The notes under the pieces: model-generated
What the model was told of the DNA's origin: nothing
Seen by the model: only the letters and a program-made list of their open reading frames with translations
Databases searched by the model: none
Position numbers and translations under genes: made by a program
Assembly (NCBI GenBank): GCA_008690995.1
Contig: VRMN01000019.1
Location: 62,001 to 126,000, forward strand
DNA from: Porphyridium purpureum
Lineage: Eukaryota
Length of the DNA stretch: 64,000 bases
Direction of reading: 5' to 3'
Shown here: piece after piece, positions 1 to 64,000 of the stretch
How positions within the stretch are numbered: position 1 is the stretch's first letter
Layout of the letters: each line of letters starts with the position of its first letter

Positions 1-649
1 GCCCTGCTGATACTTTGGGTCATGCTCAAGTTAGTCTGAGAAGTGCGGGCGCGACTGCTTCTATGGATTTGGCTCAAAGGTACAGTCTGGCTATGACGTG
101 CGTTCTGACAAAGTGTTGTGAGTATTTTCGACATTTTCGCTTCCAAAGACGAATTGCATTTGTCGCAAAAATCACGGGTTGCGTCCCGGAAGGAGTTCTT
201 CAGATTGCACGGAGACAAATCGGTACCACGTCCGCCAGCCGTCTAGCCACGGGCGTGCGCAAGCACGAGCACGGAGCGGTATGCTATTACCCTCAGGCGC
301 TCACCTTGTGCTTTGCAAAAGGTGTTTATCTCCACGCAATAAAAGTCTTATCTATCTCCTTGCCTCGTCCGACACTTTGACCTCCGAAGGCAAGTACGAC
401 GGCTATGCTATACAGGCGAGAATGCACTATTCAAACTGATCCTGTCGGGTAGACAAGATTATGACTGGAAAATCATGACACTAGAAGGGAATATGAGATC
501 GAGCGCAGCCAACAGCGTTTTCACCACCAAACGCCCAAGAAGACTGAGAGGGTCCAGTGCTACTAGTAAAGCACCTTTTACCATACGCCTATGTGTCAGA
601 GCCTCTAACTAAAACTCTACGCTACATCCCACAGAGCTGCCTGCTCGGT

Positions 650-908
650 CCGGCTTAAGTACCTTCTCCCGAGCCTCGGACTTCTGCTCGCGTGCGGGTT
701 TCGGATGGTGTTGGCGTTCGAACCCGGCACGTATGCGAAGTGCGGCCGTATCGGCTAATGGCCGCCCGGAGTGGTTTCGAAAACATACCTCCTTTCGCTG
801 TACCCCGAACCGATATTAAGTACAGCTTGGGGAGTGACAGGACGACCTGGTTTCTTCCACGTAACAGCATTTAAAAAAAAAAAAAAAACAAAAAAAAAAA
901 AAAAAAAA
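650..908 (+). mobile_element. Probable 3' end of a poly(A)-tailed non-LTR retroelement (LINE/SINE-like); 5' boundary unknown
   Basis: Templated A-tract 873-908 (one C at 889), preceded by stem-loops at 692-730, 742-765 and 798-826 and directly abutting a 5'-truncated Fanzor frame. No RT ORF or target-site duplication visible. Confidence 0.45.
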
Positions 909-1123
909 CCGGTTCGAAATTGGTGCTTGTCAATGAGGCCTATACCTCGAAAACGTGCAGCGCGTGTGGAACCGTAAACGCGAACCTGGGCGGCGCCAAG
1001 ACTTTTAAATGTCGCTCCAGCGCGTGCGGAGCGGTCATGGACCGCGACATCAGCGGCGCAAAGAACATTTTATTGCGCAATCACAAAGCGCTGGGGATTT
1101 CGGTCCCCAGCATTGGAGCCTGA
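905..1123 (+). pseudogene. 5'-truncated Fanzor2/TnpB-like RNA-guided endonuclease (C-terminal RuvC plus zinc finger)
   Basis: Frame reads (K)TGSKLVLVNEAYTSKTCSACGTVNANLGGAKTFKCRSSACGAVMDRDISGAKNILLRN: E-x-YTSK motif, CxxC...CxxxxC zinc ribbon and DRD-x-x-GAKNI RuvC-III motif typical of TnpB/Fanzor. Confidence 0.88.
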
Positions 1124-1213
1124 CCCTACTGGGCAAACCCGGTGCACAGTGTCTCGGGACACCGCCAAACTTGATGTTCGGATCAGGCGTCGGCTTCCGG
1201 CAAAATTGTTTAA
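1090..1213 (+). ncRNA. Candidate Fanzor omega-RNA scaffold and guide at the transposon right end
   Basis: Consecutive hairpins overlapping and following the stop codon: 1090-1111 (UUCG loop), 1128-1143, 1149-1162, 1170-1187. Possible pseudoknot GCCTGA 1118-1123 with TCAGGC 1183-1188. The position matches where TnpB/Fanzor omega-RNAs are encoded. Confidence 0.6.
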
Positions 1214-1371
1214 CCCTGACAGAGAGCTGCAGCATGCTACAAAATGAAGGAGGATTGTCTGGGGAATTGAAATATCATAGACGTGATTTTTTGATTTGCG
1301 TGTACATACGATTGACGAAAATGTGGAGCGGTTCGAGTCACTTGAAAATTTCAGAGGAGCCAGCCCCTATT

Positions 1372-3750
1372 CTAGTTCTGGTCACCGCCGACCGAGTACC
1401 GCAGTAGACTGTATGTCATGGCAAGCGTCAGCGAGATGAGTGTGACTAGCGGACCGACCTTCAGCCATCTGATGAAGGAAATGGCGTGGCCCGAGCGGTT
1501 TGCAATACCGACAACGACCAGGTTGGCACTCGCACCGATGAGTGTCATGTTGCCGCCCAAGCACGCACCCAGCGCAAGTGACCAGATCAGTGGGTTGATG
1601 GGCAGCAGAAGTTCCGGGTCACGCGAGAGCTGCACGACCACGGGCACCATGGCGAGTGTGTAAGGAATGTTGTCCAGGATGCCCGAAATGATACCAGAAA
1701 CCCAGATAAAGATCACGATCGCCACGGTAAGCTGCTGGCTTTGATCGACGCTCTTGATCCAACCGGCGATCACGTCACCGATCCACGCGATAAGGCCCAT
1801 CTCTGCGAGCGACTCGATGGTGATGAACAAGACAATAAAGAAAAGCAGCAAGTCCCACTCGACCGACTCCATCGTGTGATGCAAGTCATGCGGTTCGCTC
1901 AGCAGCATCAGCCCCACGGCTCCTGCCAACGCAACCCACGGCGCATGCACGTGGTGCACGGGCTCTGTGAAGAACAGGATGATGACTGATGTAAAGACGA
2001 TGCCGCACTTGGCCAGCAGCACCTTCTTTCGGATGCGGTACTCCTTCTTCATCTCTTCGACGTCCAGAAAGTCGGCGTCGGCCGCAAACTCCTTTCGGTA
2101 CCACCAGCGCACGAAGAAAATGCACACCAGGAAGATCACAATCACGATCGGTGCCAGATTGACCAGGAAGTCCACAAAGCCGACGTACTCGGAGAGCGCA
2201 GTGCCAATGATGATGTTCGGCGGGTCTCCGATCATCGTCGCGGTTCCACCAATGTTGGAAAAGATCGCCTCTGAAATGAGGAATGGCACCGGGTCGATTT
2301 TCATGGCCGTGCAGATGTTGATGGTCACGGGCGCGATAAGAAGCACGGTTGTCACATTGTCCAAGAAGGCAGACAGAAACGCCGTGATCGTGCACAAAAT
2401 GTAGAACAGCCGTGTAGACTTGCCACCGCTCCACTGGTATGACAGCACGGCCATGTATTCGAAGATCCCCGTGGTGCTCAGGACGTGCACGATGATCATC
2501 ATGCCGAATAGGAGCACAATCACGCCAGAGTCAATGTGCGCCCACGCATCCACGAGACTGGGCGCCTTGTCGAAGATAACGAGGAAGAAGATGGCAATGA
2601 ACATGGCCATAAACGCAGAAAGCGTGCGATGCACCACGTCAGTCATGATGAGAATGAACAGAAAGATCAGGATGAGCCCGGCAATCACCACCTGGTGGCG
2701 GCCAATGGCCTGCGACTGGTGGGAGTGAATGATCACACCAATGGGCGTTGGCGAGTTTGTACGCACCAGCACCACAGGCATCTGCTGCTCCGGATTCGTA
2801 ATGGACGCCAGCTCGGACGTCTTGAATTCCACCAGCAGCGCAAAGTCCTCAAACTTTGACTCTTCGTACACGTCGTCGAGTGCGACAAAGTCTTGCTCTG
2901 GGTCGGCGCAGTTGTTCGCACAATATCCGGCTTGCGCCGACAGCGTCAAGTTTTGCGATTCGTCAACGGGCTCCTGCGCCCCCGCCACGCCAGAAAATTC
3001 GACGAAACTGAGTGATTTGTGCGTATCAAGCGGGTAGTAAAGGGGCTGCGCATCAGATACGCCGAACGTGTGCTTCCAGTCCGGATCGTGGTGCACGCCG
3101 GGTCCCAGGATGAAGATAGCCACCGCGATACCGACGCAGCATATGAATGTGATGGCCAGCATAATATAGTCGCGGCGACCAAACTCCTCGTCCAGCACAC
3201 CCTTGCCAAGCTCGGCCTCGAGCTCTGCTTCCACCTCGGCAATCTCTGCCTCGCGGTCCTCTCTACGCTTTAGGCGGTACATGGCAGTGTCCACACTCTT
3301 TCGACCGCTGATGATCGAGTCCTCCGAGTATGGCACCACGCTCCCGCTGGAGCGACGGTTCCGGAGCGTGGACGGCCGCGACACGCTGCTGTAGCGATGC
3401 CCGCTCGCGCTGGACGGCCGACTGGTCGCGCCAATGAGATTATCGGCGTCAGTGCCGCCATACTCGCCGGCGCCCTGCACATAGTCTGGCAGCACCTGCT
3501 GAATGGAGCGCCGGCCCGTGTGGTACTCTGCCACCTTGTTCCGGAGCTTGCGGCGCTCCGTCTCCTTCGGATCCTCGGGCGCCAACACACTCCCGAGCAG
3601 CGAGGGCCGCGACTGCGACGGCCGCGCAGACGACGGCCTGGACGCGTCGCCATGCTCGCCGAACCCTGCTGGCGCGGCATCATCAATCTCCACAATAATC
3701 TGCGGCGCGTCCTCGACATCGGCGTCTAGCCGGCTGGCCTTGTTCCCCAT
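1372..3750 (-). CDS. OCA2/P-protein-like ArsB/NhaD (CitMHS-type) multi-pass transporter
   Basis: Motifs LSAFLDNVTTVLLIAPV, SNIGGTATMIGDPPNIII, LDNIPYT and ALGACLGGNMTLIGASAN; many TM segments. First ATG (MGNKAS) at 3750. Confidence 0.9.
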   Translation of the reverse strand: MGNKASRLDADVEDAPQIIVEIDDAAPAGFGEHGDASRPSSARPSQSRPSLLGSVLAPEDPKETERRKLRNKVAEYHTGRRSIQQVLPDYVQGAGEYGGTDADNLIGATSRPSSASGHRYSSVSRPSTLRNRRSSGSVVPYSEDSIISGRKSVDTAMYRLKRREDREAEIAEVEAELEAELGKGVLDEEFGRRDYIMLAITFICCVGIAVAIFILGPGVHHDPDWKHTFGVSDAQPLYYPLDTHKSLSFVEFSGVAGAQEPVDESQNLTLSAQAGYCANNCADPEQDFVALDDVYEESKFEDFALLVEFKTSELASITNPEQQMPVVLVRTNSPTPIGVIIHSHQSQAIGRHQVVIAGLILIFLFILIMTDVVHRTLSAFMAMFIAIFFLVIFDKAPSLVDAWAHIDSGVIVLLFGMMIIVHVLSTTGIFEYMAVLSYQWSGGKSTRLFYILCTITAFLSAFLDNVTTVLLIAPVTINICTAMKIDPVPFLISEAIFSNIGGTATMIGDPPNIIIGTALSEYVGFVDFLVNLAPIVIVIFLVCIFFVRWWYRKEFAADADFLDVEEMKKEYRIRKKVLLAKCGIVFTSVIILFFTEPVHHVHAPWVALAGAVGLMLLSEPHDLHHTMESVEWDLLLFFIVLFITIESLAEMGLIAWIGDVIAGWIKSVDQSQQLTVAIVIFIWVSGIISGILDNIPYTLAMVPVVVQLSRDPELLLPINPLIWSLALGACLGGNMTLIGASANLVVVGIANRSGHAISFIRWLKVGPLVTLISLTLAMTYSLLRYSVGGDQN

Positions 3751-6732
3751 TCCACGCGCCTCGCGCGCGCGCACGCTCGTGCGCCTGCCTCACACCTACC
3801 CGCACCACCGCGGCGCCGCTACCCACGCCCTTCGCACCACCGCAACAGCTCTCCTCCCCCGACCGCACGCACGACGTGTCGCCGATACACCTCTCCACCA
3901 AGCCACCGAGAAACCAACCACCAGCCTTGCAGTCTGCTTGTGCCCAGCTCTCCTTACACCTTCCTCGCCGTCCGCTCCTCCCCAGAAGACCACCGCGCGC
4001 GCAACCACTCTACCGACGCCGGACAATAACCTCAACCGCGCACGTCGCCGCGCCTTATCCTGCTGCCACCACGCCGCCACGCCGCCGCTTCTCTCCCCGC
4101 CGCGCGTTCACTGCCACTGCTTCTACCCACCCACCGCACTCCAATTAACGCCCGGCCGGTCGCCGCTCCGCACATCACGTAACGCGCGCCGAAAATATCA
4201 TAAAACAGCGTTACTTGTATAGTAACTATGCGCGTGCGCGACTCGGCTGTACAAAACGGGCGGGTTGCAGCGCTTCGCATTCCTCTGCAATGCATAGCTA
4301 TCAATATTACTAAAAAGGCACATTTTAGTAGAGCGATGTAATTTGGGACGCGCTGGTGGAATGCGTGTGAGGGACAGGATGTACAGTGGGTACAGTGCGA
4401 CACTTAAAGATTTGCGAACGGCTGCGCGTGCAGCTGAGCGCGGACGTGGCGGGGTGTGGAGCGGCGCGGTCTGCGCTGCGTGCGGCGTTGACGGTGCGGC
4501 TGGCGAGCGTGCGCTGCCGCCTCCGGTCGGCGCGGCTCGCGCGTTGCTCAGCTGTCGCGGGTGGAACGCTTGGCAAAGGGAGAGAGAGAGATATATATAT
4601 ATTTGCAGAAATGCAAGTTTGGCAGGGAGCAGCGCAGAACAGCGAGCGAGGGCGTGGCATACGCGCGACGTGGAGAGATGAGCAACAAGTCTGGTCTGTG
4701 GAGTTGGATGAGCGCGGCGTGCGGAGAAGAATCGTGAGAGGGGCGGCGTTGTATCTCGCAGCCGGTTTCGGAGCAGTTGTGCGGCCAACGTCACAAGAGT
4801 TGGCACTGGCATAGCTCGCTGATAAGCACGTCTCCACCCGTACAGCATGGTTTTCTGGTATTCGGGTTGGTCGTTGTTTCGTATGAGCACATAGATGTGT
4901 CGTACTTCCTGCAAAAGACATGCTCTTCCTGGACGCGTGGAAAAGCACTAAGAAGAAAGAATGACGCGTCAGCTTGGGTACAGAAAGCTGGGCGATGTAA
5001 ACGAGGCGACATCGTCAAGACTAGATGCAGAGACAATGGCGCTATTGAGAGACGTGCCGGAACAGATGTCATTTCGCCTTGCTGCTTTACTTGCTTGCCT
5101 TGCTATGAAGTGGTTCTTAGTCGGACCCAACAGGGTTCGCTAAAGACGGCCGGCTCGCTTCGTCCGACAGTGCGCGACTTGCTCCGCACAGACGACTCTG
5201 GTAAAGCGGACCTTGAGCGCACGTCGGTATACCCAGCATGCCACAGTGTAGATGTTGACCTGGTCGAGATGAAGGAGTGAAGGGTCGTGTGATTGTTTTA
5301 AAAGAAAGATGGACGGGTGGAAATAGAAGGCGTGGAAAAGGAAGGACACTGTGTTTCTGTACGGAAGACTGCAGTGGAAAGGAGGAGCATTCGTTCAAGG
5401 CTCGTGAGCTGCACTATCAAATGAGCAGGACTTCGTGGAATGTCAATTAACGCATGATATCATTCCATGTGATCCGTCCAACGAGCTGAAGTACCCTTTC
5501 CTTTCGACGCTATTGATGAAGCACGGAAAAAGTATATCGTTTTCCATTTCCGGAGGCTACGGACTGATGAGTTCCAAGCCGCGATACTTCCTCCACGCGC
5601 ACTGCTACACCGACTCTCCATTACGTTGCCTTCCGTCCACAGCACATTGCGCGCTTGAATCACCTCGCCTGTGACCGAAGACTACCGCAAAATCACTCGA
5701 ACGACAAACAGTGGCAATCCCCGCAGAGCCACGTCGAAGTATTTTGGCGTCTGAACGACTGTCCCGACGCGGCAACCATTGCTGTTTCCATTTTGACAAA
5801 GCGAAACTGTCTTTTCGACAACCGCTCTGCCGCATCATCAGCCACTGGATTGCATGGCACTAGCCAACGGCTATCCAGCATTTGCTGCCACCAGGCAGTG
5901 ACTGACCATACGAACCAAACCACACGCCTGGAGTCTTTCCTCCTTCCTGCTCACCTCCAGACCACTCGGCCCCGCAGACCACTCGGCACGCCTCATTCCT
6001 TTGTCATCCCACACCCATTCCGAGCAATGTGCATTCCAATGCAATGCGCATTCCGCGTCCTCTCACTGTACCGCCACCCTGTCTGGCAATGCTGCAGTGC
6101 AACGACATCTCCAACCCCTCGCGCTCGATCGCCGCGTCGTTTCCATACTAAAACGGTGCCGTTTTATGATTTACGGGCTCTTGGAATGGCGGAGCGAATG
6201 CGGTTCAACTGCGGACCGGTTTATCGGTTCAATTGCCAGTGGGAGGTGGCGGGCGGTGGCAGTTGAGCGAGGTCTTGATGTGGCATGTGGCGCGGCGCTG
6301 CGGTGCGGAGTGTCGCATGCGGCCATCATGTGCTACCGCTCACGCGCGCGTTCACGCGCCCGCGCACAATTGCGCCATGGCGTCTCAATGGCGTGTTTCG
6401 TGCTGCGCGCGTATGGGCACGTGAGGGCAGCGCTGGTTGCCAATGTGAAGACGGTCGCTATATCTGCGGGCAGTAGCCGTGCGATGGGTACAAGGAAGCG
6501 CGACCTGCGAATGCCGTCGTCGTGAGCTTATGAATATTGCGGCTCGTCGATTGAGGGTCAGAAAGCGTCTGTGTGCCCGTGCCTGCGCATTGTCCACGCG
6601 TGAGTGTAGAGCTAGAGAGCGACTGCGCGTTGGACAAGATCGACCAGGAGCCGGGCGAGTTCGTCGCTCCGAAGAGGTGGCATACAGCTGGAGCGCACCA
6701 GATTTGCAAGGAAGTAAGGTACTACAATTGCG

Positions 6733-8325
6733 ATGGCGCGACATGCAGCTTTAGCCCAAAGCGTGCACGCCTTGTGGATGGCGGCCGCGGCGGTGATTAT
6801 TGCAAGCTTGCACACTTCTCCAGTTCATGGCGCGCCGATTTCTAGCAAGGACGCCGCGCCCACCCCACAACAGCTGGGAAACATGATCATGACGGCAATT
6901 AATTTGGGCGGCGGCACTGTCGGTGGCTACATGGCGGAGCCAAAAGACCTGTACAAGGCAGATACTGTGCCGTACCTGCGTAAATTCTCGGTGTCCGGCG
7001 AAAAGGCCGAATTGATCTCACCTCCAGAGCTGCGCGACGTGCTGCGCAACCAAATGTCGTCGAAGAGCAACGAGGGGCTGTCGCTGCGCATCCCGGTAGA
7101 GGCCGGCGTGTACACCGTGCACCTTGTGTTTGCTGAACTGTGGGATGGCGCCTTTACGCCAGGCGCTCGCGTGTTCGATATCCGTGTCGGTACGTACATG
7201 TGCGGCGAACAGCTGGTGGCGAAGGACTTTGACGTGTACAGCGCTGCAGGCAACCGTGGTTACACCGGGGTGGTGCAGACCATCGAGAAGGTTGCGACGC
7301 GTGGCGGCATCAACATCCGGCTCAAGCCGAAGAAGCAGAACCCGATTCTGAACGCTGTGGTCGTAGAAGGTGTCAAGATGGACACAGCAGAAATCAACAT
7401 GGTTGGCTGTGCGGGCTACGGATCAGTGCTGCCAGAAGGAGCGCCAACTGCAACCACGGGTCGTGCGGCAGCAGACGATGCCAGCGCAGAGTATGCGGTG
7501 ATGCAAAAGCTGCGCGAGCAGGCACCCAAACACGCGCTGGCCATCAACGTAGGGAGCGCCGTAGCTGTGGGTCCGTTTGAGAGCGATCACGACAAGTGGT
7601 GGAACACACCGGCAAAGCTCGAAAATGTGGCGCTGCGCCGCTCGTTCTCGGTAGATGAGGCCAAGCTGGCACCTGGCCAGGAGCACGGAGCGGCTCTACG
7701 GACGCAGATTGCGTCAAATGGTGGCGCAAGCTTAGACATGCGCCTGCCTGTGGCACCAGGTGTGTACAAGGTGCACATGCTATTTGCTGAGCTGTGGGAC
7801 GGCGCGTTCACGCCGGGCATGCGCGTCTTTGACATTCGTGTCAACACAGATTCCTGCGGGGAGAAGCTTGTCAAGGCTGGCATGGACGTCTTTAGCGAAG
7901 CTGGACAGAAAGGATACACGGGTGTGGTCGAAACTGTGCAAGACGTGACCGCACGCGAGTATATCGACCTAAAGCTGGTGCCCAAGAAGCAAAACGCAGT
8001 GCTCAATGCGGTGTGGGTCGAGGGTGTCGAGCTCTCAGTCGATGAGGTCAAGGCCTTGGGTTGCTCGCTCGTGCCGAGTATGGTAGAGCGAAAGGACGCG
8101 AAGCTTCCTCAGTTTGGTATCGCAGCAATACGAGCTCCTTCTGTCGCAGGTGCAGCAGCACCGCCTTCTTTGGCCGGACGCGGCAAGACGGCGGAAGAAG
8201 CTACGGCGCAGATGCAGGCGACAAGGACTATCAAGCAGACAGAATCTGACAGCCTTGATGGATCAAGTGCAAGTGTTGGTCTAATACCTGAAGGGCCGAT
8301 CTTTCTGGATATGACAGTTGTGTAG
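6733..8325 (+). CDS. Secreted protein with two tandem malectin-like carbohydrate-binding domains
   Basis: Hydrophobic N-terminus and two near-identical repeats (GVYTVHLVFAELWDGAFTPGARVFDIRV / GVYKVHMLFAELWDGAFTPGMRVFDIRV) with the malectin FAE...RVFDI signature. Start could be ATG 6778. Confidence 0.85.
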   Translation: MARHAALAQSVHALWMAAAAVIIASLHTSPVHGAPISSKDAAPTPQQLGNMIMTAINLGGGTVGGYMAEPKDLYKADTVPYLRKFSVSGEKAELISPPELRDVLRNQMSSKSNEGLSLRIPVEAGVYTVHLVFAELWDGAFTPGARVFDIRVGTYMCGEQLVAKDFDVYSAAGNRGYTGVVQTIEKVATRGGINIRLKPKKQNPILNAVVVEGVKMDTAEINMVGCAGYGSVLPEGAPTATTGRAAADDASAEYAVMQKLREQAPKHALAINVGSAVAVGPFESDHDKWWNTPAKLENVALRRSFSVDEAKLAPGQEHGAALRTQIASNGGASLDMRLPVAPGVYKVHMLFAELWDGAFTPGMRVFDIRVNTDSCGEKLVKAGMDVFSEAGQKGYTGVVETVQDVTAREYIDLKLVPKKQNAVLNAVWVEGVELSVDEVKALGCSLVPSMVERKDAKLPQFGIAAIRAPSVAGAAAPPSLAGRGKTAEEATAQMQATRTIKQTESDSLDGSSASVGLIPEGPIFLDMTVV

Positions 8326-8824
8326 TTTGCTCGTCGTCGTTGTAAAATACTTCAAGGCATGAATAATGCGGATTGAAAGTGCACAAAGTTGGTTGAAATC
8401 CCTTGGCGCGTCGTTGAATATCACCAGCTTGCTCTGCACGAGGCTGAGTGAAGCTTATACCTGGTCCAACTAGGAAATGCTTGCGCCGAAGCCGGAAGCT
8501 TGCGCTGCATCGTTTTCAAATGGACTTTACATATTCATTGACTACAGCACCAGAGCGACCCTATATTGTCCGTTGTGTCATCAGTATCTGCATCCTGACG
8601 CAACTAGGTGCAGCCCATTATCAGAAGGTGCAGTGACGCAAAAACAGCATCCGCTTGAACGCTCGAGCATTGCTTGAGAAGACGGAACGAGCAGCAACCC
8701 GCCATTGAATCTTCGGCATGTACCTTCAAATTCTGTCTACACGACATGTCTGCACATGAGAATGCAAACCCTTCTCATTTCGGACGCAGGCTGACGAAGA
8801 ACTCGGCAACATGGGTCATGCGAC

Positions 8825-8877
8825 GCGCCACACTCAGCTCCCTTTCGAAGCGCCACACTCAGCTCCCTTTTGAAGCG
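8825..8877. repeat. 25-bp tandem duplication (2 copies, 1 mismatch)
   Basis: GCGCCACACTCAGCTCCCTTTCGAA followed by GCGCCACACTCAGCTCCCTTTTGAA. Confidence 0.9.
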
Positions 8878-9653
8878 AAGAAGACGTGCCGAAAGGAGGC
8901 GTCTCAATCATGTTTTGCGGCCTCTTCTTCGCGTGCACAGCGGTTTTCAAACGCACGACAAGTGGGGCTTGCGGCCCTGCCCGTGCTTGTCCTCGAGCAC
9001 AGCACCAGGGATTGGCAGCGTGGCTAGGTCGCGTTGACCGTGATATCCTTACTAGTTGTCGGAGCGGTCGCCGTGCACGACTCACTCATATCCCGCGGTC
9101 AGCGCCAGGCCACACAGCCTTCGCAAACCGGCACATGTTACATCATTCTCCTGGAAGCTGAGTACTCAGCTCTTATTCGGCTGACCAGCACCTGCCAAAA
9201 CTCGGCGTGTCCCTCGCGCCGGAATGGAAAGGAACTATTCTGGCACATGCACATGTGCATCATCCTTCTGACCTGGTGGGCGCCTTCCGTTCCCCGGTCA
9301 CTTGTACTTGTCACCGTCAGGCCCCAAGCGGTGCCACCACAGCGCAAACAGCACAAAGCAGCCGTACGCGCCTCTCTGGTCGTACGCCATTTCCGGACGG
9401 CTACTCCGCTGCTCCTGTCTCACGCGACCGCCACGAACCATGACCGGACGCACCTCGCTCGCTCACGACTTGTTCTTGTCCTTGCCGCAAAACTCGCGTG
9501 GAACCTGTTCGTCGACAACTCGCACAAAGAGAGAGACAGAGAGCGCTGCGCGGCCATGGTGGATGAGAGCGAACGCCTTGCCTTGCGCTGCTGACTCCGT
9601 CTGAGACGGAATGACGTCTCGAGCTGGCCGTGACCGGTGCAAGCGGCGGCAAG

Positions 9654-11198
9654 ATGGAAAGGCGGGCAGAAGCGCGCAATGTAGTGGCATCAGCCTTTCG
9701 TGCGTGGCTACGCAGTTCATGGCTGAAAACGTGGCGGGCGACACCGAGCCCTGGCGCGCGTGGTGCGAGCTTGACCGCTCGCTTGCGAGGAGGTCTTGGA
9801 GTTGCTCGTGCGACTGTTCTGTGTTTCTTAATCACTTGTGTTCTGCTTCTGTGTGTGCGGGTGCGATATCACGGTACGCACAAGAATGGCGCCGAGCCGT
9901 CTGCCCATGCGCTCGCGCACGACACGCTTGAATATACAGAGAAGAAAAAGGCTCAGCCCGCATTGATAAAAGTGGCATCAAAGACGAACGTGTCATTGCC
10001 GGCGCCTGGACCTGAACTGGCAGGGCCAGCTTCGTCATGCATGCGGCAATGTTCAACAGGAGCGTTCGAGCGCAACACGATTTATTTGCACCAAGATGAC
10101 AAGAGATTCGGAGATGCCGCGCAGGCTGGGCTTTTGGACAGGATTTCGATGCTTGTGCAAATGTGCAACCTGGCGGGTTACTTGTGCGCCCGGCTGATTG
10201 TGCCGCCACCGCGTGCGTGGCTTTCGCCTAAACACAATCGCGGGCATCGCGTGCATGCGGCGCTGCAGTGGACGGACTTTGTGGAGCTACGCTTTAAAAC
10301 CAACGCTAGTAGCAGCTGTCTCGGGCCTCTGCCGAAACCTGGTCTGTCTAATTCTGGCGGTACAAGGACGAAAGCTGAACTGCAGGTAACCACGACGCGA
10401 GTAGCAGACTTGCGACGCGACTTTGATCGCGTGGAGCAAGCAAGCTTCAAGTCGCACGGCAAAGGTGGGATAGACTGGCATATTGACGTGGCGCCGTTCT
10501 ACAAGTGGGACAAAAGCCTAGAAGCTCACATCGTGGCGGAGCGCGCCGGTCGACCAGACGTGCCGCACTCAATGCTTCCGCAGCTCGCCCCTCGAGCGAA
10601 AGCGCATGGTGGTCTGTGCAAGTACGTTCGCGCTTTGAATGCCGATCCTGTGACGCGTCTTGCGAGAGCAGTGCGAACGGCTATCGTGCACGAGGAGCGT
10701 AAGACAACTCCTCACGCGGCTCGCCCTCGTGTTCGAGGGAAGTACCACATTCGACGCGGCGACGCGGTGCGCGAGTGCGACACATCGGTGCAGCGCATTG
10801 CAAAGTTCATCGAGTGCAGCTTTGGGAACCTGAGCTTGGTGGATGAAATGGACATAACACTCTTGTTCCACAGTGACGAACGCGACGCAAAGTACCGCCA
10901 GGCGATCCGAAAACTATTTGAGCGCACCCTGATTCGCGACAACAGCAAGCTCCGTACAGAGACATTCATTGACTTGGACCACCTAGTCGAGCGCACGCTA
11001 AAGGTTGACCGGGGAAGCGGCATCAAGTTCATGAACAACTACCACATCTTTCTCATCATTGGTGCTTTATCCGAACATGTGGACTTTGAAATAGAGCACC
11101 GCCGCAAGTACAACTGTCGCGACTGCGTGCCTGAGCTTGCGCAGCGCATCCGAGACGCCGCGCGGCGTCGCAGCGCCACAATATCGGACGACTGGTAG
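9654..11198 (+). CDS. Type II membrane protein, putative glycosyltransferase (fucosyltransferase-like)
   Basis: Single N-terminal TM (ATVLCFLITCVLLLCV), a GLLDR motif and an HIRRGD motif resembling GT-B fucosyltransferases; long clean ORF. Function is an inference. Confidence 0.55.
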   Translation: MERRAEARNVVASAFRAWLRSSWLKTWRATPSPGARGASLTARLRGGLGVARATVLCFLITCVLLLCVRVRYHGTHKNGAEPSAHALAHDTLEYTEKKKAQPALIKVASKTNVSLPAPGPELAGPASSCMRQCSTGAFERNTIYLHQDDKRFGDAAQAGLLDRISMLVQMCNLAGYLCARLIVPPPRAWLSPKHNRGHRVHAALQWTDFVELRFKTNASSSCLGPLPKPGLSNSGGTRTKAELQVTTTRVADLRRDFDRVEQASFKSHGKGGIDWHIDVAPFYKWDKSLEAHIVAERAGRPDVPHSMLPQLAPRAKAHGGLCKYVRALNADPVTRLARAVRTAIVHEERKTTPHAARPRVRGKYHIRRGDAVRECDTSVQRIAKFIECSFGNLSLVDEMDITLLFHSDERDAKYRQAIRKLFERTLIRDNSKLRTETFIDLDHLVERTLKVDRGSGIKFMNNYHIFLIIGALSEHVDFEIEHRRKYNCRDCVPELAQRIRDAARRRSATISDDW

Positions 11199-11342
11199 CG
11201 CCAGACCCGAACGCGCTCACCGAGAACACAAACGCGCATCCGTTCCAGCTGTGTACAGTTGCCACAGCGCGGATTCTGAACCCGAGCTCATCGGGGAACG
11301 GCCTCGCTGGCGGATGGCTTGCGCGCGTGGGTGCGGTGCAGG

Positions 11343-12188
11343 ATGATGGAACTGGTGACGATTCCGGCGTCGCATTACTGCGAGAAGGCGCGCTGGGCGC
11401 TGGACGCGTGCGGTCTGAAGTATACGGAAAGCGGGTACGCGCCATTGCTGCACTGGGCCGCGACGCGGCGTCGCTTTGGAACGCGCTTGGTGCCAGTGTT
11501 GGTCGAAACCAGCAAAGAGGGCGGTGAAACACGCGAATCGGTGACGCCGGATAGCTCCGCGATCCTGCAGCGACTGAGTCAGGTACCCGAGCACGAGTGG
11601 CTTTATCCAAACGAGCGCGCAAGAGAGTTGGAAGCTCAGCTTTCTGGTAGGCTGGGCGTTCACACGCGCAAGCTTGCGTACTGCCATGTTCTGACGTCAT
11701 GGAGGCTCGCTTACAAGATACTAGTGGGCCCGCTGACGGGCTTGCAAAAGGTTCTGGCCACGCTGCTGTTTCCGTTGCTTCTGCAAGCGCTTCGCCGAGC
11801 TTTTCAAGTTGGCCCGGCCACCGAGCAACGGAGTTTTGCACTGGTCCGCGAGATGCTCGACGAGGTGTCTGAAATGCTGGGCGACGAACCTGTAGGATCG
11901 AGGTTCCTAGCCGGGCCATGCATGCCGTTCTCTGCAGCCGACATTGCGTTCTGTAGCATGGTGAGCATTGTGGTCATGCCAGAGCCCGAGCAATGGACGT
12001 CTGGCAGGTTCCTGAACAGGTATTGGCTATCGCCAGAATCGACGAGCCGTTTGGAGTCGCTGCGTGCTACAAAAGCTGGCCAGTTTGTGCTGCATTGCTA
12101 CGCAAATTATCGCCTCGTCCGGATCAGCCAGCTTCCAGAAGCAGCACCGGCAAGCGAGCCAGCGCTTTCGACACCGGCCCACCTGTGA
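11343..12188 (+). CDS. Glutathione S-transferase-like protein
   Basis: N-terminal LVTIPASHYCEKARWALD, VPVL and DSSAIL motifs; C-terminal FSAADIAF N-capping motif. Confidence 0.85.
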   Translation: MMELVTIPASHYCEKARWALDACGLKYTESGYAPLLHWAATRRRFGTRLVPVLVETSKEGGETRESVTPDSSAILQRLSQVPEHEWLYPNERARELEAQLSGRLGVHTRKLAYCHVLTSWRLAYKILVGPLTGLQKVLATLLFPLLLQALRRAFQVGPATEQRSFALVREMLDEVSEMLGDEPVGSRFLAGPCMPFSAADIAFCSMVSIVVMPEPEQWTSGRFLNRYWLSPESTSRLESLRATKAGQFVLHCYANYRLVRISQLPEAAPASEPALSTPAHL

Positions 12189-15100
12189 CACTCGTTTCAT
12201 GTGGCTGAACTTGATTCTCTTTTGTCGATCTGCTGGATGCGTGATCATCCGCCCAGGTGCATAGCCGTGCGCCACCGTGACTTTTCGTGAAGGAAAGAGG
12301 AACGCTGTTGGACGAATTTTCTTTGAACGACGGAAAGCCCAAAGCCCCAAGGATAGTGCATCGATGCGTGAAGACCGAACGTGTTGCTGCACGCTGAGTA
12401 CGACTGTGCTGTGAGGGGGAAAAAAAATCAATGCGAGATGACAGATTTACTCGCGGAAACTGTGTGATATGCAGAAAGTTTACCGAACTCGAGCCTTTCG
12501 CAGTTTTTGAGAGCGTTCCCGCGAAGTGCTGCTGCTCTAAGCACAGACTTTTCGTTGACAACCTGTAAAGATCTCAAGTTTACAGTAGTGCATCGCTCAG
12601 GCTGCGCTTGCTAGGCCGCACGCGCCTCGCCGCCTCCGCCAGCACCACGAAACCAAGCATCAAACTCCAGCGTACGCCACCTGTGCATCTTGTCGCGACC
12701 CCGTCAGCGCACGCAGCCAGCCGTTTTCGTTGGTAAAGATGAACCGGTTAGTCGTTTAGCTGTTAATGAGCCGCGGCAGTTTTATCCGGTTTGGCGCTAA
12801 ACTGGGTTCGAAAATTTATGTTGCGACGAGGCTACGAGTCCGCGCGCGCTTTCGCATGCGTGTAGACGAACGAGCGCCTACAGCCTTAAGCTGTTGCTGT
12901 TTGCGGTACCCTTTGGGCATCGTGACGAAAGAATGATGATAGTACCGGCGAACTGCTCGCGTAGAGTAAAGGTAGCAATTGGTACGCAGAAGTCTCCTTT
13001 ACGGACGGATTTGTTTGCTGCTTTGATGCGAACTCCCCTTAACAGAGGGAGAGAGACGGAGTGACGAGGTCTATAGAGTGGAGTGCGCTGGCTTATGTAG
13101 GCTGAGCTGACAAAAGCCTACATAGTCAATACAGGGTGGAAGCACGTAGTGAGTAACAGAGACGCGCTGGCACATTGCAAGAACGGCTCACTAACGACTC
13201 CTAGAACTAAAAATTGTGCTCACTGTGAAAATCAACAAGACGCCAGCTCTGCTCACAAATTACGTTGTAAGCTTCTCCTTGGTCTCTGAAGGGTCTGTGT
13301 CTTGTGTGTCCACCGGGACTCGTTGGTCCGACGACAGTGCGTCTGGCGTTGACAATGCGTGTGTCTCCGACCGAGATGAGTAGATTCCTGGCCAGTTTTC
13401 TCTCCGCAGTGTGACGGCTCTGCTCCGTAAAACACACTCCATACTCCTCTCCCTGTCTGCTCTCATCCCGGCATTTTTTTCGTTCAGATGATATGCTTCT
13501 CTTACGGCACCTGCATTGCTCACCGCTGCAATGTTCTCGAGCAGAGTTCCTCTCGAGACGCTGGCGGTCATCCAGCAAGCAATTGTGCAGAAGATTTTCG
13601 CGAAGGTGCTCGAGTGCAATGCTGTGCGAATTTCAAAACACGCACGAGGGGTTACTGCACCGGAGCGACAGGTCGCGGCACGGGCGCAATGCGCCGACCA
13701 TTGACCGCGAGCGCGACCATACAAGGCGGCATATTTTGAGCGGTTCTAATGCGAAGTAGAAGCGGAAAATTAGAAAAGCAGAATGAAAACAAGAGTTTTA
13801 TTCATCAAGATCGACGTGTTTTCTGTTGAACCTCATCGTTCCCAAAGTTTCACCGTACTCATAGTTAAGAACGGAACGAATGGGCCATCGCGATCGCCAC
13901 TTCCTCGGAAGCAGCCAAGAGTTACAACAGTGATTATTTTTGTTTGAACCTTTCCAAGCGCAAAGGCCGGCATGCGACGCGTAGCATTTTCTGAGGCTCG
14001 CAGCAAGGAAAGAGCTGACGCCTTGGTAAGTGTATCATTCTGAGGCATGATCTTAGGCTATTGAGCTGCATCGGCACGATCTGTTCTTATATACCAGCGA
14101 ATAATGCGCGACTGCGGCTGGTACAATCTTTTTTGGCAGTCCAAGTAAAGATGATCGATGTATTCATGAAGAGTCGAACAATTTACTAGGTAGTTGGTTC
14201 TTGCAGGTTCTATTCGTCTCTCGTTCTCCTTTTTTACCTTCTTGGCTTATCGCTCAAGCAAAGCCAGGTAAGACAAACCATGACATTCACGCGAAACTTC
14301 AACTCCGAAAACTTCGAGGTTTCCACTTTGCACACATGCGTACTCAAACAAACAGCGAGCATGTTGCGGCCCCGCAATAAAAGATAAAACAACGCCAGGC
14401 AAGGAGTTGCACCTCCACGCGAGCGTATCTGTCCGGAAACACTCTTCTGAACAGCATCCAAACTAACTCTCCGCAACTCACACTCAGCGGCTACACCCTG
14501 CCCGAATGGATGAATCCAAGACATTATAAAAGTAGTTTCGTCGCCACAAATCCATGCTGTTCAAATTTCTAACTGTATCGATCCCAGGTTAACTCTACGG
14601 ACTTTATACGTGAGTCCTGGCGCTAAAGAAACCAAGGCGGCCAAAAAAACCTTGCCAGAACTCCGCGGCGCGCCCGCGTTTACCGGGCCTCTTTACACAT
14701 TTGCCCCCACTTATCCGCCCCGTCCGCATGGCGTACGCGAGTCTGCGGCGCTTCGATTTTGACGGCGGCCCTATCCGTAAAGGCTGACGCCCCGAGCCAG
14801 CCTATACGCGCTTCTGCTTGGTCACGACGGTCGTCGTCACGTCACCCTCTTCTGCAGGCCATCTCAAGCTGTCCTGCAACAAATATTCACATCGCTCATG
14901 ATCTGCAGGTCTCCGGACGTTGAGCAAAGTGCTGATTTGCAAAAGTCGACGCGAATTCAACGTTTCGAATCAAACCTTTTCGTCACATTCGTCAGAGCAC
15001 TCGTTGCGTCAAAAACTGTGTTCTTGTTCACGAGAGCCGAAATTTATACTGCCTTTAATGAAAATGGACACATTTGAAACATCAAGAATACCCGTAGGAA

Positions 15101-16969
15101 AAAGTGCTGCCCTTTTCTTCTTCCCCGCCGCATGGCGTGTCTTTTTCCTCTTCTGCCTGTGCCACGCGGTTATTGCCTGTGGCTCCGCCCATACCACATG
15201 AGCCTTCTTCGGAGACGTCCCCTAGCCAGCTACTCCTTTTTCTGACTCTTAAAGCCATGTCATTCGGAAAGCTTTCAGAACACGGCGGGCGACTTTAAAG
15301 TTATTTGAGCGCGTATGGTGCCATATGAGCCGTCGCCTTGCCCACCGCGTGCGGTATACTATTGTGATTACCTCGATTTCTGTCTACAGGAGTAACGTGC
15401 AAGAATGCGAGCTATTCTGGGAACAATACAAGAACGACAAGCCAGACGATATCAGAGCAATGAAGACCATTCTTGCAAGACATTATTCTTCCTTAAGCTG
15501 TCTTTGCCATGTGTGGAAGAGCTGCGCTTGTACATGTTCTGCAGACTTAAATTTCATTTTCAATGCGTGATGTGGAAGTATTTCGCAAGTGACGCGTACG
15601 ACGCATTTCACGCATATCAACAGAAACCCATTGTGATTACCCTCAAGGCAAGCGATACAGGCTGGCCACGCGGCTATTGTGGCCTTCACTTTAGAGTTTC
15701 TTCTGTATATCCTAGAATCCTTCCACTTCATCCAAGAAAAAGTACTCATTGGAATGGAGGAAAAAATCGTTTTCATCACGAGAGGATCATCCGCGTGTTA
15801 AACGTGTCCCCGAACGTCTTTCACTAGCCGTTGTGCTTGGCGTTATTGATACTCATGCGCGTCTTAACTATTGAAGTTATCAAATAGTTACGATTGGCGA
15901 CTGGAGCCGTGCACAAGTGGCTGACGAAGAGCGATTACGTGCGGAGCCTTATGAAGCGGCAAAGGTGGGAGTCAATCGTGGAAAAGGGACATGCACAAGT
16001 GGAGAGGCAACACGCCGGTATGTAGGGTGCGAGATTTGGCGTTCAGGAGGCGGGAGCAGGTGCGAAGAAGTGAGGAAACGGAAAACGTTCGCACCAGAGC
16101 TTGTGCAAAAGGGTTATGTCGACACACTGCTGGCGCTGAAGCCTTCGCGTAGAGTGAGATGATTGCGAGCTAATTGTGAAATGCGTTTTATTCGGTCTGC
16201 CTGTCGGGGCATGTGATGAACATCTTTTGGCCGCGAAGCGACATCGGACTGCAAACGTGCATCTGCCGGCTTCTTTGGTATACGTTGATGGTGCGAGCTG
16301 AACAAACTTTGACTGTTTCAAAATCCCGTTAAGAAGCATAACTGTCTTGTGTGTAAAAGGAGGGTTACGTGGTTTTCGGATCAATCATTTAGGATCGTTC
16401 AATGCTTGGGACTGAAGCAAGGCAAATCGAGCGAGCGGACACGAATACACCGGCTGCTGATCGCTCGGCTTCCTTAGCGGCTGCGGCGAATGTATAGGTG
16501 GTATTCATCGGACGTGTAAATATGCTCCAGGCCTCAATAGCGGCTTTCTCATTTTGTCAGGAACCGGGCTTTTCCGATGTATTTAATCACAACACTTACG
16601 CTGCCTGCTGCTCGGGACATCGACAGACATAAGCTGCTGTCGAGCTCGGTGAACTTTGTCCTGATCGGGATTTGATCTCTCGTCAGCCCCTCCTTGTGTG
16701 CAGCCTTTGAAACGGCCCTCGTCTTCCGGGAGCAAGCAATGGCAAAATAGAGGAGGTCAAACGAGAGCGACGCGGAAGAGATACAGTCCAAAGACTTTCT
16801 TGTACCTAATAGCAGCAAGGAACCCAAATGGCCAACTCCAGCAAGTCAACCACATATTTACGGTACCAAATCCATTGCCTAGCAAGCAGTAGATTCTCCG
16901 GCACGATTCCGGTGTTTCCGATTTACAAAGTCCCGTCGTTCCGGTTTGGTGACAACATTGTCAATGAAG

Positions 16970-17610
16970 TACAGTATTAAACGCTGGACAACTTGTTTTG
17001 CAGTAGACAGCAAGAATCGACGCATCAGAAAAAAAGTAGACTTACAGTGCAAAGCTTCGAAACACGGCTTGACCGACAGATTGTTGCATTTATGGAGAGA
17101 CTGAATGAGTGGCGAAAGCCATCAATCATGAGAGCATGAAACTATGGAGAGTTGTAGAGCGAGACTTGAGAAAAAGAGAAGAGTGAAGAAGATCCAATTC
17201 TGTATGGAAGACAAGAATCAAAGTTACAGTAATTATTAATGTGAGGCCAATCCCTGTTCTCTGAATGTCACAGCTGACGCGAGTTGTACCGCCGAGCAAC
17301 GCATGTGCACGCTACGCGATATGAACGACACACAAGTGTAAAAGAAAGAGAGGAAGAGAATAAAAAGATTCAAAGAAGTACGGTGCGAAAAGCCCCGGAC
17401 AATTGGTTGGAACAATCGCCTGGTGCAGACGCACCCGCTACTGCATTGGGAGGCCTTTGCAACAATCCCTCGCGCTGATGAGCGCGTGTGGCCAGCACTG
17501 GGGGTTCTTCGGTCTTTCACTTTCACCAAAGCTATGAACGACGTTGATGGCAAAAGATGTTTCAAAACTTTTATTCTATTGGAGATATATAATCTTACGA
17601 TGTCTTGATT
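16970..17610 (+). mobile_element. Possible highly decayed hAT transposase remnant
   Basis: Broken frames give IKRWTTCFAV (cf. hAT TRWxS) and GWNNRLVQTHPLLHWEAFATIPRADERVW (cf. hAT dimerisation-domain W..P.L..A..P...ERVFS), inside a gene-free island. Confidence 0.3.
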
Positions 17611-19013
17611 ACGAAGCGCGCGTTATTGCAGTTCAATATCGTGAAGTTGGAAGATGCCGAATCGACACAGACGATTCTTAGTGAATCGGAATTGGACCAT
17701 GCATAAACTTTTGCAGGATACTAACACTGTGACCGATGAAACAACAAAGTTTGCTGGCTGTAATCATTCTTAATTGGAAAAGGCCGTATATGTTTGGGGC
17801 ATAAACACTTCACAACAATTGGAGTATAGGATGTCTTTTGGTAATGTCGAAAAAATAGTCGACGAAATATGTGGAAGGATGAAGGATGGAAAGAAGAAAC
17901 TTGAAGAGAGAATGGATGGGAACCTTGTGAAGAAAGAATGTGTGACATGAATGCAAAGGCATGGTGCAAAGGTTCAAGATATCAGCACTCTATGGTGAAT
18001 GTGCTGAAGAAAAAATGACACCTGTTTGCGAACGCGATAAAAAGACTCTCGGGAACGTCGCGGAGCAATTTTTCGAGGCAGACATGGCTGAACATCGTGT
18101 ACGAATCGAATTGCGCTCAGATTCTGCTTCATGAACTTTAGCGGTGACCGTGAAAACCGGTTTTATGATAAACGTCTAAAGCCAAAAGCAATAGAGGTAG
18201 GTGAGGAAAATAAAGGAAAGTGCGTCATCATGCTTATGGAAAAAAGAGGCGAACAGAATACCAACAAAATTCATCTGCGTCGGCTGAAATGAACCTTTCG
18301 TCCTTTCTTTGCCCCCGTCTAATCGATGTGGCCACGACGGTAGCGATTACCCATTGATTGAAGTTCCAGAAAAGCAAAAAAGCTGCAGAATTTGTAAAAG
18401 GATGGGTGCTTTGGCTTTGTCAAATTCTTGGTTCGACAACTTGTGAACCTAGATACATTGTTTGCTTCATATACTACTCATATGATGACTCAGACTAGCC
18501 CTACAGATGGTGACTGAGGGAAATGCGACGGAAGACAGGTAGAACTATACTATAAGAGCATGCATCCGTGCGACGGGCAGTGGACTGAACAGCGGATAGC
18601 GTCCAGCGTCTCATCGTCGACATGTTGTGACACTGTGAACAGAAAAAAGGCCCGCTCGGTGCTTTGCTTGTTCTTTCGTACGAGAGCGGGGAAAGCTGCC
18701 GGCGCGGAGGTAGTAGCGAGAACTTAGGTTCACATACTTTTGTCGCGAGTTGGTGGAAAAGGAATGCTTGATCTTCCTTCTGAATGGTACAGATGCTCCT
18801 CTCGCGTGCGCCGCGCTACCCAAACGCGCGGCCGGCCCAGCGTTTCGTCGCGAAGAAGTGTACCCACTGTACCGTAACACGAGCACGCGTTGCGCGGGAG
18901 CCTATAAAACCGCGTGCGTTTTAGTATGAAAACGCAGTAGGTGTTGGCGGACGTGCGCGGGTGGTGGCAGAGAGGAGAGAGAGAGAGAAAGAGAGAGAGC
19001 GGGACGGGGCGAG

Positions 19014-19382
19014 ATGGGCGAGGAACGGACGGGTTCATGGCTCGGGGAGCGCGTGCGTGAGACGCGCGAGCGCGTGCAGCACCTCGTAGACACAGCCGCG
19101 GCGCACGCGGGCCGGCCGGCGCACGCGCTGCAGCAGGCGGACGCCAAGGTGGACGAGCAAGTGCATCGCATGGTACAGTCCATGCACGCCGTCCGCACAA
19201 ATATCCCGCCGGTCGTGGCTGTGGGCGCCTTGGCGTTCAGCACGGGCGTGTGGTCCGCGCTGTTTTTCAGGTCCGGGATGCTCCGTGCGGCACAGAATGC
19301 CGCCGCGATGGCGCTCGTGTCCACGCTCGTCCTGTACCCAGACGCCGCCGCGAACCACATTGAGGACTTTCCAAAACCGTGA
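19014..19382 (+). CDS. Small membrane protein (122 aa), weakly resembling MICOS MIC26/27 (ApoO)
   Basis: ATG after a (GA)n tract, coding-like codon usage, helical N-half and two hydrophobic segments ending LVLYP. Confidence 0.5.
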   Translation: MGEERTGSWLGERVRETRERVQHLVDTAAAHAGRPAHALQQADAKVDEQVHRMVQSMHAVRTNIPPVVAVGALAFSTGVWSALFFRSGMLRAAQNAAAMALVSTLVLYPDAAANHIEDFPKP

Positions 19383-19988
19383 TCGCTGAGCGGGCACCGT
19401 TCACGTGTGCCGCGAGCGAGACTTGTGCCCTCGCTTCTGCCTGTGTGTCTGGACAAGCAGTGCTGCACGAGACAGTGGTGGAGCTTCAGACCGGCACGGC
19501 GTTGGCCGATACTCTGCGATTCGTGCTTTTGCTCATGTATAAACACAAGGCATATATATGTATATGGAACTGTTGCTGTTGAGACAGCAGCTCTGCATCC
19601 GCTCATCGCGCCAGGATACCGAACCAGGAATTGTCACGTACGACCAACAGAGCGATGCACAAAGAGAGACACACTCCGAGGTGAAAATACACAGCACAGC
19701 GCTAGGCGAGAACCGCACTGCTTTCTCTGCTCGCGGGCAGCGTCCGCACCCAAACATCTACAGCCCTTCTCGAACCAGCCACTCACGTCCACAGCGCCAC
19801 ACTTGCTCGCACGCGCGGCTAGTCCCCTCCAAGCTGCCATTACATTGCAATGTGAACACGAAAGTATCATTTTGAAGCATCGTTTCATAAGAGAAGTGCC
19901 GCAGCATGTAATGGCAGAGGAATGTTACTTGGCGCGGTGCGCGTGTTCTCAGAAAAGGCGTCAAGAGCGCGTGGTGGTCGAGGAGGTG

Positions 19989-22163
19989 ATGTGCAGCCGC
20001 GCGATGCCAGCGCCGCAGTCTCGCGCGCGCGCGCGCCGGCGCATCCATGAATCTGCGATGGCGGTCCTTGCCTGCTGCATTATCGCCGCCGCGGTCGCGG
20101 GTTTGGCGGTTGCGTCCGCGCCTGACGTGCGACGTGATGGTGCAGCTAGTGATGCTGCTGCCGGCGTGAATCTGGCGAGGAACTTGCACTGCATGCAGGT
20201 CAAGAGAAATATCCTGGCCATGGCGCCCGTCGTGCGATCTGTGGAGCGGTATCTTATGGTTCGCTCAGACGATGATCGCGATGACCACGCGCGCGATCAG
20301 TACGTGCCTTTCCACGTCCTGGTGCCTCCGTCGCATGCACATGCGAGTGCGCAGGGACGTCCGGACACGGCGCAGGTGCTTGACGTGATGGTGGCCATTT
20401 TGGACGCAGCAGAGGCAGACGCCGCGAAGTCGCTCGACCTGGAACGCATCGCTTTGTCGCGACTGCACGTTGCGCAGCTCAATGACAACACGTACGAGGC
20501 ACAGATCCCGCGTGAAGCATTCGAGCGCGCCGCGGACCACGCCATCACCGTGGTCGTAATCCTTGGATACTTGGGTTCTGGGGTTATTATACCCGTTCCG
20601 CAACAGGTCGAGTCGATGCGTGATAAGCACGCGGCGCGAGTCACGCTCAATGCGTACGTGCACGAGCCGTACGGTTGTGCACAGCAGATTTCTACGTTCG
20701 AGATTGTGCGAGCACGTGGCGATACCTCAAGCGGGGTGATCTCAGGTCCTGATACGCATGCGCCTGGACCGCTTTCCGTGGCAGATGACAGCATCACGTT
20801 TGGGCCCTATCGTAACTTGCAGCCTCGTCAGTCGGCCTTCACTCAAGTCACGGTGCGCTACCCTGCCGCGTGGCTTGAGGTTGAAGCGTTTGCCAAGACC
20901 GTGCGTCCCTCGCTGTGGGGATCAATTCGTATGCACGAGGACTTGACAGTCGCCGTGTCAGGAAGCCTCGTCAAGTCTGGCTTTTCGCGTGCCGAGCTTC
21001 TTACGGGCCGCGCATCTTTTGAAAATATGGCCAAGATTATCACGGTGGAACTTCCTCCACGTGCTTCTGCGCTTACGTACAAGGACCGCATCGGCAATAT
21101 CACAACGTCATCGCTTGCAGGCCGCAAGCGATCCGGACATCAGCATTGGGAGCTTGAACTTCGTTTTCCCCTCATTGGGCATTCGCGCAACACTTTTTTC
21201 ATCCATTACGATGTGCCATCGCAGGCTATGATGTTTCGAAGTGCCCAGAACGGCCGGTACATGATGCGGGTGCGTCCGGCGCCTTCTGCTCACCCGATGC
21301 GCCTACTCGTGCGACAAATGGAACTACGCATCGAACTGCCAGTAGGAGCATCGCACATCCAGCTGCATCATGCGCCAGAATATCTCGACGCGGGTAGCAT
21401 CACAATGGAGTACGCCGACACGCAGGGCTTCCTCGCCTTTGCGACTCGCCCCGTGCTTGTCGTGCGTTCAAGCAGAAGCATGGTTGCTGATGAATTCTCC
21501 GCGGTCGATGAGATCGAGATCGAGTTTAGCCTGCCGCCAGGTGCTATGCTCAGGGGCCCGCTGACGCTTTGCGTGACCCTGTTTGCCCTCTTTGGCGGGA
21601 TGGTCGTGACGTATCAATACGTAAGCGAGACATTGCGTGTGCATCCTCAAGACGCAATGGACGAGTGGGCTGACATTAGGCGCACCGCATTTAAAAAGGT
21701 GCTTGCCATGGATCGCACCACGCTGGAAACATGTGCAGACGTGCTCAGCCTAGTCCAAGCCCTCCAGTCGACAAGCACTCCGAGTAGCGCTGGCCGTGGC
21801 GACGGCGACCCCGCAGCGCGTGCGATTGCCGCAGAGCGTTTGATTGCCGCAGAGCGTTTCTCGCGCATGGAAAAGGCACTGGCAGAATTAACCACTTCCG
21901 CAGCTCAGCTCGTTCGCGCCGCAACCAAGCAGTGCCCAGCCCTGCCATCCATGTCCGAACACGAACTTGCGTCCTTTTGCGCGACGGAGCTTGCGCCAAT
22001 CGACATTATGATCAAGCACGTAGCCGCGTTTCGGGCGACGGCGTCCAGCAGCCTCAAGCCAGCAGCAGTGTCTGCGGCATCTGCAGGCGCTCTCGTCGAC
22101 GAGCTGCGCGCGGGCCAGGCGCGCATCGTCGCGTGCTTCGACGCGCTGCTCAACGCGTGCTAG
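19989..22163 (+). CDS. RPN1: Oligosaccharyltransferase subunit 1 (ribophorin I)
   Basis: Signal-like MAVLACCIIAAAVAGLAVASA, motifs FGPY, SLWGSIRMHED, YKDRIGNITTS and LELRFPLIG, C-terminal TM. True start uncertain (ATG 19989 or 20058). Confidence 0.85.
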   Translation: MCSRAMPAPQSRARARRRIHESAMAVLACCIIAAAVAGLAVASAPDVRRDGAASDAAAGVNLARNLHCMQVKRNILAMAPVVRSVERYLMVRSDDDRDDHARDQYVPFHVLVPPSHAHASAQGRPDTAQVLDVMVAILDAAEADAAKSLDLERIALSRLHVAQLNDNTYEAQIPREAFERAADHAITVVVILGYLGSGVIIPVPQQVESMRDKHAARVTLNAYVHEPYGCAQQISTFEIVRARGDTSSGVISGPDTHAPGPLSVADDSITFGPYRNLQPRQSAFTQVTVRYPAAWLEVEAFAKTVRPSLWGSIRMHEDLTVAVSGSLVKSGFSRAELLTGRASFENMAKIITVELPPRASALTYKDRIGNITTSSLAGRKRSGHQHWELELRFPLIGHSRNTFFIHYDVPSQAMMFRSAQNGRYMMRVRPAPSAHPMRLLVRQMELRIELPVGASHIQLHHAPEYLDAGSITMEYADTQGFLAFATRPVLVVRSSRSMVADEFSAVDEIEIEFSLPPGAMLRGPLTLCVTLFALFGGMVVTYQYVSETLRVHPQDAMDEWADIRRTAFKKVLAMDRTTLETCADVLSLVQALQSTSTPSSAGRGDGDPAARAIAAERLIAAERFSRMEKALAELTTSAAQLVRAATKQCPALPSMSEHELASFCATELAPIDIMIKHVAAFRATASSSLKPAAVSAASAGALVDELRAGQARIVACFDALLNAC

Positions 22164-22316
22164 GGTTTCCGGTCAGTTCATAGCAAAACGCGCTGTTTTA
22201 CTAGAAACGCGACTTTTTGTGCCGGATTTCAGAGCTACGTGCGTGCGCCGTGGCGGCAGCTGGAAAGGAGAGAGCGCGGGCGAGCAGACGAGCGCGATCG
22301 ACGGTTTGACAGCGAC

Positions 22317-24557
22317 ATGGGCAATGGTGGCGCTGCGTTTGCTGGCGCAGCGCATGCGCGCATGCACACGGATGCGCGGATCCGGAGGCATGTGCGTGCG
22401 AGTGAGTTTCGAGGGTGGAATGGCCCGTCTGGAAGGCGCACACACGCCGCTCGCGTCGCGCTACCTCGAGGCAGAATGTCGGCAGGGCCAGCGCGTGGCC
22501 TGCGCATGAAGTTTTCGGCTTCGTCGTCGGATACCTCTGCGTCGGAAACTGCTACTGACAGCAGCGGGCCGCTGCTCATTGAGGCGACGGGGTTGAGCAA
22601 GTCGTACGACGGCGAGCGCGTGCAACTGGATAATGTCAGCTTTCAGATTGCACGCGGCGCCAAAGTAGGCGTGGTCGGGCAAAACGGATGTGGCAAGTCG
22701 ACGCTGTTGCGTATTCTGGCAGGCACGGAGTCTCCGGACGCTGGCTCGTTCTGGACGAGAAAGGGAACAGCTGTCGCGATTGTCGGGCAGGAGGAACAGT
22801 TTGACCCATCGCTCACCATTTCCGAGCTGTTGTTCAGGGCGAACACCGAATCGGTGCGCGCCCTGCGCGAGTACGAAACGATTGCGCGAAAGCTGGAGCG
22901 CGCCGCTCAGTCGAGTGCGATCGATGACCCTTCGGCGGAGCACGCCGACGAGATGGCGCGCCTGACAACTCAGCTGGAGCGGTGCACGGTAAAGATGGAC
23001 GCGCTGAATGCGTGGGATCTCGAAGCATTCGCTCGACAAGTGCTTTCTCGGCTCGGTATTGTGGATATGGAGCGCAAAGTGGGCAGCTTATCAGGCGGGG
23101 AACGTAAGCGCATTGCGCTTGCCGCTGCGCTCATTGAGCGGCCAGAGCTCCTCATCCTGGACGAACCCACGAATCACCTCGACATTGATCGCATCACATG
23201 GCTCGAGGAGTACCTGCAGAACCCTGCGCTCAGCGTGGTGGTGGTCACGCACGATCGGCAGTTCCTGGACTCAGTATGTACGAGCATCTACGAGCTTGAC
23301 TACGGCTCTTTGTACACACATCCAGGCAGCTATGAAGCGTTTCTCGAAAACAAGGACGCGCGCATGGATGCCCAGGAGAAACTGGCGCAGGACGCACGCG
23401 TGCGGCTGCGCAAAGAGCTCGAGTGGATGCGCCGACAGCCGAAAGCGCGCCAAGCCAAGTCCAAGTCGCGCATCGAGAATTTTTACAACCTCCAGAAGCA
23501 GGAAGCGGCGGGCGCGCGCGGGCGTGCGGATCTGCAGCTCAGTGTGCAGGTGTCGCGAATGGGGACCATGGTGCTAAACATGGAAGATGTGTGCCTGTCA
23601 TTTGGCCAAAAGAAAATCCTCGATCATTTTAGTTACGAATTTCAGAAGGGCGACCGCGTAGGCGTGGTCGGCCGTTCGGGCATCGGCAAGAGCGCGTTTT
23701 TGCGTGTTTTGGCGCAGTTGCAAAAGCCCGATTCGGGTGTGGTCACGATCGGTGAGACGATCAAGTTTGGCTACTACGAACAGGGCGGGATCGAGATTCC
23801 AGACGAAAAAGACCAGCGCGTGATTGAGTGGGTGACCGAGGTGATGCAGCGCGCAGGCAACGCCGACATGTCTGCAATCCAGCTTCTGGAGCGATTTCAG
23901 TTCGACAAGGCTCAGTGGTACACGTTCATCGACCGTCTTTCCGGGGGAGAGAAACGGCGCTTGCAGCTCATGAAAGTTCTCGCCGAGAAGCCCAACTTCT
24001 TGGTTCTGGATGAGCCATCGAACGATCTCGACCTGCAAACACTCGAGACGCTGGAGGACTTTTTGAGCGAGTTTGACGGAGTCTTGGTGGTTGTTTCGCA
24101 CGACCGGATCTTCATGGACCGCTTGACAAATCACATCTTTGTGTTTCAGGGCGATGGCGTTGTACGCGACTTCACAGGGACATTCACCGATTATTTATTG
24201 CTTGTGCGCGAAGAAGAAAAACTGCAGAACAAATTGTCTTTCGGCGCTGGTCTCGGTGCCGGCCAGGGCGCACAGAGGGTAGCCGCAGAAGAAAAGTCGG
24301 GCTCAAAGCAAGCCAAGACAGCACAGAAAACGGTCAAGACTAAGCTTAGCTACAACGAGCGGCGCGAATATGGCAAAATCCAGGGGGAGATTGACAAATT
24401 GCAGGAAACCCACGCGCGTGTCAATGAGCAATTGCTTGAACCGTCGCTCAGATACACGGAGCTAGCCGAGCTCAGCGAGGAGCTTGCGCGCGTCGAGGCG
24501 CTCATAGATGCCAAAACGGAGCGCTGGATGGAGCTCGCCGAGCTGGCAGGCGACTAG
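22317..24557 (+). CDS. ABC-F family ATPase (Uup/YfmR-like), probably plastid-targeted
   Basis: Two NBDs (GQNGCGKST, LSGGE, LDEPTNHLD; GRSGIGKS, LSGGEKRR, LDEPSNDLD), no TMs, C-terminal coiled coil KLSYNERREY...ERWMEL, and an N-terminal extension with an AAF motif. Confidence 0.92.
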   Translation: MGNGGAAFAGAAHARMHTDARIRRHVRASEFRGWNGPSGRRTHAARVALPRGRMSAGPARGLRMKFSASSSDTSASETATDSSGPLLIEATGLSKSYDGERVQLDNVSFQIARGAKVGVVGQNGCGKSTLLRILAGTESPDAGSFWTRKGTAVAIVGQEEQFDPSLTISELLFRANTESVRALREYETIARKLERAAQSSAIDDPSAEHADEMARLTTQLERCTVKMDALNAWDLEAFARQVLSRLGIVDMERKVGSLSGGERKRIALAAALIERPELLILDEPTNHLDIDRITWLEEYLQNPALSVVVVTHDRQFLDSVCTSIYELDYGSLYTHPGSYEAFLENKDARMDAQEKLAQDARVRLRKELEWMRRQPKARQAKSKSRIENFYNLQKQEAAGARGRADLQLSVQVSRMGTMVLNMEDVCLSFGQKKILDHFSYEFQKGDRVGVVGRSGIGKSAFLRVLAQLQKPDSGVVTIGETIKFGYYEQGGIEIPDEKDQRVIEWVTEVMQRAGNADMSAIQLLERFQFDKAQWYTFIDRLSGGEKRRLQLMKVLAEKPNFLVLDEPSNDLDLQTLETLEDFLSEFDGVLVVVSHDRIFMDRLTNHIFVFQGDGVVRDFTGTFTDYLLLVREEEKLQNKLSFGAGLGAGQGAQRVAAEEKSGSKQAKTAQKTVKTKLSYNERREYGKIQGEIDKLQETHARVNEQLLEPSLRYTELAELSEELARVEALIDAKTERWMELAELAGD

Positions 24558-24559
24558 AA

Positions 24560-25534
24560 TTACGCTTCTGCAATTTGGTTTAAAATCATAGTGAGTCGCT
24601 GTGAGACGGCACAGTAGATGTCCTTGCCGAGCTGCGCGGAAGCCAGTCGCGCGTCCCCAACCGCGCCGAGAACATTTAGGTCCTCGGCTCTCCATGCCAT
24701 GCTCGCCGCGCCGCCATAATAGCTAAGCTCACTAAACTGCACGGCGAGTCCGTCCGCTGCGGATAAAAAGTCAAGCTCCTCGAGGGCCTCATCGACCAAT
24801 GTCGGTTCCAGGAACTGCATGAGCGCTGTCTCTGTAGCGCCGGCGTGGATTCCTATTGCGGACTCACGCACACTAAAGCGAGTGACGGCCTCGGCGCCCA
24901 ACAGTGCTTGTACATTAATTGTGAACACTTTCGGCGACACGTGCTTGAAGCGAAGGGACCGTGCGAAAAGATCTAGATTCGGTGTGTTCCCGCCGTGCCC
25001 ATTCACAAGCACAAGCTTCTCCACGCGCGGCACACCTGCCAGCACTGAGCTGACGACATCATCAAGCAGCTTGTGCAACGTTGTATCGTGCAGCGCCAAT
25101 GTGCCTGGAAACGCAGAGTGCTCAAAGCTTGCTCCAATGCGCAAGGTCTCAAGACGAAGCCACACAACCGAGATCGAGGCAGCGTTCTGGCTACGCTCAC
25201 TGGAAAGTCTGCAGAGCGCCGCGTCCACCAGATGGTCAGTCAGAATAGAATCGGTCGCCAGCGGCAAGTGAGGGCCATGCTGCTCCGTTGCTGCGATCGG
25301 CAACACCACATTAATAGGATTCCGATCTTGCGCATCTGCGTCTTCGATGATTTTCTTCAAGGCCATCCAACTGAGATGTTCCCAGCGATACCATATGCTC
25401 CGGCTTGAAGGCGTTTCAGATGAATTGGAGCAATGTAGGTCCACACGTGCACATTCACTCCGGTCGGAGGCGGATGCCGCGACAAACGCAAATGTGAAAA
25501 AGGCCAACACAAACACCAGTAGCTTGCAGAACAT
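24560..25534 (-). CDS. Creatininase/creatinine amidohydrolase family protein with a signal peptide
   Basis: Motifs EQHGPHLPLATD, EHSAFPGT, NGHGGN and HAGATET; hydrophobic N-terminus MFCKLLVFVLAFFTFAFVAASAS. Confidence 0.9.
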   Translation of the reverse strand: MFCKLLVFVLAFFTFAFVAASASDRSECARVDLHCSNSSETPSSRSIWYRWEHLSWMALKKIIEDADAQDRNPINVVLPIAATEQHGPHLPLATDSILTDHLVDAALCRLSSERSQNAASISVVWLRLETLRIGASFEHSAFPGTLALHDTTLHKLLDDVVSSVLAGVPRVEKLVLVNGHGGNTPNLDLFARSLRFKHVSPKVFTINVQALLGAEAVTRFSVRESAIGIHAGATETALMQFLEPTLVDEALEELDFLSAADGLAVQFSELSYYGGAASMAWRAEDLNVLGAVGDARLASAQLGKDIYCAVSQRLTMILNQIAEA

Positions 25535-25601
25535 GATTCGTGAAGCTACGCACTTTCTCTGCTCCGCTGTTCTCTTTTTCGTATCGTCTCCTCGTTGTCC
25601 C

Positions 25602-26480
25602 TCAGCGTGTGCGTGTACAACGCGTGAACGCAGCTCGCAGCAGCACGTCAGCGATATAGAACGTCCCCGAGTCTGGCGCCAGATAAAAGTCGATCGAGTG
25701 AGCCTTTTGCGGCGCAGAGCCTAGCACGTCACTGGACACCAACACTCGCACCGAGCTCGACTCCTGCGAGGCCGCAATGGACTCCGATCCGTCACTGGGC
25801 TTGTCTTCGTCGTTGTCGGTCTGAAAGAGTTGTCCTATCACCTCGCCCCCGATATGCACTGCGACGGTTGCGCCACTCATGGATGTAAACAAGCCCTCCA
25901 CCCAGCTGAATGCGCGAGACTCAGAGCTGCCCGCGGCGCCGGCGAAGCGCGCGTCCGGGATGAAGATGGTGAGCCGGTTGGCCGGCACAGAAAACAACAA
26001 CTCGAGCTCCGGCTCTGATCGCGACTTAAGGCGGTCGCAGTGCCGGAGCAGCGGATCAGGAACGTGCGCTCTGAGTCCTGGGTTGTGGCCAAGTTCTGGC
26101 CACTGCGGATACACGAAACAGATCCAGCGCGAGCGGAAATCCTCTCTGCTGCGCATGCCACGCTCCGACAACGTGAGCTGCGGCGTGTGCGGGCTGTACA
26201 GCTGCTTGTACAGACTTTGCTTGCTTTCGTAATCTTCGTCGGACGCGCCTTGCTGCGCCCGCTCGGTCTCACCTTCCTCACCAAAGTGCAGCTTCAGAAA
26301 TGACTCCCAAAGCCTCACGGGCGAGTCCACACCTTCGCGCGGCTTCCAGATCCCGAAATACAACGCGCGGCAGCTCGTGCACAGCGCCAGAACGTCGCTC
26401 AGCGCCAAATTGAGCAGCACGCGCTCCAGGATCTCCACGGGAAGCGCTCCGACCAAGAATTCCGCCGCCGACAACGTCAT
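25602..26480 (-). CDS. F-box domain protein
   Basis: N-terminal LPVEILERVLLNLALSDVLALCTSCRALY F-box signature. Confidence 0.75.
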   Translation of the reverse strand: MTLSAAEFLVGALPVEILERVLLNLALSDVLALCTSCRALYFGIWKPREGVDSPVRLWESFLKLHFGEEGETERAQQGASDEDYESKQSLYKQLYSPHTPQLTLSERGMRSREDFRSRWICFVYPQWPELGHNPGLRAHVPDPLLRHCDRLKSRSEPELELLFSVPANRLTIFIPDARFAGAAGSSESRAFSWVEGLFTSMSGATVAVHIGGEVIGQLFQTDNDEDKPSDGSESIAASQESSSVRVLVSSDVLGSAPQKAHSIDFYLAPDSGTFYIADVLLRAAFTRCTRTR

Positions 26481-26623
26481 CCCGTCGCCGCGCCGCCGTG
26501 CACGCGCGTCCCGCCGTCACGGCGAGAACAAGCGCTCGGCGCACATTTCGAGCTCGCCGCGCGAGATTCAGCCAATGCAGGCGCCATCGAGTGACCGTCA
26601 ACTCGCGCGGCAGTGGACTGGCC

Positions 26624-27721
26624 ATGCAAAGCAGGGACTGTGGCATGGCGGCGTTCGCTGGATACTACTGGAGCGCGGCGAGCGGGAGCCGCACGTGTCT
26701 CCGTCGGCATGTGAAAGTCTGTGAGCGGCTCGTCGCCTGTGCGCCTCGTGTGGCGCGTCGCAGTATCAGTGACACAGTCGGCAAGGCAAGTCGAAGAACT
26801 CATGGTGGAACACGATTCGTGGTGCCACGCGCGACGACGTCGGAAGCTGGAACAGATGTGCCGCCGTCAGGGTCGGGCGATTATATGGCTGAGCGTCGGC
26901 TAGCGTTGGGTGCGGCGATAGCGTGCGAGATTCTTGGGTTTGGGATTCCGCTGCTGGCCGCGATAGCGGACGCATCTGCGTCCGGGCAGGACGGCAATAC
27001 GCTGATGCACTTGTTGCAGACCAAGTACAGTACACACTTTGCGATGATGCTGCTCCTCAACGGCTTTGCCGTCATTCATAGCGGCCTGGCGGCGCTTCGC
27101 CCACGTGTTGCACAGCTTGTGGGCGAACGCATCTACCGAGTGATATTCGCGCTCTGCTCGCTCCCAGCAGCCGGGTACGTGATTGCATTCTATATTGCGC
27201 ATCGCTACGACGGCATGCAGCTGTGGACCATCCAAGGCGTGCCGGGTGTGCACGACGCTGTGTACGTTTTGACCTTTGTGAGCTTCCTGTTCCTGTACCC
27301 GGCAACGTTCAACCTGCTCGAGGTTGCGGCCGTCCAAAAGCCGGGATTCCGAATCTACGAGACGGGCATCACGCGCATCACACGCCACCCGCAATTGTGG
27401 GGCCAATTGATGTGGTGCGTGGCACACTGCGCGTGGACAGGAACAACCTTACCTCTTGTAGCGTCCGCGGGTCTGCTCGCACACCATTTTCTCGGAGCGT
27501 GGCATGGCGACGTGCGTCTGCAAAACACGTACAAGCAGGCATGGGAGCAATATGCAGTCCGCACGAGTCTGCTTCCGTTCGCCGCGGTCGTGCGCGGTGA
27601 CCAGACAATCCAGTGGCGCGAATTCGTCAGACCTGCGTACATTGGCGTCATCGCGTTCACGCTCGGTGCGTACGCCGCGCACCCTGCGATGCTGCGCCTC
27701 ATCGGGGAGCTGCATCTGTGA
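26624..27721 (+). CDS. Z-ISO: 15-cis-zeta-carotene isomerase (NnrU family), plastid-targeted
   Basis: Motifs HSGLAALR, HRYDG.QLW, FLFLYPATFNLLEVAAV, ETGITRITRHPQ and WHGD; transit-peptide-like N-terminus. Confidence 0.93.
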   Translation: MQSRDCGMAAFAGYYWSAASGSRTCLRRHVKVCERLVACAPRVARRSISDTVGKASRRTHGGTRFVVPRATTSEAGTDVPPSGSGDYMAERRLALGAAIACEILGFGIPLLAAIADASASGQDGNTLMHLLQTKYSTHFAMMLLLNGFAVIHSGLAALRPRVAQLVGERIYRVIFALCSLPAAGYVIAFYIAHRYDGMQLWTIQGVPGVHDAVYVLTFVSFLFLYPATFNLLEVAAVQKPGFRIYETGITRITRHPQLWGQLMWCVAHCAWTGTTLPLVASAGLLAHHFLGAWHGDVRLQNTYKQAWEQYAVRTSLLPFAAVVRGDQTIQWREFVRPAYIGVIAFTLGAYAAHPAMLRLIGELHL

Positions 27722-29315
27722 GCAACGCGCTCGGCGCCAAGTATATGCGGCGCTGTAGAGGACAGACTTTGTCGAGCTACGCTACACAATCAACGCCAAC
27801 GCCGGATGTCAAGCGGCGAATGCACCACATACGAACTCGCGCTGCGTCTGTGGCGCTCTACAGGCACGTGCTGGCAGAACGATGCAAAGATTATGGCACA
27901 TAACGCGTCACAAATCAGCATGCCACACCGCACCAGAGCGTGTTCGCCATCTTCAAGCGGTGCGACAAGATGGAGCCACCTCTTCCCATCCTATGCTCTT
28001 GTCAGAGCATGTGGAAGCGTAAACCTTTCCATGACCGAAGCCTTCTGCGTTTTTTTGCTTTTAACAAGGAGTGCGCACTGCATCCGCAAAGAGATTGATC
28101 TAATAAAGCGTTGCGCGCCATAAAATACATTTTTTGGGGGGAGAATGCAACGTATTCACGCGGCACTTTGAGAAATGCCACGAACGTCCGAGTGCTTCGC
28201 GCGAATCTCCCTTGTCGCGGCTCGTTTGCATCGAGCAAACTCGCGAGGGCAAGAAAGGTATTGATTTCAATGGGTTCACGGGTCGGTTCCACGAAGAAAC
28301 GAAGGAAAAGTTGGAAAGGAGGCTCCGAAATTAGTTGGTGGTTCTTTTGTCAGTATAAGTGGCCTGAATTAACCAAGAAATCCGTCGTCACGAGCGTGTT
28401 TTTCCTCCTTCCGTATTCTCTGTCAACCAGAGTCAAAACTGCCGGACAGGAACTTTCCGTCGCTCAACGAGCGGTCGCGTGCGGTTGGTGTTCGCACACC
28501 GCTGACTGGGACGTCGTTGCGCGACGAGAAGAATCACGGAAAATCTACAGACACTTACAGGTATCTTGCAAATGTCTCGGTGGGACAGCGTATAAATAGG
28601 TGCGTCGACACCTACGAGGCAAGGCAGGCATGCGAAGAATGGTCGCTATATTTGTCAACATACAGGTGTCTTACATTCGACCAATTGGGGTGAGGGTACC
28701 TGAGGCAACGTCGTCGTTGACGTCGACATAGACGAAGAAGAACTAAACGAGGAACAAAAAGAGTGTGACAAAACACGCAGGTTTACTGAAGGCCTTTGAG
28801 GCAACGTTCTGCAGTTTCTTCGTCTTGCGACGGTTAATGACTACCCAGAGTGGTTTCGAAACAGTGCCTCCACTCGCTGTACCACCTTAAATCTGTAACG
28901 TTGGTGAGTATAGCTTGGGGCGGAACAGGACGATCTCGTTTCTGTCACGGATGCAAACACGAAAAAAGGAGCATCAGAGGATTGTCTTTGTCAATCTTAA
29001 TCAAATTCTGAGCAAAATTTTAGTGAATACTGTAACTCATCCAGCACTGCACATCCTTCCATGCTTTGACCCGTTCAGTCATGTGAAACGTTTACGCCGT
29101 GACATACGACTATTCCCGATCAAGTAACAATCAATCGCAAGAATTCGCGCCGAGCCGCCACCTCTCTCCCCGCTATCCACGCTGAAAGCATGCTCTGCTA
29201 TGGCTCTTTTCATAGCCGAACCAAAGAATCACACAATTACTTTGCAGGCTACCTTTTCAACCAAGAATCGTCAAAGCATAAATATGCTGTTCCATCGAAC
29301 GGGTCCCCATGTCAA

Positions 29316-29597
29316 TCAGAAAGATACGTGGTCAGGGCGAAGCGTGTTCAGGATGTTCGTAAACATCACGCTTTGCAGATAGTATTTCACTGTTTCGCCG
29401 TTCATTGCATGTGGCTTCGACTTGATGAATTTGAAATTGCTTTTGGCAGTTCCAAACCACCATTCCACCTCTACTCTCCCTCGTTTCAAGCTCAAATGCA
29501 ATCGTACTCGAACATGTCCTCGTCGTGGATCACTTGAAATACTACGCCCCGTCGTGTACGGACGAATGATTCGCTGTGCTCGAGCGTACCCGGAGTG
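29316..29597 (-). mobile_element. PIF/Harbinger-superfamily (DDE_Tnp_4-like) transposase C-terminal remnant
   Basis: One minus-strand frame reads HSGYARAQRIIRPY...RGRVEVEWWFGTAKSNFKF...KYYLQSVMFTNILNTL, matching the DSGY...PY / R..VE..FG / TN motifs. First D appears as H, with a stop just upstream. Confidence 0.6.
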
Positions 29598-30229
29598 TTA
29601 CCAATGCTGAGCCTTTATTTTCTGCTTCTTCTCTTCTCTCCGAGCAAGACCTGACCGGCTAGTCCGGGCTGGCGCGTCGCCTTTTTATACCCGTACTTCC
29701 GCCAGGGACAGCAAGGCGCCACGAGAAATGACAATGCAAATCATTGACATTTCTGCGCGCGTCTAGAAGGTTCTGGAACCTCTAGCTTCTAGAAACGATT
29801 AAACGGTCTACCGGTTTAACAGCTTACCATTTTCGGATTAGCCGAACCGTTTTAGGTGACTGGGGTCGAACGGAAAACAGTCTGCGCGTTCGTGTGTTTG
29901 GGCGCCTGTGTTTTCGCAAGCGTGCCTGTGTGCCTGTGCGCGTGCCTGCAAGTGCCTGCGTGTGCGCCAGTGTGCGCGTGTGCGTGGGCAAGAAAAAGAC
30001 GAACAAATTATGAGCCGGAAGCTACCGGAGGCGCGAAACTTGTGGCAGACATTGAGGGCTTTGAATAACAATGCTTTTCAAATATCTGCTCGTCAAAGAA
30101 ACGGAGGAACGAGTTAACGGTGTTCGAAAAGTTGCTCTTCTTCAGTAGCCTGTAAATGGTGAGCACAGTTCATTCGTACGGACGTAAAAAGCTTTCATTA
30201 CATTGGAGCGCAGTGGGTGGTGGATTAAA

Positions 30230-32146
30230 CGCCCAAAGCGACCTTCAATGCAAATTTGTAATTGCACCAACGAAGCCGATGCTTTCGGTGCACGCTTTCG
30301 CTGGAGCGCGTTGTACTTTGCGCCAAGCCGTGAGGGTCTCGCGCTGGCGCTTGTTCTTCACATTTTGAGGTATAAGATTCCGCACCTGGGCAGACTGCTG
30401 GCTGGTATCTTTCGCCGCCATATGTGCCTTCCTTCATCGTGTGGCCGGTGGCAGCATACTGTTTTGGGACTTTCTATTCCCACCGTACTCGGCCACCTTT
30501 TGCAGTAGGTCGCGTGGCGGATCGACGGCTAGTAATCAATAGATTTCGCTTCTTTTCCTGGTCTTCAAGAAGCTGTTCTACGCCCGCCTTGGTGGCATGT
30601 GGCGCAGGCGAATCTTCTACCCGGAAACACTCTCGCAACTTTTCGAATAAACTTCCGCCGCCGCCGCGCGCTTCGACCATTTCAATTTTCGCAAGAATAT
30701 GCACGATTGCCGGTCTTCCGGTTTCTCGCGCCAAATTCCTTGCCGGAGAGTTCCGTTACCCAGTCGTTGCGAAAGCATCGAGCTCTTGGACCAAAGCTTC
30801 TCTTTGGAAAATGCAGAACGGCGATAGTGATGCATTGGTCCAAGTATTGCAAAAAGAGAGTTGTGTCAGTAGATGGGTGAAGCAACGCAGTGCCAAAGAA
30901 CAGGCTAGAGACAAGAACTACAATGATGTGACCAATGAAAGCAGTGACTTTGCGCGCGTCATACCGGAGGGCTATTAAGCATCTTTCCAGTAAAAAATGG
31001 CATCTCCTGTTTGCACTCGGCCGGGTTGCTCTTCTTCATTTCAAACGCTGCTCTCTCAGCAGCTTGGTCTCCACATAATGCAAATTTGACGAACAACTCT
31101 TGAAGTCCGGCGATGCGCCATCGGCGACACAAGAACACGTCCATCAGCGGAGGGCCATCTTCTGTATCCGACGCACAGTGCGTCGTTGCACATTTTCTGT
31201 CGGAATGAGTCCCGAAATCTGATGTTTCGTGCCTAAGCGTCGCCAACTCCAGACGCAGGTCCTCGCATACCTTCTGTCCAGCCCTACGTTGGACGTTAGC
31301 CATGCTAACAGAGCCAATAAAGACGTGGCGCTTGTTCAAACTCGGCGTGACCCAAAGGTACAGCGCCAGCGCCAAACTGGACATCCGCCCGGGTTTGCTG
31401 GGTTGCTGCACACGTGCTTTGGCGCTTCGCACCCATTGTTTCCTTCTTGGTCGGTCTTGGAGTGCGAGAACTTCACAACTAGGGCGTCTCTCGACCATGT
31501 CACGTTGTTTACCGTAATCAGTCGAGTGACCTCGGCGCGGCAGAAAAGAAACCAGAAGAGGGCATGGAATGCAAGTGCAAAGAAACTGGGAGAGATAGAA
31601 GAATTGCCGAGGAGAAATGCTCTACATACAAGAATTTAAGTAGAGTATGTTAAAGCACATGCTCCGGGTTCTTTGCTTGGTTCTTCCACCCGCCGACGCG
31701 CTACACCACGCCGATGAGCCTAGAACATGTTTTTGATAAGCACACTCCTCATGAACTTTGGCATCATCACACCAGTGTCCGAGAAGTGATTGAACACGTT
31801 AGAGCGCACAGTTTTCGGGAATGTGCTGCCTGCACCGTCCGCATCAACCAGCCCCTTGTAAATGGTCGGCATTATCTCCTCTGTTGGATAGCCAAGAAGC
31901 TGCAGAAGATGCCGGTTTGCTGGAAACACGGGCGAGAAGAGCGAATTGATCAACTGACTGTTCTGCCGGACCCGATGGCCGTCTAATTCCATGGTCTTCC
32001 ATGTAATGCGCGAGTACGTACTTCAGAAACTTGCGCTGATTAGGCAGGTACGTTTTGTGAGTCCCTGTGGTATTACGGCCGCGCGCTAGCTCCGCGACCT
32101 TTGCACTCGCGCGCTCACGCCGCACAGCTGCTGTAAATCCCTTCAT
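30230..32146 (-). mobile_element. Decayed Crypton-type DNA transposon (tyrosine recombinase pseudogene)
   Basis: Across frameshifts the minus strand gives RNTTGTHKTYLPNQRKF; WFLFCRAE...VTWSRDALVVKFSHSKTDQEG...PKHVCSNPANPGGCPV/LALALYLW; DFGTHSDRKCATT...GPP...RRW...GDQAAER; VLWHCVASPIY; ETGRPAIVHIL. This is the motif order of CryptonS-like recombinases. Confidence 0.8.
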
Positions 32147-34514
32147 TGTTTGAACTTTGCGTGACTACAAGGACGTAAGCGCAAGCATGTTTCAGCGCAA
32201 TCGGTTTATTACATTTTCGGTTCGTGGCGGTAAAAAGTAATCATTCCAGTACAAGAAAAGCTTTAAATTCTCGCACGCTTGATGATGACAAGCGCACGAA
32301 CCCGGATGACACAACCCTTCTCAGATGACCGAACCCCAGCAACACGACGCACACAGCACAGAGAACACAACCACACGACGCACACAACACAGACGACGAA
32401 TACCCGGGGCGTGGAAAATCCAACGTATAGGGCCTCTACTACTGCCCTTCGCGTCGGCACAGACAGCACCGGTCTCGACAGGGGCAGGGTGTCGTAACGG
32501 ACAAAGCCGCCGTCTGCCTTCAGTGCTCTAAGAGCACCGAAACCCCCCAGACACGATGTGCTGCTGGCTCTGCTACACAGGCTCAGCAAAAGGCCCCACG
32601 CCTTCCGACGACCACGCCCAGGCACCGACACCAAAGAACAACTCTTCCTTTATTCTCTGTGTCCTACTCCCTTGCCTCTACTTCTTCCGCTCTCAAGGAA
32701 ATCCGGGGGACCGCACAGGCCCGCGCCCATTATATACCCCGCCGTCCTTGCTGTCCTTGACGCGGAAGGGAGAAATTATTTCTCCCAAAAGCTGGGCTTT
32801 TCTCCGTTCGTTCCACAAAACGAAGCCACAGCCAGCCACGTCAGCAAGCGGCTCAATGGGTGCTGGCCGGCCGCCAAGCGGCTCCTGCTTCCCTCGGACA
32901 CGCGACTTCGGCTCCTCAGGGCGAAAGACAACAATGCACAAACCAGAGGTACAGGGTAAAAAACCACGCGGGCGAAAAAGCCCCTGTACCTCAAACAATT
33001 CCAAGACGCCGTACCTCTAGGTGTCCACCCAGGGCGTCTCTCGGACCGGAACACTTTTAATCCATGAAAAGGTGCCGGAATAGCTCGTTCGTGTCCGCAT
33101 TAATGGCTATGTAACACGTCAAATGATGTTTGCCACTGTTTAAGCAAAATTATGTCTGGCGGAGACTTACAGGGAGCGGGTCTCCCCGGCACCTTGAACC
33201 TTGGGAAATGGACCGAAAATGACACGAAATGTGCTAAGGCCAAATTTTACGAGGAAATGGGCGCCAGCTGTGTTCACAACCAGAAAGAAAATTCAGTCTA
33301 AGTGGGCTACACAGGAACGAAATAGCGTGATTTGAGCGTGCACAAGGTGGTTTAAACTCTCCGGTCTAAATACTTTGGTGGCCATTGATAGATAGTTTAG
33401 TGCGCCTACTCTGTGACAGGAAAGTTTAACCCTCATTTGCGTGAAGAAACTTTTCTAGCTGCACATAATGTTCCCATGCTTTGCGTTGACGATGCGCTGA
33501 GCGGCCGTTGTAAAAAGGTGGGATCAAGCTTGACTGTTCCAGATCACGCGGCACCAATGCTCATTTTCCTCCGGCCGAAGAAATTTAGGAGTGGAGACAA
33601 GGTGGAGCTTCTGGTCTGGCCAAGCCGTGCTCGCTGGACTTCACTATTGTGAATAACCGGTAAATGTCCTAGAACGCAAGCTTTACGAAGGTGCACAACA
33701 GTTCTTTACTGTGCAGCGGCTCAAGCATGCCATCGGACTGGCTCAAGAGACTTTGGCACATCCGCTGTCCCGGCCAATTTGCGCGTCGCGCTTTTGCCGA
33801 AAGGCGTGTGCGGCTATGCGCATTTGCCAGGCGCACACGTGCAAGCAAACCGCGACCGACTCCGACTTTTTTATCTCACAAGCAGCCAGGAATGCGCTGC
33901 GCTCGCAACCTCTGTGCGCGCCACGTCGCGTTTTTCGCCACAGTGCTGCCTCGTTTCTATAGTAAATTGGGTTATTTTAGTAGGAAAAAAGCAATAGAGC
34001 GTTGCGTTTTGGTCTTGTGCCTGGTGCGCACGGGAGATTTGTCGCACGCTCGCACGCACTCAGCGGCGGCCGCGACGGCTTGCGGCATTTGGGGTGACGC
34101 GGCGCGCGCATCGGTTCCAACGCGCTCCAACGGCGTGCTTGGGTGCTGACGCTTTCAGCTCGCGTGGACGTGTGCGTGCGTTGGCCGTGTCAGCAGCTGC
34201 GTTTGCCGGTGCGGGTGGTCGTGAGGGTCGAGCGGCTTGGCTGTTTTGTGCCGAGGTGTCCCGGTGCTCATACGCTCGTGTCGCGCACAGAGCAGGATGA
34301 ACGTGTCGTGCGGCAGTGGCGCGCATGGGTGAGAAAAAGATGTCCGAAGTCACTGGGCTTATTCTAAGTCGATTGTGATTGGTCACTTGATTGTTTGGCA
34401 TTGCCACACGTATCACGTTGCGCTGTATCAGGCGGAGCGACGCACATTGGGCTCAGACGATCGGCGTGCAATCGAGGCGTTCGCTGCGATTCCAGCCAAG
34501 AATTGCACGGCATC

Positions 34515-36542
34515 ATGCGCGCAACGAAGACTCACCGAGCTCAGGTAGCCGTGCCACGCGCGCTCGTTGCAATGACGCTTTGTGTTGTGATGGCTGCGTT
34601 TGTGAGCGTGGCTGAGTCACGCGCATCTTCTGGCGTTCCCAGTGCCCCATTTGGGAGTCTGCGCGCAGCTAGCTCATGGTACAAGCATGTGATGGAGCGC
34701 ATTGCGCGCGAAGCGAGCGAGTCGCACGCGCTTGACGGCATGCAGTGGTCACAGAGAACGGAGCGAAAGGCGCCGCCGCCGCCGCCGCAGCAGCTTCGAC
34801 AGATACCGACACGCAAGGGTTCCATGCTGCTGGACGCACTGGCAGAGGATCAGAACGCGCGCCTCCGGAGCGAGCTGAACGAATGGCATGCGCACGTGGC
34901 GTCGCGACCATCGCTGCGGCACGAACGCATCGCTGCGCAGCGCCAGGTTGATGAAGTCGATATGTCGTTGTTCTTGCCACCGGGCACGCACTATGATATA
35001 ATTGTGGGTCGTGCGCCGCCGTTTGTTTTTATTGACCCAGACACGTCGTTGGGCATTGAGCGCTACTCTGGCTACAGCGTCGACCTGATCGAGATTCTTT
35101 CTGTCATGCTCAACTTTACCTATACGATTCAGGGCGAGGCCGGCGTGGGCAGCACCGCTGTGATCTCGCAAGTTGTGGACGAGAACAACACGATCAACAT
35201 GGCGATTTCGGCGTTCACGATCACGTCTGCGCGCCTAGCGATTGTGGACTTTACTCAGCCTTTCTTCTTGCTCGGGCTGCGCATTGTGCACAACCCGAGG
35301 CCAGACTCGCAGGACCTGTGGCGCATTTTCGTGCCGTTTGAGCCGCTGGTTTGGGGTCTGATTGTGGTGGCGTTTGTGGTGATTTTGCTTTCGTACGCGT
35401 TGTTTGAGCACGGCCTCAACGACGCCGAGTTCCGCGGTCGCCCGATCAAGGACGTGTTTTTGTCGCTGTACTATGTGTTCCAGACGGCGGTGCAGCAGTC
35501 GACGCCGCTACCGGAAACCACCGAGGGCCGGCTGCTGATGATCGGCTCCACGGCGTTCTTTTTCATCCTGGCCGCGACGTATACTGCCGAGCTGGCGTCG
35601 TTTCTGACTGCGAATAAGGTGTTTGAGCTTATTTCGGATGTGGACCAGAACGGCGAGATTAACGAGATTGATGTGGCATCCGTGTCTGAGATCCTCACGC
35701 TGCTGGCGGACTCGAGCATCGAGAGCTGGTTTGTGCAAAACGCGCTCCAGAATGCGCCACGCAATTATCAGTACTGCTACCGCTCGTTCGAGTGCCTTGA
35801 AATGGTGGCGAACGGCACGGCTGGCGCGACGATCCTGGACGCGCCCGCGGCCGAGTACTTGCTTGGCACTGAGGCGAGTTTCAGTTCGCTGGAGCTGCTG
35901 GGCGCCGTGATGAACCCGCAGGGCTACGGTATTGTGCTGCGGCAAGACGACCCGAACACGCCGTTTTTCAACCGCGCGATTCTGCTGCTGCGCGAGACGA
36001 GCATGCTGGCTCAGCTCCGTGCGTTGTGGTTCCCCGCGCTGAGGGTGGGCGATAGCGACGATGCGCTTGACCCGGTGACGATCCAGGAAGTGGGCGGCAT
36101 CTTTATCATCCTGGCGATCATTCTGGGCATCGCGTGGCTGTTTTACATTGTGCGCTGGATCTTGTACAGAACGAAAGCGGTTGAAGACCACCGCCACGAG
36201 CCCAATTTGACCAAGCCGCCGGACCAGCGTGTGCGGGAGCAGAATGCGATGCTGATGAAGCTGCTGACGCACGGCCGGCTGCCGGAGCGCTCGGTGCGCA
36301 CGCGCCTGCTCATGAAATCCGCGCTCGAGACCAGCATTGATGCGGACCGCCGCCGCGTGGACATGCCGGACGCGTACGGCAGCGGCCGGGGCAGCAAGTC
36401 GGGTGTGCTGCACGGCTTTGAGGACGCGCACTCGGACCATGGCGAGCTCGAGTCGAGCGTGCATTCGGGCGAGCTCATGCCAGGCGTCACGCGGCGTCTC
36501 AAAGGCGCGGCAGACAAGCTTCTCGGGCGTGAGCAGCGATGA
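34515..36542 (+). CDS. Ionotropic glutamate receptor-like ligand-gated channel
   Basis: Signal peptide; S1 (PPFVF, GYSVDL, FTITSARLAIVDFTQPF); M1 PFEPLVW; pore loop AVQQS; M3 ATYTAELASFLT; S2 GYGI; M4 GGIFIILAI. Confidence 0.9.
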   Translation: MRATKTHRAQVAVPRALVAMTLCVVMAAFVSVAESRASSGVPSAPFGSLRAASSWYKHVMERIAREASESHALDGMQWSQRTERKAPPPPPQQLRQIPTRKGSMLLDALAEDQNARLRSELNEWHAHVASRPSLRHERIAAQRQVDEVDMSLFLPPGTHYDIIVGRAPPFVFIDPDTSLGIERYSGYSVDLIEILSVMLNFTYTIQGEAGVGSTAVISQVVDENNTINMAISAFTITSARLAIVDFTQPFFLLGLRIVHNPRPDSQDLWRIFVPFEPLVWGLIVVAFVVILLSYALFEHGLNDAEFRGRPIKDVFLSLYYVFQTAVQQSTPLPETTEGRLLMIGSTAFFFILAATYTAELASFLTANKVFELISDVDQNGEINEIDVASVSEILTLLADSSIESWFVQNALQNAPRNYQYCYRSFECLEMVANGTAGATILDAPAAEYLLGTEASFSSLELLGAVMNPQGYGIVLRQDDPNTPFFNRAILLLRETSMLAQLRALWFPALRVGDSDDALDPVTIQEVGGIFIILAIILGIAWLFYIVRWILYRTKAVEDHRHEPNLTKPPDQRVREQNAMLMKLLTHGRLPERSVRTRLLMKSALETSIDADRRRVDMPDAYGSGRGSKSGVLHGFEDAHSDHGELESSVHSGELMPGVTRRLKGAADKLLGREQR

Positions 36543-36970
36543 GCGCGCGCAGAGTTGGCTCATGCCTGGTGCGCGGCGTGCGAGCCTGCAAATCGTGTGG
36601 TCTGCGGTAAACCCCCTTTCGCACGACTCGCGCAGTCGCTTGCGCGTTCCATTCATTCAGACAGTGCCAGCATATGGTCATTCACGCCATCTCGTGCCTC
36701 GCACGCAGCGCCTTGCACTCCACACACCCTCACCATCCTCACAGCGTGTGCGCGCGTGTCCCGCGACCGTGGCGCGCCCGCGCAGCCCCATTCGGCGCGA
36801 CCGCCCGCGCGAAACCCACACACGCCCCGCGCGTTGCACACGCCCATCCCATTTATAAGTAACCGCCCAATCCACCGCGCGCGTCGGGTGAGTCCCCGTC
36901 TCCGCTCGGTTCTTTCTACGCCTCGGAGGATTCAAGCACCCGAGCGGGGCTACGAATAAAAGCTCGGTCG

Positions 36971-37000
36971 CTTTTGCTTTTGCTTTTGCTTTTGCTTTTG
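36971..37000. repeat. (CTTTTG)5 microsatellite
   Basis: Five exact copies. Confidence 0.95.
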
Positions 37001-37974
37001 CGCAGGTGCCGGCCCTTTTTCAGGGAACGCACCACCACGTGGTCATGCGTCGACGCCTCTAATAAAACACACGCGCTTTGCTATACAACCAGAAGTCCCC
37101 CGCATCACGCGCAGGTAAGGGAACGTCCCGCGAAGCGATGGTTTCTGTGTGGTAGATTGTCGATTCGCCTCGGCGCGTCCACGACGCTTGTCTGTCTGCG
37201 AGTCACTTTGCTATGGCCGGTAATGGTGTTTTTTCACCATTGTTGGTCGTTGTTGCAAAGGAGGAGTGGTGCTCGGTGAAAAGACAGGCCCGCCGGCTGC
37301 CAATAGAACGCGTGCGTTTAGGTACAAACGCAGCGAGCGTTTGTGTGCTGGGTGAGCGAGCTTTTGCGCGGGGGGTCGCGGTATGCGTCATTTGCCGCTC
37401 ACCCACAAAGACGGACGGCGAATCTGACCATGCGCCTCGATGCCGTGTGGAGCGCCGGGTGCACGGCCGTTTACATGAGGGAACGCACGCCGCGCGCGCA
37501 CGTGTGCGCGATATCGCGTGCCTTTTGGTAGCACGCAGAGAGAGAGAGAGAGAAGGCGAGAGCGGAACGTGCCGTCGTGGTCAACTGCGGTTCACACGCG
37601 TGTGAAGGGAGTGCGGGTGGGTGAGCCGGGTGGAAGGATTGGGCGCGTGGTGTTGCGGAATTATTACGCGAGACGCGCCGCCTCCGCGGTGCTGGCGCGC
37701 TGCGGTGGTGGTGGAGGTATCTACGTCACGCGCGGAGGCTGAGGGGGTCGGGTGGTTCGTGCGGGCGGTCAAGTCGCCCGCGACGTTAAAGGCGTCAGCG
37801 CGACGGTCGGGTTAGTGCGTCGGGTGGAGGCGCCGCGCGCGTGCGGGGAGGCAGACGCGCGGGACAGCCGTGGGGGTGCTTATATTATTCACGGAGCGCG
37901 TGGGTGTGTGAGTGGCGGGGGTGGTAAGGGGGCAGACGGCGAGGTTGGGGAAGGGGAGAAGAGGGGGAAAGGTC

Positions 37975-38601
37975 ATGGGGTGCGCGGCGGTGGGTGCGGT
38001 GGATGCGATCATGGCACAGCCGGTGGCTGATGGGTACTCGGACGAGGTGTATAGGCGGCAGGCGCTGACAGGAAAGATAGTCAAGCCGTCGCCGTCACCG
38101 CCGCAGCAGCGCGCGGGAAAGGTGCGGCGCGCGCGGGGAGCGGAGAAGCGGCAAAGGGTTGACGCGCGGCTCGAGCACGCGGCAGGTGCGCAGGAGGGGG
38201 ATGTGATCTCTGCACACGGCACACGCGCGCAGCAAGAGGAGCTCGTGCGGTATCTCAGCACGGCGCAAAGCTTTGTGGGGTTTGAATTCAACGCGCAGAT
38301 GTTTGTGCTGACCGTGAACCGGCGCCTGCCCGCCGGCGGCCAGTGCGCATTCAACGCAGACTCGTTCCAGCGCGTGCTGGACGAGCTTCCGTCCGACGAC
38401 GACGACGAGATCGCAGCGTGCGGCGGCAACGCGATGCGAACAGGATCAAGTAGCCGCCAGTCCCGGCCGTGCTCGCCCGCGGCAACGTCCTCGCTGCCGC
38501 CGTGGCGCCACACTGCCGAGCCGCAAGCGCCCGGCGCCCTCCTGGAAGAAGACCCCACGGTATGCTGCGCCGTGCAAGAATTATTCAACTTTGAAGACTA
38601 G
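37975..38601 (+). CDS. Hypothetical protein
   Basis: ATG-initiated GC-rich ORF with coding-like codon usage, a basic patch and an acidic DDDDE tract; no recognised domain. Confidence 0.5.
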   Translation: MGCAAVGAVDAIMAQPVADGYSDEVYRRQALTGKIVKPSPSPPQQRAGKVRRARGAEKRQRVDARLEHAAGAQEGDVISAHGTRAQQEELVRYLSTAQSFVGFEFNAQMFVLTVNRRLPAGGQCAFNADSFQRVLDELPSDDDDEIAACGGNAMRTGSSSRQSRPCSPAATSSLPPWRHTAEPQAPGALLEEDPTVCCAVQELFNFED

Positions 38602-39689
38602 CGTTCGCGCTGCTTCTGTTTAAAATCGCACGCGCCGATGCGGGCGCGCAGAGTACGCGCGAGGCTTGCTGTGGCGGCCAGTGACCGCCGCCCGCGCAGA
38701 TGCAGCAGACATGTGAATAACTCGGCTGGCAGTAGATGACTATTTATGTAAATGCGTCCGAACCTCTCCTGCTGCTGCCCCGCGCGCCAACCGGGACCGC
38801 GCCGCCCCACCCATTCACTGTACCCTAGGCACAGGCCACTGTACCGTATTTCAAATACCCACTGTACCCCATCCGCCGTGGACTGTACCGCCGCATGTGC
38901 AGCCTCCAGCGCCGCGCGCGCGTGTGCGGTTGCGGCTCTTTCGCCTGCGTGGCTGACTGCGGCGCGCGTTGGCGTGAATCCGCCGTTGCGCGCGACGCTC
39001 GGCGCACACGTGGAGACCGGCATGCCGTCACGCACCGGAGCACACATTCTCACACATTCACACCCATTCACGCAGTTCCTGGCGCTGTCCCAGACAAAGT
39101 GTGGCTGGCAGGCAGCAGCGCGGCACGTCGAAAGAGAAAAGCAAGAACGCGCGCACGTCGTTTGTTGTTTCCGCAGGTGGTGCGCAGGTTCTGCAGGCTT
39201 TGCGTTCTTGGTTGTGGTTGTTGCCGCGCGTGGTCATTGGTGCCGCCACGCGGCACATTCTCCACCCACAGCTGGGCCTGTTTGCCTGCTTGGCACAGTG
39301 GTTGACTGGTTTGGACGCGGCGTTCTGGCAGGGTGGGTGTGGGTGCGTACTGGCGGAGTGGCGGCCATTGTTGGAAACGTGAGCGGGCTGTGGGTGAGCG
39401 CTACCGAAAGAACAAGTTCCAGACAGGACGCAGCGCGTGCGGGTTTCTCCCGTTCGAGACGCTTGGTCCTGGTGAAAAGGCGCGCTGGCAGGTGAGGTGT
39501 GAGCGTGGGGAAAGTCACAAGTCGAAGCAGTACAAGAGCGGTTGAGAACAAGCGGGGATTGTGTCAGCCTCGGCACACAAGGGCGAGATTCCGTGACGAC
39601 GCTCCTTCCTTAGAGGCGCTATTAGTAGAAGGCAACGGGGTGGCCGCGCAGATTGGTGTTCCGTCACTGCTGACGACGCGAGGTGGTGG

Positions 39690-42032
39690 ATGATGGAAGA
39701 AGGGTCACGGCCCGAGGCGACAGGTGGGCACGCGCTCGCACAGCCGCCGACTGCGTATCGAGAGCAAGGTGTTGACCGCAGCCCCGCGGGCGCGCGCATG
39801 TCGACAAGCTCGTCCAGCGGGATGAATACACCCTTGCCACGGCACGCGGACAAACAAGACGCCGAGACCCACGGCACGCACGCGTCAGACAACGCCGAGG
39901 ACCGGGCAGAGCTCGCCAAGCAGTTGACGTTCAGGCCGGGCGAGCGCGTCGAATGGTCCAACCTCGATTTTTACATTCCAGTTTCGGACCATTCGAGCGC
40001 GTTAGGCAAGCTCCATCCCAAGGCCGCGGCTCAGGCAGTCGGCCACGCCGTGCAGAAGCTGCGACGTGATCAGGATGCGGACGAGCTGCATCCAGATGTA
40101 GAGAAGCAAGAAGGAGACAGCACCCCCGCCAAGTACAAACACGCATTGCACGGCGTGAGCGGGTGGGCAAAGCCGGGCGAAGTGCTCGCAGTCATGGGCC
40201 CAAGTGGCGGCGGGAAAACAACCTTGCTGCACTCGCTAGCCGGGCGTGCTGTGTATGGCGAGACGCACGGCCAAGTGACTTTTAACGGTGCGCCACGCAC
40301 CAAGGATACGCGGCGGCGTCTTGGCTATGTGCTGCAGGACGACGTGTTCTTCAGCAACCTGACCGTGCGCGAAACGCTGTGGTTCACGGCAAGGCTGCGT
40401 GTGAGCGAGGAAGTGCCCATGGATGCGAAGAAGCAACGCGTCGACGATGTCATTGCGCGCCTCGCGCTCGGGCGCTGCGAGAACACATTGATCGGCAATC
40501 AGACGAGCCGCGAGCGCATCAGCGGCGGCGAGCGCAAGCGCGTAAACATTGCGAACGAGCTGCTCACCGATCCGCCCATCTTGCTGCTGGATGAGCCGAC
40601 GTCGGGGCTCGACAGCAACACGGCGCTCTCTGTTGTGCGACTGCTGAAAGAACTCGCGCACACGACGCAAAAGACCGTCATCACCACCATCCACCAACCG
40701 AGCTCGCAGATCTTTGCCGAGTTTGACAAGCTGCTGCTCCTGTCGGAAGGCCACGTGGTATACTTTGGTCCAGCGTGCGATGCGGTCGACTATTTTGCTT
40801 CCGTGGGCTACCCGTGCCCCATGGGGTACAACCCGGCGGATTTCTTCCTCGAGCTCCTCACCCTCGAGGACCTCAACCCACACGAGCAGCTTGCGCCCAT
40901 TAAGGCGACGCTGCAGGAGGCCTGGAAGCGCGTGGAGCGTGAACGCTTGCTGGAAGGCGGACGTGGTCACGCAAGCGAGGTCGGCGACGGTCCTGGTGAG
41001 GCAGAGGGCGGCACGCCCCGTAAGACCAAGAGCTTGACGCGTGACGCGCTGCAAAAGGCCGCTTCACTGAAGAAGGTCGTGAGCCATCGGGCGTCCGAGC
41101 TGGGCAAAACCGTGTCTGACGTTGCGAGCGGTAGGGATAGCGCCAAATACCCTGTGCGTTGGACGACTCAATTCCGTGTGCTGGCAGAGCGCGCGTTCAA
41201 GCAAAAGCGTGGGGATCACTTCAAGCCGATCCTTATGTTCCAGTACGCGTTCATCACGCTCATTGTCAGCTGCCTGTGGAGCAACATGGCTGAGACCGAG
41301 ACGACTATCAACGATCGGTTCGGGCTGCTGTTCTTTACCAGTGTGTTCTGGGGCTTCAACGCGATGTTTCAGGCGCTGTATGCGCTGCCCATCGAGCGCT
41401 CTGTGATTGCAAAGGACCGCGCGTCCGGTAGCTACGCCATGTCAGCGTATTTTTTGGCCAAGAGCACCATGGAGCTGCCCGTCGAAATTTGGTACCCGCT
41501 CATTTCGTCTACGATCGTATACTGGGTGTCCGGATTGCGTCGCACTTTTGGTGCGTTTGTCTTGTACGTCATATCGCTCATGTCCACCTATCTCGCTGCC
41601 CAGAGCATGGGCCTGATGGTATCAGCAGCAGTCATGAACGTGCAGCACGCCCAGGTCATCTCCACCTGCCTCATGCTGGGTAGCATGCTCGTGGGTGGCT
41701 ACTATGTGGCTCGGAGTAACATTCCGAACTGGCTTTCGTGGATCCAGTGGCTTTCGTATGTGCAGTTTGGCCTCTCGTCACTCGCCATCGTTGAATTTGA
41801 CGGCAACACGTACGCATGCGTGCCCAGCGATCCCACGGAATTCAGCCGCGGTGGGACCAGCTGCCCCGTCACGGGCGCAGACATTTTTGATGCCTATGGC
41901 ATTGACGCGTCGCTCGGCTTTGGCTTTTATTTTGGCATGAGCGTGATGTTCTTTGTCGTGGGCAGATTCATCGCCTACCTATTCCTTCGCTTTGCGCACG
42001 CCACGCACAAGGCCAAGATCAGGACCCGCTGA
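39690..42032 (+). CDS. ABCG (White-family) half-size ABC transporter
   Basis: GPSGGGKTT, ISGGERKRV, LDEPTSGLD, TIHQPS and NPADF, followed by a multi-TM ABC2 membrane domain. Confidence 0.95.
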   Translation: MMEEGSRPEATGGHALAQPPTAYREQGVDRSPAGARMSTSSSSGMNTPLPRHADKQDAETHGTHASDNAEDRAELAKQLTFRPGERVEWSNLDFYIPVSDHSSALGKLHPKAAAQAVGHAVQKLRRDQDADELHPDVEKQEGDSTPAKYKHALHGVSGWAKPGEVLAVMGPSGGGKTTLLHSLAGRAVYGETHGQVTFNGAPRTKDTRRRLGYVLQDDVFFSNLTVRETLWFTARLRVSEEVPMDAKKQRVDDVIARLALGRCENTLIGNQTSRERISGGERKRVNIANELLTDPPILLLDEPTSGLDSNTALSVVRLLKELAHTTQKTVITTIHQPSSQIFAEFDKLLLLSEGHVVYFGPACDAVDYFASVGYPCPMGYNPADFFLELLTLEDLNPHEQLAPIKATLQEAWKRVERERLLEGGRGHASEVGDGPGEAEGGTPRKTKSLTRDALQKAASLKKVVSHRASELGKTVSDVASGRDSAKYPVRWTTQFRVLAERAFKQKRGDHFKPILMFQYAFITLIVSCLWSNMAETETTINDRFGLLFFTSVFWGFNAMFQALYALPIERSVIAKDRASGSYAMSAYFLAKSTMELPVEIWYPLISSTIVYWVSGLRRTFGAFVLYVISLMSTYLAAQSMGLMVSAAVMNVQHAQVISTCLMLGSMLVGGYYVARSNIPNWLSWIQWLSYVQFGLSSLAIVEFDGNTYACVPSDPTEFSRGGTSCPVTGADIFDAYGIDASLGFGFYFGMSVMFFVVGRFIAYLFLRFAHATHKAKIRTR

Positions 42033-42184
42033 GTGGGGGGGAATTCGCCTCGAAGCGGCCGTTAACTTTCAGGTAATAAAAGATAGGGACGCGCTATCCC
42101 TTGTCAACTGCAAAGATTCCTTTGGCGTCTCACTTGTGCGTGTATTGACCAGCACGAATTTTGGCGGGACCGCACGGCTATGTC

Positions 42185-43048
42185 CTATCCGATCATGTCG
42201 CGCTTACGCCCACGCATTCGCACGTCCTCGAGACGCCGCAGCACGCGCGCGCCACGCTGGGCGTCTTCGCGCGGCCAAGCCGAGGCATAGGCTTCCATCA
42301 GCGCCCGGCCTAGCCTCGCCGCGAGCTTGTTGTGCGCAGACTCGATTGCACGCTCCAGCACGTACAAATCAACCGCGCGCTCTTCATCACCTTGCTTGGT
42401 GCACACGTGGCTGAGGCCAAAGTCGATCATCGCGAATTCAAAGTCCTGTCCGGCACTCTGACCGCCTGATGCACGCGTCGGGTCGCGGCGCCGCACCATC
42501 ACATTCGATGTGGTGAGGTCGCCGTGAATGATGCCGCCCGCATGCAGCACAGCAGCGAGCGAGCCGAGCTGCGTACCAATCTCGTCCACGTCAGAGCGTG
42601 TTTCAGAATCGTCGCCTACACGTTGGTCCGCGTCTCGCTGCTGTGATTTGAGCGCCAGCGCATCGCGCTCGAAGAGCACAAGCAGCGCCTTGACGGGCAT
42701 CCATCCGTGCGCCGCGTCCAACAACTCCATGTAGATCGCGTGGGCGCGTGCGTCCACGTGATAGATAAGCGGCGTGCGGATGCCAAGCTGGCGCGCGCGC
42801 AACATCAAGCGCACCTCCTGGCTGAGGCGCTTGGCGTTCAGCCGGGCGTCCAGCTCGGCGTGCCGGTACGCCTTGGGGAAGCGGTACTTGCACACCACCC
42901 GGCGCCCAAGTAGCTCGGTCACCACCACGCGCCCTTCCGCGCCCTGCGCAAGTAGCTGCTCGTGGTCGCCTGCCTCTGTCCGCATCCGCTTGGCATGCGG
43001 CGCGACAGCTAGCCTGTCCTGATCGCTCTTCGCTTCAGTGGACGCCAT
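42185..43048 (-). CDS. BUD32: KEOPS complex kinase Bud32/TP53RK
   Basis: QGAEG, KYRFPKAYRH, HGDLTTSN, IDFGLS, AVDLYVLERA and C-terminal VRMRGRKRDMIG. Confidence 0.95.
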   Translation of the reverse strand: MASTEAKSDQDRLAVAPHAKRMRTEAGDHEQLLAQGAEGRVVVTELLGRRVVCKYRFPKAYRHAELDARLNAKRLSQEVRLMLRARQLGIRTPLIYHVDARAHAIYMELLDAAHGWMPVKALLVLFERDALALKSQQRDADQRVGDDSETRSDVDEIGTQLGSLAAVLHAGGIIHGDLTTSNVMVRRRDPTRASGGQSAGQDFEFAMIDFGLSHVCTKQGDEERAVDLYVLERAIESAHNKLAARLGRALMEAYASAWPREDAQRGARVLRRLEDVRMRGRKRDMIG

Positions 43049-43059
43049 GACGCGCCCAC

Positions 43060-43332
43060 TCAGTTGCTAGACCCCGTCGCCTTGTCCTGGACTCGCCGCT
43101 CAAAGTACTGCAAGCAAAACCGGTCCACGTCCACCACACCCGAGCCACTATCCGCATCACTCGCATACGCGTGCATGAACGCGCGCACCACACCCTGCAG
43201 CGACTGCTCCAGCTGCAGCGTCAGCTCTGCGCGACGCGCCACTCGCGACTGTGCCGCCTCGTCCGCGCCTGCGTGCTCCTTTGCCACCCCGTCGTCCTGT
43301 CCCGCGCCTGCGTGCCCCGCAGCACCATCCAT
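43060..43332 (-). CDS. Small hypothetical protein (90 aa) ending 11 nt upstream of BUD32
   Basis: MDGAAG...LQLEQSLQGVVRAFMHAY...VDRFCLQYFERR; helical, weakly like Dpy-30/RIIa docking motifs. Confidence 0.45.
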   Translation of the reverse strand: MDGAAGHAGAGQDDGVAKEHAGADEAAQSRVARRAELTLQLEQSLQGVVRAFMHAYASDADSGSGVVDVDRFCLQYFERRVQDKATGSSN

Positions 43333-46300
43333 CTGGGCCCCGCACGCAGCACTGTACAACGCCCTGCGCGCGCGCGCACTCCTCCCGCACCTTCCTCCGC
43401 CACACCCAGCCGACGACGCCGCTGCTCTTCTCGCGTCACGTGCAGGTCGGCCTGGTCGTCGCGGACCTGGAGCAAACGTGCGAGCAATGAAAAGTTGCTC
43501 CAAGCAAGCACGCGTCCGAGGGACTGTGGCGCATGGATTGGCGCGCCATGGGACCGCTGTGAGCACGAGCACGAGCAGTGCATGGTCGGTGCTTTGGCTG
43601 CTGCAGGTTGCACATGGCGGGTCAGCGCGGACGGACGGCGAGGACACTCTTCTGCAACAGCAGCGAGAAAGTATCCAGAAGGCACTGAGGAATTCGGCAA
43701 ACGGAAACCCATCCGGAATGCCGTGAAAGAAGTACCTTGACTGGGCCGAACGATTGAACCTGTCCTGAATCCAATGCCATTGTCTGGTTGAAGTCTGGCA
43801 CCTGCAAGCATCTTGTCAATGCGTTAAGTTGGTCTCGGGGTGAAAGCTCCGAAGCCTCAGTAGCATTAGGCACACATGAAAGAAGCTCAACAAATCGCCA
43901 CGCGTACAGGTTTATAATTGACAGGCATACGCATAAGCTGTGCTCGGCACCTGCGGGGAAAGAGACGGATGACAAGATAGTGTGTTTGTGTCAGAACCAC
44001 ATTCTTCCAAGTGCACTCATACATCAATCAAAACTATCTTCAGCAAATTGGGAAGCGAAAGCAGAGCTTTCTGCACACGCTCGTTACGCCGCGTCGTCCT
44101 GAAATTGCGAGACCAGGTCTTGCAGCATTTCTGTTCGCAGCTGCCGGCGCAACATCATATCCAAGGTATAAAATATCGCGTCAGGTCCGGTGACATGTGT
44201 CTGAAGATGCGGAAGAATAGTCCAGCCGTGTATAAATAAGAAAGGATACATTCGTGTCTGTGAAAGGTCGTGGCTACAGCATTGAGTCTTCGGAAGGGAC
44301 TCTGATTCGACCGCCTTGCCTAGCTTTCCCGTGCGCATTTGTGCGCGCTTTGGAGCAACTGATGTGTAGCCCGCTAAACGCAGTGACCGACCTTGGTAGG
44401 ATCGACAGTTGTCAAGCGAATGTAAACAAGCAAAAGGCTGTGGAAGTTGGATAGTTCAGATGGCTTCAAGTTCTGCAGAAGCTGGAAAACGAGTCGACCG
44501 AGTGAGTGGTTGCTGTGGTCAACAGTGCTTCACAGTCTCGGGAATGATAATCGGAAACAAATTTCTCGTTCTGTTGTCCACAAGCACCACTACTTGGGTG
44601 ATCACTGTGCCTTGATGCACGTGAAAAAAATGGACAAAGTTCGTTCGACTGTGAAAATAAAAGAAAACCTCGGATAGGACAGATTTGAGCGAAATGGCGC
44701 TACTTCTAAAGGTACCAAGTGACGTTGGACCGGTACGAAGGGAATCATGCGCAGTTTCCACAATGTTATGTGCTCATTTCAGACATACACCTAATTGAGA
44801 AAGTATGGAAGTATGTGGCACGCCAGGTTCATGCTGACTGGAAGCTTTGTTCTAAACTTTAAAAGATCTACGAAAACCAGTCGAGGAAGCGCAGACGAGA
44901 ATAGACCATACCGAAGTCTAACTTTTAAACGATACGTGAATAAATTAGGCCCATGGAAGAAGCCCTTACAATCGGAAAAGGTGCTGCTTTCAATCTGGAT
45001 TTTAGCTTTTATTCTTAAGGCAAAATCCCTGGAAATAATCGAGGTCCTCCTTTGTGGCGTAAGACGTTTTCAAAGCCTTCGACAAGATATGTCGAGGCCG
45101 AAAGACAATCGAATTCCTGGTTGTGAGCGACAACCTTTTCATGATGAAGACATTTGTATTGACGCCCAGAATCGCGTGGGCCATTGCAAGGCTCTAGAGT
45201 AGCAGTGAAAGCTGGCGCAATAGAATCTAAAGTATATAAATGTTCTTGCTCTTGCTGTGTGTCAAAAGTTTTGAATGCATTAGTGCAGAAAACATCGGTG
45301 ATTGAATGATGGGCAAGTTTTGAGCTTTTGGTGGCACTTCAGTGGGTGAGATCCGGATTGATGCGAGCACCAATTCGTCGCTAACGGTCGACCAGAACAG
45401 TAAAATAGATACGTGAATGAAGAAATTTCGGGAAAATAAGTACATCATAGTTGGTAGCCCCAGCGCCTTCCCGGCACCCATTCAGACACCATGGTGTTCT
45501 TTCCGAGAGCTTCGCTTCTCACCAGAGGATTGCGTGCACTACCAGGCTTATCCCAGCATGAAGGGCCTCAATTTTTTGCCACGACGACCGCACGGGCCGC
45601 AGCAACACGCACCAGCACATGCAGGCCGGCTTCCGAGCCAGACGCGTTTGCGCTTCGTATTTGACCTTCGCTGAAAAATACAGCGTGGCCGCGTGCGCTT
45701 GTGTCGTGAAATTTGGTTATTCAATTTGATTCGGTGGGACAGCCGGGTCGTGCAGCCCCGGCACTTGTGCGGTGCCTGAATCACGATAAAGTGGAGAATA
45801 TCAGTTTTTGTGACGAGAATGTCTAATTTGTCTGTCTTTTACCTTTCATACTTCTCCTAAAGCGAAGTTCAGTCGCAACATTCGGGATTCTGTCCCGGAA
45901 AATAACTTTTCGGGCGTAGGAGCGAATCTACAGCACCGAGGATTGTCTTGCAATGGACTCCGTGGTGTTCCTGCGAGGAGTAGGCTGTCCCCTCTTTCGC
46001 ACTTTAAAGCTAAGCGTAAAGTCTCGCTCGTACGCTTTTTTTTTCCTGACTCTTGTCTTCCCTTGTTTTACTGAGCGCGTCCCCCGATACAGAGGGCGCT
46101 GCATCTACCGGCGATGGAAGCAGCAGACGACACGGTCGTGAGACAAACCTCAACTGGAAGCACGCGCGTCCCATTCGAAGTCACGGCAAACTCTAAAGTT
46201 GCTAGCTACCTTACTCGCCTCTGCTTTTATGCACTCGCACTCCGCTCGACGACCCCCGTAATCGGGGGAAAACCTGTGCTTGCCGGGCTGCGTCGAAACC

Positions 46301-46575
46301 CGTATTTGGGCTGCGCGCCCCCTCGCCCGACCCGATGCGTCACGCTCTGGGCTTTGCGCGCCTCTCCGAAACCGGGCCAATCTCAGCGGGCGCCTTGCCG
46401 TCCACAAGGCTGCTGACTCTACAACTGCCGGTGGCGAAAGTCGCGTCGCGCGCTCTCACGGCCGCGAGCTGTGACGCCGGGAGGTACAGCGACTCGGACG
46501 GAAGCAGCGGTCTTCCTGTCGGGGAACGGGAGCCCTGCAGTGGAAGAGCGAGAGACCGCGGCAGACGACAGGGGC

Positions 46576-47976
46576 ATGGGGCATGGATCGCGCGTCTTGC
46601 TGCGGTGCGCGGCAGGCGCCAAAGATGTGCTGAGCAGTCAAGGCAGTGTTGGCGGTGGGGTGGGCGGGATTGCGCAGCGGTTGCAGCAGCTGCGCGAGCA
46701 GTGGCGCGAGGAGTCCATCATGGATCGCGATTATCAGGGCCAGTTTGACCTGGAGCGGGTTTTCAGATTAACAGAGTATAAGAATCGCGTGGATGAGCGC
46801 GCGTTGGCTGCTGCTGCGCCGTCCCCGTCGGGCTCTGCATGTGCGGCGTCAGATCTCGCGCAAGAGCCGCTGCCAGACTTGAGTACACAGTCACTGTTGG
46901 AAGGGGTCAAGTCGAAGCGCGTGCGGGAAGCCACCAAGCGCGAGTTGGTCGAGGATAACCTGCGCAAGCAGATTGACCAGATTATGCGCGTGCTCGTCGC
47001 CAGCTCGCTCCAGTATCCGCAGCTCGACTTTCCGCTGCTTCCGCCGACCGTGCGCGAGGCGTATCTCAAGCAAAGCGTCGTCAAGCTCGAGCGCGGCGCC
47101 GGAGCGCAATCGTTCCTGGCGCGCAGCTTGGCCGCGAAAAGCGAAGCTGAGGCTAATGCGCACGCGCAGTCTCAGCCACGCGAGGCCAGTGGCGGCACCG
47201 AACTCGGACAAACGAAAGGGCCAACGCAGACCGCTCCGCCGGAGCACGAATCTGAAGACCGGAGATTGGCGCTGAGCCGTATGGAAGAGCGCGTTTTCCA
47301 GCGGCTCGGATACTCGGTGTACAGACAGAAGAGCACGATTCCAGACGGCGGCGATGGCGTTTTCCTGCGCGGGCGCGTCAGTGCCGGCACGGTGGTGGGC
47401 TTCTACCCCGGCGTGTGCTACAGCCCGGGCCAACTCGAGTATCTTCCTGGCTATCCGCAGTATAGCGTCGATAATGAGCACGTGCTGGAGCGCTTCGACG
47501 GCACCATGGTGGATGGCAAGGCAGAAAACTCCTGCCACACCTTTTTCGGCGCGCAGCTGATCTCGGAAGGCTCCGAAGAGGCGACGCGCCGCTTTTGGAT
47601 GTATTTGTGGCAATGTATCAACCCATTTGCTGTGGGCCATGTCTTCAACCACCCGCCTGCCGGCGCGCCCGTGCACGTGGTGATCGCGCCGTTCGATTTC
47701 GACATTCAAGAGATTCCCGAGCTTGCGCGCAAATTTCTGCCGAATCGTCAGTACATAGCGCACAAGCCGCGCGATATCTTTGCGCGCATCATGCACGGCA
47801 AGGCGTTCCAGACGAACCGCATTCCAGGTGTCGCGCTTGTCACAACGCGCAATGTAGAAGACGGCGAGGAATTGTTCCTGAACTACCGCTTCAACCCCAA
47901 CTTTGACGGATTGCCCAGCTGGTACATTGACCCGGACCCGGACGAGAGCGCGCGCCGCTGGATGCCGTTTACGTAA
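46576..47976 (+). CDS. SETD9-like SET-domain protein
   Basis: KSTIPDGGDGVF, FYPG, NPFAVGHVFNHPP and EELFLNYR motifs. Start uncertain. Confidence 0.8.
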   Translation: MGHGSRVLLRCAAGAKDVLSSQGSVGGGVGGIAQRLQQLREQWREESIMDRDYQGQFDLERVFRLTEYKNRVDERALAAAAPSPSGSACAASDLAQEPLPDLSTQSLLEGVKSKRVREATKRELVEDNLRKQIDQIMRVLVASSLQYPQLDFPLLPPTVREAYLKQSVVKLERGAGAQSFLARSLAAKSEAEANAHAQSQPREASGGTELGQTKGPTQTAPPEHESEDRRLALSRMEERVFQRLGYSVYRQKSTIPDGGDGVFLRGRVSAGTVVGFYPGVCYSPGQLEYLPGYPQYSVDNEHVLERFDGTMVDGKAENSCHTFFGAQLISEGSEEATRRFWMYLWQCINPFAVGHVFNHPPAGAPVHVVIAPFDFDIQEIPELARKFLPNRQYIAHKPRDIFARIMHGKAFQTNRIPGVALVTTRNVEDGEELFLNYRFNPNFDGLPSWYIDPDPDESARRWMPFT

Positions 47977-48252
47977 GCTGGCGTTACGTAGAGAACGTTT
48001 CATCTAGAAGCAAGAGATAAGCGAGCGGAAACCATTTGTAAAATCTACGAACCGACTGACTGACTGAATGAATAATTGGATGGATGCGCAGTTGCGCGCC
48101 TCACCTTGGGCCCGAAAAGACAAGGTGGAAGACCTAGCCACAATCCCTTTGAGCACGGAGCGCGCTCTAGCAACCCGACGTCCCGTACGCGGTCGCTCCG
48201 CAGCGAGCAGACCCGCGGCTCGTGCAAACCTCTTGGAAGCCTTCGGTTTTTT

Positions 48253-49356
48253 TTACACGTTGGGGCAAATGTAAGGCAGTGCGGCATTATCCTTGGCGCA
48301 TTCCAGGCATGGATTCTGCGTAAAGCCCTTATCTGCGAGTCTGTCACGCGCACCGTGCACGACCTCGTAGAAAGTCGCGTCAGGCTTGGTCTCCAGGTAC
48401 AGATGGAGGTTTTTGGACAGTGCGCCAAAGGCCTGACCGTTTTCACGCACGTCCGCGGACGTTTCGTGAGCACGGCAACCCGTGATTAAGATACCCATCT
48501 CCTCGTCCACATGCACCATATGCCCGACCTTCTTTGGCGGGCCACCCGCGGACCCACCGGACACCGCGGGCGCCGCATTCGAGTGGTCACTGCCGCCGCC
48601 ACCACCGCCGCCAACGCCCAGCGCGGAAAAGCACGAGGTGATCATTCCCGTGAGCTTCTTCTTCTCTTCGGTGCCCATCTTCTTGCCCGTGTAGTTCTCG
48701 AACATGCCGACCGCAAACTTGGACGCCGCGGCGCCATACTTCTCGTGGATGGCGCCGCGCACGGCGGTTCCGTTCGGGTCGACCGTTTTGCCAAGGAGCT
48801 GAGAAAGGCGCTCGGCGACGCCCGAGATGGGCAGCTCCCGTGAGCGGAACTCGACTGGCGGCGCGTCTGGATCTGCCTTCTTGTCGCTGTCGATGAGGAT
48901 CGAGCTGTGGTCAATCATGCCACCCGAGTGGCAGCAGTCACAGACGAGCGTGAGCGTGACGCCTTTCTTGGTCTTGTTCACAATATCGCGGATATCGTCG
49001 TCCACCAGCAGGTTCATATCTGTGGGGCACAGCGCCTCGTTCTTTCCGTCCTCCTCCTCCGCTCCGCCGGGAACCTGCGTGCCGTGGCCGGAGAACGAGA
49101 AGAACAGAAAGTCGCCCGGCTGGGCCGACTCGCACAGCTCTGTGAGCGCCTTCTTGATGTTCTCGCCCGTGGGCGGGGCGTACGAGGTCAGCTCGGAATC
49201 CTCATCGTCAATCAGCACCTTGATATCGGACTCCTTGAACCCCTTCTTCTCGATCAGAATGCTCTTATGAATCTTCGCATCGCTGATGCACCCTTTCAGC
49301 TCGGCGTTGGTGCCCGGGTAATTGCACGCCACCAGCACCGCCCGTTTCGCCACCAT
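48253..49356 (-). CDS. Metacaspase, type II architecture
   Basis: No prodomain (MVAKRAVLVACNYPGT), catalytic SGHG and DCCHSGG, long linker, p10 ILITGC...ETSAD and QNPCL. Confidence 0.92.
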   Translation of the reverse strand: MVAKRAVLVACNYPGTNAELKGCISDAKIHKSILIEKKGFKESDIKVLIDDEDSELTSYAPPTGENIKKALTELCESAQPGDFLFFSFSGHGTQVPGGAEEEDGKNEALCPTDMNLLVDDDIRDIVNKTKKGVTLTLVCDCCHSGGMIDHSSILIDSDKKADPDAPPVEFRSRELPISGVAERLSQLLGKTVDPNGTAVRGAIHEKYGAAASKFAVGMFENYTGKKMGTEEKKKLTGMITSCFSALGVGGGGGGGSDHSNAAPAVSGGSAGGPPKKVGHMVHVDEEMGILITGCRAHETSADVRENGQAFGALSKNLHLYLETKPDATFYEVVHGARDRLADKGFTQNPCLECAKDNAALPYICPNV

Positions 49357-50956
49357 CCTTTCCTGCTCCCACTACGATACCACACCGAGATCCACACCAC
49401 CTGCAAGCTCGCCGCGCTAGTCACCCACCCTCCCTCCTCTCCACTCTTGTCTCTCTCTCTCTCTCTCTCTCCCTCAAACCCCAATCGCGGACGTCTCTAT
49501 CAAAACACGCGAATTTCATACAAACTCGCTTGCGCAGCGCCAACGGGATTTTTTTCTCCGGGGCTTGCTCCGCCGGTATAGTAAAACAGGCCAGTTTACT
49601 ATGTGTTGTGCGCGAAATCGAGAGGAAATACGGAGACGCGAGAGCACAGTGTGTGGCGAGATGACCGCGTTTTCTTGCCGCGGGGTTATTTTTAGGCGCG
49701 TGCGTGGAGCCGTGCCGGTAAGATGATGTGAACGTGCTTCTGTGATGTGCGGTTGAGTTGGAAGGAATACTATGTGCGCTTCTCTGTGGCACGTGAAAAA
49801 TACGGGGATGAATTTGACCGCGACGAAAAGCGGCGGGAGATGGAGTGAGCGTCGTCACCTCGTACACCTGCGGACAGATGGGCATGCAGCACGTTCAAAC
49901 TCGCTTCGTTGAAGGCTTCTTGTGCTCGTCAAGAAGCTAGTCACAAGGAGCGCGAGCGCAGCGCGCACTTGCGGCTTGAGATGCGTCCAGAGCGAGTCCA
50001 CACAGACACATCTTGTTAATTTGAGAGGCAAAGTCTATCCTGCCAAAGAAACTTTGGATGGATTTCGAAAAGCGCCTCAGTTCTTCCAGAATCTATGCCC
50101 TAGAACATCCATGCAAGTGCCAAAAGTATTCGTAGCGGGGGGCGACGGATCCATATCGCTCATGTAGTCGCGGCCCAGGCTAAAGTCTCCGTGAAGCGTA
50201 CGGCCGCGGCTGTCTTGTCTTTCCCGAATTTGGCACGCAGCTTCTCTCAGCACCCACGTATGCTCGCAAACTGTAGCTCATCCGCTTCACTCCGAAGTTC
50301 ACCGCCGGCGCTTTTCTCACGTTCGCTTGCATGATGAAAGTTCAAGCACTCGCCACGGACCTGCGCAAGGTGGGCGTAAGAATGCGGGGACGACGAACAG
50401 GGGTGTCAACACTGCTGCGGAGGACAATACGCGTATACTGGTATTTGCCAGAACGCCTGAAGTAAAACTCTGTGACTAGATGGTCGGAAAACACGAGCGG
50501 AACAACTCGCGCCGGGTCTTTGCGCGCTGGCTACAAAAGGCCGGTATGGCTAGCTGGCAGTCGGCGTGTGCATTAGCTTTCGAAGAACAGGCTTTCTGAA
50601 GCCTGATTAACTGTTTGAGGATGCTCTCACCCAGCCTTTTCAAAGCACATTGAAAGGTATCTTCGAAACTACACTTCTGCCATACTTCGTTTATTTCCAG
50701 GAGACGTCACTCCTCAGGCGCAGCACTAGAGACTGCTTGCTTTCCAACATTATCCGAGGCTTTGCGCGTGCCGCCGTTGCAGCCGAGTTGCCAGCAAACA
50801 CACCCGCTTGCCTTGTCAAACAACCTTTGCCTTGCCCATGCGCAGCCGGAAAGCCTCTGTTGTTGAACCAAGTCAATCTCGCGTCAATCTCGAGCTCGAC
50901 TAGCGACTGGCATGAGGACTCCGTGAGAGAGCGACAGACGAGAAGAAAAACGGGGG

Positions 50957-52225
50957 ATGGATGTGCGTGGATGCGGGTTTGCAGCGCCGCCCGGGCCGCT
51001 GGCATGTGGCTCTGGATGTTCGCGGCTGTTGCGTGAAGGCGGCGCGACGCGGCACGGCGTGAATGCAGTGCTACGCGGACGGCATGTGGCGGTTGCGGAT
51101 CGACGTGCTCGCACATGTGCGCGGTCGAGAAGTGGCTGCGTCACGATGCAGAGTCCGTTTGATCTGTTTCGGCAGAAGAAGAAGGAGCCGGCGGTCGAGG
51201 GTGATTCGAAAAAGGATGCGAAGAAGCCCGCCAGCGGACTCGGAGGCGTGTTCGATTACGTGCGTCAGCGCGCCACTGAGGATATTCAAAAGGTGCGTGT
51301 GTTCCAGGATGGGCTCGCAAAGAGCCGCGAGAAGCTGGCGCGCGACTTGACTGCTGCGCTGGCGGGAGTCGACTCGAAGAATTTGGATGAGGTGTTTGAG
51401 AGGCTGGAGGAGGTGCTGATCACGTCGGATTTGGGCGTCGACACAGTCGACGCTGTGCTCGAGGATTTGAGGAGCCAGGCCGTGCGCCAGCGGCTTGAGA
51501 CAGATGAAGATATCCGCCGGTCGCTCAAGGCGTCGCTGGTGCGAATCCTGGAAGAGCGCGGCGGCATTGTGCCCACCGTAGCCCCGGACCGAGCTGACGC
51601 CAAGGCGCCGATCGTGATCATGGTGATTGGTGCCAACGGAATGGGCAAGACAACGACAATTGGAAAGCTGGCATTAAGATACCGCAAACAGGGCAAAAGA
51701 GTGCTGCTGGCGGCGTGCGACACATTTCGTGCGGCTGCCGTTGAGCAGCTGGCCGAGTGGGCAAAGCGGGCAGACGCAGAAATTGTGGTGCCCAGGGAGA
51801 ACCAAAAATCTGCGAGCGGCGTCGTCTTTGATGCGGTCAAGCGCGCGCATGACGAGGCATACGACGTGCTCATTGTCGACACTTCGGGTCGCTTGCACAC
51901 GAATGTCGGGCTGATGGACGAACTGAAGAAGATTTTCAGTGTGGTGCGCAAGGCGCGGCCGGGCAATGCCGGTCCCGATGAGACGTTGCTGGTGGTGGAT
52001 GCGAGCATTGGACGAAATGCAGTGATGCAGGCACGCACGTGGAACCGCGAGGTCGGAGTTACTGGGCTTGTAGTCACCAAGCTGGACGGCACGGCAAGGG
52101 CCGGCTTTGTTGTGAGCGTGGTGGACGAGCTCGGAATTCCAGTCAAGCTGGTGGGCGTGGGCGAGAAAATCGAAGATCTGCGAGACTTTGAACCGGTTCC
52201 GTTTGTAGAGGGGCTCGTCGGGTAG
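50957..52225 (+). CDS. cpFtsY: Chloroplast SRP receptor FtsY
   Basis: GANGMGKTTTIGKLA, DTFRAAA, DTSGRLHTN, TKLDGTARAG and GVGE; N-terminal transit-like extension. Confidence 0.95.
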   Translation: MDVRGCGFAAPPGPLACGSGCSRLLREGGATRHGVNAVLRGRHVAVADRRARTCARSRSGCVTMQSPFDLFRQKKKEPAVEGDSKKDAKKPASGLGGVFDYVRQRATEDIQKVRVFQDGLAKSREKLARDLTAALAGVDSKNLDEVFERLEEVLITSDLGVDTVDAVLEDLRSQAVRQRLETDEDIRRSLKASLVRILEERGGIVPTVAPDRADAKAPIVIMVIGANGMGKTTTIGKLALRYRKQGKRVLLAACDTFRAAAVEQLAEWAKRADAEIVVPRENQKSASGVVFDAVKRAHDEAYDVLIVDTSGRLHTNVGLMDELKKIFSVVRKARPGNAGPDETLLVVDASIGRNAVMQARTWNREVGVTGLVVTKLDGTARAGFVVSVVDELGIPVKLVGVGEKIEDLRDFEPVPFVEGLVG

Positions 52226-52891
52226 TTTGTTTCTCCTGCCGGTCGGAGCGAGCACGGGCTGTACAAACAATGACGGTCTTTCGCTTGGGTGCAGAGAAAA
52301 GTTAGCCTGGCTCTAAATCTTTTGCGGTGCGTAGTATCGGTGCTATGATCTGGAGACAATGCCGGTGCATTGATCCTGCTAGATTCCATCTCGATAGCGC
52401 AGCCCGCGGAGACTCCGCCGGCAAACATGAATCATGGAAGAAGGTAAAGTGCTCTGAGAGAACATCTGCATGCGTAAAAATTGACAAGTTGACTGCGTGT
52501 GCTCGTGATATCGACCTGACATATGCTGATATGGCATTGCGACACTATTCTAGGTGCGCGCTGCACGGAATAATTGAGGAATGCGATCACTTTATTTCAT
52601 ACGAAGGCAGCAAGCCCACCCTATTTGCTTTCAACTTTGCACCGTCAAGATTGGTGCAGGTTCAAGACGAGGCTGTTGTAAGCTGTCTGCAGTCTTGAGC
52701 AAAGCGTAATGCTCTAGTGCTTTCAGCAGAGCGGAGGAGTTTAGTAGGTAAATTAAGCATTAGATGATAATTTTGAGAGCCTGCGCGGCATGAAAAAAAG
52801 TCTGTCAAGATACGTCCAGATGCCCATTCTTACGTTCTGCACCGTCTTCTTCTTCTTCTTCTCGCATATCATGACGCGGCAGACCTCGGAA

Positions 52892-53005
52892 ACAGGCACA
52901 GGCACAGGCACAGGCATAGGCATAGGCATAGGCATAGGCATAGGCATAGGCATAGGCATAGGCATAGGCATAGGCATAGGCATAGGCATAGGCATAGGCA
53001 CAGGC
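52892..53005. repeat. Compound hexanucleotide microsatellite (ACAGGC)4(ATAGGC)14(ACAGGC)1
   Basis: Read directly: 114 bp, 19 units. Confidence 0.95.
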
Positions 53006-54118
53006 TCATCTGACTCACTTGTACCAACCAACCATGACGCTCTACCAGATACCAGCCTGCTCCGCAAACAACATTATCCCAGCCAGCGTTCTTCGCGCTA
53101 CGCATCCACGACATCAAAGAAGCTGAGAGCGGGACAACACTCACAATCCACGTGCAAGTGTACTGACGCGCAGCGCGCATTACGCAGGGCTGCCAACAGA
53201 CCCGGCCACACACCAACCAACACACCACAGCCGCAGCCGCAGCCGCGCTGCGCTGCGTGCTTCCTGCGCGTCTGCCAATACGGAGCAGCCGCCACCATCC
53301 CAATCGGTTTACCGGCTACAACCACGCGTCACTGTACACTATCCGATCTACTGTACACTATCTCGCACAGCGTCTATGTAAACGCCCCGAATTCAGAAGC
53401 AGCCCGGTGCGCATCGCAATCGGCGCAAAGTACAGTTATTGATTACTAGTAAAATAACACGGTGTGATAGTGTACAGTAAGTTAACCGATAGCGTTCGAT
53501 GGTGGGTCGCGTGCGCGTGTGCGCGCATGCGGCGACAAGACGCGCTGACGACACGCGGACGCGCGACGTGTGCGGTCGCTGGCGTGGCCGTGTGGTCCGT
53601 TCTGTGGCCGATCGATCGCTCGGTTGGTCGTTCAAGCTGGCTGCCTGAGCCGGCTGGCTGGGTCGGTCGGTCGGTCGGTCGGTTGACTAAACGCTGCCGC
53701 CGCTTCGATACGCCTCGTGGCTTTGCTGTGCTCTGGATCGTCCCGATCGCAAAGGTTTATGCGTGGATAAGAGGACTGGATTCGCGTTTAAGGCCGGGCG
53801 CTGCTTGGAGTGCTCTGTATCGAGAAGCACGGCAAGCGGTGCGTGCGATAGCTTGTGCAGTCACGCGCGGCACTTTCGTGTCAGATCCAGCTGCGTGAAA
53901 CGCGCTGTAGATGCGTTGCAAAGGAAAGCATGGTGAACGAGGCGCAGAACATCCTGTCTAGTCTGACATTGACGTGCTCCGCATCGCATCGAACGACGTC
54001 GCGGGAATGAAAAGGGATATCGCGTGTGCTCTGATCGAGAGAAGCAAAATAGAGCAACTTGCGAAAGGAAAACGCGGCCAAACGGCGGCAGCGCCAGAGA
54101 AAAGTCGGGTTTCTTAGG

Positions 54119-57100
54119 ATGAGTGATAACGGCAGCTCGTTCAGCAGCACGCGTCTGCGTTTTACGATCCATGGCGACAACGCAGAGCTGCTTCGCGCGC
54201 GCGTGCCCCAAGAGGAGGAGATGCTTCGTCGCGAGGCGCTTGCGCGAGTGGCAGAACTCGAGCTTGAAGAGCAGTACCAACTCATTTGCACGCGCGCCGT
54301 ACGTGTCAAGGGAATCAGTACCGCCACTTCGGAGCGCGAGGTGTATTTGTTGCTCACCGAGCTCTGCGGCGACATCACGTCCCTCAATTACACGCCGGGT
54401 GCCGTGCACGAACTCAATGCAGGCAAAGCCACGGTTATCTTTGAAAACGCGCAGGCAGCGTACCGCTGCTTGGCGTACAAGGGCAGCACGCAGCTTGTAC
54501 TGAATGATGCACCCCTAAGCATGAGTCGCGAGACCAACCGCAGGGCTGTTGCCCGCCATAGCCGGGCCAGAAATAGCGAGCTGATTGCTCGAGAGGTGCG
54601 CTTTGGTTGCTGGTAGGATAACGCTTTTGTGGTTCTCAAGACTGTCGAGAACTACTCGAGCACAGAACGCTCGATGACGGTGCTGCCCGTCGCTCGGACC
54701 ATGCAAATTTGGTACCAGCAGCACCCGGACCGCACCTCTCCTTCGAAGAGGAGCATCGAGGTCGGAGACACGTGGGCAAGCCTCTTGCCTATGCACCAGT
54801 CACTTCCCGTTGATCCAGTGGTAGAGTGCCAAACATTTATCCGGACCGGTTGGTGCAAGTACGGCATCAGATGCAGGCACTACCATCCCATCAATACAAA
54901 CCCCAGGGAACCAGTGCGCGGTGAATGCTTTAGCTTTGTGCAGACTGGCGTGTGCCCGTTCCGTAAGGTGTGCAGGTACAGGCACCCAGAGCGTTCCCGC
55001 AAGGACCGCTTTGTCGCACAATTGGCAGGCCCTCTTTCGTGCGAATGGGATGGAAGCGAGGAGGCGGACAGTGACTGGTGTGGGTTTAGAGTTGATCAGC
55101 TGAGCCCGGACACAGTGCCGCCGACCAAGCAGATGCGGCTGGATATCAAGCTCTCGACTGTGGAAGGGTTTATGTACCTGGACCGCATGCAAGACATATC
55201 GCGTCTAACTCTGCGGTTCAACCGCCCCCCATACGTTTTTGTAGAAGATGGCGGTGACCCCTACCTAGCTCATATGGGCGTCCAATGCGCGAAAACGCAC
55301 CCAGACGACATGAAGCTGCACAGTACGTGGTCGCGAGTGTGCAGCGAGCAGAGCGACGCAAATGTGCTTGCGCGCTGCAATGCGATCCAGCTCGTGCTGC
55401 AGCATACAAACGACCACTCCAGAGATCAGTTCAATTCTGTGCTGAGGCGCTTAGCACGCTTACACGCAAGGCCGGGAGGCGCCGACGCGTGCAAAGCCGA
55501 TGCGCGCTTTCCTCTCAAAACGCGCGAGCTGAACGAACAGGAGGCCTTGACCGCATTCAGCACACCAGCAGCGGAATGCAGCTTTAGCTTTCGGCTCCGA
55601 TACATCCTGGAGCAAATCAGGACTGCGGGCTTTGGTTGCTCCTCTGACCCGGTAGCGCGCATAGTTGCGATCGCACACGCGGCTGGACCAGCGTGGGTCG
55701 ACATTGAACGCGTGCTGCAGGACGGGCTCCCTGTGCTGCTAACGGCGGCGCGCCGCCCCAGTTATACTAGCAGCAAACTGACCACGCGAAGTAGACTCAT
55801 TTTTGAAGAGGTCGCGACAAAACTCCAGCGTACCATCGCACGCCGGAGGAGCAGCCATACCTCAGGACAGAATGACGTTGATCCCAGCTTTCCCAGTGGC
55901 TCGTCGCAGCTGTCGATGGTCTTCGTGGGTCAGATTCTCGTGACGCCAACTCGACTGCTGTGCACGTCGACTCACGACGAGCACCCTCATCGCGCATTCC
56001 GCGTGTTTATGGAGCTGACAGGCCTCAGCGTTTCAGAGGCAGAGGGATTATTTCTGCGTGTGTCGTTTGTAGATGAGAACCAGTCGAAGCTTTTGTGCAA
56101 TGGCATCCCGGGTGACGGTGACAACACCCAAACCGTGTATGCGCACTTTCGACAGGTGCTGGAGGACGGTGTTATCGTGGCCGGCCGCAAGTTTGTATTC
56201 TTGGCGTGGAGCAACAGCATGCTTAAGGAGCACGCCTGCTGGTTTGTGGCCGAGTGTGCCAAAGTGCTCGGCAAAGAAGCATTCTGCACCGCAGAACTAC
56301 TTCGAGGACGCTTGGGTGACTTTAGTGAAATCTTGGTCGTGGCAAAATGTGCTGCCCGTCTCGGCCAGTGCTTTTCTACTGCCGTTCCAACATTGACGCT
56401 TTCTTCGGATCAGATTACGCGAATAGATGATATGAAAACCGTTTGTGGCAAGTCTGCATTTTCGGACGGCGTCGGCTGTATCTCGTCCGACCTGGCAGAG
56501 CAAGTATCTGCTCAGTATCTCGAAAGAACAAGCTCACCGTCCAAGGTTACGCGCACGTTTGGAAGCCAGCCAGAGTCGCCAAGTGGTCACGCCCGTCCAC
56601 GCCTGGCACCGGCTTTTCAAATCAGGCTAGGTGGGTGCAAGGGCGTGCTTAGCGTTGATCCGAGGATGCCGCAGGGAAGCGTGTACACGCGCCCAAGTAT
56701 GATCAAGTTTGCGTCAACAGATACGACCCTCGAAGTGTGCGAAATCGCGCGATGCTTGCCAGCATGGCTGAATCGTCAGCTCATCGTACTACTGACCACT
56801 AACGGCGTATCGGATGGCGTGTTTGAGTCGATGCTCAAGACTGACCTTTCAATCATTCGTGACGCGTTCACGAACACCGCCGCCGCCGTTTCGCTTCTAT
56901 CCAACTCGGACTATTGTGGTATGGACAGAGCAGAGTTGAAGCAGCTTGTGGACGCAGGCGTCGAGTTGGTGCACGATTCTTTTTTTTTCGTCAACTTGTT
57001 GCGGCGGTGGCGCGCTCGCACCTGCAGGACATGCGCACGCGCGCGCGCATTCGCGTCCCGCACGCGCTCGTTGCCATGGGCGCAATGGACGAAACAAAGC

Positions 57101-58353
57101 TGCTGCAGTACGGCGAGCTTTTCTGCGTCCGCACTGATTTGGAACGGTTTACCGCGGGCGACGGCAACCGGGCTGGCATCGTCCCGCCTCCTGAAAAGCT
57201 TGTCACGGTTACCCGCTTTCCATGTCTGCATCCGGGCGACATTCGAACGCTGCGTGCAGTGTCTGTGGAGGAGCTTGCTAGCCGAGTCCGACAGAAGGGA
57301 ACGAGTGAACAGGCCAGGGTTCGCGAATACTTCAGCGCGCAAAGAGATGGCACGATTCTGTTGTCTTCTCACGGCTCGCGCCCGCACGCCAGCGAGATGT
57401 CTGGCGGCGACCTTCACGGCGACTTGTTCTGGCTCAGCTGGAATCCTGCACTCTTGCCACCACCTAAAAGTCGCAACATGCGTGCCATGGACTACTCGGC
57501 ACCGACTCCGAAAGAGGTTGTTGCGGATGCAAGTGCGCCAGGACGAGCGGCGTCCGGCATTCCGATTTCGCCGATCCTTGATTTCTTCATCGATTTCATG
57601 AAGAACGACAAGCTGGGCATCATTGATAGTGCGCACATGGCACATGCCGACTGGTATCTAACAGGCGCTGCGAACGCGAAGTGCAAGCAGCTGGCTGCCG
57701 TGCACTCGACCTCAGTTGATTTCCAGAAAACGGGCGTACCGGCAGAGTTTAGCAAGGAGCTGAGAGCGCATCGCGTGCCAGACTTTATGGAAAGTGCCAC
57801 GCAAGAAACATATATTTCGCAAAAGGTGCTGGGGCGAATGTTTCGCACGGTCATGAAGCTGCTGAATCAGGTGACGCATCTCGAGACCAGTTCAGAAACG
57901 CTTGTTGTTGAACGAGGTGAAAGCTTCCTTCTTCCGGACAGGGTACTCTTCGACTCGGTGGCGGCTCGCCACTACGAAGCGTGGCAGGACGACATCTTCT
58001 CATTGATGGTCAAGTACGGCGTGCGTACCGAGGGCGAGCTTCTGGGTGGGCATGTAGATCGCTTCTACAGCAATCCGTACCGAGAAAAGAGAAAATATGA
58101 CGCGCAGGAGCTGGTACGGCGCGACGTCGGAGCGGTCAAGGACAAGCACCGCGCCGAGTTTGAACGCGTTGTGGCGCAGTTTGAACCGGAACTGCAAGAC
58201 AGGATGGCGCTGCTGCTTGCTTCCGCATACTACGACGTCTCGTACCGCACGGCAGCTAGTCATGCGGCGCGCGCGGCCGCAGAAGGGCATATGTCCGCGG
58301 CGCTGCGGCCCGTTCGTGGCCTCCCATGGCTCTTCACCGATTGCCTTGTATAG
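54119..58353 (+). pseudogene. Eukaryotic RNAi-type RNA-dependent RNA polymerase with N-terminal RRM and two CCCH zinc fingers, disrupted
   Basis: RdRP motifs FLRVSFVDE, AKCAARLGQCFS, FSDGVGCIS, AFQIRLGGCKG, RPSMIKF, LNRQLI, RFPCLHPGD, SGGDLHGD and VDFQKTG. In-frame TAG at 54614-54616 and frameshift at the T9 run 56980-56988. Confidence 0.9.
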
Positions 58354-58490
58354 ATCAAGAAGAGAAACAGCCAGCGCTAGCAAGCGCGGAGCAAACGCGA
58401 AGCAAACGCGCGTGACTTGTCAAAGTAAATGCAAGTTGAGGATGTCAGATGGTCCGGCCGGCTTGTTGGCCGGCGCCAGCCGTTGCGAGC

Positions 58491-59107
58491 CTAAAGACGG
58501 ACGCGCAGGCACATCATCATCCCGACATCGAACAGCACGTGCTGCGCAGCAACCCACCAGAACGCTTCAAACGCAAAGAGCAGCCACGCCCACATAAAGC
58601 TGAGAGCAAGCAACCCGCACGCCCAGGCCGCTTGCTGTGGCTTGACAGCGGGCGACCGGTTTATGTGCGGCGGCAGCACGTTCAGCCAGAAAAGCGCGTG
58701 CACCAGACCGGAATACGTGAAGAAGGATGCCGTTCCTGCCGCGAACCACCACGCTGGCCGCGACGTGAGACGACGTGCGCCTTCCACACCGAGCTTGAGA
58801 CTGGCGCTGAAGAGCGCCGTCTCGCACACGCGTTCAGAACGGCAAAGACAACGACGCTGGGCACATGCACTTGAGCTGCGGCCGGAAGCGTGATCTTGCT
58901 GTATGCGACGGTCGTGGCCGCGCAAAGTCCCAGGCCCGCAACCAGCGCGCCACGTTGCGCGTTGCCGTCGAAAGCGGGCACGCGCCCAACCTCGTCACGC
59001 AAGTAGAGCAACGCGACCGCCGCACCAAGCGCCCAGTACGGCGCGAGGGCGTAAAGCGAGAGGCGTATGCGCGCGGCAACGACCTCACCGCAGCTCGGAC
59101 GCGGCAC
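58491..59107 (-). pseudogene. Frameshifted multi-pass membrane protein, possibly CPBP/CAAX-protease (Abi)-like
   Basis: Two hydrophobic ORFs join at about 58831 if one base is restored (FAVLN[G]VCETALF...GLVHALFW...QHVLFD). Start unclear. Confidence 0.55.
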
Positions 59108-59179
59108 GTGCAAGCGTCGCAAAGGCGGCAACTGTGAGTCGGCGGCGCTTGTGCGCGAGCGCAGAGCACGATAGCGGCG

Positions 59180-60139
59180 ATGATGCACGCGATGCAGCGA
59201 CGCGTGGTGTCCTCGGTGACCGTTTTGTCATCCAGGGCGCCGATGCCATGGGCTTGGTGGTCAGACTCAAGGCAGCACGTGCAGGATGTGTGCGGAGCGG
59301 TTGCGCAGATGTCGCGATGGATGAGTGTAGAGGTGGATGCAGAGAAGCCCGCACAGTTCAGGTTGCCACAGTTGCCGATCCCCCTGAGCCGAGCGACGTA
59401 CATGCCATCGTGCTACCCGGTGGGAGTATACACGTTTCGAGGCAAGAAGGTGTTCTGGAATGGCAGAAGGACTCGTGCATGTTGCCAGCACGACGCCTGC
59501 TCGAAACTTCGTCAAGGAGGAACCATGCTTTGCTTTGCGCACGGCGGCGGCCACCGCTGCAAGCGCGATGACTGTTCGAAAGCTGCCCAAGGCCCCGGTC
59601 AATACTGCTATTCGCACGGTGGCGGTCGCCGCTGCCAGCACGACGGCTGCACCAAATCCGCTGCCGTGGCCCCGAGCAAGCTCTGCTTGGCTCACGGAGG
59701 GGGACGCCGCTGTAAAGTCGCTGGCTGCTCAAAATCTGCTCAAAAGCCCGCCGACTTGTGCATCGCTCATGGAGGCGGGCACCGCTGCGAGCACTCGGAC
59801 TGCTCAAAGTCCGCCCGAGCTGGCTCAAAGTTTTGCAAGACGCACGGCGGTGGTCGCCGATGTGGGCACTCGAACTGCGGGAAAGCTGCCGTCGACGGTT
59901 ATCATTTTTGCTACGCGCACGGCGGAGGTCGACGCTGCGAACACGCGGGTTGTTCAAAGCTTACCCAGAGCGCCACCAACTTTTGCATTGCCCATGGTGG
60001 CGGTCGCCGCTGCAAGCAAACCGGGTGTTCAAAGTTGGCTCGACCGTTTTCGCCGTTCTGCACGACACACGCCGAGAGCAGCATCGTTGCTTACGAAATC
60101 GCTGAGGCAGAGCAACGCGGTCGCTCGCGCGCGGGTTGA
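59180..60139 (+). CDS. WRKY19-like Cys/His zinc-finger repeat protein
   Basis: Eight C-x4-C-x-K...C-x2-H units, seven of them followed by GGG(R/H)RC. True start uncertain. Confidence 0.8.
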   Translation: MMHAMQRRVVSSVTVLSSRAPMPWAWWSDSRQHVQDVCGAVAQMSRWMSVEVDAEKPAQFRLPQLPIPLSRATYMPSCYPVGVYTFRGKKVFWNGRRTRACCQHDACSKLRQGGTMLCFAHGGGHRCKRDDCSKAAQGPGQYCYSHGGGRRCQHDGCTKSAAVAPSKLCLAHGGGRRCKVAGCSKSAQKPADLCIAHGGGHRCEHSDCSKSARAGSKFCKTHGGGRRCGHSNCGKAAVDGYHFCYAHGGGRRCEHAGCSKLTQSATNFCIAHGGGRRCKQTGCSKLARPFSPFCTTHAESSIVAYEIAEAEQRGRSRAG

Positions 60140-62482
60140 CATTTTCGATATTGAGTATCTTGTGTGAGCTGGCGAAGCTTTCCAGTGCAAGCGCACGCAA
60201 AGCATCGAATTGAAGAGTAGCGGAACGCGGCGCTGGGCTTGCTGCTCGAGCGCTTCTCGGCTCGTTCTGTTCATGAAAAAGTTCCGTGTGCATGTCATTG
60301 ATATCCGTACCAGGACTTTTGAACAATGGATATAGAAAAAAAAGAGCATCGAAATGAGCACGTCAGTACATTACAGTGACAAGCAGAATGCTTCATGGAC
60401 AACGAGTGACGTGGAACCTCCGGTGAGCCGTATACCGCAGGAGTGCACGAGAACTTGCAGGCGAGTTTCCCTGGTTCGGCCTAGTCCGCCCTGTCACCTT
60501 TTTGGTTCTTCGAGGCGACCTTTCAAGTTTTCAGCACGAGTCTTCGACTACCATTTTACAGGTCAAATCATTTGTGGCTCTGCAGGTACGATGATTGCCT
60601 CTCGATACCGTGTCGTGTGCATGACTTTTTTTCGTGCTAGGCAGTGACTCATTGTTCGTTGTACCGCACAGTGAGGTTGCGGCGCAGAGAAGACAAAAGG
60701 AATTGTAGTTTGACAACCGTACTCTCACGCATGTTTAATGGGTCGATCGACCTCGAATGACTTGCAGTTCGAGCCGCTGGGCTCCATCAGCATCGTGTCG
60801 CATAGCATTCTCACTGCGTGCGAGGAACAGTTATGTGCCTTTTTGCATTCTGCACGTCGACGAATCCCCAAGAGCTATTCAAAACAGGAAAGGACGGCGA
60901 AGCTCCTTTACAATTGTGAAGGAGACAAACCGCACCACTAGGACCAAATTCGCTCGAGGATTAAAAATCCCCCGTCGAATGAATGCCACGCTACTTGCCC
61001 AAACCTTTGGCACGGCGTGCTGTCGTCTGCGGATCCCGTGCTTTGTCGCGAACTAGTCAAAGACACTTTTGCAGGCCACGTGGTTTCCATGTGCGGCCAT
61101 CCGGATCTAAAGTAGGGCTACGCAGAAATGTTCTGCACGAAGGCTGAAACGCACAAGCTTCGCAGAACATACTGTTGCCAATTCATGCAGTGGGACTCGA
61201 GCGCAAGGCCCAAATATATCCGTGAGGGCTTGGAAAGTTTGTGTTTCCCGTTTTGAAACGCTGGAATCCGCTGGCATACACCCACGTGCTCAAGGGATGA
61301 TGTTTGACACGCTCAAGAAGCTCCCAATACGCTCCTGCTGGTATAAGGCTAGCTGCTTGACGGACATGCAGCAGATGCGACGTCGTGGCAGCGCCGGATG
61401 GTGGTGCTGCATTCGTTGTCGGGCGCCGAAAGTTTGATTTGGATGTGGTTTTTGAGCTCGGAAACTTTAGCGCGCGAATGCGGACAAGATTGAACTGCCT
61501 GTGCTTCGTATAGCAAGCGAGTGCGAAGGTCCGGGCGCGTATTGAGCAGCTGCTTCATCGCCGCGTGATACGGACCAATGTCAGTCCAGCCAATTTTGAG
61601 CACAACTTGAAAGCGGCACACGTCCTGGTATCACAGCACGCTCTGGAAGCCAGTGGGATCACAGACCAGCTCGATTGGAAGCTGGAGCAGCGCGTCTAGA
61701 ATTGTCCGCCTCGACCGGAAGAACACCAAGCGCGAAAGAATACTTGAGCCACCAGCTGAGCAAAATCATTCAGCGGTAGCCAGCCGTTCGCGGTGTGGAG
61801 GCGCTAAAATTCGATCTCATACCTGTGTAATTGACGTGCCGCGCCTCAATACCATCCACAGATTAGGTGGTGTCCGGCTTCGATCACAAGCGTGCCGCGA
61901 ATCTATGTCATGTCGGCAACGAGCTGCAAGCAGCGCTCCATAAATTCCGCTGATTTTTATGTGGCGTCTGACGTCGTTGTCGAAATGCGCGCGCAGCCGA
62001 TACAGTATCTCTTCTATGTCCAGCCGAAGGGCTTGTCCTTTCCGTGCCGTCAATTCAAACGATTCTCCTTGGAACGCAGCCGAGTAGTGGGTTCGTAGAA
62101 AATTGCGTCGCCGCACGGCCGATGTTGACCACCACCAGCAGCATCTTGATGAGAATCGGCCCGCTCGTCATCCATCCTGCACTGCTTGGCAGCGACGCAT
62201 TGCGCGTACTCGCGTGGGTCGCTTATATCCACTCCCGCATCTGACACATTCTCGCGAGTACGCTCTCACCATCAACACCACGGCGACAGCTGAAGCGTGG
62301 TGCTGCCGCGCCACCGGCGCATTTGCGGCGGCAGTTCGACAGCATAGGCTTGCGCCCCGGTGTCCGCGACGCATCGCTTCCGCGCGAGCCGTGCGCACGC
62401 ACGCACACCAAGAACGAGCTGTCGAAAACACCTCTTAAGCCAGCTCGTCTGTGCGGGTGCCGTATCGATCAGGGTCTCGATC

Positions 62483-63535
62483 ATGAAGCGTACGCGTGAC
62501 GATGACGATGTGCCGGCGCATGTGCGGCGAAGTGCGCGCCTTCTATCGTGCCGTGACAACACCAGAGGGACGCCGCAACTCAGGAAGAAACGGCGCACGA
62601 GCGGCAAGCGCAGCCCAAAGACGGACGACGTGTGTCGCGGCTTGACGGCGATCGGGCTCGACGATGTACCGCTGGACGTGGTAGTCCGCATTGTGGAGCA
62701 CGCGCTCGGTGTGCGCGCCGTGGAGCCATTCGTGGGCTTTCCGTGCACGCTCATTTCGTTCGACGCAGTGCGCCTTATAGCGCCACTCGCGCTGACGTGC
62801 AGGCGAATGTACCGCGTGTTTGTGCCAGACGGACAGCACGCGAGCTTGCCACCGCTGTGCATGTCCCTTAGCGTCTCTGCCATCCGCGAGCTGCGCCTGG
62901 TGGTGGACGAAATCAAGGCGGTTCAGACCAAGCGACGGATGCACCGTGCAAGGGGGGCGAGCCAAAATGACAGCAGAAACAGCCGCTGTCACGGCAGTAT
63001 CGACTCGCCGTTGGTGCGGAGCGTGGCGCACATGGTCCACTTTCAAGGCCAGGATTTTCGAGGCGTGCCGAGATTTTTGGCATCGCTAGCTACATTTACG
63101 TGTCCGGGTCTGTGGCTGTGGTCGCCGGTTCAAATGGAGCTGGACGCGATCCGCCGCCGCGAAGTGCAGCGTGCTTTGCTTGGCACCGATGATTCGTGCT
63201 CCTCCACCCAGCGGATGTGGCTGCAAGCAATGCATGCCATCAATCCGGCGTCGCGGCACTTCCGTGCGTTCCTTTCCGCGATGACTGGCCTGAAAGAACT
63301 CCGCATGAGCGGAGCCGTGCGCTTCTTTCGCAATGCGGCCTTTCCTGCGCTCTGTATGACATGGCTTAGGCCCATGGCACAATTGGAGCACCTGGTGCTA
63401 CAGGACTTTAAAGTATGCTGCGTCGCGCGGTACCGCGCTGAAATGCCGCGCTCGCGACAGATAGATTTATACAATGTCGACGAACACGAGCACCGAGAAC
63501 TCGATACTGTAGACTCAGAAGCAGACGAAGATTGA
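62483..63535 (+). CDS. F-box-like hypothetical protein, possibly truncated or decayed at the 3' end
   Basis: Basic NLS-like stretch, LDDVPLDVVVRIVEHAL F-box-like motif and LRR-like LKELRM/LEHLVL. Downstream sequence has broken coding-like frames. Confidence 0.45.
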   Translation: MKRTRDDDDVPAHVRRSARLLSCRDNTRGTPQLRKKRRTSGKRSPKTDDVCRGLTAIGLDDVPLDVVVRIVEHALGVRAVEPFVGFPCTLISFDAVRLIAPLALTCRRMYRVFVPDGQHASLPPLCMSLSVSAIRELRLVVDEIKAVQTKRRMHRARGASQNDSRNSRCHGSIDSPLVRSVAHMVHFQGQDFRGVPRFLASLATFTCPGLWLWSPVQMELDAIRRREVQRALLGTDDSCSSTQRMWLQAMHAINPASRHFRAFLSAMTGLKELRMSGAVRFFRNAAFPALCMTWLRPMAQLEHLVLQDFKVCCVARYRAEMPRSRQIDLYNVDEHEHRELDTVDSEADED

Positions 63536-64000
63536 TTTAGCCAAAGGTCTGCATGGCCTTGCCATAGATAACGCCCAGGATGCTGAATTGTGTCCATGCA
63601 AAGACAGACCACATGTACAGCATGCCAAAAACGCTCTGCGCTGTGGTGGCCCAGTTGCCCGTGCTAGCGATTGAGACCCCGCTTGCGGAGCAGAACAGCA
63701 CATTGCTATGCCGCGTGGCGAGTAGGAGAAGCAGCATCTGTACGTACGTCGGCGCCATGTAGAGCACGACCGCGCCAAGACTGAAAACGTTTGTGGATAC
63801 CACGTTGGTATAGAGCTGCGTGGCGGCGCTGAGGGCAATCTGATCGGGCGCGTTGCTTCTCTTGAAAGCGCTTGCTCCACTTTTTGCAGCCCGTTCTTGC
63901 TGCTTGGGCTCGCCAGAGCCCGGCACTGGCACCGACACAACATCGCGTTGCTGCACCTTATCGAAAGCCGACTTGATGTAGCTAAACGCAGAGTCCAGAT

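Follow-up and report, generated by a model that had tools for sequence, protein, structure and literature searches.

Fanzors have already been described from red algae, as the Fanzor1 family CMe-1A (Bao and Jurka 2013, PMC3627910) and as 'rhodophyta' in PMC10530073. The published signature of Fanzors and pro-Fanzors is a DPG motif combined with proline at the canonical RuvC-II site and a shifted catalytic glutamate (PMC10711439; preprint 10.1101/2023.08.09.552727; PMC10530073). A guide-RNA pseudoknot is needed for an IS607 TnpB and has been predicted for Fanzor2 (PMC10711439), and Fanzor1 is described without one (PMC11832414, PMC10711439). Here we describe a locus in a 64,000-nt stretch of DNA from the red alga Porphyridium purpureum (the window, to which all positions refer), in which an original prediction had placed the tail of a Fanzor2-type nuclease at 905..1123. 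Very probably, 909-1189 represents the right end of a transposon of IS607 type, made up of the last ~70 Fanzor2 codons and a predicted guide-RNA scaffold; the 5' ~87% of the element has gone, and a poly-A-tailed repeat that inserted there is the likely cause (Table 1).

Table 1. Features of the remnant and its surroundings, in window positions
Feature	Position	Strand	Basis
320-nt repeat in high copy, bounded by TGTC...GACA and containing AATAAA; likely solo LTR	161..480	+	Contig pieces from three runs begin or stop at 161 and 480/481; ends
Unclassified multi-copy repeat that runs into the poly-A; likely from the 3' end of a non-LTR retroelement	481..872	+	70.6% copy at 28831-28949; high summed X1 depth
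Poly-A tract at which the element breaks off (A16 C A19); the upstream repeat's likely tail	873..908	+	Sequence; no listed contig bridges it (867-919 skipped)
Right-end remnant (281 nt) of IS607-type Fanzor2 element	909..1189	+	Protein homology from 911; end motif GGATCAGGCG aligned with relatives' GGAGTAGGCG; other copies' contigs stop matching at 1189-1191
5'-truncated Fanzor2 frame lacking a start codon; ~70 final codons, with TGA stop at 1121-1123	911..1123	+	PF07282 E 3.5e-15; 72-75% identity to P0001-P0003 over 99% of query
Shifted RuvC-II catalytic Glu (NEAYTSK), equivalent to ApmFz2 E467	935..937	+	Alignment to 9b0l; invariant in alignment A1; E467 catalytic per PMC10530073, PMC11832414
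C4 zinc finger, C-x2-C ... C-x4-C, Cys codons 956, 965, 1010, 1025	956..1027	+	Sequence; all four Cys are invariant across alignment A1
RuvC-III catalytic Asp (second D of MDRD), equivalent to ApmFz2 D501	1046..1048	+	Alignment to 9b0l; D501 catalytic per PMC11832414
Predicted omegaRNA (reRNA) scaffold with a 5' hairpin (1090-1111), a pseudoknot and three short stems; overlaps the final 11 codons	1088..1189	+	Covariance model; folding z -2.7
Predicted pseudoknot: hairpin 1115-1127, loop CCUGA (1119-1123) paired with UCAGG (1183-1187)	1115..1187	+	5 loop pairs in 12/12 sequences
Host flank that would form the guide	1190..1209	+	IS607 rule, PMC10711439
CitMHS/ArsB-type membrane transporter gene, convergent with the remnant	1372..3789	-	PF03600 E 1.6e-84; on 11.7-kb X1 contig starting at 1190

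A truncated Fanzor2 frame in a red-algal genome

Read in frame +2, the remnant starts with SKLVLVNEAYTSKTCSACGTVNANLGGAKTFKCRSSACGAVMDRDISGAKNILLRN... and goes on through SKLVLVNEAYTSKTCSACG...LGGAKTFKCRSSACGAVMDRDISGAKNILLRN...SIGA to its stop codon. The tail scored 56.3 bits against PF07282 (Cas12f1-like_TNB; Pfam cut-off 26.3), with five other listed Pfam families all under their cut-offs, and its C-terminal TNB (zinc ribbon) domain has the [TS][TS]xxC4...RD motif of the TnpB/Fanzor superfamily. The best PDB sequence matches were UnCas12m4a (1e-8) and mimivirus L79 (9b0l, ApmFz2; 6.5e-8), bearing out, together with the Pfam match, the in-frame RuvC/zinc-finger tail of a TnpB-family nuclease that had been proposed. 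The predicted shift of the catalytic Glu, just before YTSK, was also correct, as this residue aligns on L79 E467, where UnCas12m4a and the Cas12f-type chains shown have proline, and stands six residues before the zinc finger (NEAYTSKTC), the position found in Fanzors and pro-Fanzors. The second Cys pair of the finger is spaced C-x4-C, as in 41 of the 210 homologs with a parsable motif, and the RuvC-III Asp is followed by Ser, a residue shared by 10 of 229 homologs against 191 with the conserved Asn.

The extent first proposed was right for the frame and its end and wrong for its start, as homology begins at 908-917 depending on the homolog (mostly at 911) and 905-908 is the end of the poly-A tract; the element itself runs 66 nt beyond the stop. 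Similarly, of the catalytic residues and four Cys that had been called intact, the Cys and the remaining Glu and Asp are present, i.e., two of three catalytic residues, and the RuvC-I Asp (DPG) has gone with ~90% of the protein, leaving about a tenth of the gene. No upstream Fanzor sequence was found in the window, where 120 homolog queries matched only 908-1159, apart from three weak hits (E 0.017-0.034); with ~70 residues left and no upstream homology, a complete D-E-D triad with WED and REC in one ORF is absent. Without the RuvC-I Asp, WED, REC and a start codon, this copy encodes no nuclease. Its left end is absent as well, hence it has nothing to move with, and the part of the element corresponding to TnpA, the serine recombinase, is deleted here; 120 TnpA homolog queries gave no match in the window. 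A retrocopy of a Fanzor transcript was rejected because the poly-A stands 5' of the frame.

Over its full length the tail shares 65-75% identity with the closest proteins, and the match takes in a C-terminal extension missing from the more distant rows of alignment A1. Complete full-length relatives measure 562-705 aa, have long N-terminal extensions and combine the DPG motif with a proline at the canonical RuvC-II position and a shifted Glu; across the 13 A1 relatives that cover the RuvC-I site, which is deleted in the window copy, 12 have DPG and one EPG. A profile of 15 close relatives matched ApmFz2 at 2.7e-38 and the next PDB chain at 1.1e-13, with no Fanzor1 chain among its 21 matches at E<=0.01 and none matched by the tail either. 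The close loci are compact ~2-kb elements in which the Fanzor2 gene overlaps an IS607 serine recombinase in another frame, and the IS607 transposase model NF033518 was above its cut-off in all four loci tested, so that the linked recombinase, absent from the window, was found in the closest relatives. Among the 120 listed of 581 TnpA matches, no protein was named from P. purpureum.

A quick 98-row tree places the fragment in a 22-row group (SH-aLRT 99) that includes none of the 14 GTDB bacterial rows. In a careful tree of 49 rows, the group is parted from 11 GTDB rows by a 99/88 branch but is unresolved at the root, and the fragment, filling 32% of the columns, lies in no starred group. Tree rows were loci thinned at 80% similarity (79 of the 200 loci hit) plus 18 proteins, without Fanzor1; in both trees the group lies outside the GTDB bacterial branch. 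The original assignment to Fanzor2 of IS607 type is borne out by the alignment to ApmFz2, the relatives' profile, the TnpA of the relatives and the quick tree. Of the features of Fanzor1, namely a sequence match, no pseudoknot and a non-IS607 transposon, none was seen, a pseudoknot being predicted and the relatives being IS607 elements.

Relatives came from metagenome, giant-virus and eukaryote contigs: L081 (the same record as L008) lies in a giant-virus MAG, L013 adjoins a eukaryotic E1-enzyme gene, NCBI assigns P0013, from a contig of 4,090 nt, to a Paceibacterota MAG, and most other close loci have no known host. In a search for a viral donor in which 126 loci were checked for a Fanzor match, the window-type scaffold pattern gave at least 120 stretches, none with such a match, and the relative-type pattern gave six, of which one was real, the L008/L081 record already known. 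Several relatives show further peculiarities. The TnpA frames at L003:379, L004:279, L008:3241 and L009:3271 start CTG-GC (LA...) after AT-rich DNA with no ATG near, making a CUG start possible, and in L001, L003, L008, L009 and L011 the Fanzor2 frame lies over nearly the whole TnpA in a long dual-coding stretch (in L003, 358-1128 and 428-2350). Open Fanzor2 frames with TnpA and complete right ends occur at L001:84-2198 and L003:428-2350 and are natural candidates for TAM assays.

The host was identified through an FtsY-like (cpFtsY) gene at 51143-52222 that is 100% identical to a P. purpureum protein, the next named hits being from other red algae. This match, along with the near single-copy depth of the remnant in sequencing run X1, places it in a eukaryotic genome and agrees with the algal nuclear location given at the outset. 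Elsewhere in the window are an RNA-dependent RNA polymerase gene (PF05183) with CCCH zinc fingers at 54617-58353 (+), spread over two overlapping frames by an intron, a frameshift or an assembly error, a tandem WRKY19-type zinc-finger repeat gene at 59138-60139 (+; PF24906, E 2e-48) and an (AGGCAT)n hexamer tandem array at 52870-53019. A 52-nt direct repeat (10255-10306 and 27745-27796, 85%), possibly a gene fragment, has one copy in a coding region and the other just behind another gene.

Predicted guide-RNA scaffold and right end

The original prediction overlooked the most informative part of the locus, a predicted guide-RNA scaffold that reaches the right end (1088-1189). A covariance model (R1) built from 10 relatives, with the window left out, matched exactly this stretch at 50.1 bits (E 1.7e-10, a rough value), the next best match in the window reaching 12 bits; Rfam gave no match in 1-1500 at E<=5. 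In the relatives, a G-rich/C-rich hairpin carries a loop, CCUAC, that pairs with a terminal GUAGG, whereas the window has CCUGA with UCAGG. All 12 sequences keep the five loop pairs, and only the window swaps two of them on both sides (A-U to G-C and C-G to A-U); both compensatory swaps lie in one lineage and count as one history. In a shuffle control, 3 of 500 reached the window's pairing. The loop change also makes the TGA stop, and the hairpin of the window's pseudoknot contains an A-C mismatch. The model match and the two swaps together predict an omegaRNA with a pseudoknot at the right end, as expected of a Fanzor2. The scaffold core measures 72 nt, compared to 99-122 nt in 10 relatives, a difference that comes mostly from a far shorter third stem.

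The right end was placed by comparison with the relatives, as a AGTAGGCG end followed by unrelated flanks occurs in 13 of 13 close loci (two of which are one record) versus 1 of 79 bacterial (GTDB) loci. L004 and L005 are 99% identical up to the end base and unrelated beyond it. The window's GGATCAGGCG aligns at this point, the relatives sharing the end AGGCG, after which they vary. In L001, L003, L004 and L011, the AT-rich left part likewise follows a CG, which lies 164-188 nt ahead of TnpA, and from sequence we infer that this left-end CG may be the crossover site; the crossover dinucleotide is likely CG, and the TAM would likely end in CG. CTGGCG near the relatives' TnpA was rejected as a left end, being the start of the TnpA frame. 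Under the IS607 rule the flanking base belongs to the scaffold (PMC10711439), so the guide would begin at 1190. The window holds no second match to 1190-1209 with fewer than three mismatches over 16 nt.

Copies in the species and the cause of truncation

The first 3.8 kb of the window was found in 20 of the 24 public runs listed, and copies were compared by aligning contigs of three runs from three studies (X1, X3 and X10) on 1-1500. X1 behaves as DNA: it contains 920-1083 without a mismatch (100% identity) at depth 141, and a contig of 11.7 kb leads from 1190 into host genes at depth 160.5. X3 and X10 look like RNA libraries, a contig fitting the extent of the neighbour gene, and their contigs show neither level nor strand. 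All three runs contained related copies. At six sites of the remnant the summed X1 depth was 608-1402, with the window's own letter at 141-146 in five, which indicates several copies in the genome, although summed contig depth is not a copy number. Contigs stopped matching at the right end with poorly agreeing flanks in every run (three in X1, two in X3, 2+2 in X10). No listed contig piece crosses 1189/1190; this join depends on the assembly and on a depth calculation, in which ~20 extra bases beyond 1200 stand at depth ~145. The 11.7-kb host contig begins at the first base past the right end; a rare allele lacking the element, or a second branch close to 1220, could account for this.

Some copies are ~96% alike and others ~80%, individual pieces differing from the window at as few as 6 of 148 nt and as many as 43 of 270 nt. 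The most diverged piece aligns with the window without gaps, so the short scaffold and the C-x4-C spacing are family traits. The first inner stem varies among copies yet stays paired (differences at 1128-1134; loose end at 1127). Nine of 13 listed coding differences were synonymous, compared to an expected 24% (p 7e-4), these 13 being drawn from the 40 best-supported of 194 rows and mixing old-copy and private changes; changes private to the window copy stand at 974, 1009, 1053 and 1155. In one diverged copy, a loose end in X10, the Fanzor frame runs on upstream of 975 with a frameshifting loss of 2 nt.

The original prediction also read the tail as evidence of a recently active family that may have full-length copies elsewhere in the genome. 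The family is indeed multi-copy, and only that half is shown: at least one copy is frameshifted, and no protein more than 75% identical to the tail was found among 5.8 billion clusters (171 candidates, 122-2000 aa) or 1.84 billion representatives, leaving present activity unsupported and full-length copies unfound. P. purpureum proteins are in the searched collection; as gene callers often skip repeats, the negative result is weak to moderate evidence against an intact copy. It is quite improbable that P. purpureum keeps an intact autonomous IS607-Fanzor2, which would be the first in a red alga, with a miniaturised guide scaffold of ~100 nt, a re-coded pseudoknot and a CG-ending TAM, and with truncated copies supplying extra guides.

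Upstream of the break, 752-861 has an old copy at 28831-28949 that is likewise trailed by a (decayed) A-rich run. The repeat at 481-872 gave no Pfam, Rfam or tRNA match, and a hammerhead or tRNA-derived SINE was rejected for want of an Rfam or tRNA match. The repeat at 161-480 shows no target-site duplication, and recombination between two loci may have produced it as a solo LTR. No Pfam family was found in any of the 18 read-through frames of 1-872, 12201-18902 and 27901-33902; the gene-poor stretches at 12200-18900 and 27900-33900 have a lower GC content, gave no Pfam match in six read-through frames and are probably decayed repeats. As no listed contig bridges the poly-A junction, the cause of the truncation is unproven; the simplest reading of the break is insertion of a poly-A-tailed retroelement followed by rearrangement, and a composite non-autonomous element or a local misjoin at the poly-A is possible.

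If composite, the repeat at 481-872, the poly-A and the Fanzor tail would form one non-autonomous, 'ghost'-like unit that kept the omegaRNA and right end and was truncated once, in a master copy. Ghost loci have been described for Fanzors (PMC10432273), summed X1 depth is alike across the poly-A (~1000-1270 at 551-800 and 890-1560 at 951-1200), and two joints were dropped at the repeat in X10. We nevertheless consider a single unit rather unlikely, given that ~600 nt upstream in two diverged X1 contigs (records 6 and 7) have no match to the window, that the X10 loose end continues in the Fanzor frame and that the old upstream-repeat copy at 28831-28949 has no Fanzor tail behind it. It is very doubtful that the remnant serves as a stand-alone omegaRNA gene loading a Fanzor2 from an intact copy elsewhere: the complete scaffold with its five intact loop pairs would suit such a role, and ghost omegaRNAs were functional with SpuFz1 (PMC10432273), but neither protein search found an intact protein, and the copy has the four private changes and the mismatched pseudoknot hairpin. 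Bacterial or viral contamination or a chimeric join is extremely improbable: the break is a homopolymer unbridged by short-read contigs, the window's assembly has at least one split gene and P0013 bears a bacterial label, but 920-1083 is found unchanged in X1 at a depth near that of the host contig, related copies occur in all three runs, the fragment stands apart from the GTDB bacterial rows in the quick tree, and the top 79 GTDB loci share 33-47% identity with P0001 and score <=61.6 bits with the tail, against 97.4 for the closest metagenome locus.

For the preferred reading, an IS607-type right end cut off at a poly-A-tailed repeat, the history would be as follows. TnpA would have inserted the parent element by crossover at a dinucleotide, likely CG; transcription through the right end would have given the omegaRNA, with the first ~20 flank bases as guide, and Fanzor2 would have cut empty sites beside the TAM, favouring retention of the element. 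The family may have spread in at least two waves, represented by the ~80% and ~96% copies, with the protein under probable purifying selection, before the repeat insertion likely removed most of this copy.

Novelty and comparison with known systems

In the open literature searched, no report of this Porphyridium family, or of an IS607-type Fanzor2 in a red-algal nucleus, was found. 'Porphyridium' and three tail motifs are absent from the 8 readable of 9 supplement files of PMC10432273, and five tail motifs are absent from data S1 of PMC10530073, whose accessible rows carry no organism names. The supplement of PMC10711439 includes, in its accessible part, two P. purpureum proteins as pattern hits, with sequences apparently unrelated to Fanzor and with none of the five motifs. 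Our verdict is a new host record and a compact-scaffold subfamily of the known IS607-type Fanzor2, with no genuine Porphyridium Fanzor in the accessible supplements of the three censuses. The two pattern hits are presumably TFIIH p44-like and PEX2-like proteins.

A dead fragment is modest news, as Fanzors are known from many eukaryotes including red algae. Its natural covariation, however, backs the pseudoknot proposed for all Fanzor2 scaffolds, and a scaffold half the length of that of ApmFz2 is of use for guide minimisation. The remnant also points to a group of IS607-Fanzor2 elements, ~2 kb in length and with frames still open (L001, L003), that can be assayed now and whose C-terminal signature was not found in the accessible supplements of the three censuses. 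P. purpureum is culturable and transformable, and an intact copy, if found, would let the role of a Fanzor be tested in its own host.

CMe-1A, which we take to be a family of the red alga Cyanidioschyzon merolae, differs in being a Fanzor1 of unknown transposon class, whereas the window copy is a Fanzor2 of IS607 type with a predicted pseudoknot. It is similar in being a Fanzor family of a red-algal genome, with old copies ~80% from the consensus (PMC3627910). Bacterial IS607 TnpB and pro-Fanzors of the ISXfa1 type share DPG and the shifted Glu, the serine recombinase, the dinucleotide crossover and the pseudoknot (PMC10711439), but the GTDB loci form a separate branch, 78 of 79 have no AGTAGGCG-type end, and long N-terminal extensions set the close full-length relatives of the remnant apart.

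NlovFz2 of Naegleria lovaniensis is a nuclear Fanzor2 with the same motifs, and its published TAM, CCG (PMC10432273), ends in CG as does the junction proposed here. The N. lovaniensis homolog P0109, which is not equated with the assayed NlovFz2, is 56% identical to the tail, but it falls outside the window's group in both trees and lacks the ALGISV-type C-terminal extension. In ApmFz2 (ISvMimi, the mimivirus IS607 Fanzor2; PDB 9B0L), E467 and D501 align with the remnant's Glu and Asp, the relatives' profile finds its best structure match, and the element contains an IS607 TnpA as the remnant's relatives do. Its omegaRNA is likewise located at the right end, and the 5' bases of this RNA pair with those immediately preceding the guide (PMC11832414). 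By contrast, its scaffold is 205 nt long and its TAM is GGG (PMC11832414), compared to a model match of 102 nt and an AGGCG end here, and the window copy is a truncated one residing in a red-algal nuclear genome.

Follow-up and report, generated by a model that had tools for sequence, protein, structure and literature searches.

Positions 1090-1189 of the window, the 64-kb stretch of Porphyridium purpureum DNA analysed here, very probably constitute an omega-RNA (reRNA) scaffold, forming the right end of an IS607-type Fanzor2 copy that is likely non-functional, terminates in TCAGGCG at 1189 and has a predicted pseudoknot between 1118-1123 and 1183-1188. Fanzor2 omega-RNAs with a loop-to-end pseudoknot are already known, and this scaffold adds a member to that family. 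The locus is likely to be a decaying remnant of a Fanzor2 guide-RNA scaffold, a fossil that points to a Fanzor2 family in a Porphyridiales alga. A preliminary description of the sequence had proposed a Fanzor omega-RNA overlapping the 3' end of the ORF, with a pseudoknot, a guide derived from the flank and an end near 1190. This outline is borne out by other copies of the element, by relatives and by covariation, and a sequence check found all the hairpin strings and pairings then listed at their coordinates. The features of the locus are collected in Table 1.

Table 1. Features of the Fanzor2 remnant and its surroundings, in window coordinates. Pair probabilities are from a nested model, which admits no pseudoknots.
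Feature	Position	Strand	Remarks
Multicopy repeat, unrelated to Fanzor	600..873	+	Occupies the expected RuvC coding region; 5' limit left of 600
Poly(A) tract	874..908	+	Abuts the Fanzor fragment; from sequence
Fanzor2 C-terminal ORF fragment	908..1123	+	TSKTC..C4 zinc finger..DRD; stop TGA 1121-1123
Hairpin P1	1090..1111	+	5' hairpin of the scaffold, inside the last codons; pair probability 1.0
Pseudoknot hairpin	1115..1126	+	3-bp stem 1115-1117/1124-1126, loop GCCTGA 1118-1123
Hairpin P2	1128..1143	+	Pair probability 0.97; sister copies GCCGGT-GAAA-ACCGGC and TCCGGT-TAAA-ACCGGG, altered on both sides (loose ends)
Hairpin P3	1148..1163	+	1149-1162 in the window copy (pair probability 0.67); 1148-1163 pairs where 1148 is G; from folding
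Last hairpin P4	1165..1181	+	Broken by A1167 in the window copy
3' pseudoknot strand and right end	1183..1189	+	TCAGGC plus G; terminal CG 1188-1189
Predicted guide	1190..1209	+	Single-copy flanking host DNA, first bases TCGGCTTCC; the target is predicted to consist of CCG and then the guide sequence

The ORF fragment corresponds to the zinc-finger end of TnpB/Fanzor proteins (PF07282, E 8e-16) and is 71-76% identical to its best homologues, metagenomic DPG-type Fanzor2-like proteins. Only the last 71 codons are left in the window, and no cognate nuclease with an intact RuvC triad is found in the same element; this lowers the case for a functional system, not the assignment of the scaffold to the Fanzor2/IS607 TnpB omega-RNA family. 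Ten longer homologues gave no tblastn match left of 911, and the six frames of 1-874 gave no Pfam match. The repeat found there is represented by several contigs at 83-98% identity, and a second partial copy of 600-908 lies within the window at 28831-28949 (71% identical). Together with the poly(A) tract, which is spanned by no contig among those listed, it is likely to represent the 3' end of a retroposon insertion (LINE/SINE-type) that interrupted the Fanzor ORF. TnpA is also absent from the window remnant, and was detected (PF00239) in an overlapping arrangement in all four relatives tested (L002, L007, L008 and L016).

The window copy itself looks dead. At 1117, 1148 and 1167 it carries A where 97-99% of sense RNA reads have G, and each A breaks a G-C pair. 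G1117, the loss of which breaks the inner pair of its stem, is found in 11/11 relatives and in 229/236 and 794/809 sense reads of the two RNA runs; the corresponding counts are 228/234 and 821/838 for G1148, and 224/226 and 829/833 for G1167. The nested folding energy is -35.1 kcal/mol with the window letters against -55.0 with those of the sister copy, and the pair probability of P4 is 0.13 with the former and 0.96 with the latter, in which G1167 makes the hairpin perfect. Furthermore, Ser stands in place of the conserved Asn after DRDI in the window copy, position 1053 being A in all 223 sense reads of run X21.

A sister copy, approximately 94% identical, keeps DRDIN and all stems and is transcribed in the sense direction at roughly 10-20 times the depth of the 3' end of the neighbouring gene. 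Sense RNA-seq depth over 1000-1181 is 170-254 in X21 and 607-869 in X22, mostly at 90-95% identity, with approximately 20-25% of each run read and the strand checked against the neighbouring minus-strand gene. Reads at least 99% identical to the window number 3 of 708 and 10 of 1689, and depth over its own flank (1196-1250) is 0-2; these figures speak only weakly against the window copy being expressed, because libraries of the mRNA type miss a 120-nt RNA and the RNA runs, whose flank departs from that of the window at 1287, 1298 and 1305, may come from another strain. Reads of the sister copy continue into a flank starting GAATCTCGATC, for a median of 55 bases past the end, and hence represent a long transcript rather than processed omega-RNA. 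This copy is the best candidate for a live element.

More degenerate copies, with loop changes at 1119-1120 and diverged ORF ends, are read antisense in X21 and X22 over window positions 1085-1127 and 1140-1191, and probably sit inside host transcripts. The summed contig depth is greater over the 5' part of the RNA than over the ORF. In X2 a depth of about 2375 compares with 30.8 for one variant, a ratio from which no copy number was drawn, as the long contigs of this run themselves vary between 30 and 350.

The most durable alternative is that the locus is a working cassette which has lost its ORF but is still transcribed, its RNA being loaded into a Fanzor2 from another site in the genome, as at the 'ghost' loci of SpuFz1, whose omega-RNAs are described as functional (PMC10432273). 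P1, P2 and all six pseudoknot pairs are intact, the insertion is common to runs with organism labels A-D, and one sister copy is strongly transcribed. This is nevertheless improbable: the three stem-breaking G-to-A differences together amount to approximately 20 kcal/mol, window-identical reads and reads across the flank are as scarce as described above, and the element's own upstream sequence has been replaced within the window. As TnpB is reported to trim its own mRNA into omega-RNA (PMC10278001), a copy lacking the upstream part could not do so in cis. The supply of guide RNA in trans from this locus, suggested in the preliminary description, is likewise unlikely and finds no support in the stem-breaking differences or in the 0-2 reads crossing its flank in these mRNA-type libraries.

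The point at which copies part company indicates that the element ends at G1189, with CG as its terminal dinucleotide. In the DNA-type runs, the match between the window and contigs of other copies breaks off after 1189 or 1191, whereupon depth falls to that of one copy; the two RNA runs contain 212 and 731 reads that depart after 1189, and 93 and 65 that do so after 1191. Such loose ends at 1189/1191 occur in X1, X2, X7, X11, X21 and X22, and none among those listed lies at 1192-1193 or beyond. We read the departure of some copies at 1191 as chance extension. Related elements split directly after AGGCG (L001/L003, L001/L004 and L051/L058), and the NlovFz2 scaffold given in supplement 4 of PMC10432273 ends in AAAGGCG and contains a GGG-TCCTTT-CCC hairpin. 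Six of the 10 best GTDB loci could be anchored, none of them with a CG-type end. The insertion junction is spanned by window-identical contigs in X1, X2 and X7 and by diverged orthologues in X9 and X11; no empty site is found among the listed contigs. A contig break at 1190 in X1 was considered as an empty allele and rejected, being a 30-base overlap of two window-identical contigs (1087-1219, and 1190 onward).

The left junctions of relatives read CCG at six loci, identified by pairwise divergence in L008/L009 and L051/L058 and by contig start in L002 and L007. This matches the TAM measured for NlovFz2, CCG (PMC10432273), and the two observations together suggest a crossover at CG and a TAM of CCG. 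Relatives thus have CCG on the left and CG on the right, and the window copy has CG on the right, its left end being outside view. No target consisting of CCG plus the predicted guide occurs in the 64-kb window, where the best seed is 5 nt.

By contrast, the preliminary description had placed the right end at GG 1192-1193, with TTGG:CCAA as the pseudoknot and a guide starting at 1194. The strings exist, GG is the classical crossover dinucleotide of IS607 elements (PMC10711439), the match to some copies extends to 1191, and CC opens the last hairpin in several relatives. This model is nonetheless already largely refuted and is given hardly any weight. The RNA reads mostly leave at 1189, no listed loose end lies at 1192 or beyond, and the relatives and NlovFz2 end in AGGCG, so that the GG belongs to the flank and the guide as first proposed lacks its first four bases. 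TTGG:CCAA has a probability of 0.0, is absent from several relatives (L007, L008, L016 and L051 lack the CC), and competes with both the conserved pseudoknot hairpin and P4, the latter occupying C1165-C1166; it is incompatible with the short stem 1115-1117/1124-1126 because both use G1115-G1116.

That stem, which closes the GCCTGA loop, had been missed, and the pairing of GCCTGA with TCAGGC, previously set aside as an alternative to the last hairpin, emerges as the supported pseudoknot, with two of its six pairs covarying. Even in the nested model, the pair 1120-1186 within it has a probability of 1.0. Loop and end change together between elements: the window has GCCTGA..TCAGGC-G, L001-L004, L006, L007, L016 and L127 have GCCTAC..GTAGGC-G, L008 has GCCTAG..CTAGGC-G, and L051 and L058 have GCCTGT..ACAGGC-G. 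In a 12-row alignment of the window and 11 relatives, two pairs vary on both sides (AU/GC and CG/UA/AU/GC) and AGGCG is invariant in 12/12 sequences. The score for covariation is 0.253, the shuffles giving 0.090 and 0/500 of them reaching it, in a set of related sequences with variation at these two pairs only. Registers slid as controls pair at just 36-58%, against 100% for the pseudoknot, a figure that is partly a product of construction, the relatives having been chosen for carrying the complement (11/174 unique non-window loci).

Support independent of this choice comes from three sources: the pairing sits exactly at the mapped end; the six relatives nearest in protein sequence whose 3' end is available (L001-L004, L006 and L007) all carry GCCTAC..GTAGGC-G; and prokaryote-type IS607 loci follow the same rule. 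Of these loci (L012-L100), 24/45 have a loop-to-end complement with GG or AG behind it, the null having a mean of 1.8 and a maximum of 6. The architecture agrees with that published, in which an apical loop pairs with the last scaffold bases beside the guide, a fixed flanking base lies inside the scaffold and the pairing is needed for ISXfa1 activity (PMC10711439); a pseudoknot with the last scaffold bases was also seen in ApmFz2 by cryo-EM (PMC11832414). In the prokaryote-type loci the complement before GG/AG is of five bases and occurs in many covarying versions, which makes it usable for calling right ends. The stop codon at 1121-1123 falls within the pseudoknot loop, where relatives read through as Ala-Tyr-Pro, with a matching change at the element end.

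Folding statistics contribute less. The fold of 1085-1200 (-49.0 kcal/mol, z -2.33) is equalled by 3/200 shuffles, and the reverse strand gives a comparable fold (z -2.92), so that folding alone cannot fix the strand and is weak evidence; among 295 GC-matched windows of 100 nt from the 64 kb, the fold of 1090-1189 is equalled in three, which may overlap the site itself. An Rfam search returned nothing relevant (two weak matches), and blastn, a profile and a motif scan (1/1 matches being the locus itself) found no second omega-RNA copy in the 64-kb window. Changes that preserve pairing are seen in individual stems: sister copies turn G-C into G-U at 1106 and 1108 in P1, which is altered on both sides in L002, and L008 has A-U for G-C in the stem of the pseudoknot hairpin. 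A last hairpin at 1170-1187, as first described, has a pair probability of 0.0, also with the sister-copy letters, and P4 is the real one; a terminal hairpin before the end motif folds in relatives as well. These have a comparable run of stems between loop and end, that of the window family being the shortest (72 nt versus 101-136 nt). At about 100 nt the scaffold approximates the 101 nt of MmeFz2 (hand count), and is compact without being a record. The traits of Fanzor1 omega-RNAs (no pseudoknot; TIR/TSD in the scaffold) are not seen, the pseudoknot being supported and the nearest proteins being of the TnpA-linked Fanzor2 type. That the hairpins have no role as RNA, and are either DNA structures of a recombinase-binding end or folds that GC-rich sequence yields by chance, would suit the equally stable reverse strand and modest z-scores but is barely credible against the G-U-preserving changes and GNRA/UUCG loops on the plus strand, the long-range covariation with the element end and the reported action of IS607 TnpA on double-stranded DNA (PMC10711439).

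By analogy with work on TnpB and Fanzor, the transcript of an intact copy of this multicopy element would run through the end of the ORF into the flank and be trimmed to a scaffold of approximately 100 nt plus a guide of 15-20 nt. The scaffold would fold in the order P1, pseudoknot hairpin, P2, P3 and P4, and the loop would clamp the last bases so that the guide begins directly after CG. In the resulting RNP, Fanzor2 would be predicted to cut empty sites composed of CCG and the guide sequence, repair from the filled allele retaining the element, while transposition would be the work of the serine recombinase TnpA, with CG as the crossover site.

Among known systems, NlovFz2 of Naegleria lovaniensis (PMC10432273) shares the AGGCG scaffold end, a TAM identical to the left junctions of the relatives and, on our reading of the supplement sequence, a GGG-loop-CCC hairpin with its loop complementary to the end. 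It differs in scaffold length (143 against about 100 nt) and in the distance from loop to end (99 against 72 nt, counted by hand); unlike the window copy it is intact and active, and no clear transposase is described at its loci. A Naegleria Fanzor is 56% identical to the window fragment over 55 residues and lies on a different branch of the tree, with L008, L016, L051 and L058 (95/86), the fragment grouping with L001, L002 and L127 (97/96). CG-ended elements are not resolved as one clade (72/37), the window row filling only 21% of columns. ApmFz2, from a mimivirus IS607 element with TnpA, is alike in its pseudoknot with the last scaffold bases and differs in its GGG TAM and a scaffold of more than 200 nt, largely downstream of the ORF (PMC11832414, PMC10530073). 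The bacterial ISXfa1 TnpB reRNA has the loop-to-end pseudoknot and retains the crossover dinucleotide in the scaffold, which is GG with a TAM of GGG and a length of approximately 150 nt (PMC10711439). Also close are the metagenomic IS607-Fanzor2 elements L001-L004, L006, L007 and L127, of the same protein clade and with the same layout of P1, pseudoknot hairpin and P2-P4 and the same AGGCG end; their loop is GCCTAC, read through as Ala-Tyr, in place of the GCCTGA stop of the window, and lies 101-127 rather than 72 nt from the end.

One of these, L127:1529-3504, is a TnpA plus Fanzor2 element on a contig labelled GVMAG, which we take to denote a giant-virus bin; the label is in line with viral carriage of this Fanzor2 clade. 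Scans of viral contigs with DNA patterns gave three matches lacking a Fanzor ORF (L123-L125), which were dropped as chance, and the window-type pattern gave 0 matches.

For red algae, one Fanzor1 family is listed in Cyanidioschyzon (PMC3627910). Rhodophyta are named among Fanzor hosts, no species being given in the text available, in PMC10530073, the accessible supplements of which contain 0 matches to Porphyridium; Table S5 of PMC10711439 includes two Porphyridium rows labelled Fanzor. A literature search found no Fanzor2 reported for Porphyridiales, with figures, accession-only tables and subscription papers being places that may already contain the family or the CG rule. The two Porphyridium entries are, by their look, presumably zinc-finger proteins of the TFIIH p44 and Pex2 types.

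It is conceivable, albeit rather doubtful, that in Porphyridiales an IS607-Fanzor2 family with CG ends and a CCG TAM is still active and has the most compact omega-RNA of its clade. In this scenario a compensatory double change in the pseudoknot, from TAC to TGA in the loop and from GTA to TCA at the end, would have turned the loop into the stop codon and allowed the stems downstream to become shorter. Were this so, a live RNA-guided nuclease native to a red alga would be represented by the strongly transcribed sister copy, and the CCG TAM of NlovFz2 could be understood as the place where IS607 crossover occurs at CG. An intact copy, if one exists, would be a candidate compact editor of red-algal origin, for which the locus supplies a testable design: scaffold to G1189, TAM CCG and a compact fold. 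More generally, the ends of IS607/Fanzor2 elements can be read from sequence by a simple rule, the loop complement plus the terminal dinucleotide.

Elsewhere, the window encodes a Bud32-like kinase whose two best non-self matches, at 42-44% identity, bear the truncated names 'Porphyri' and 'Timsp', in keeping with a Porphyridiales host. It also encodes an 800-aa CitMHS/ArsB-type transporter (1372-3774, minus strand) and a protein of 530 aa in which two malectin domains are recognised (6733-8325, plus strand), and contains a tandem array of an AGGCAT/AGGCAC hexamer at 52870-53019.
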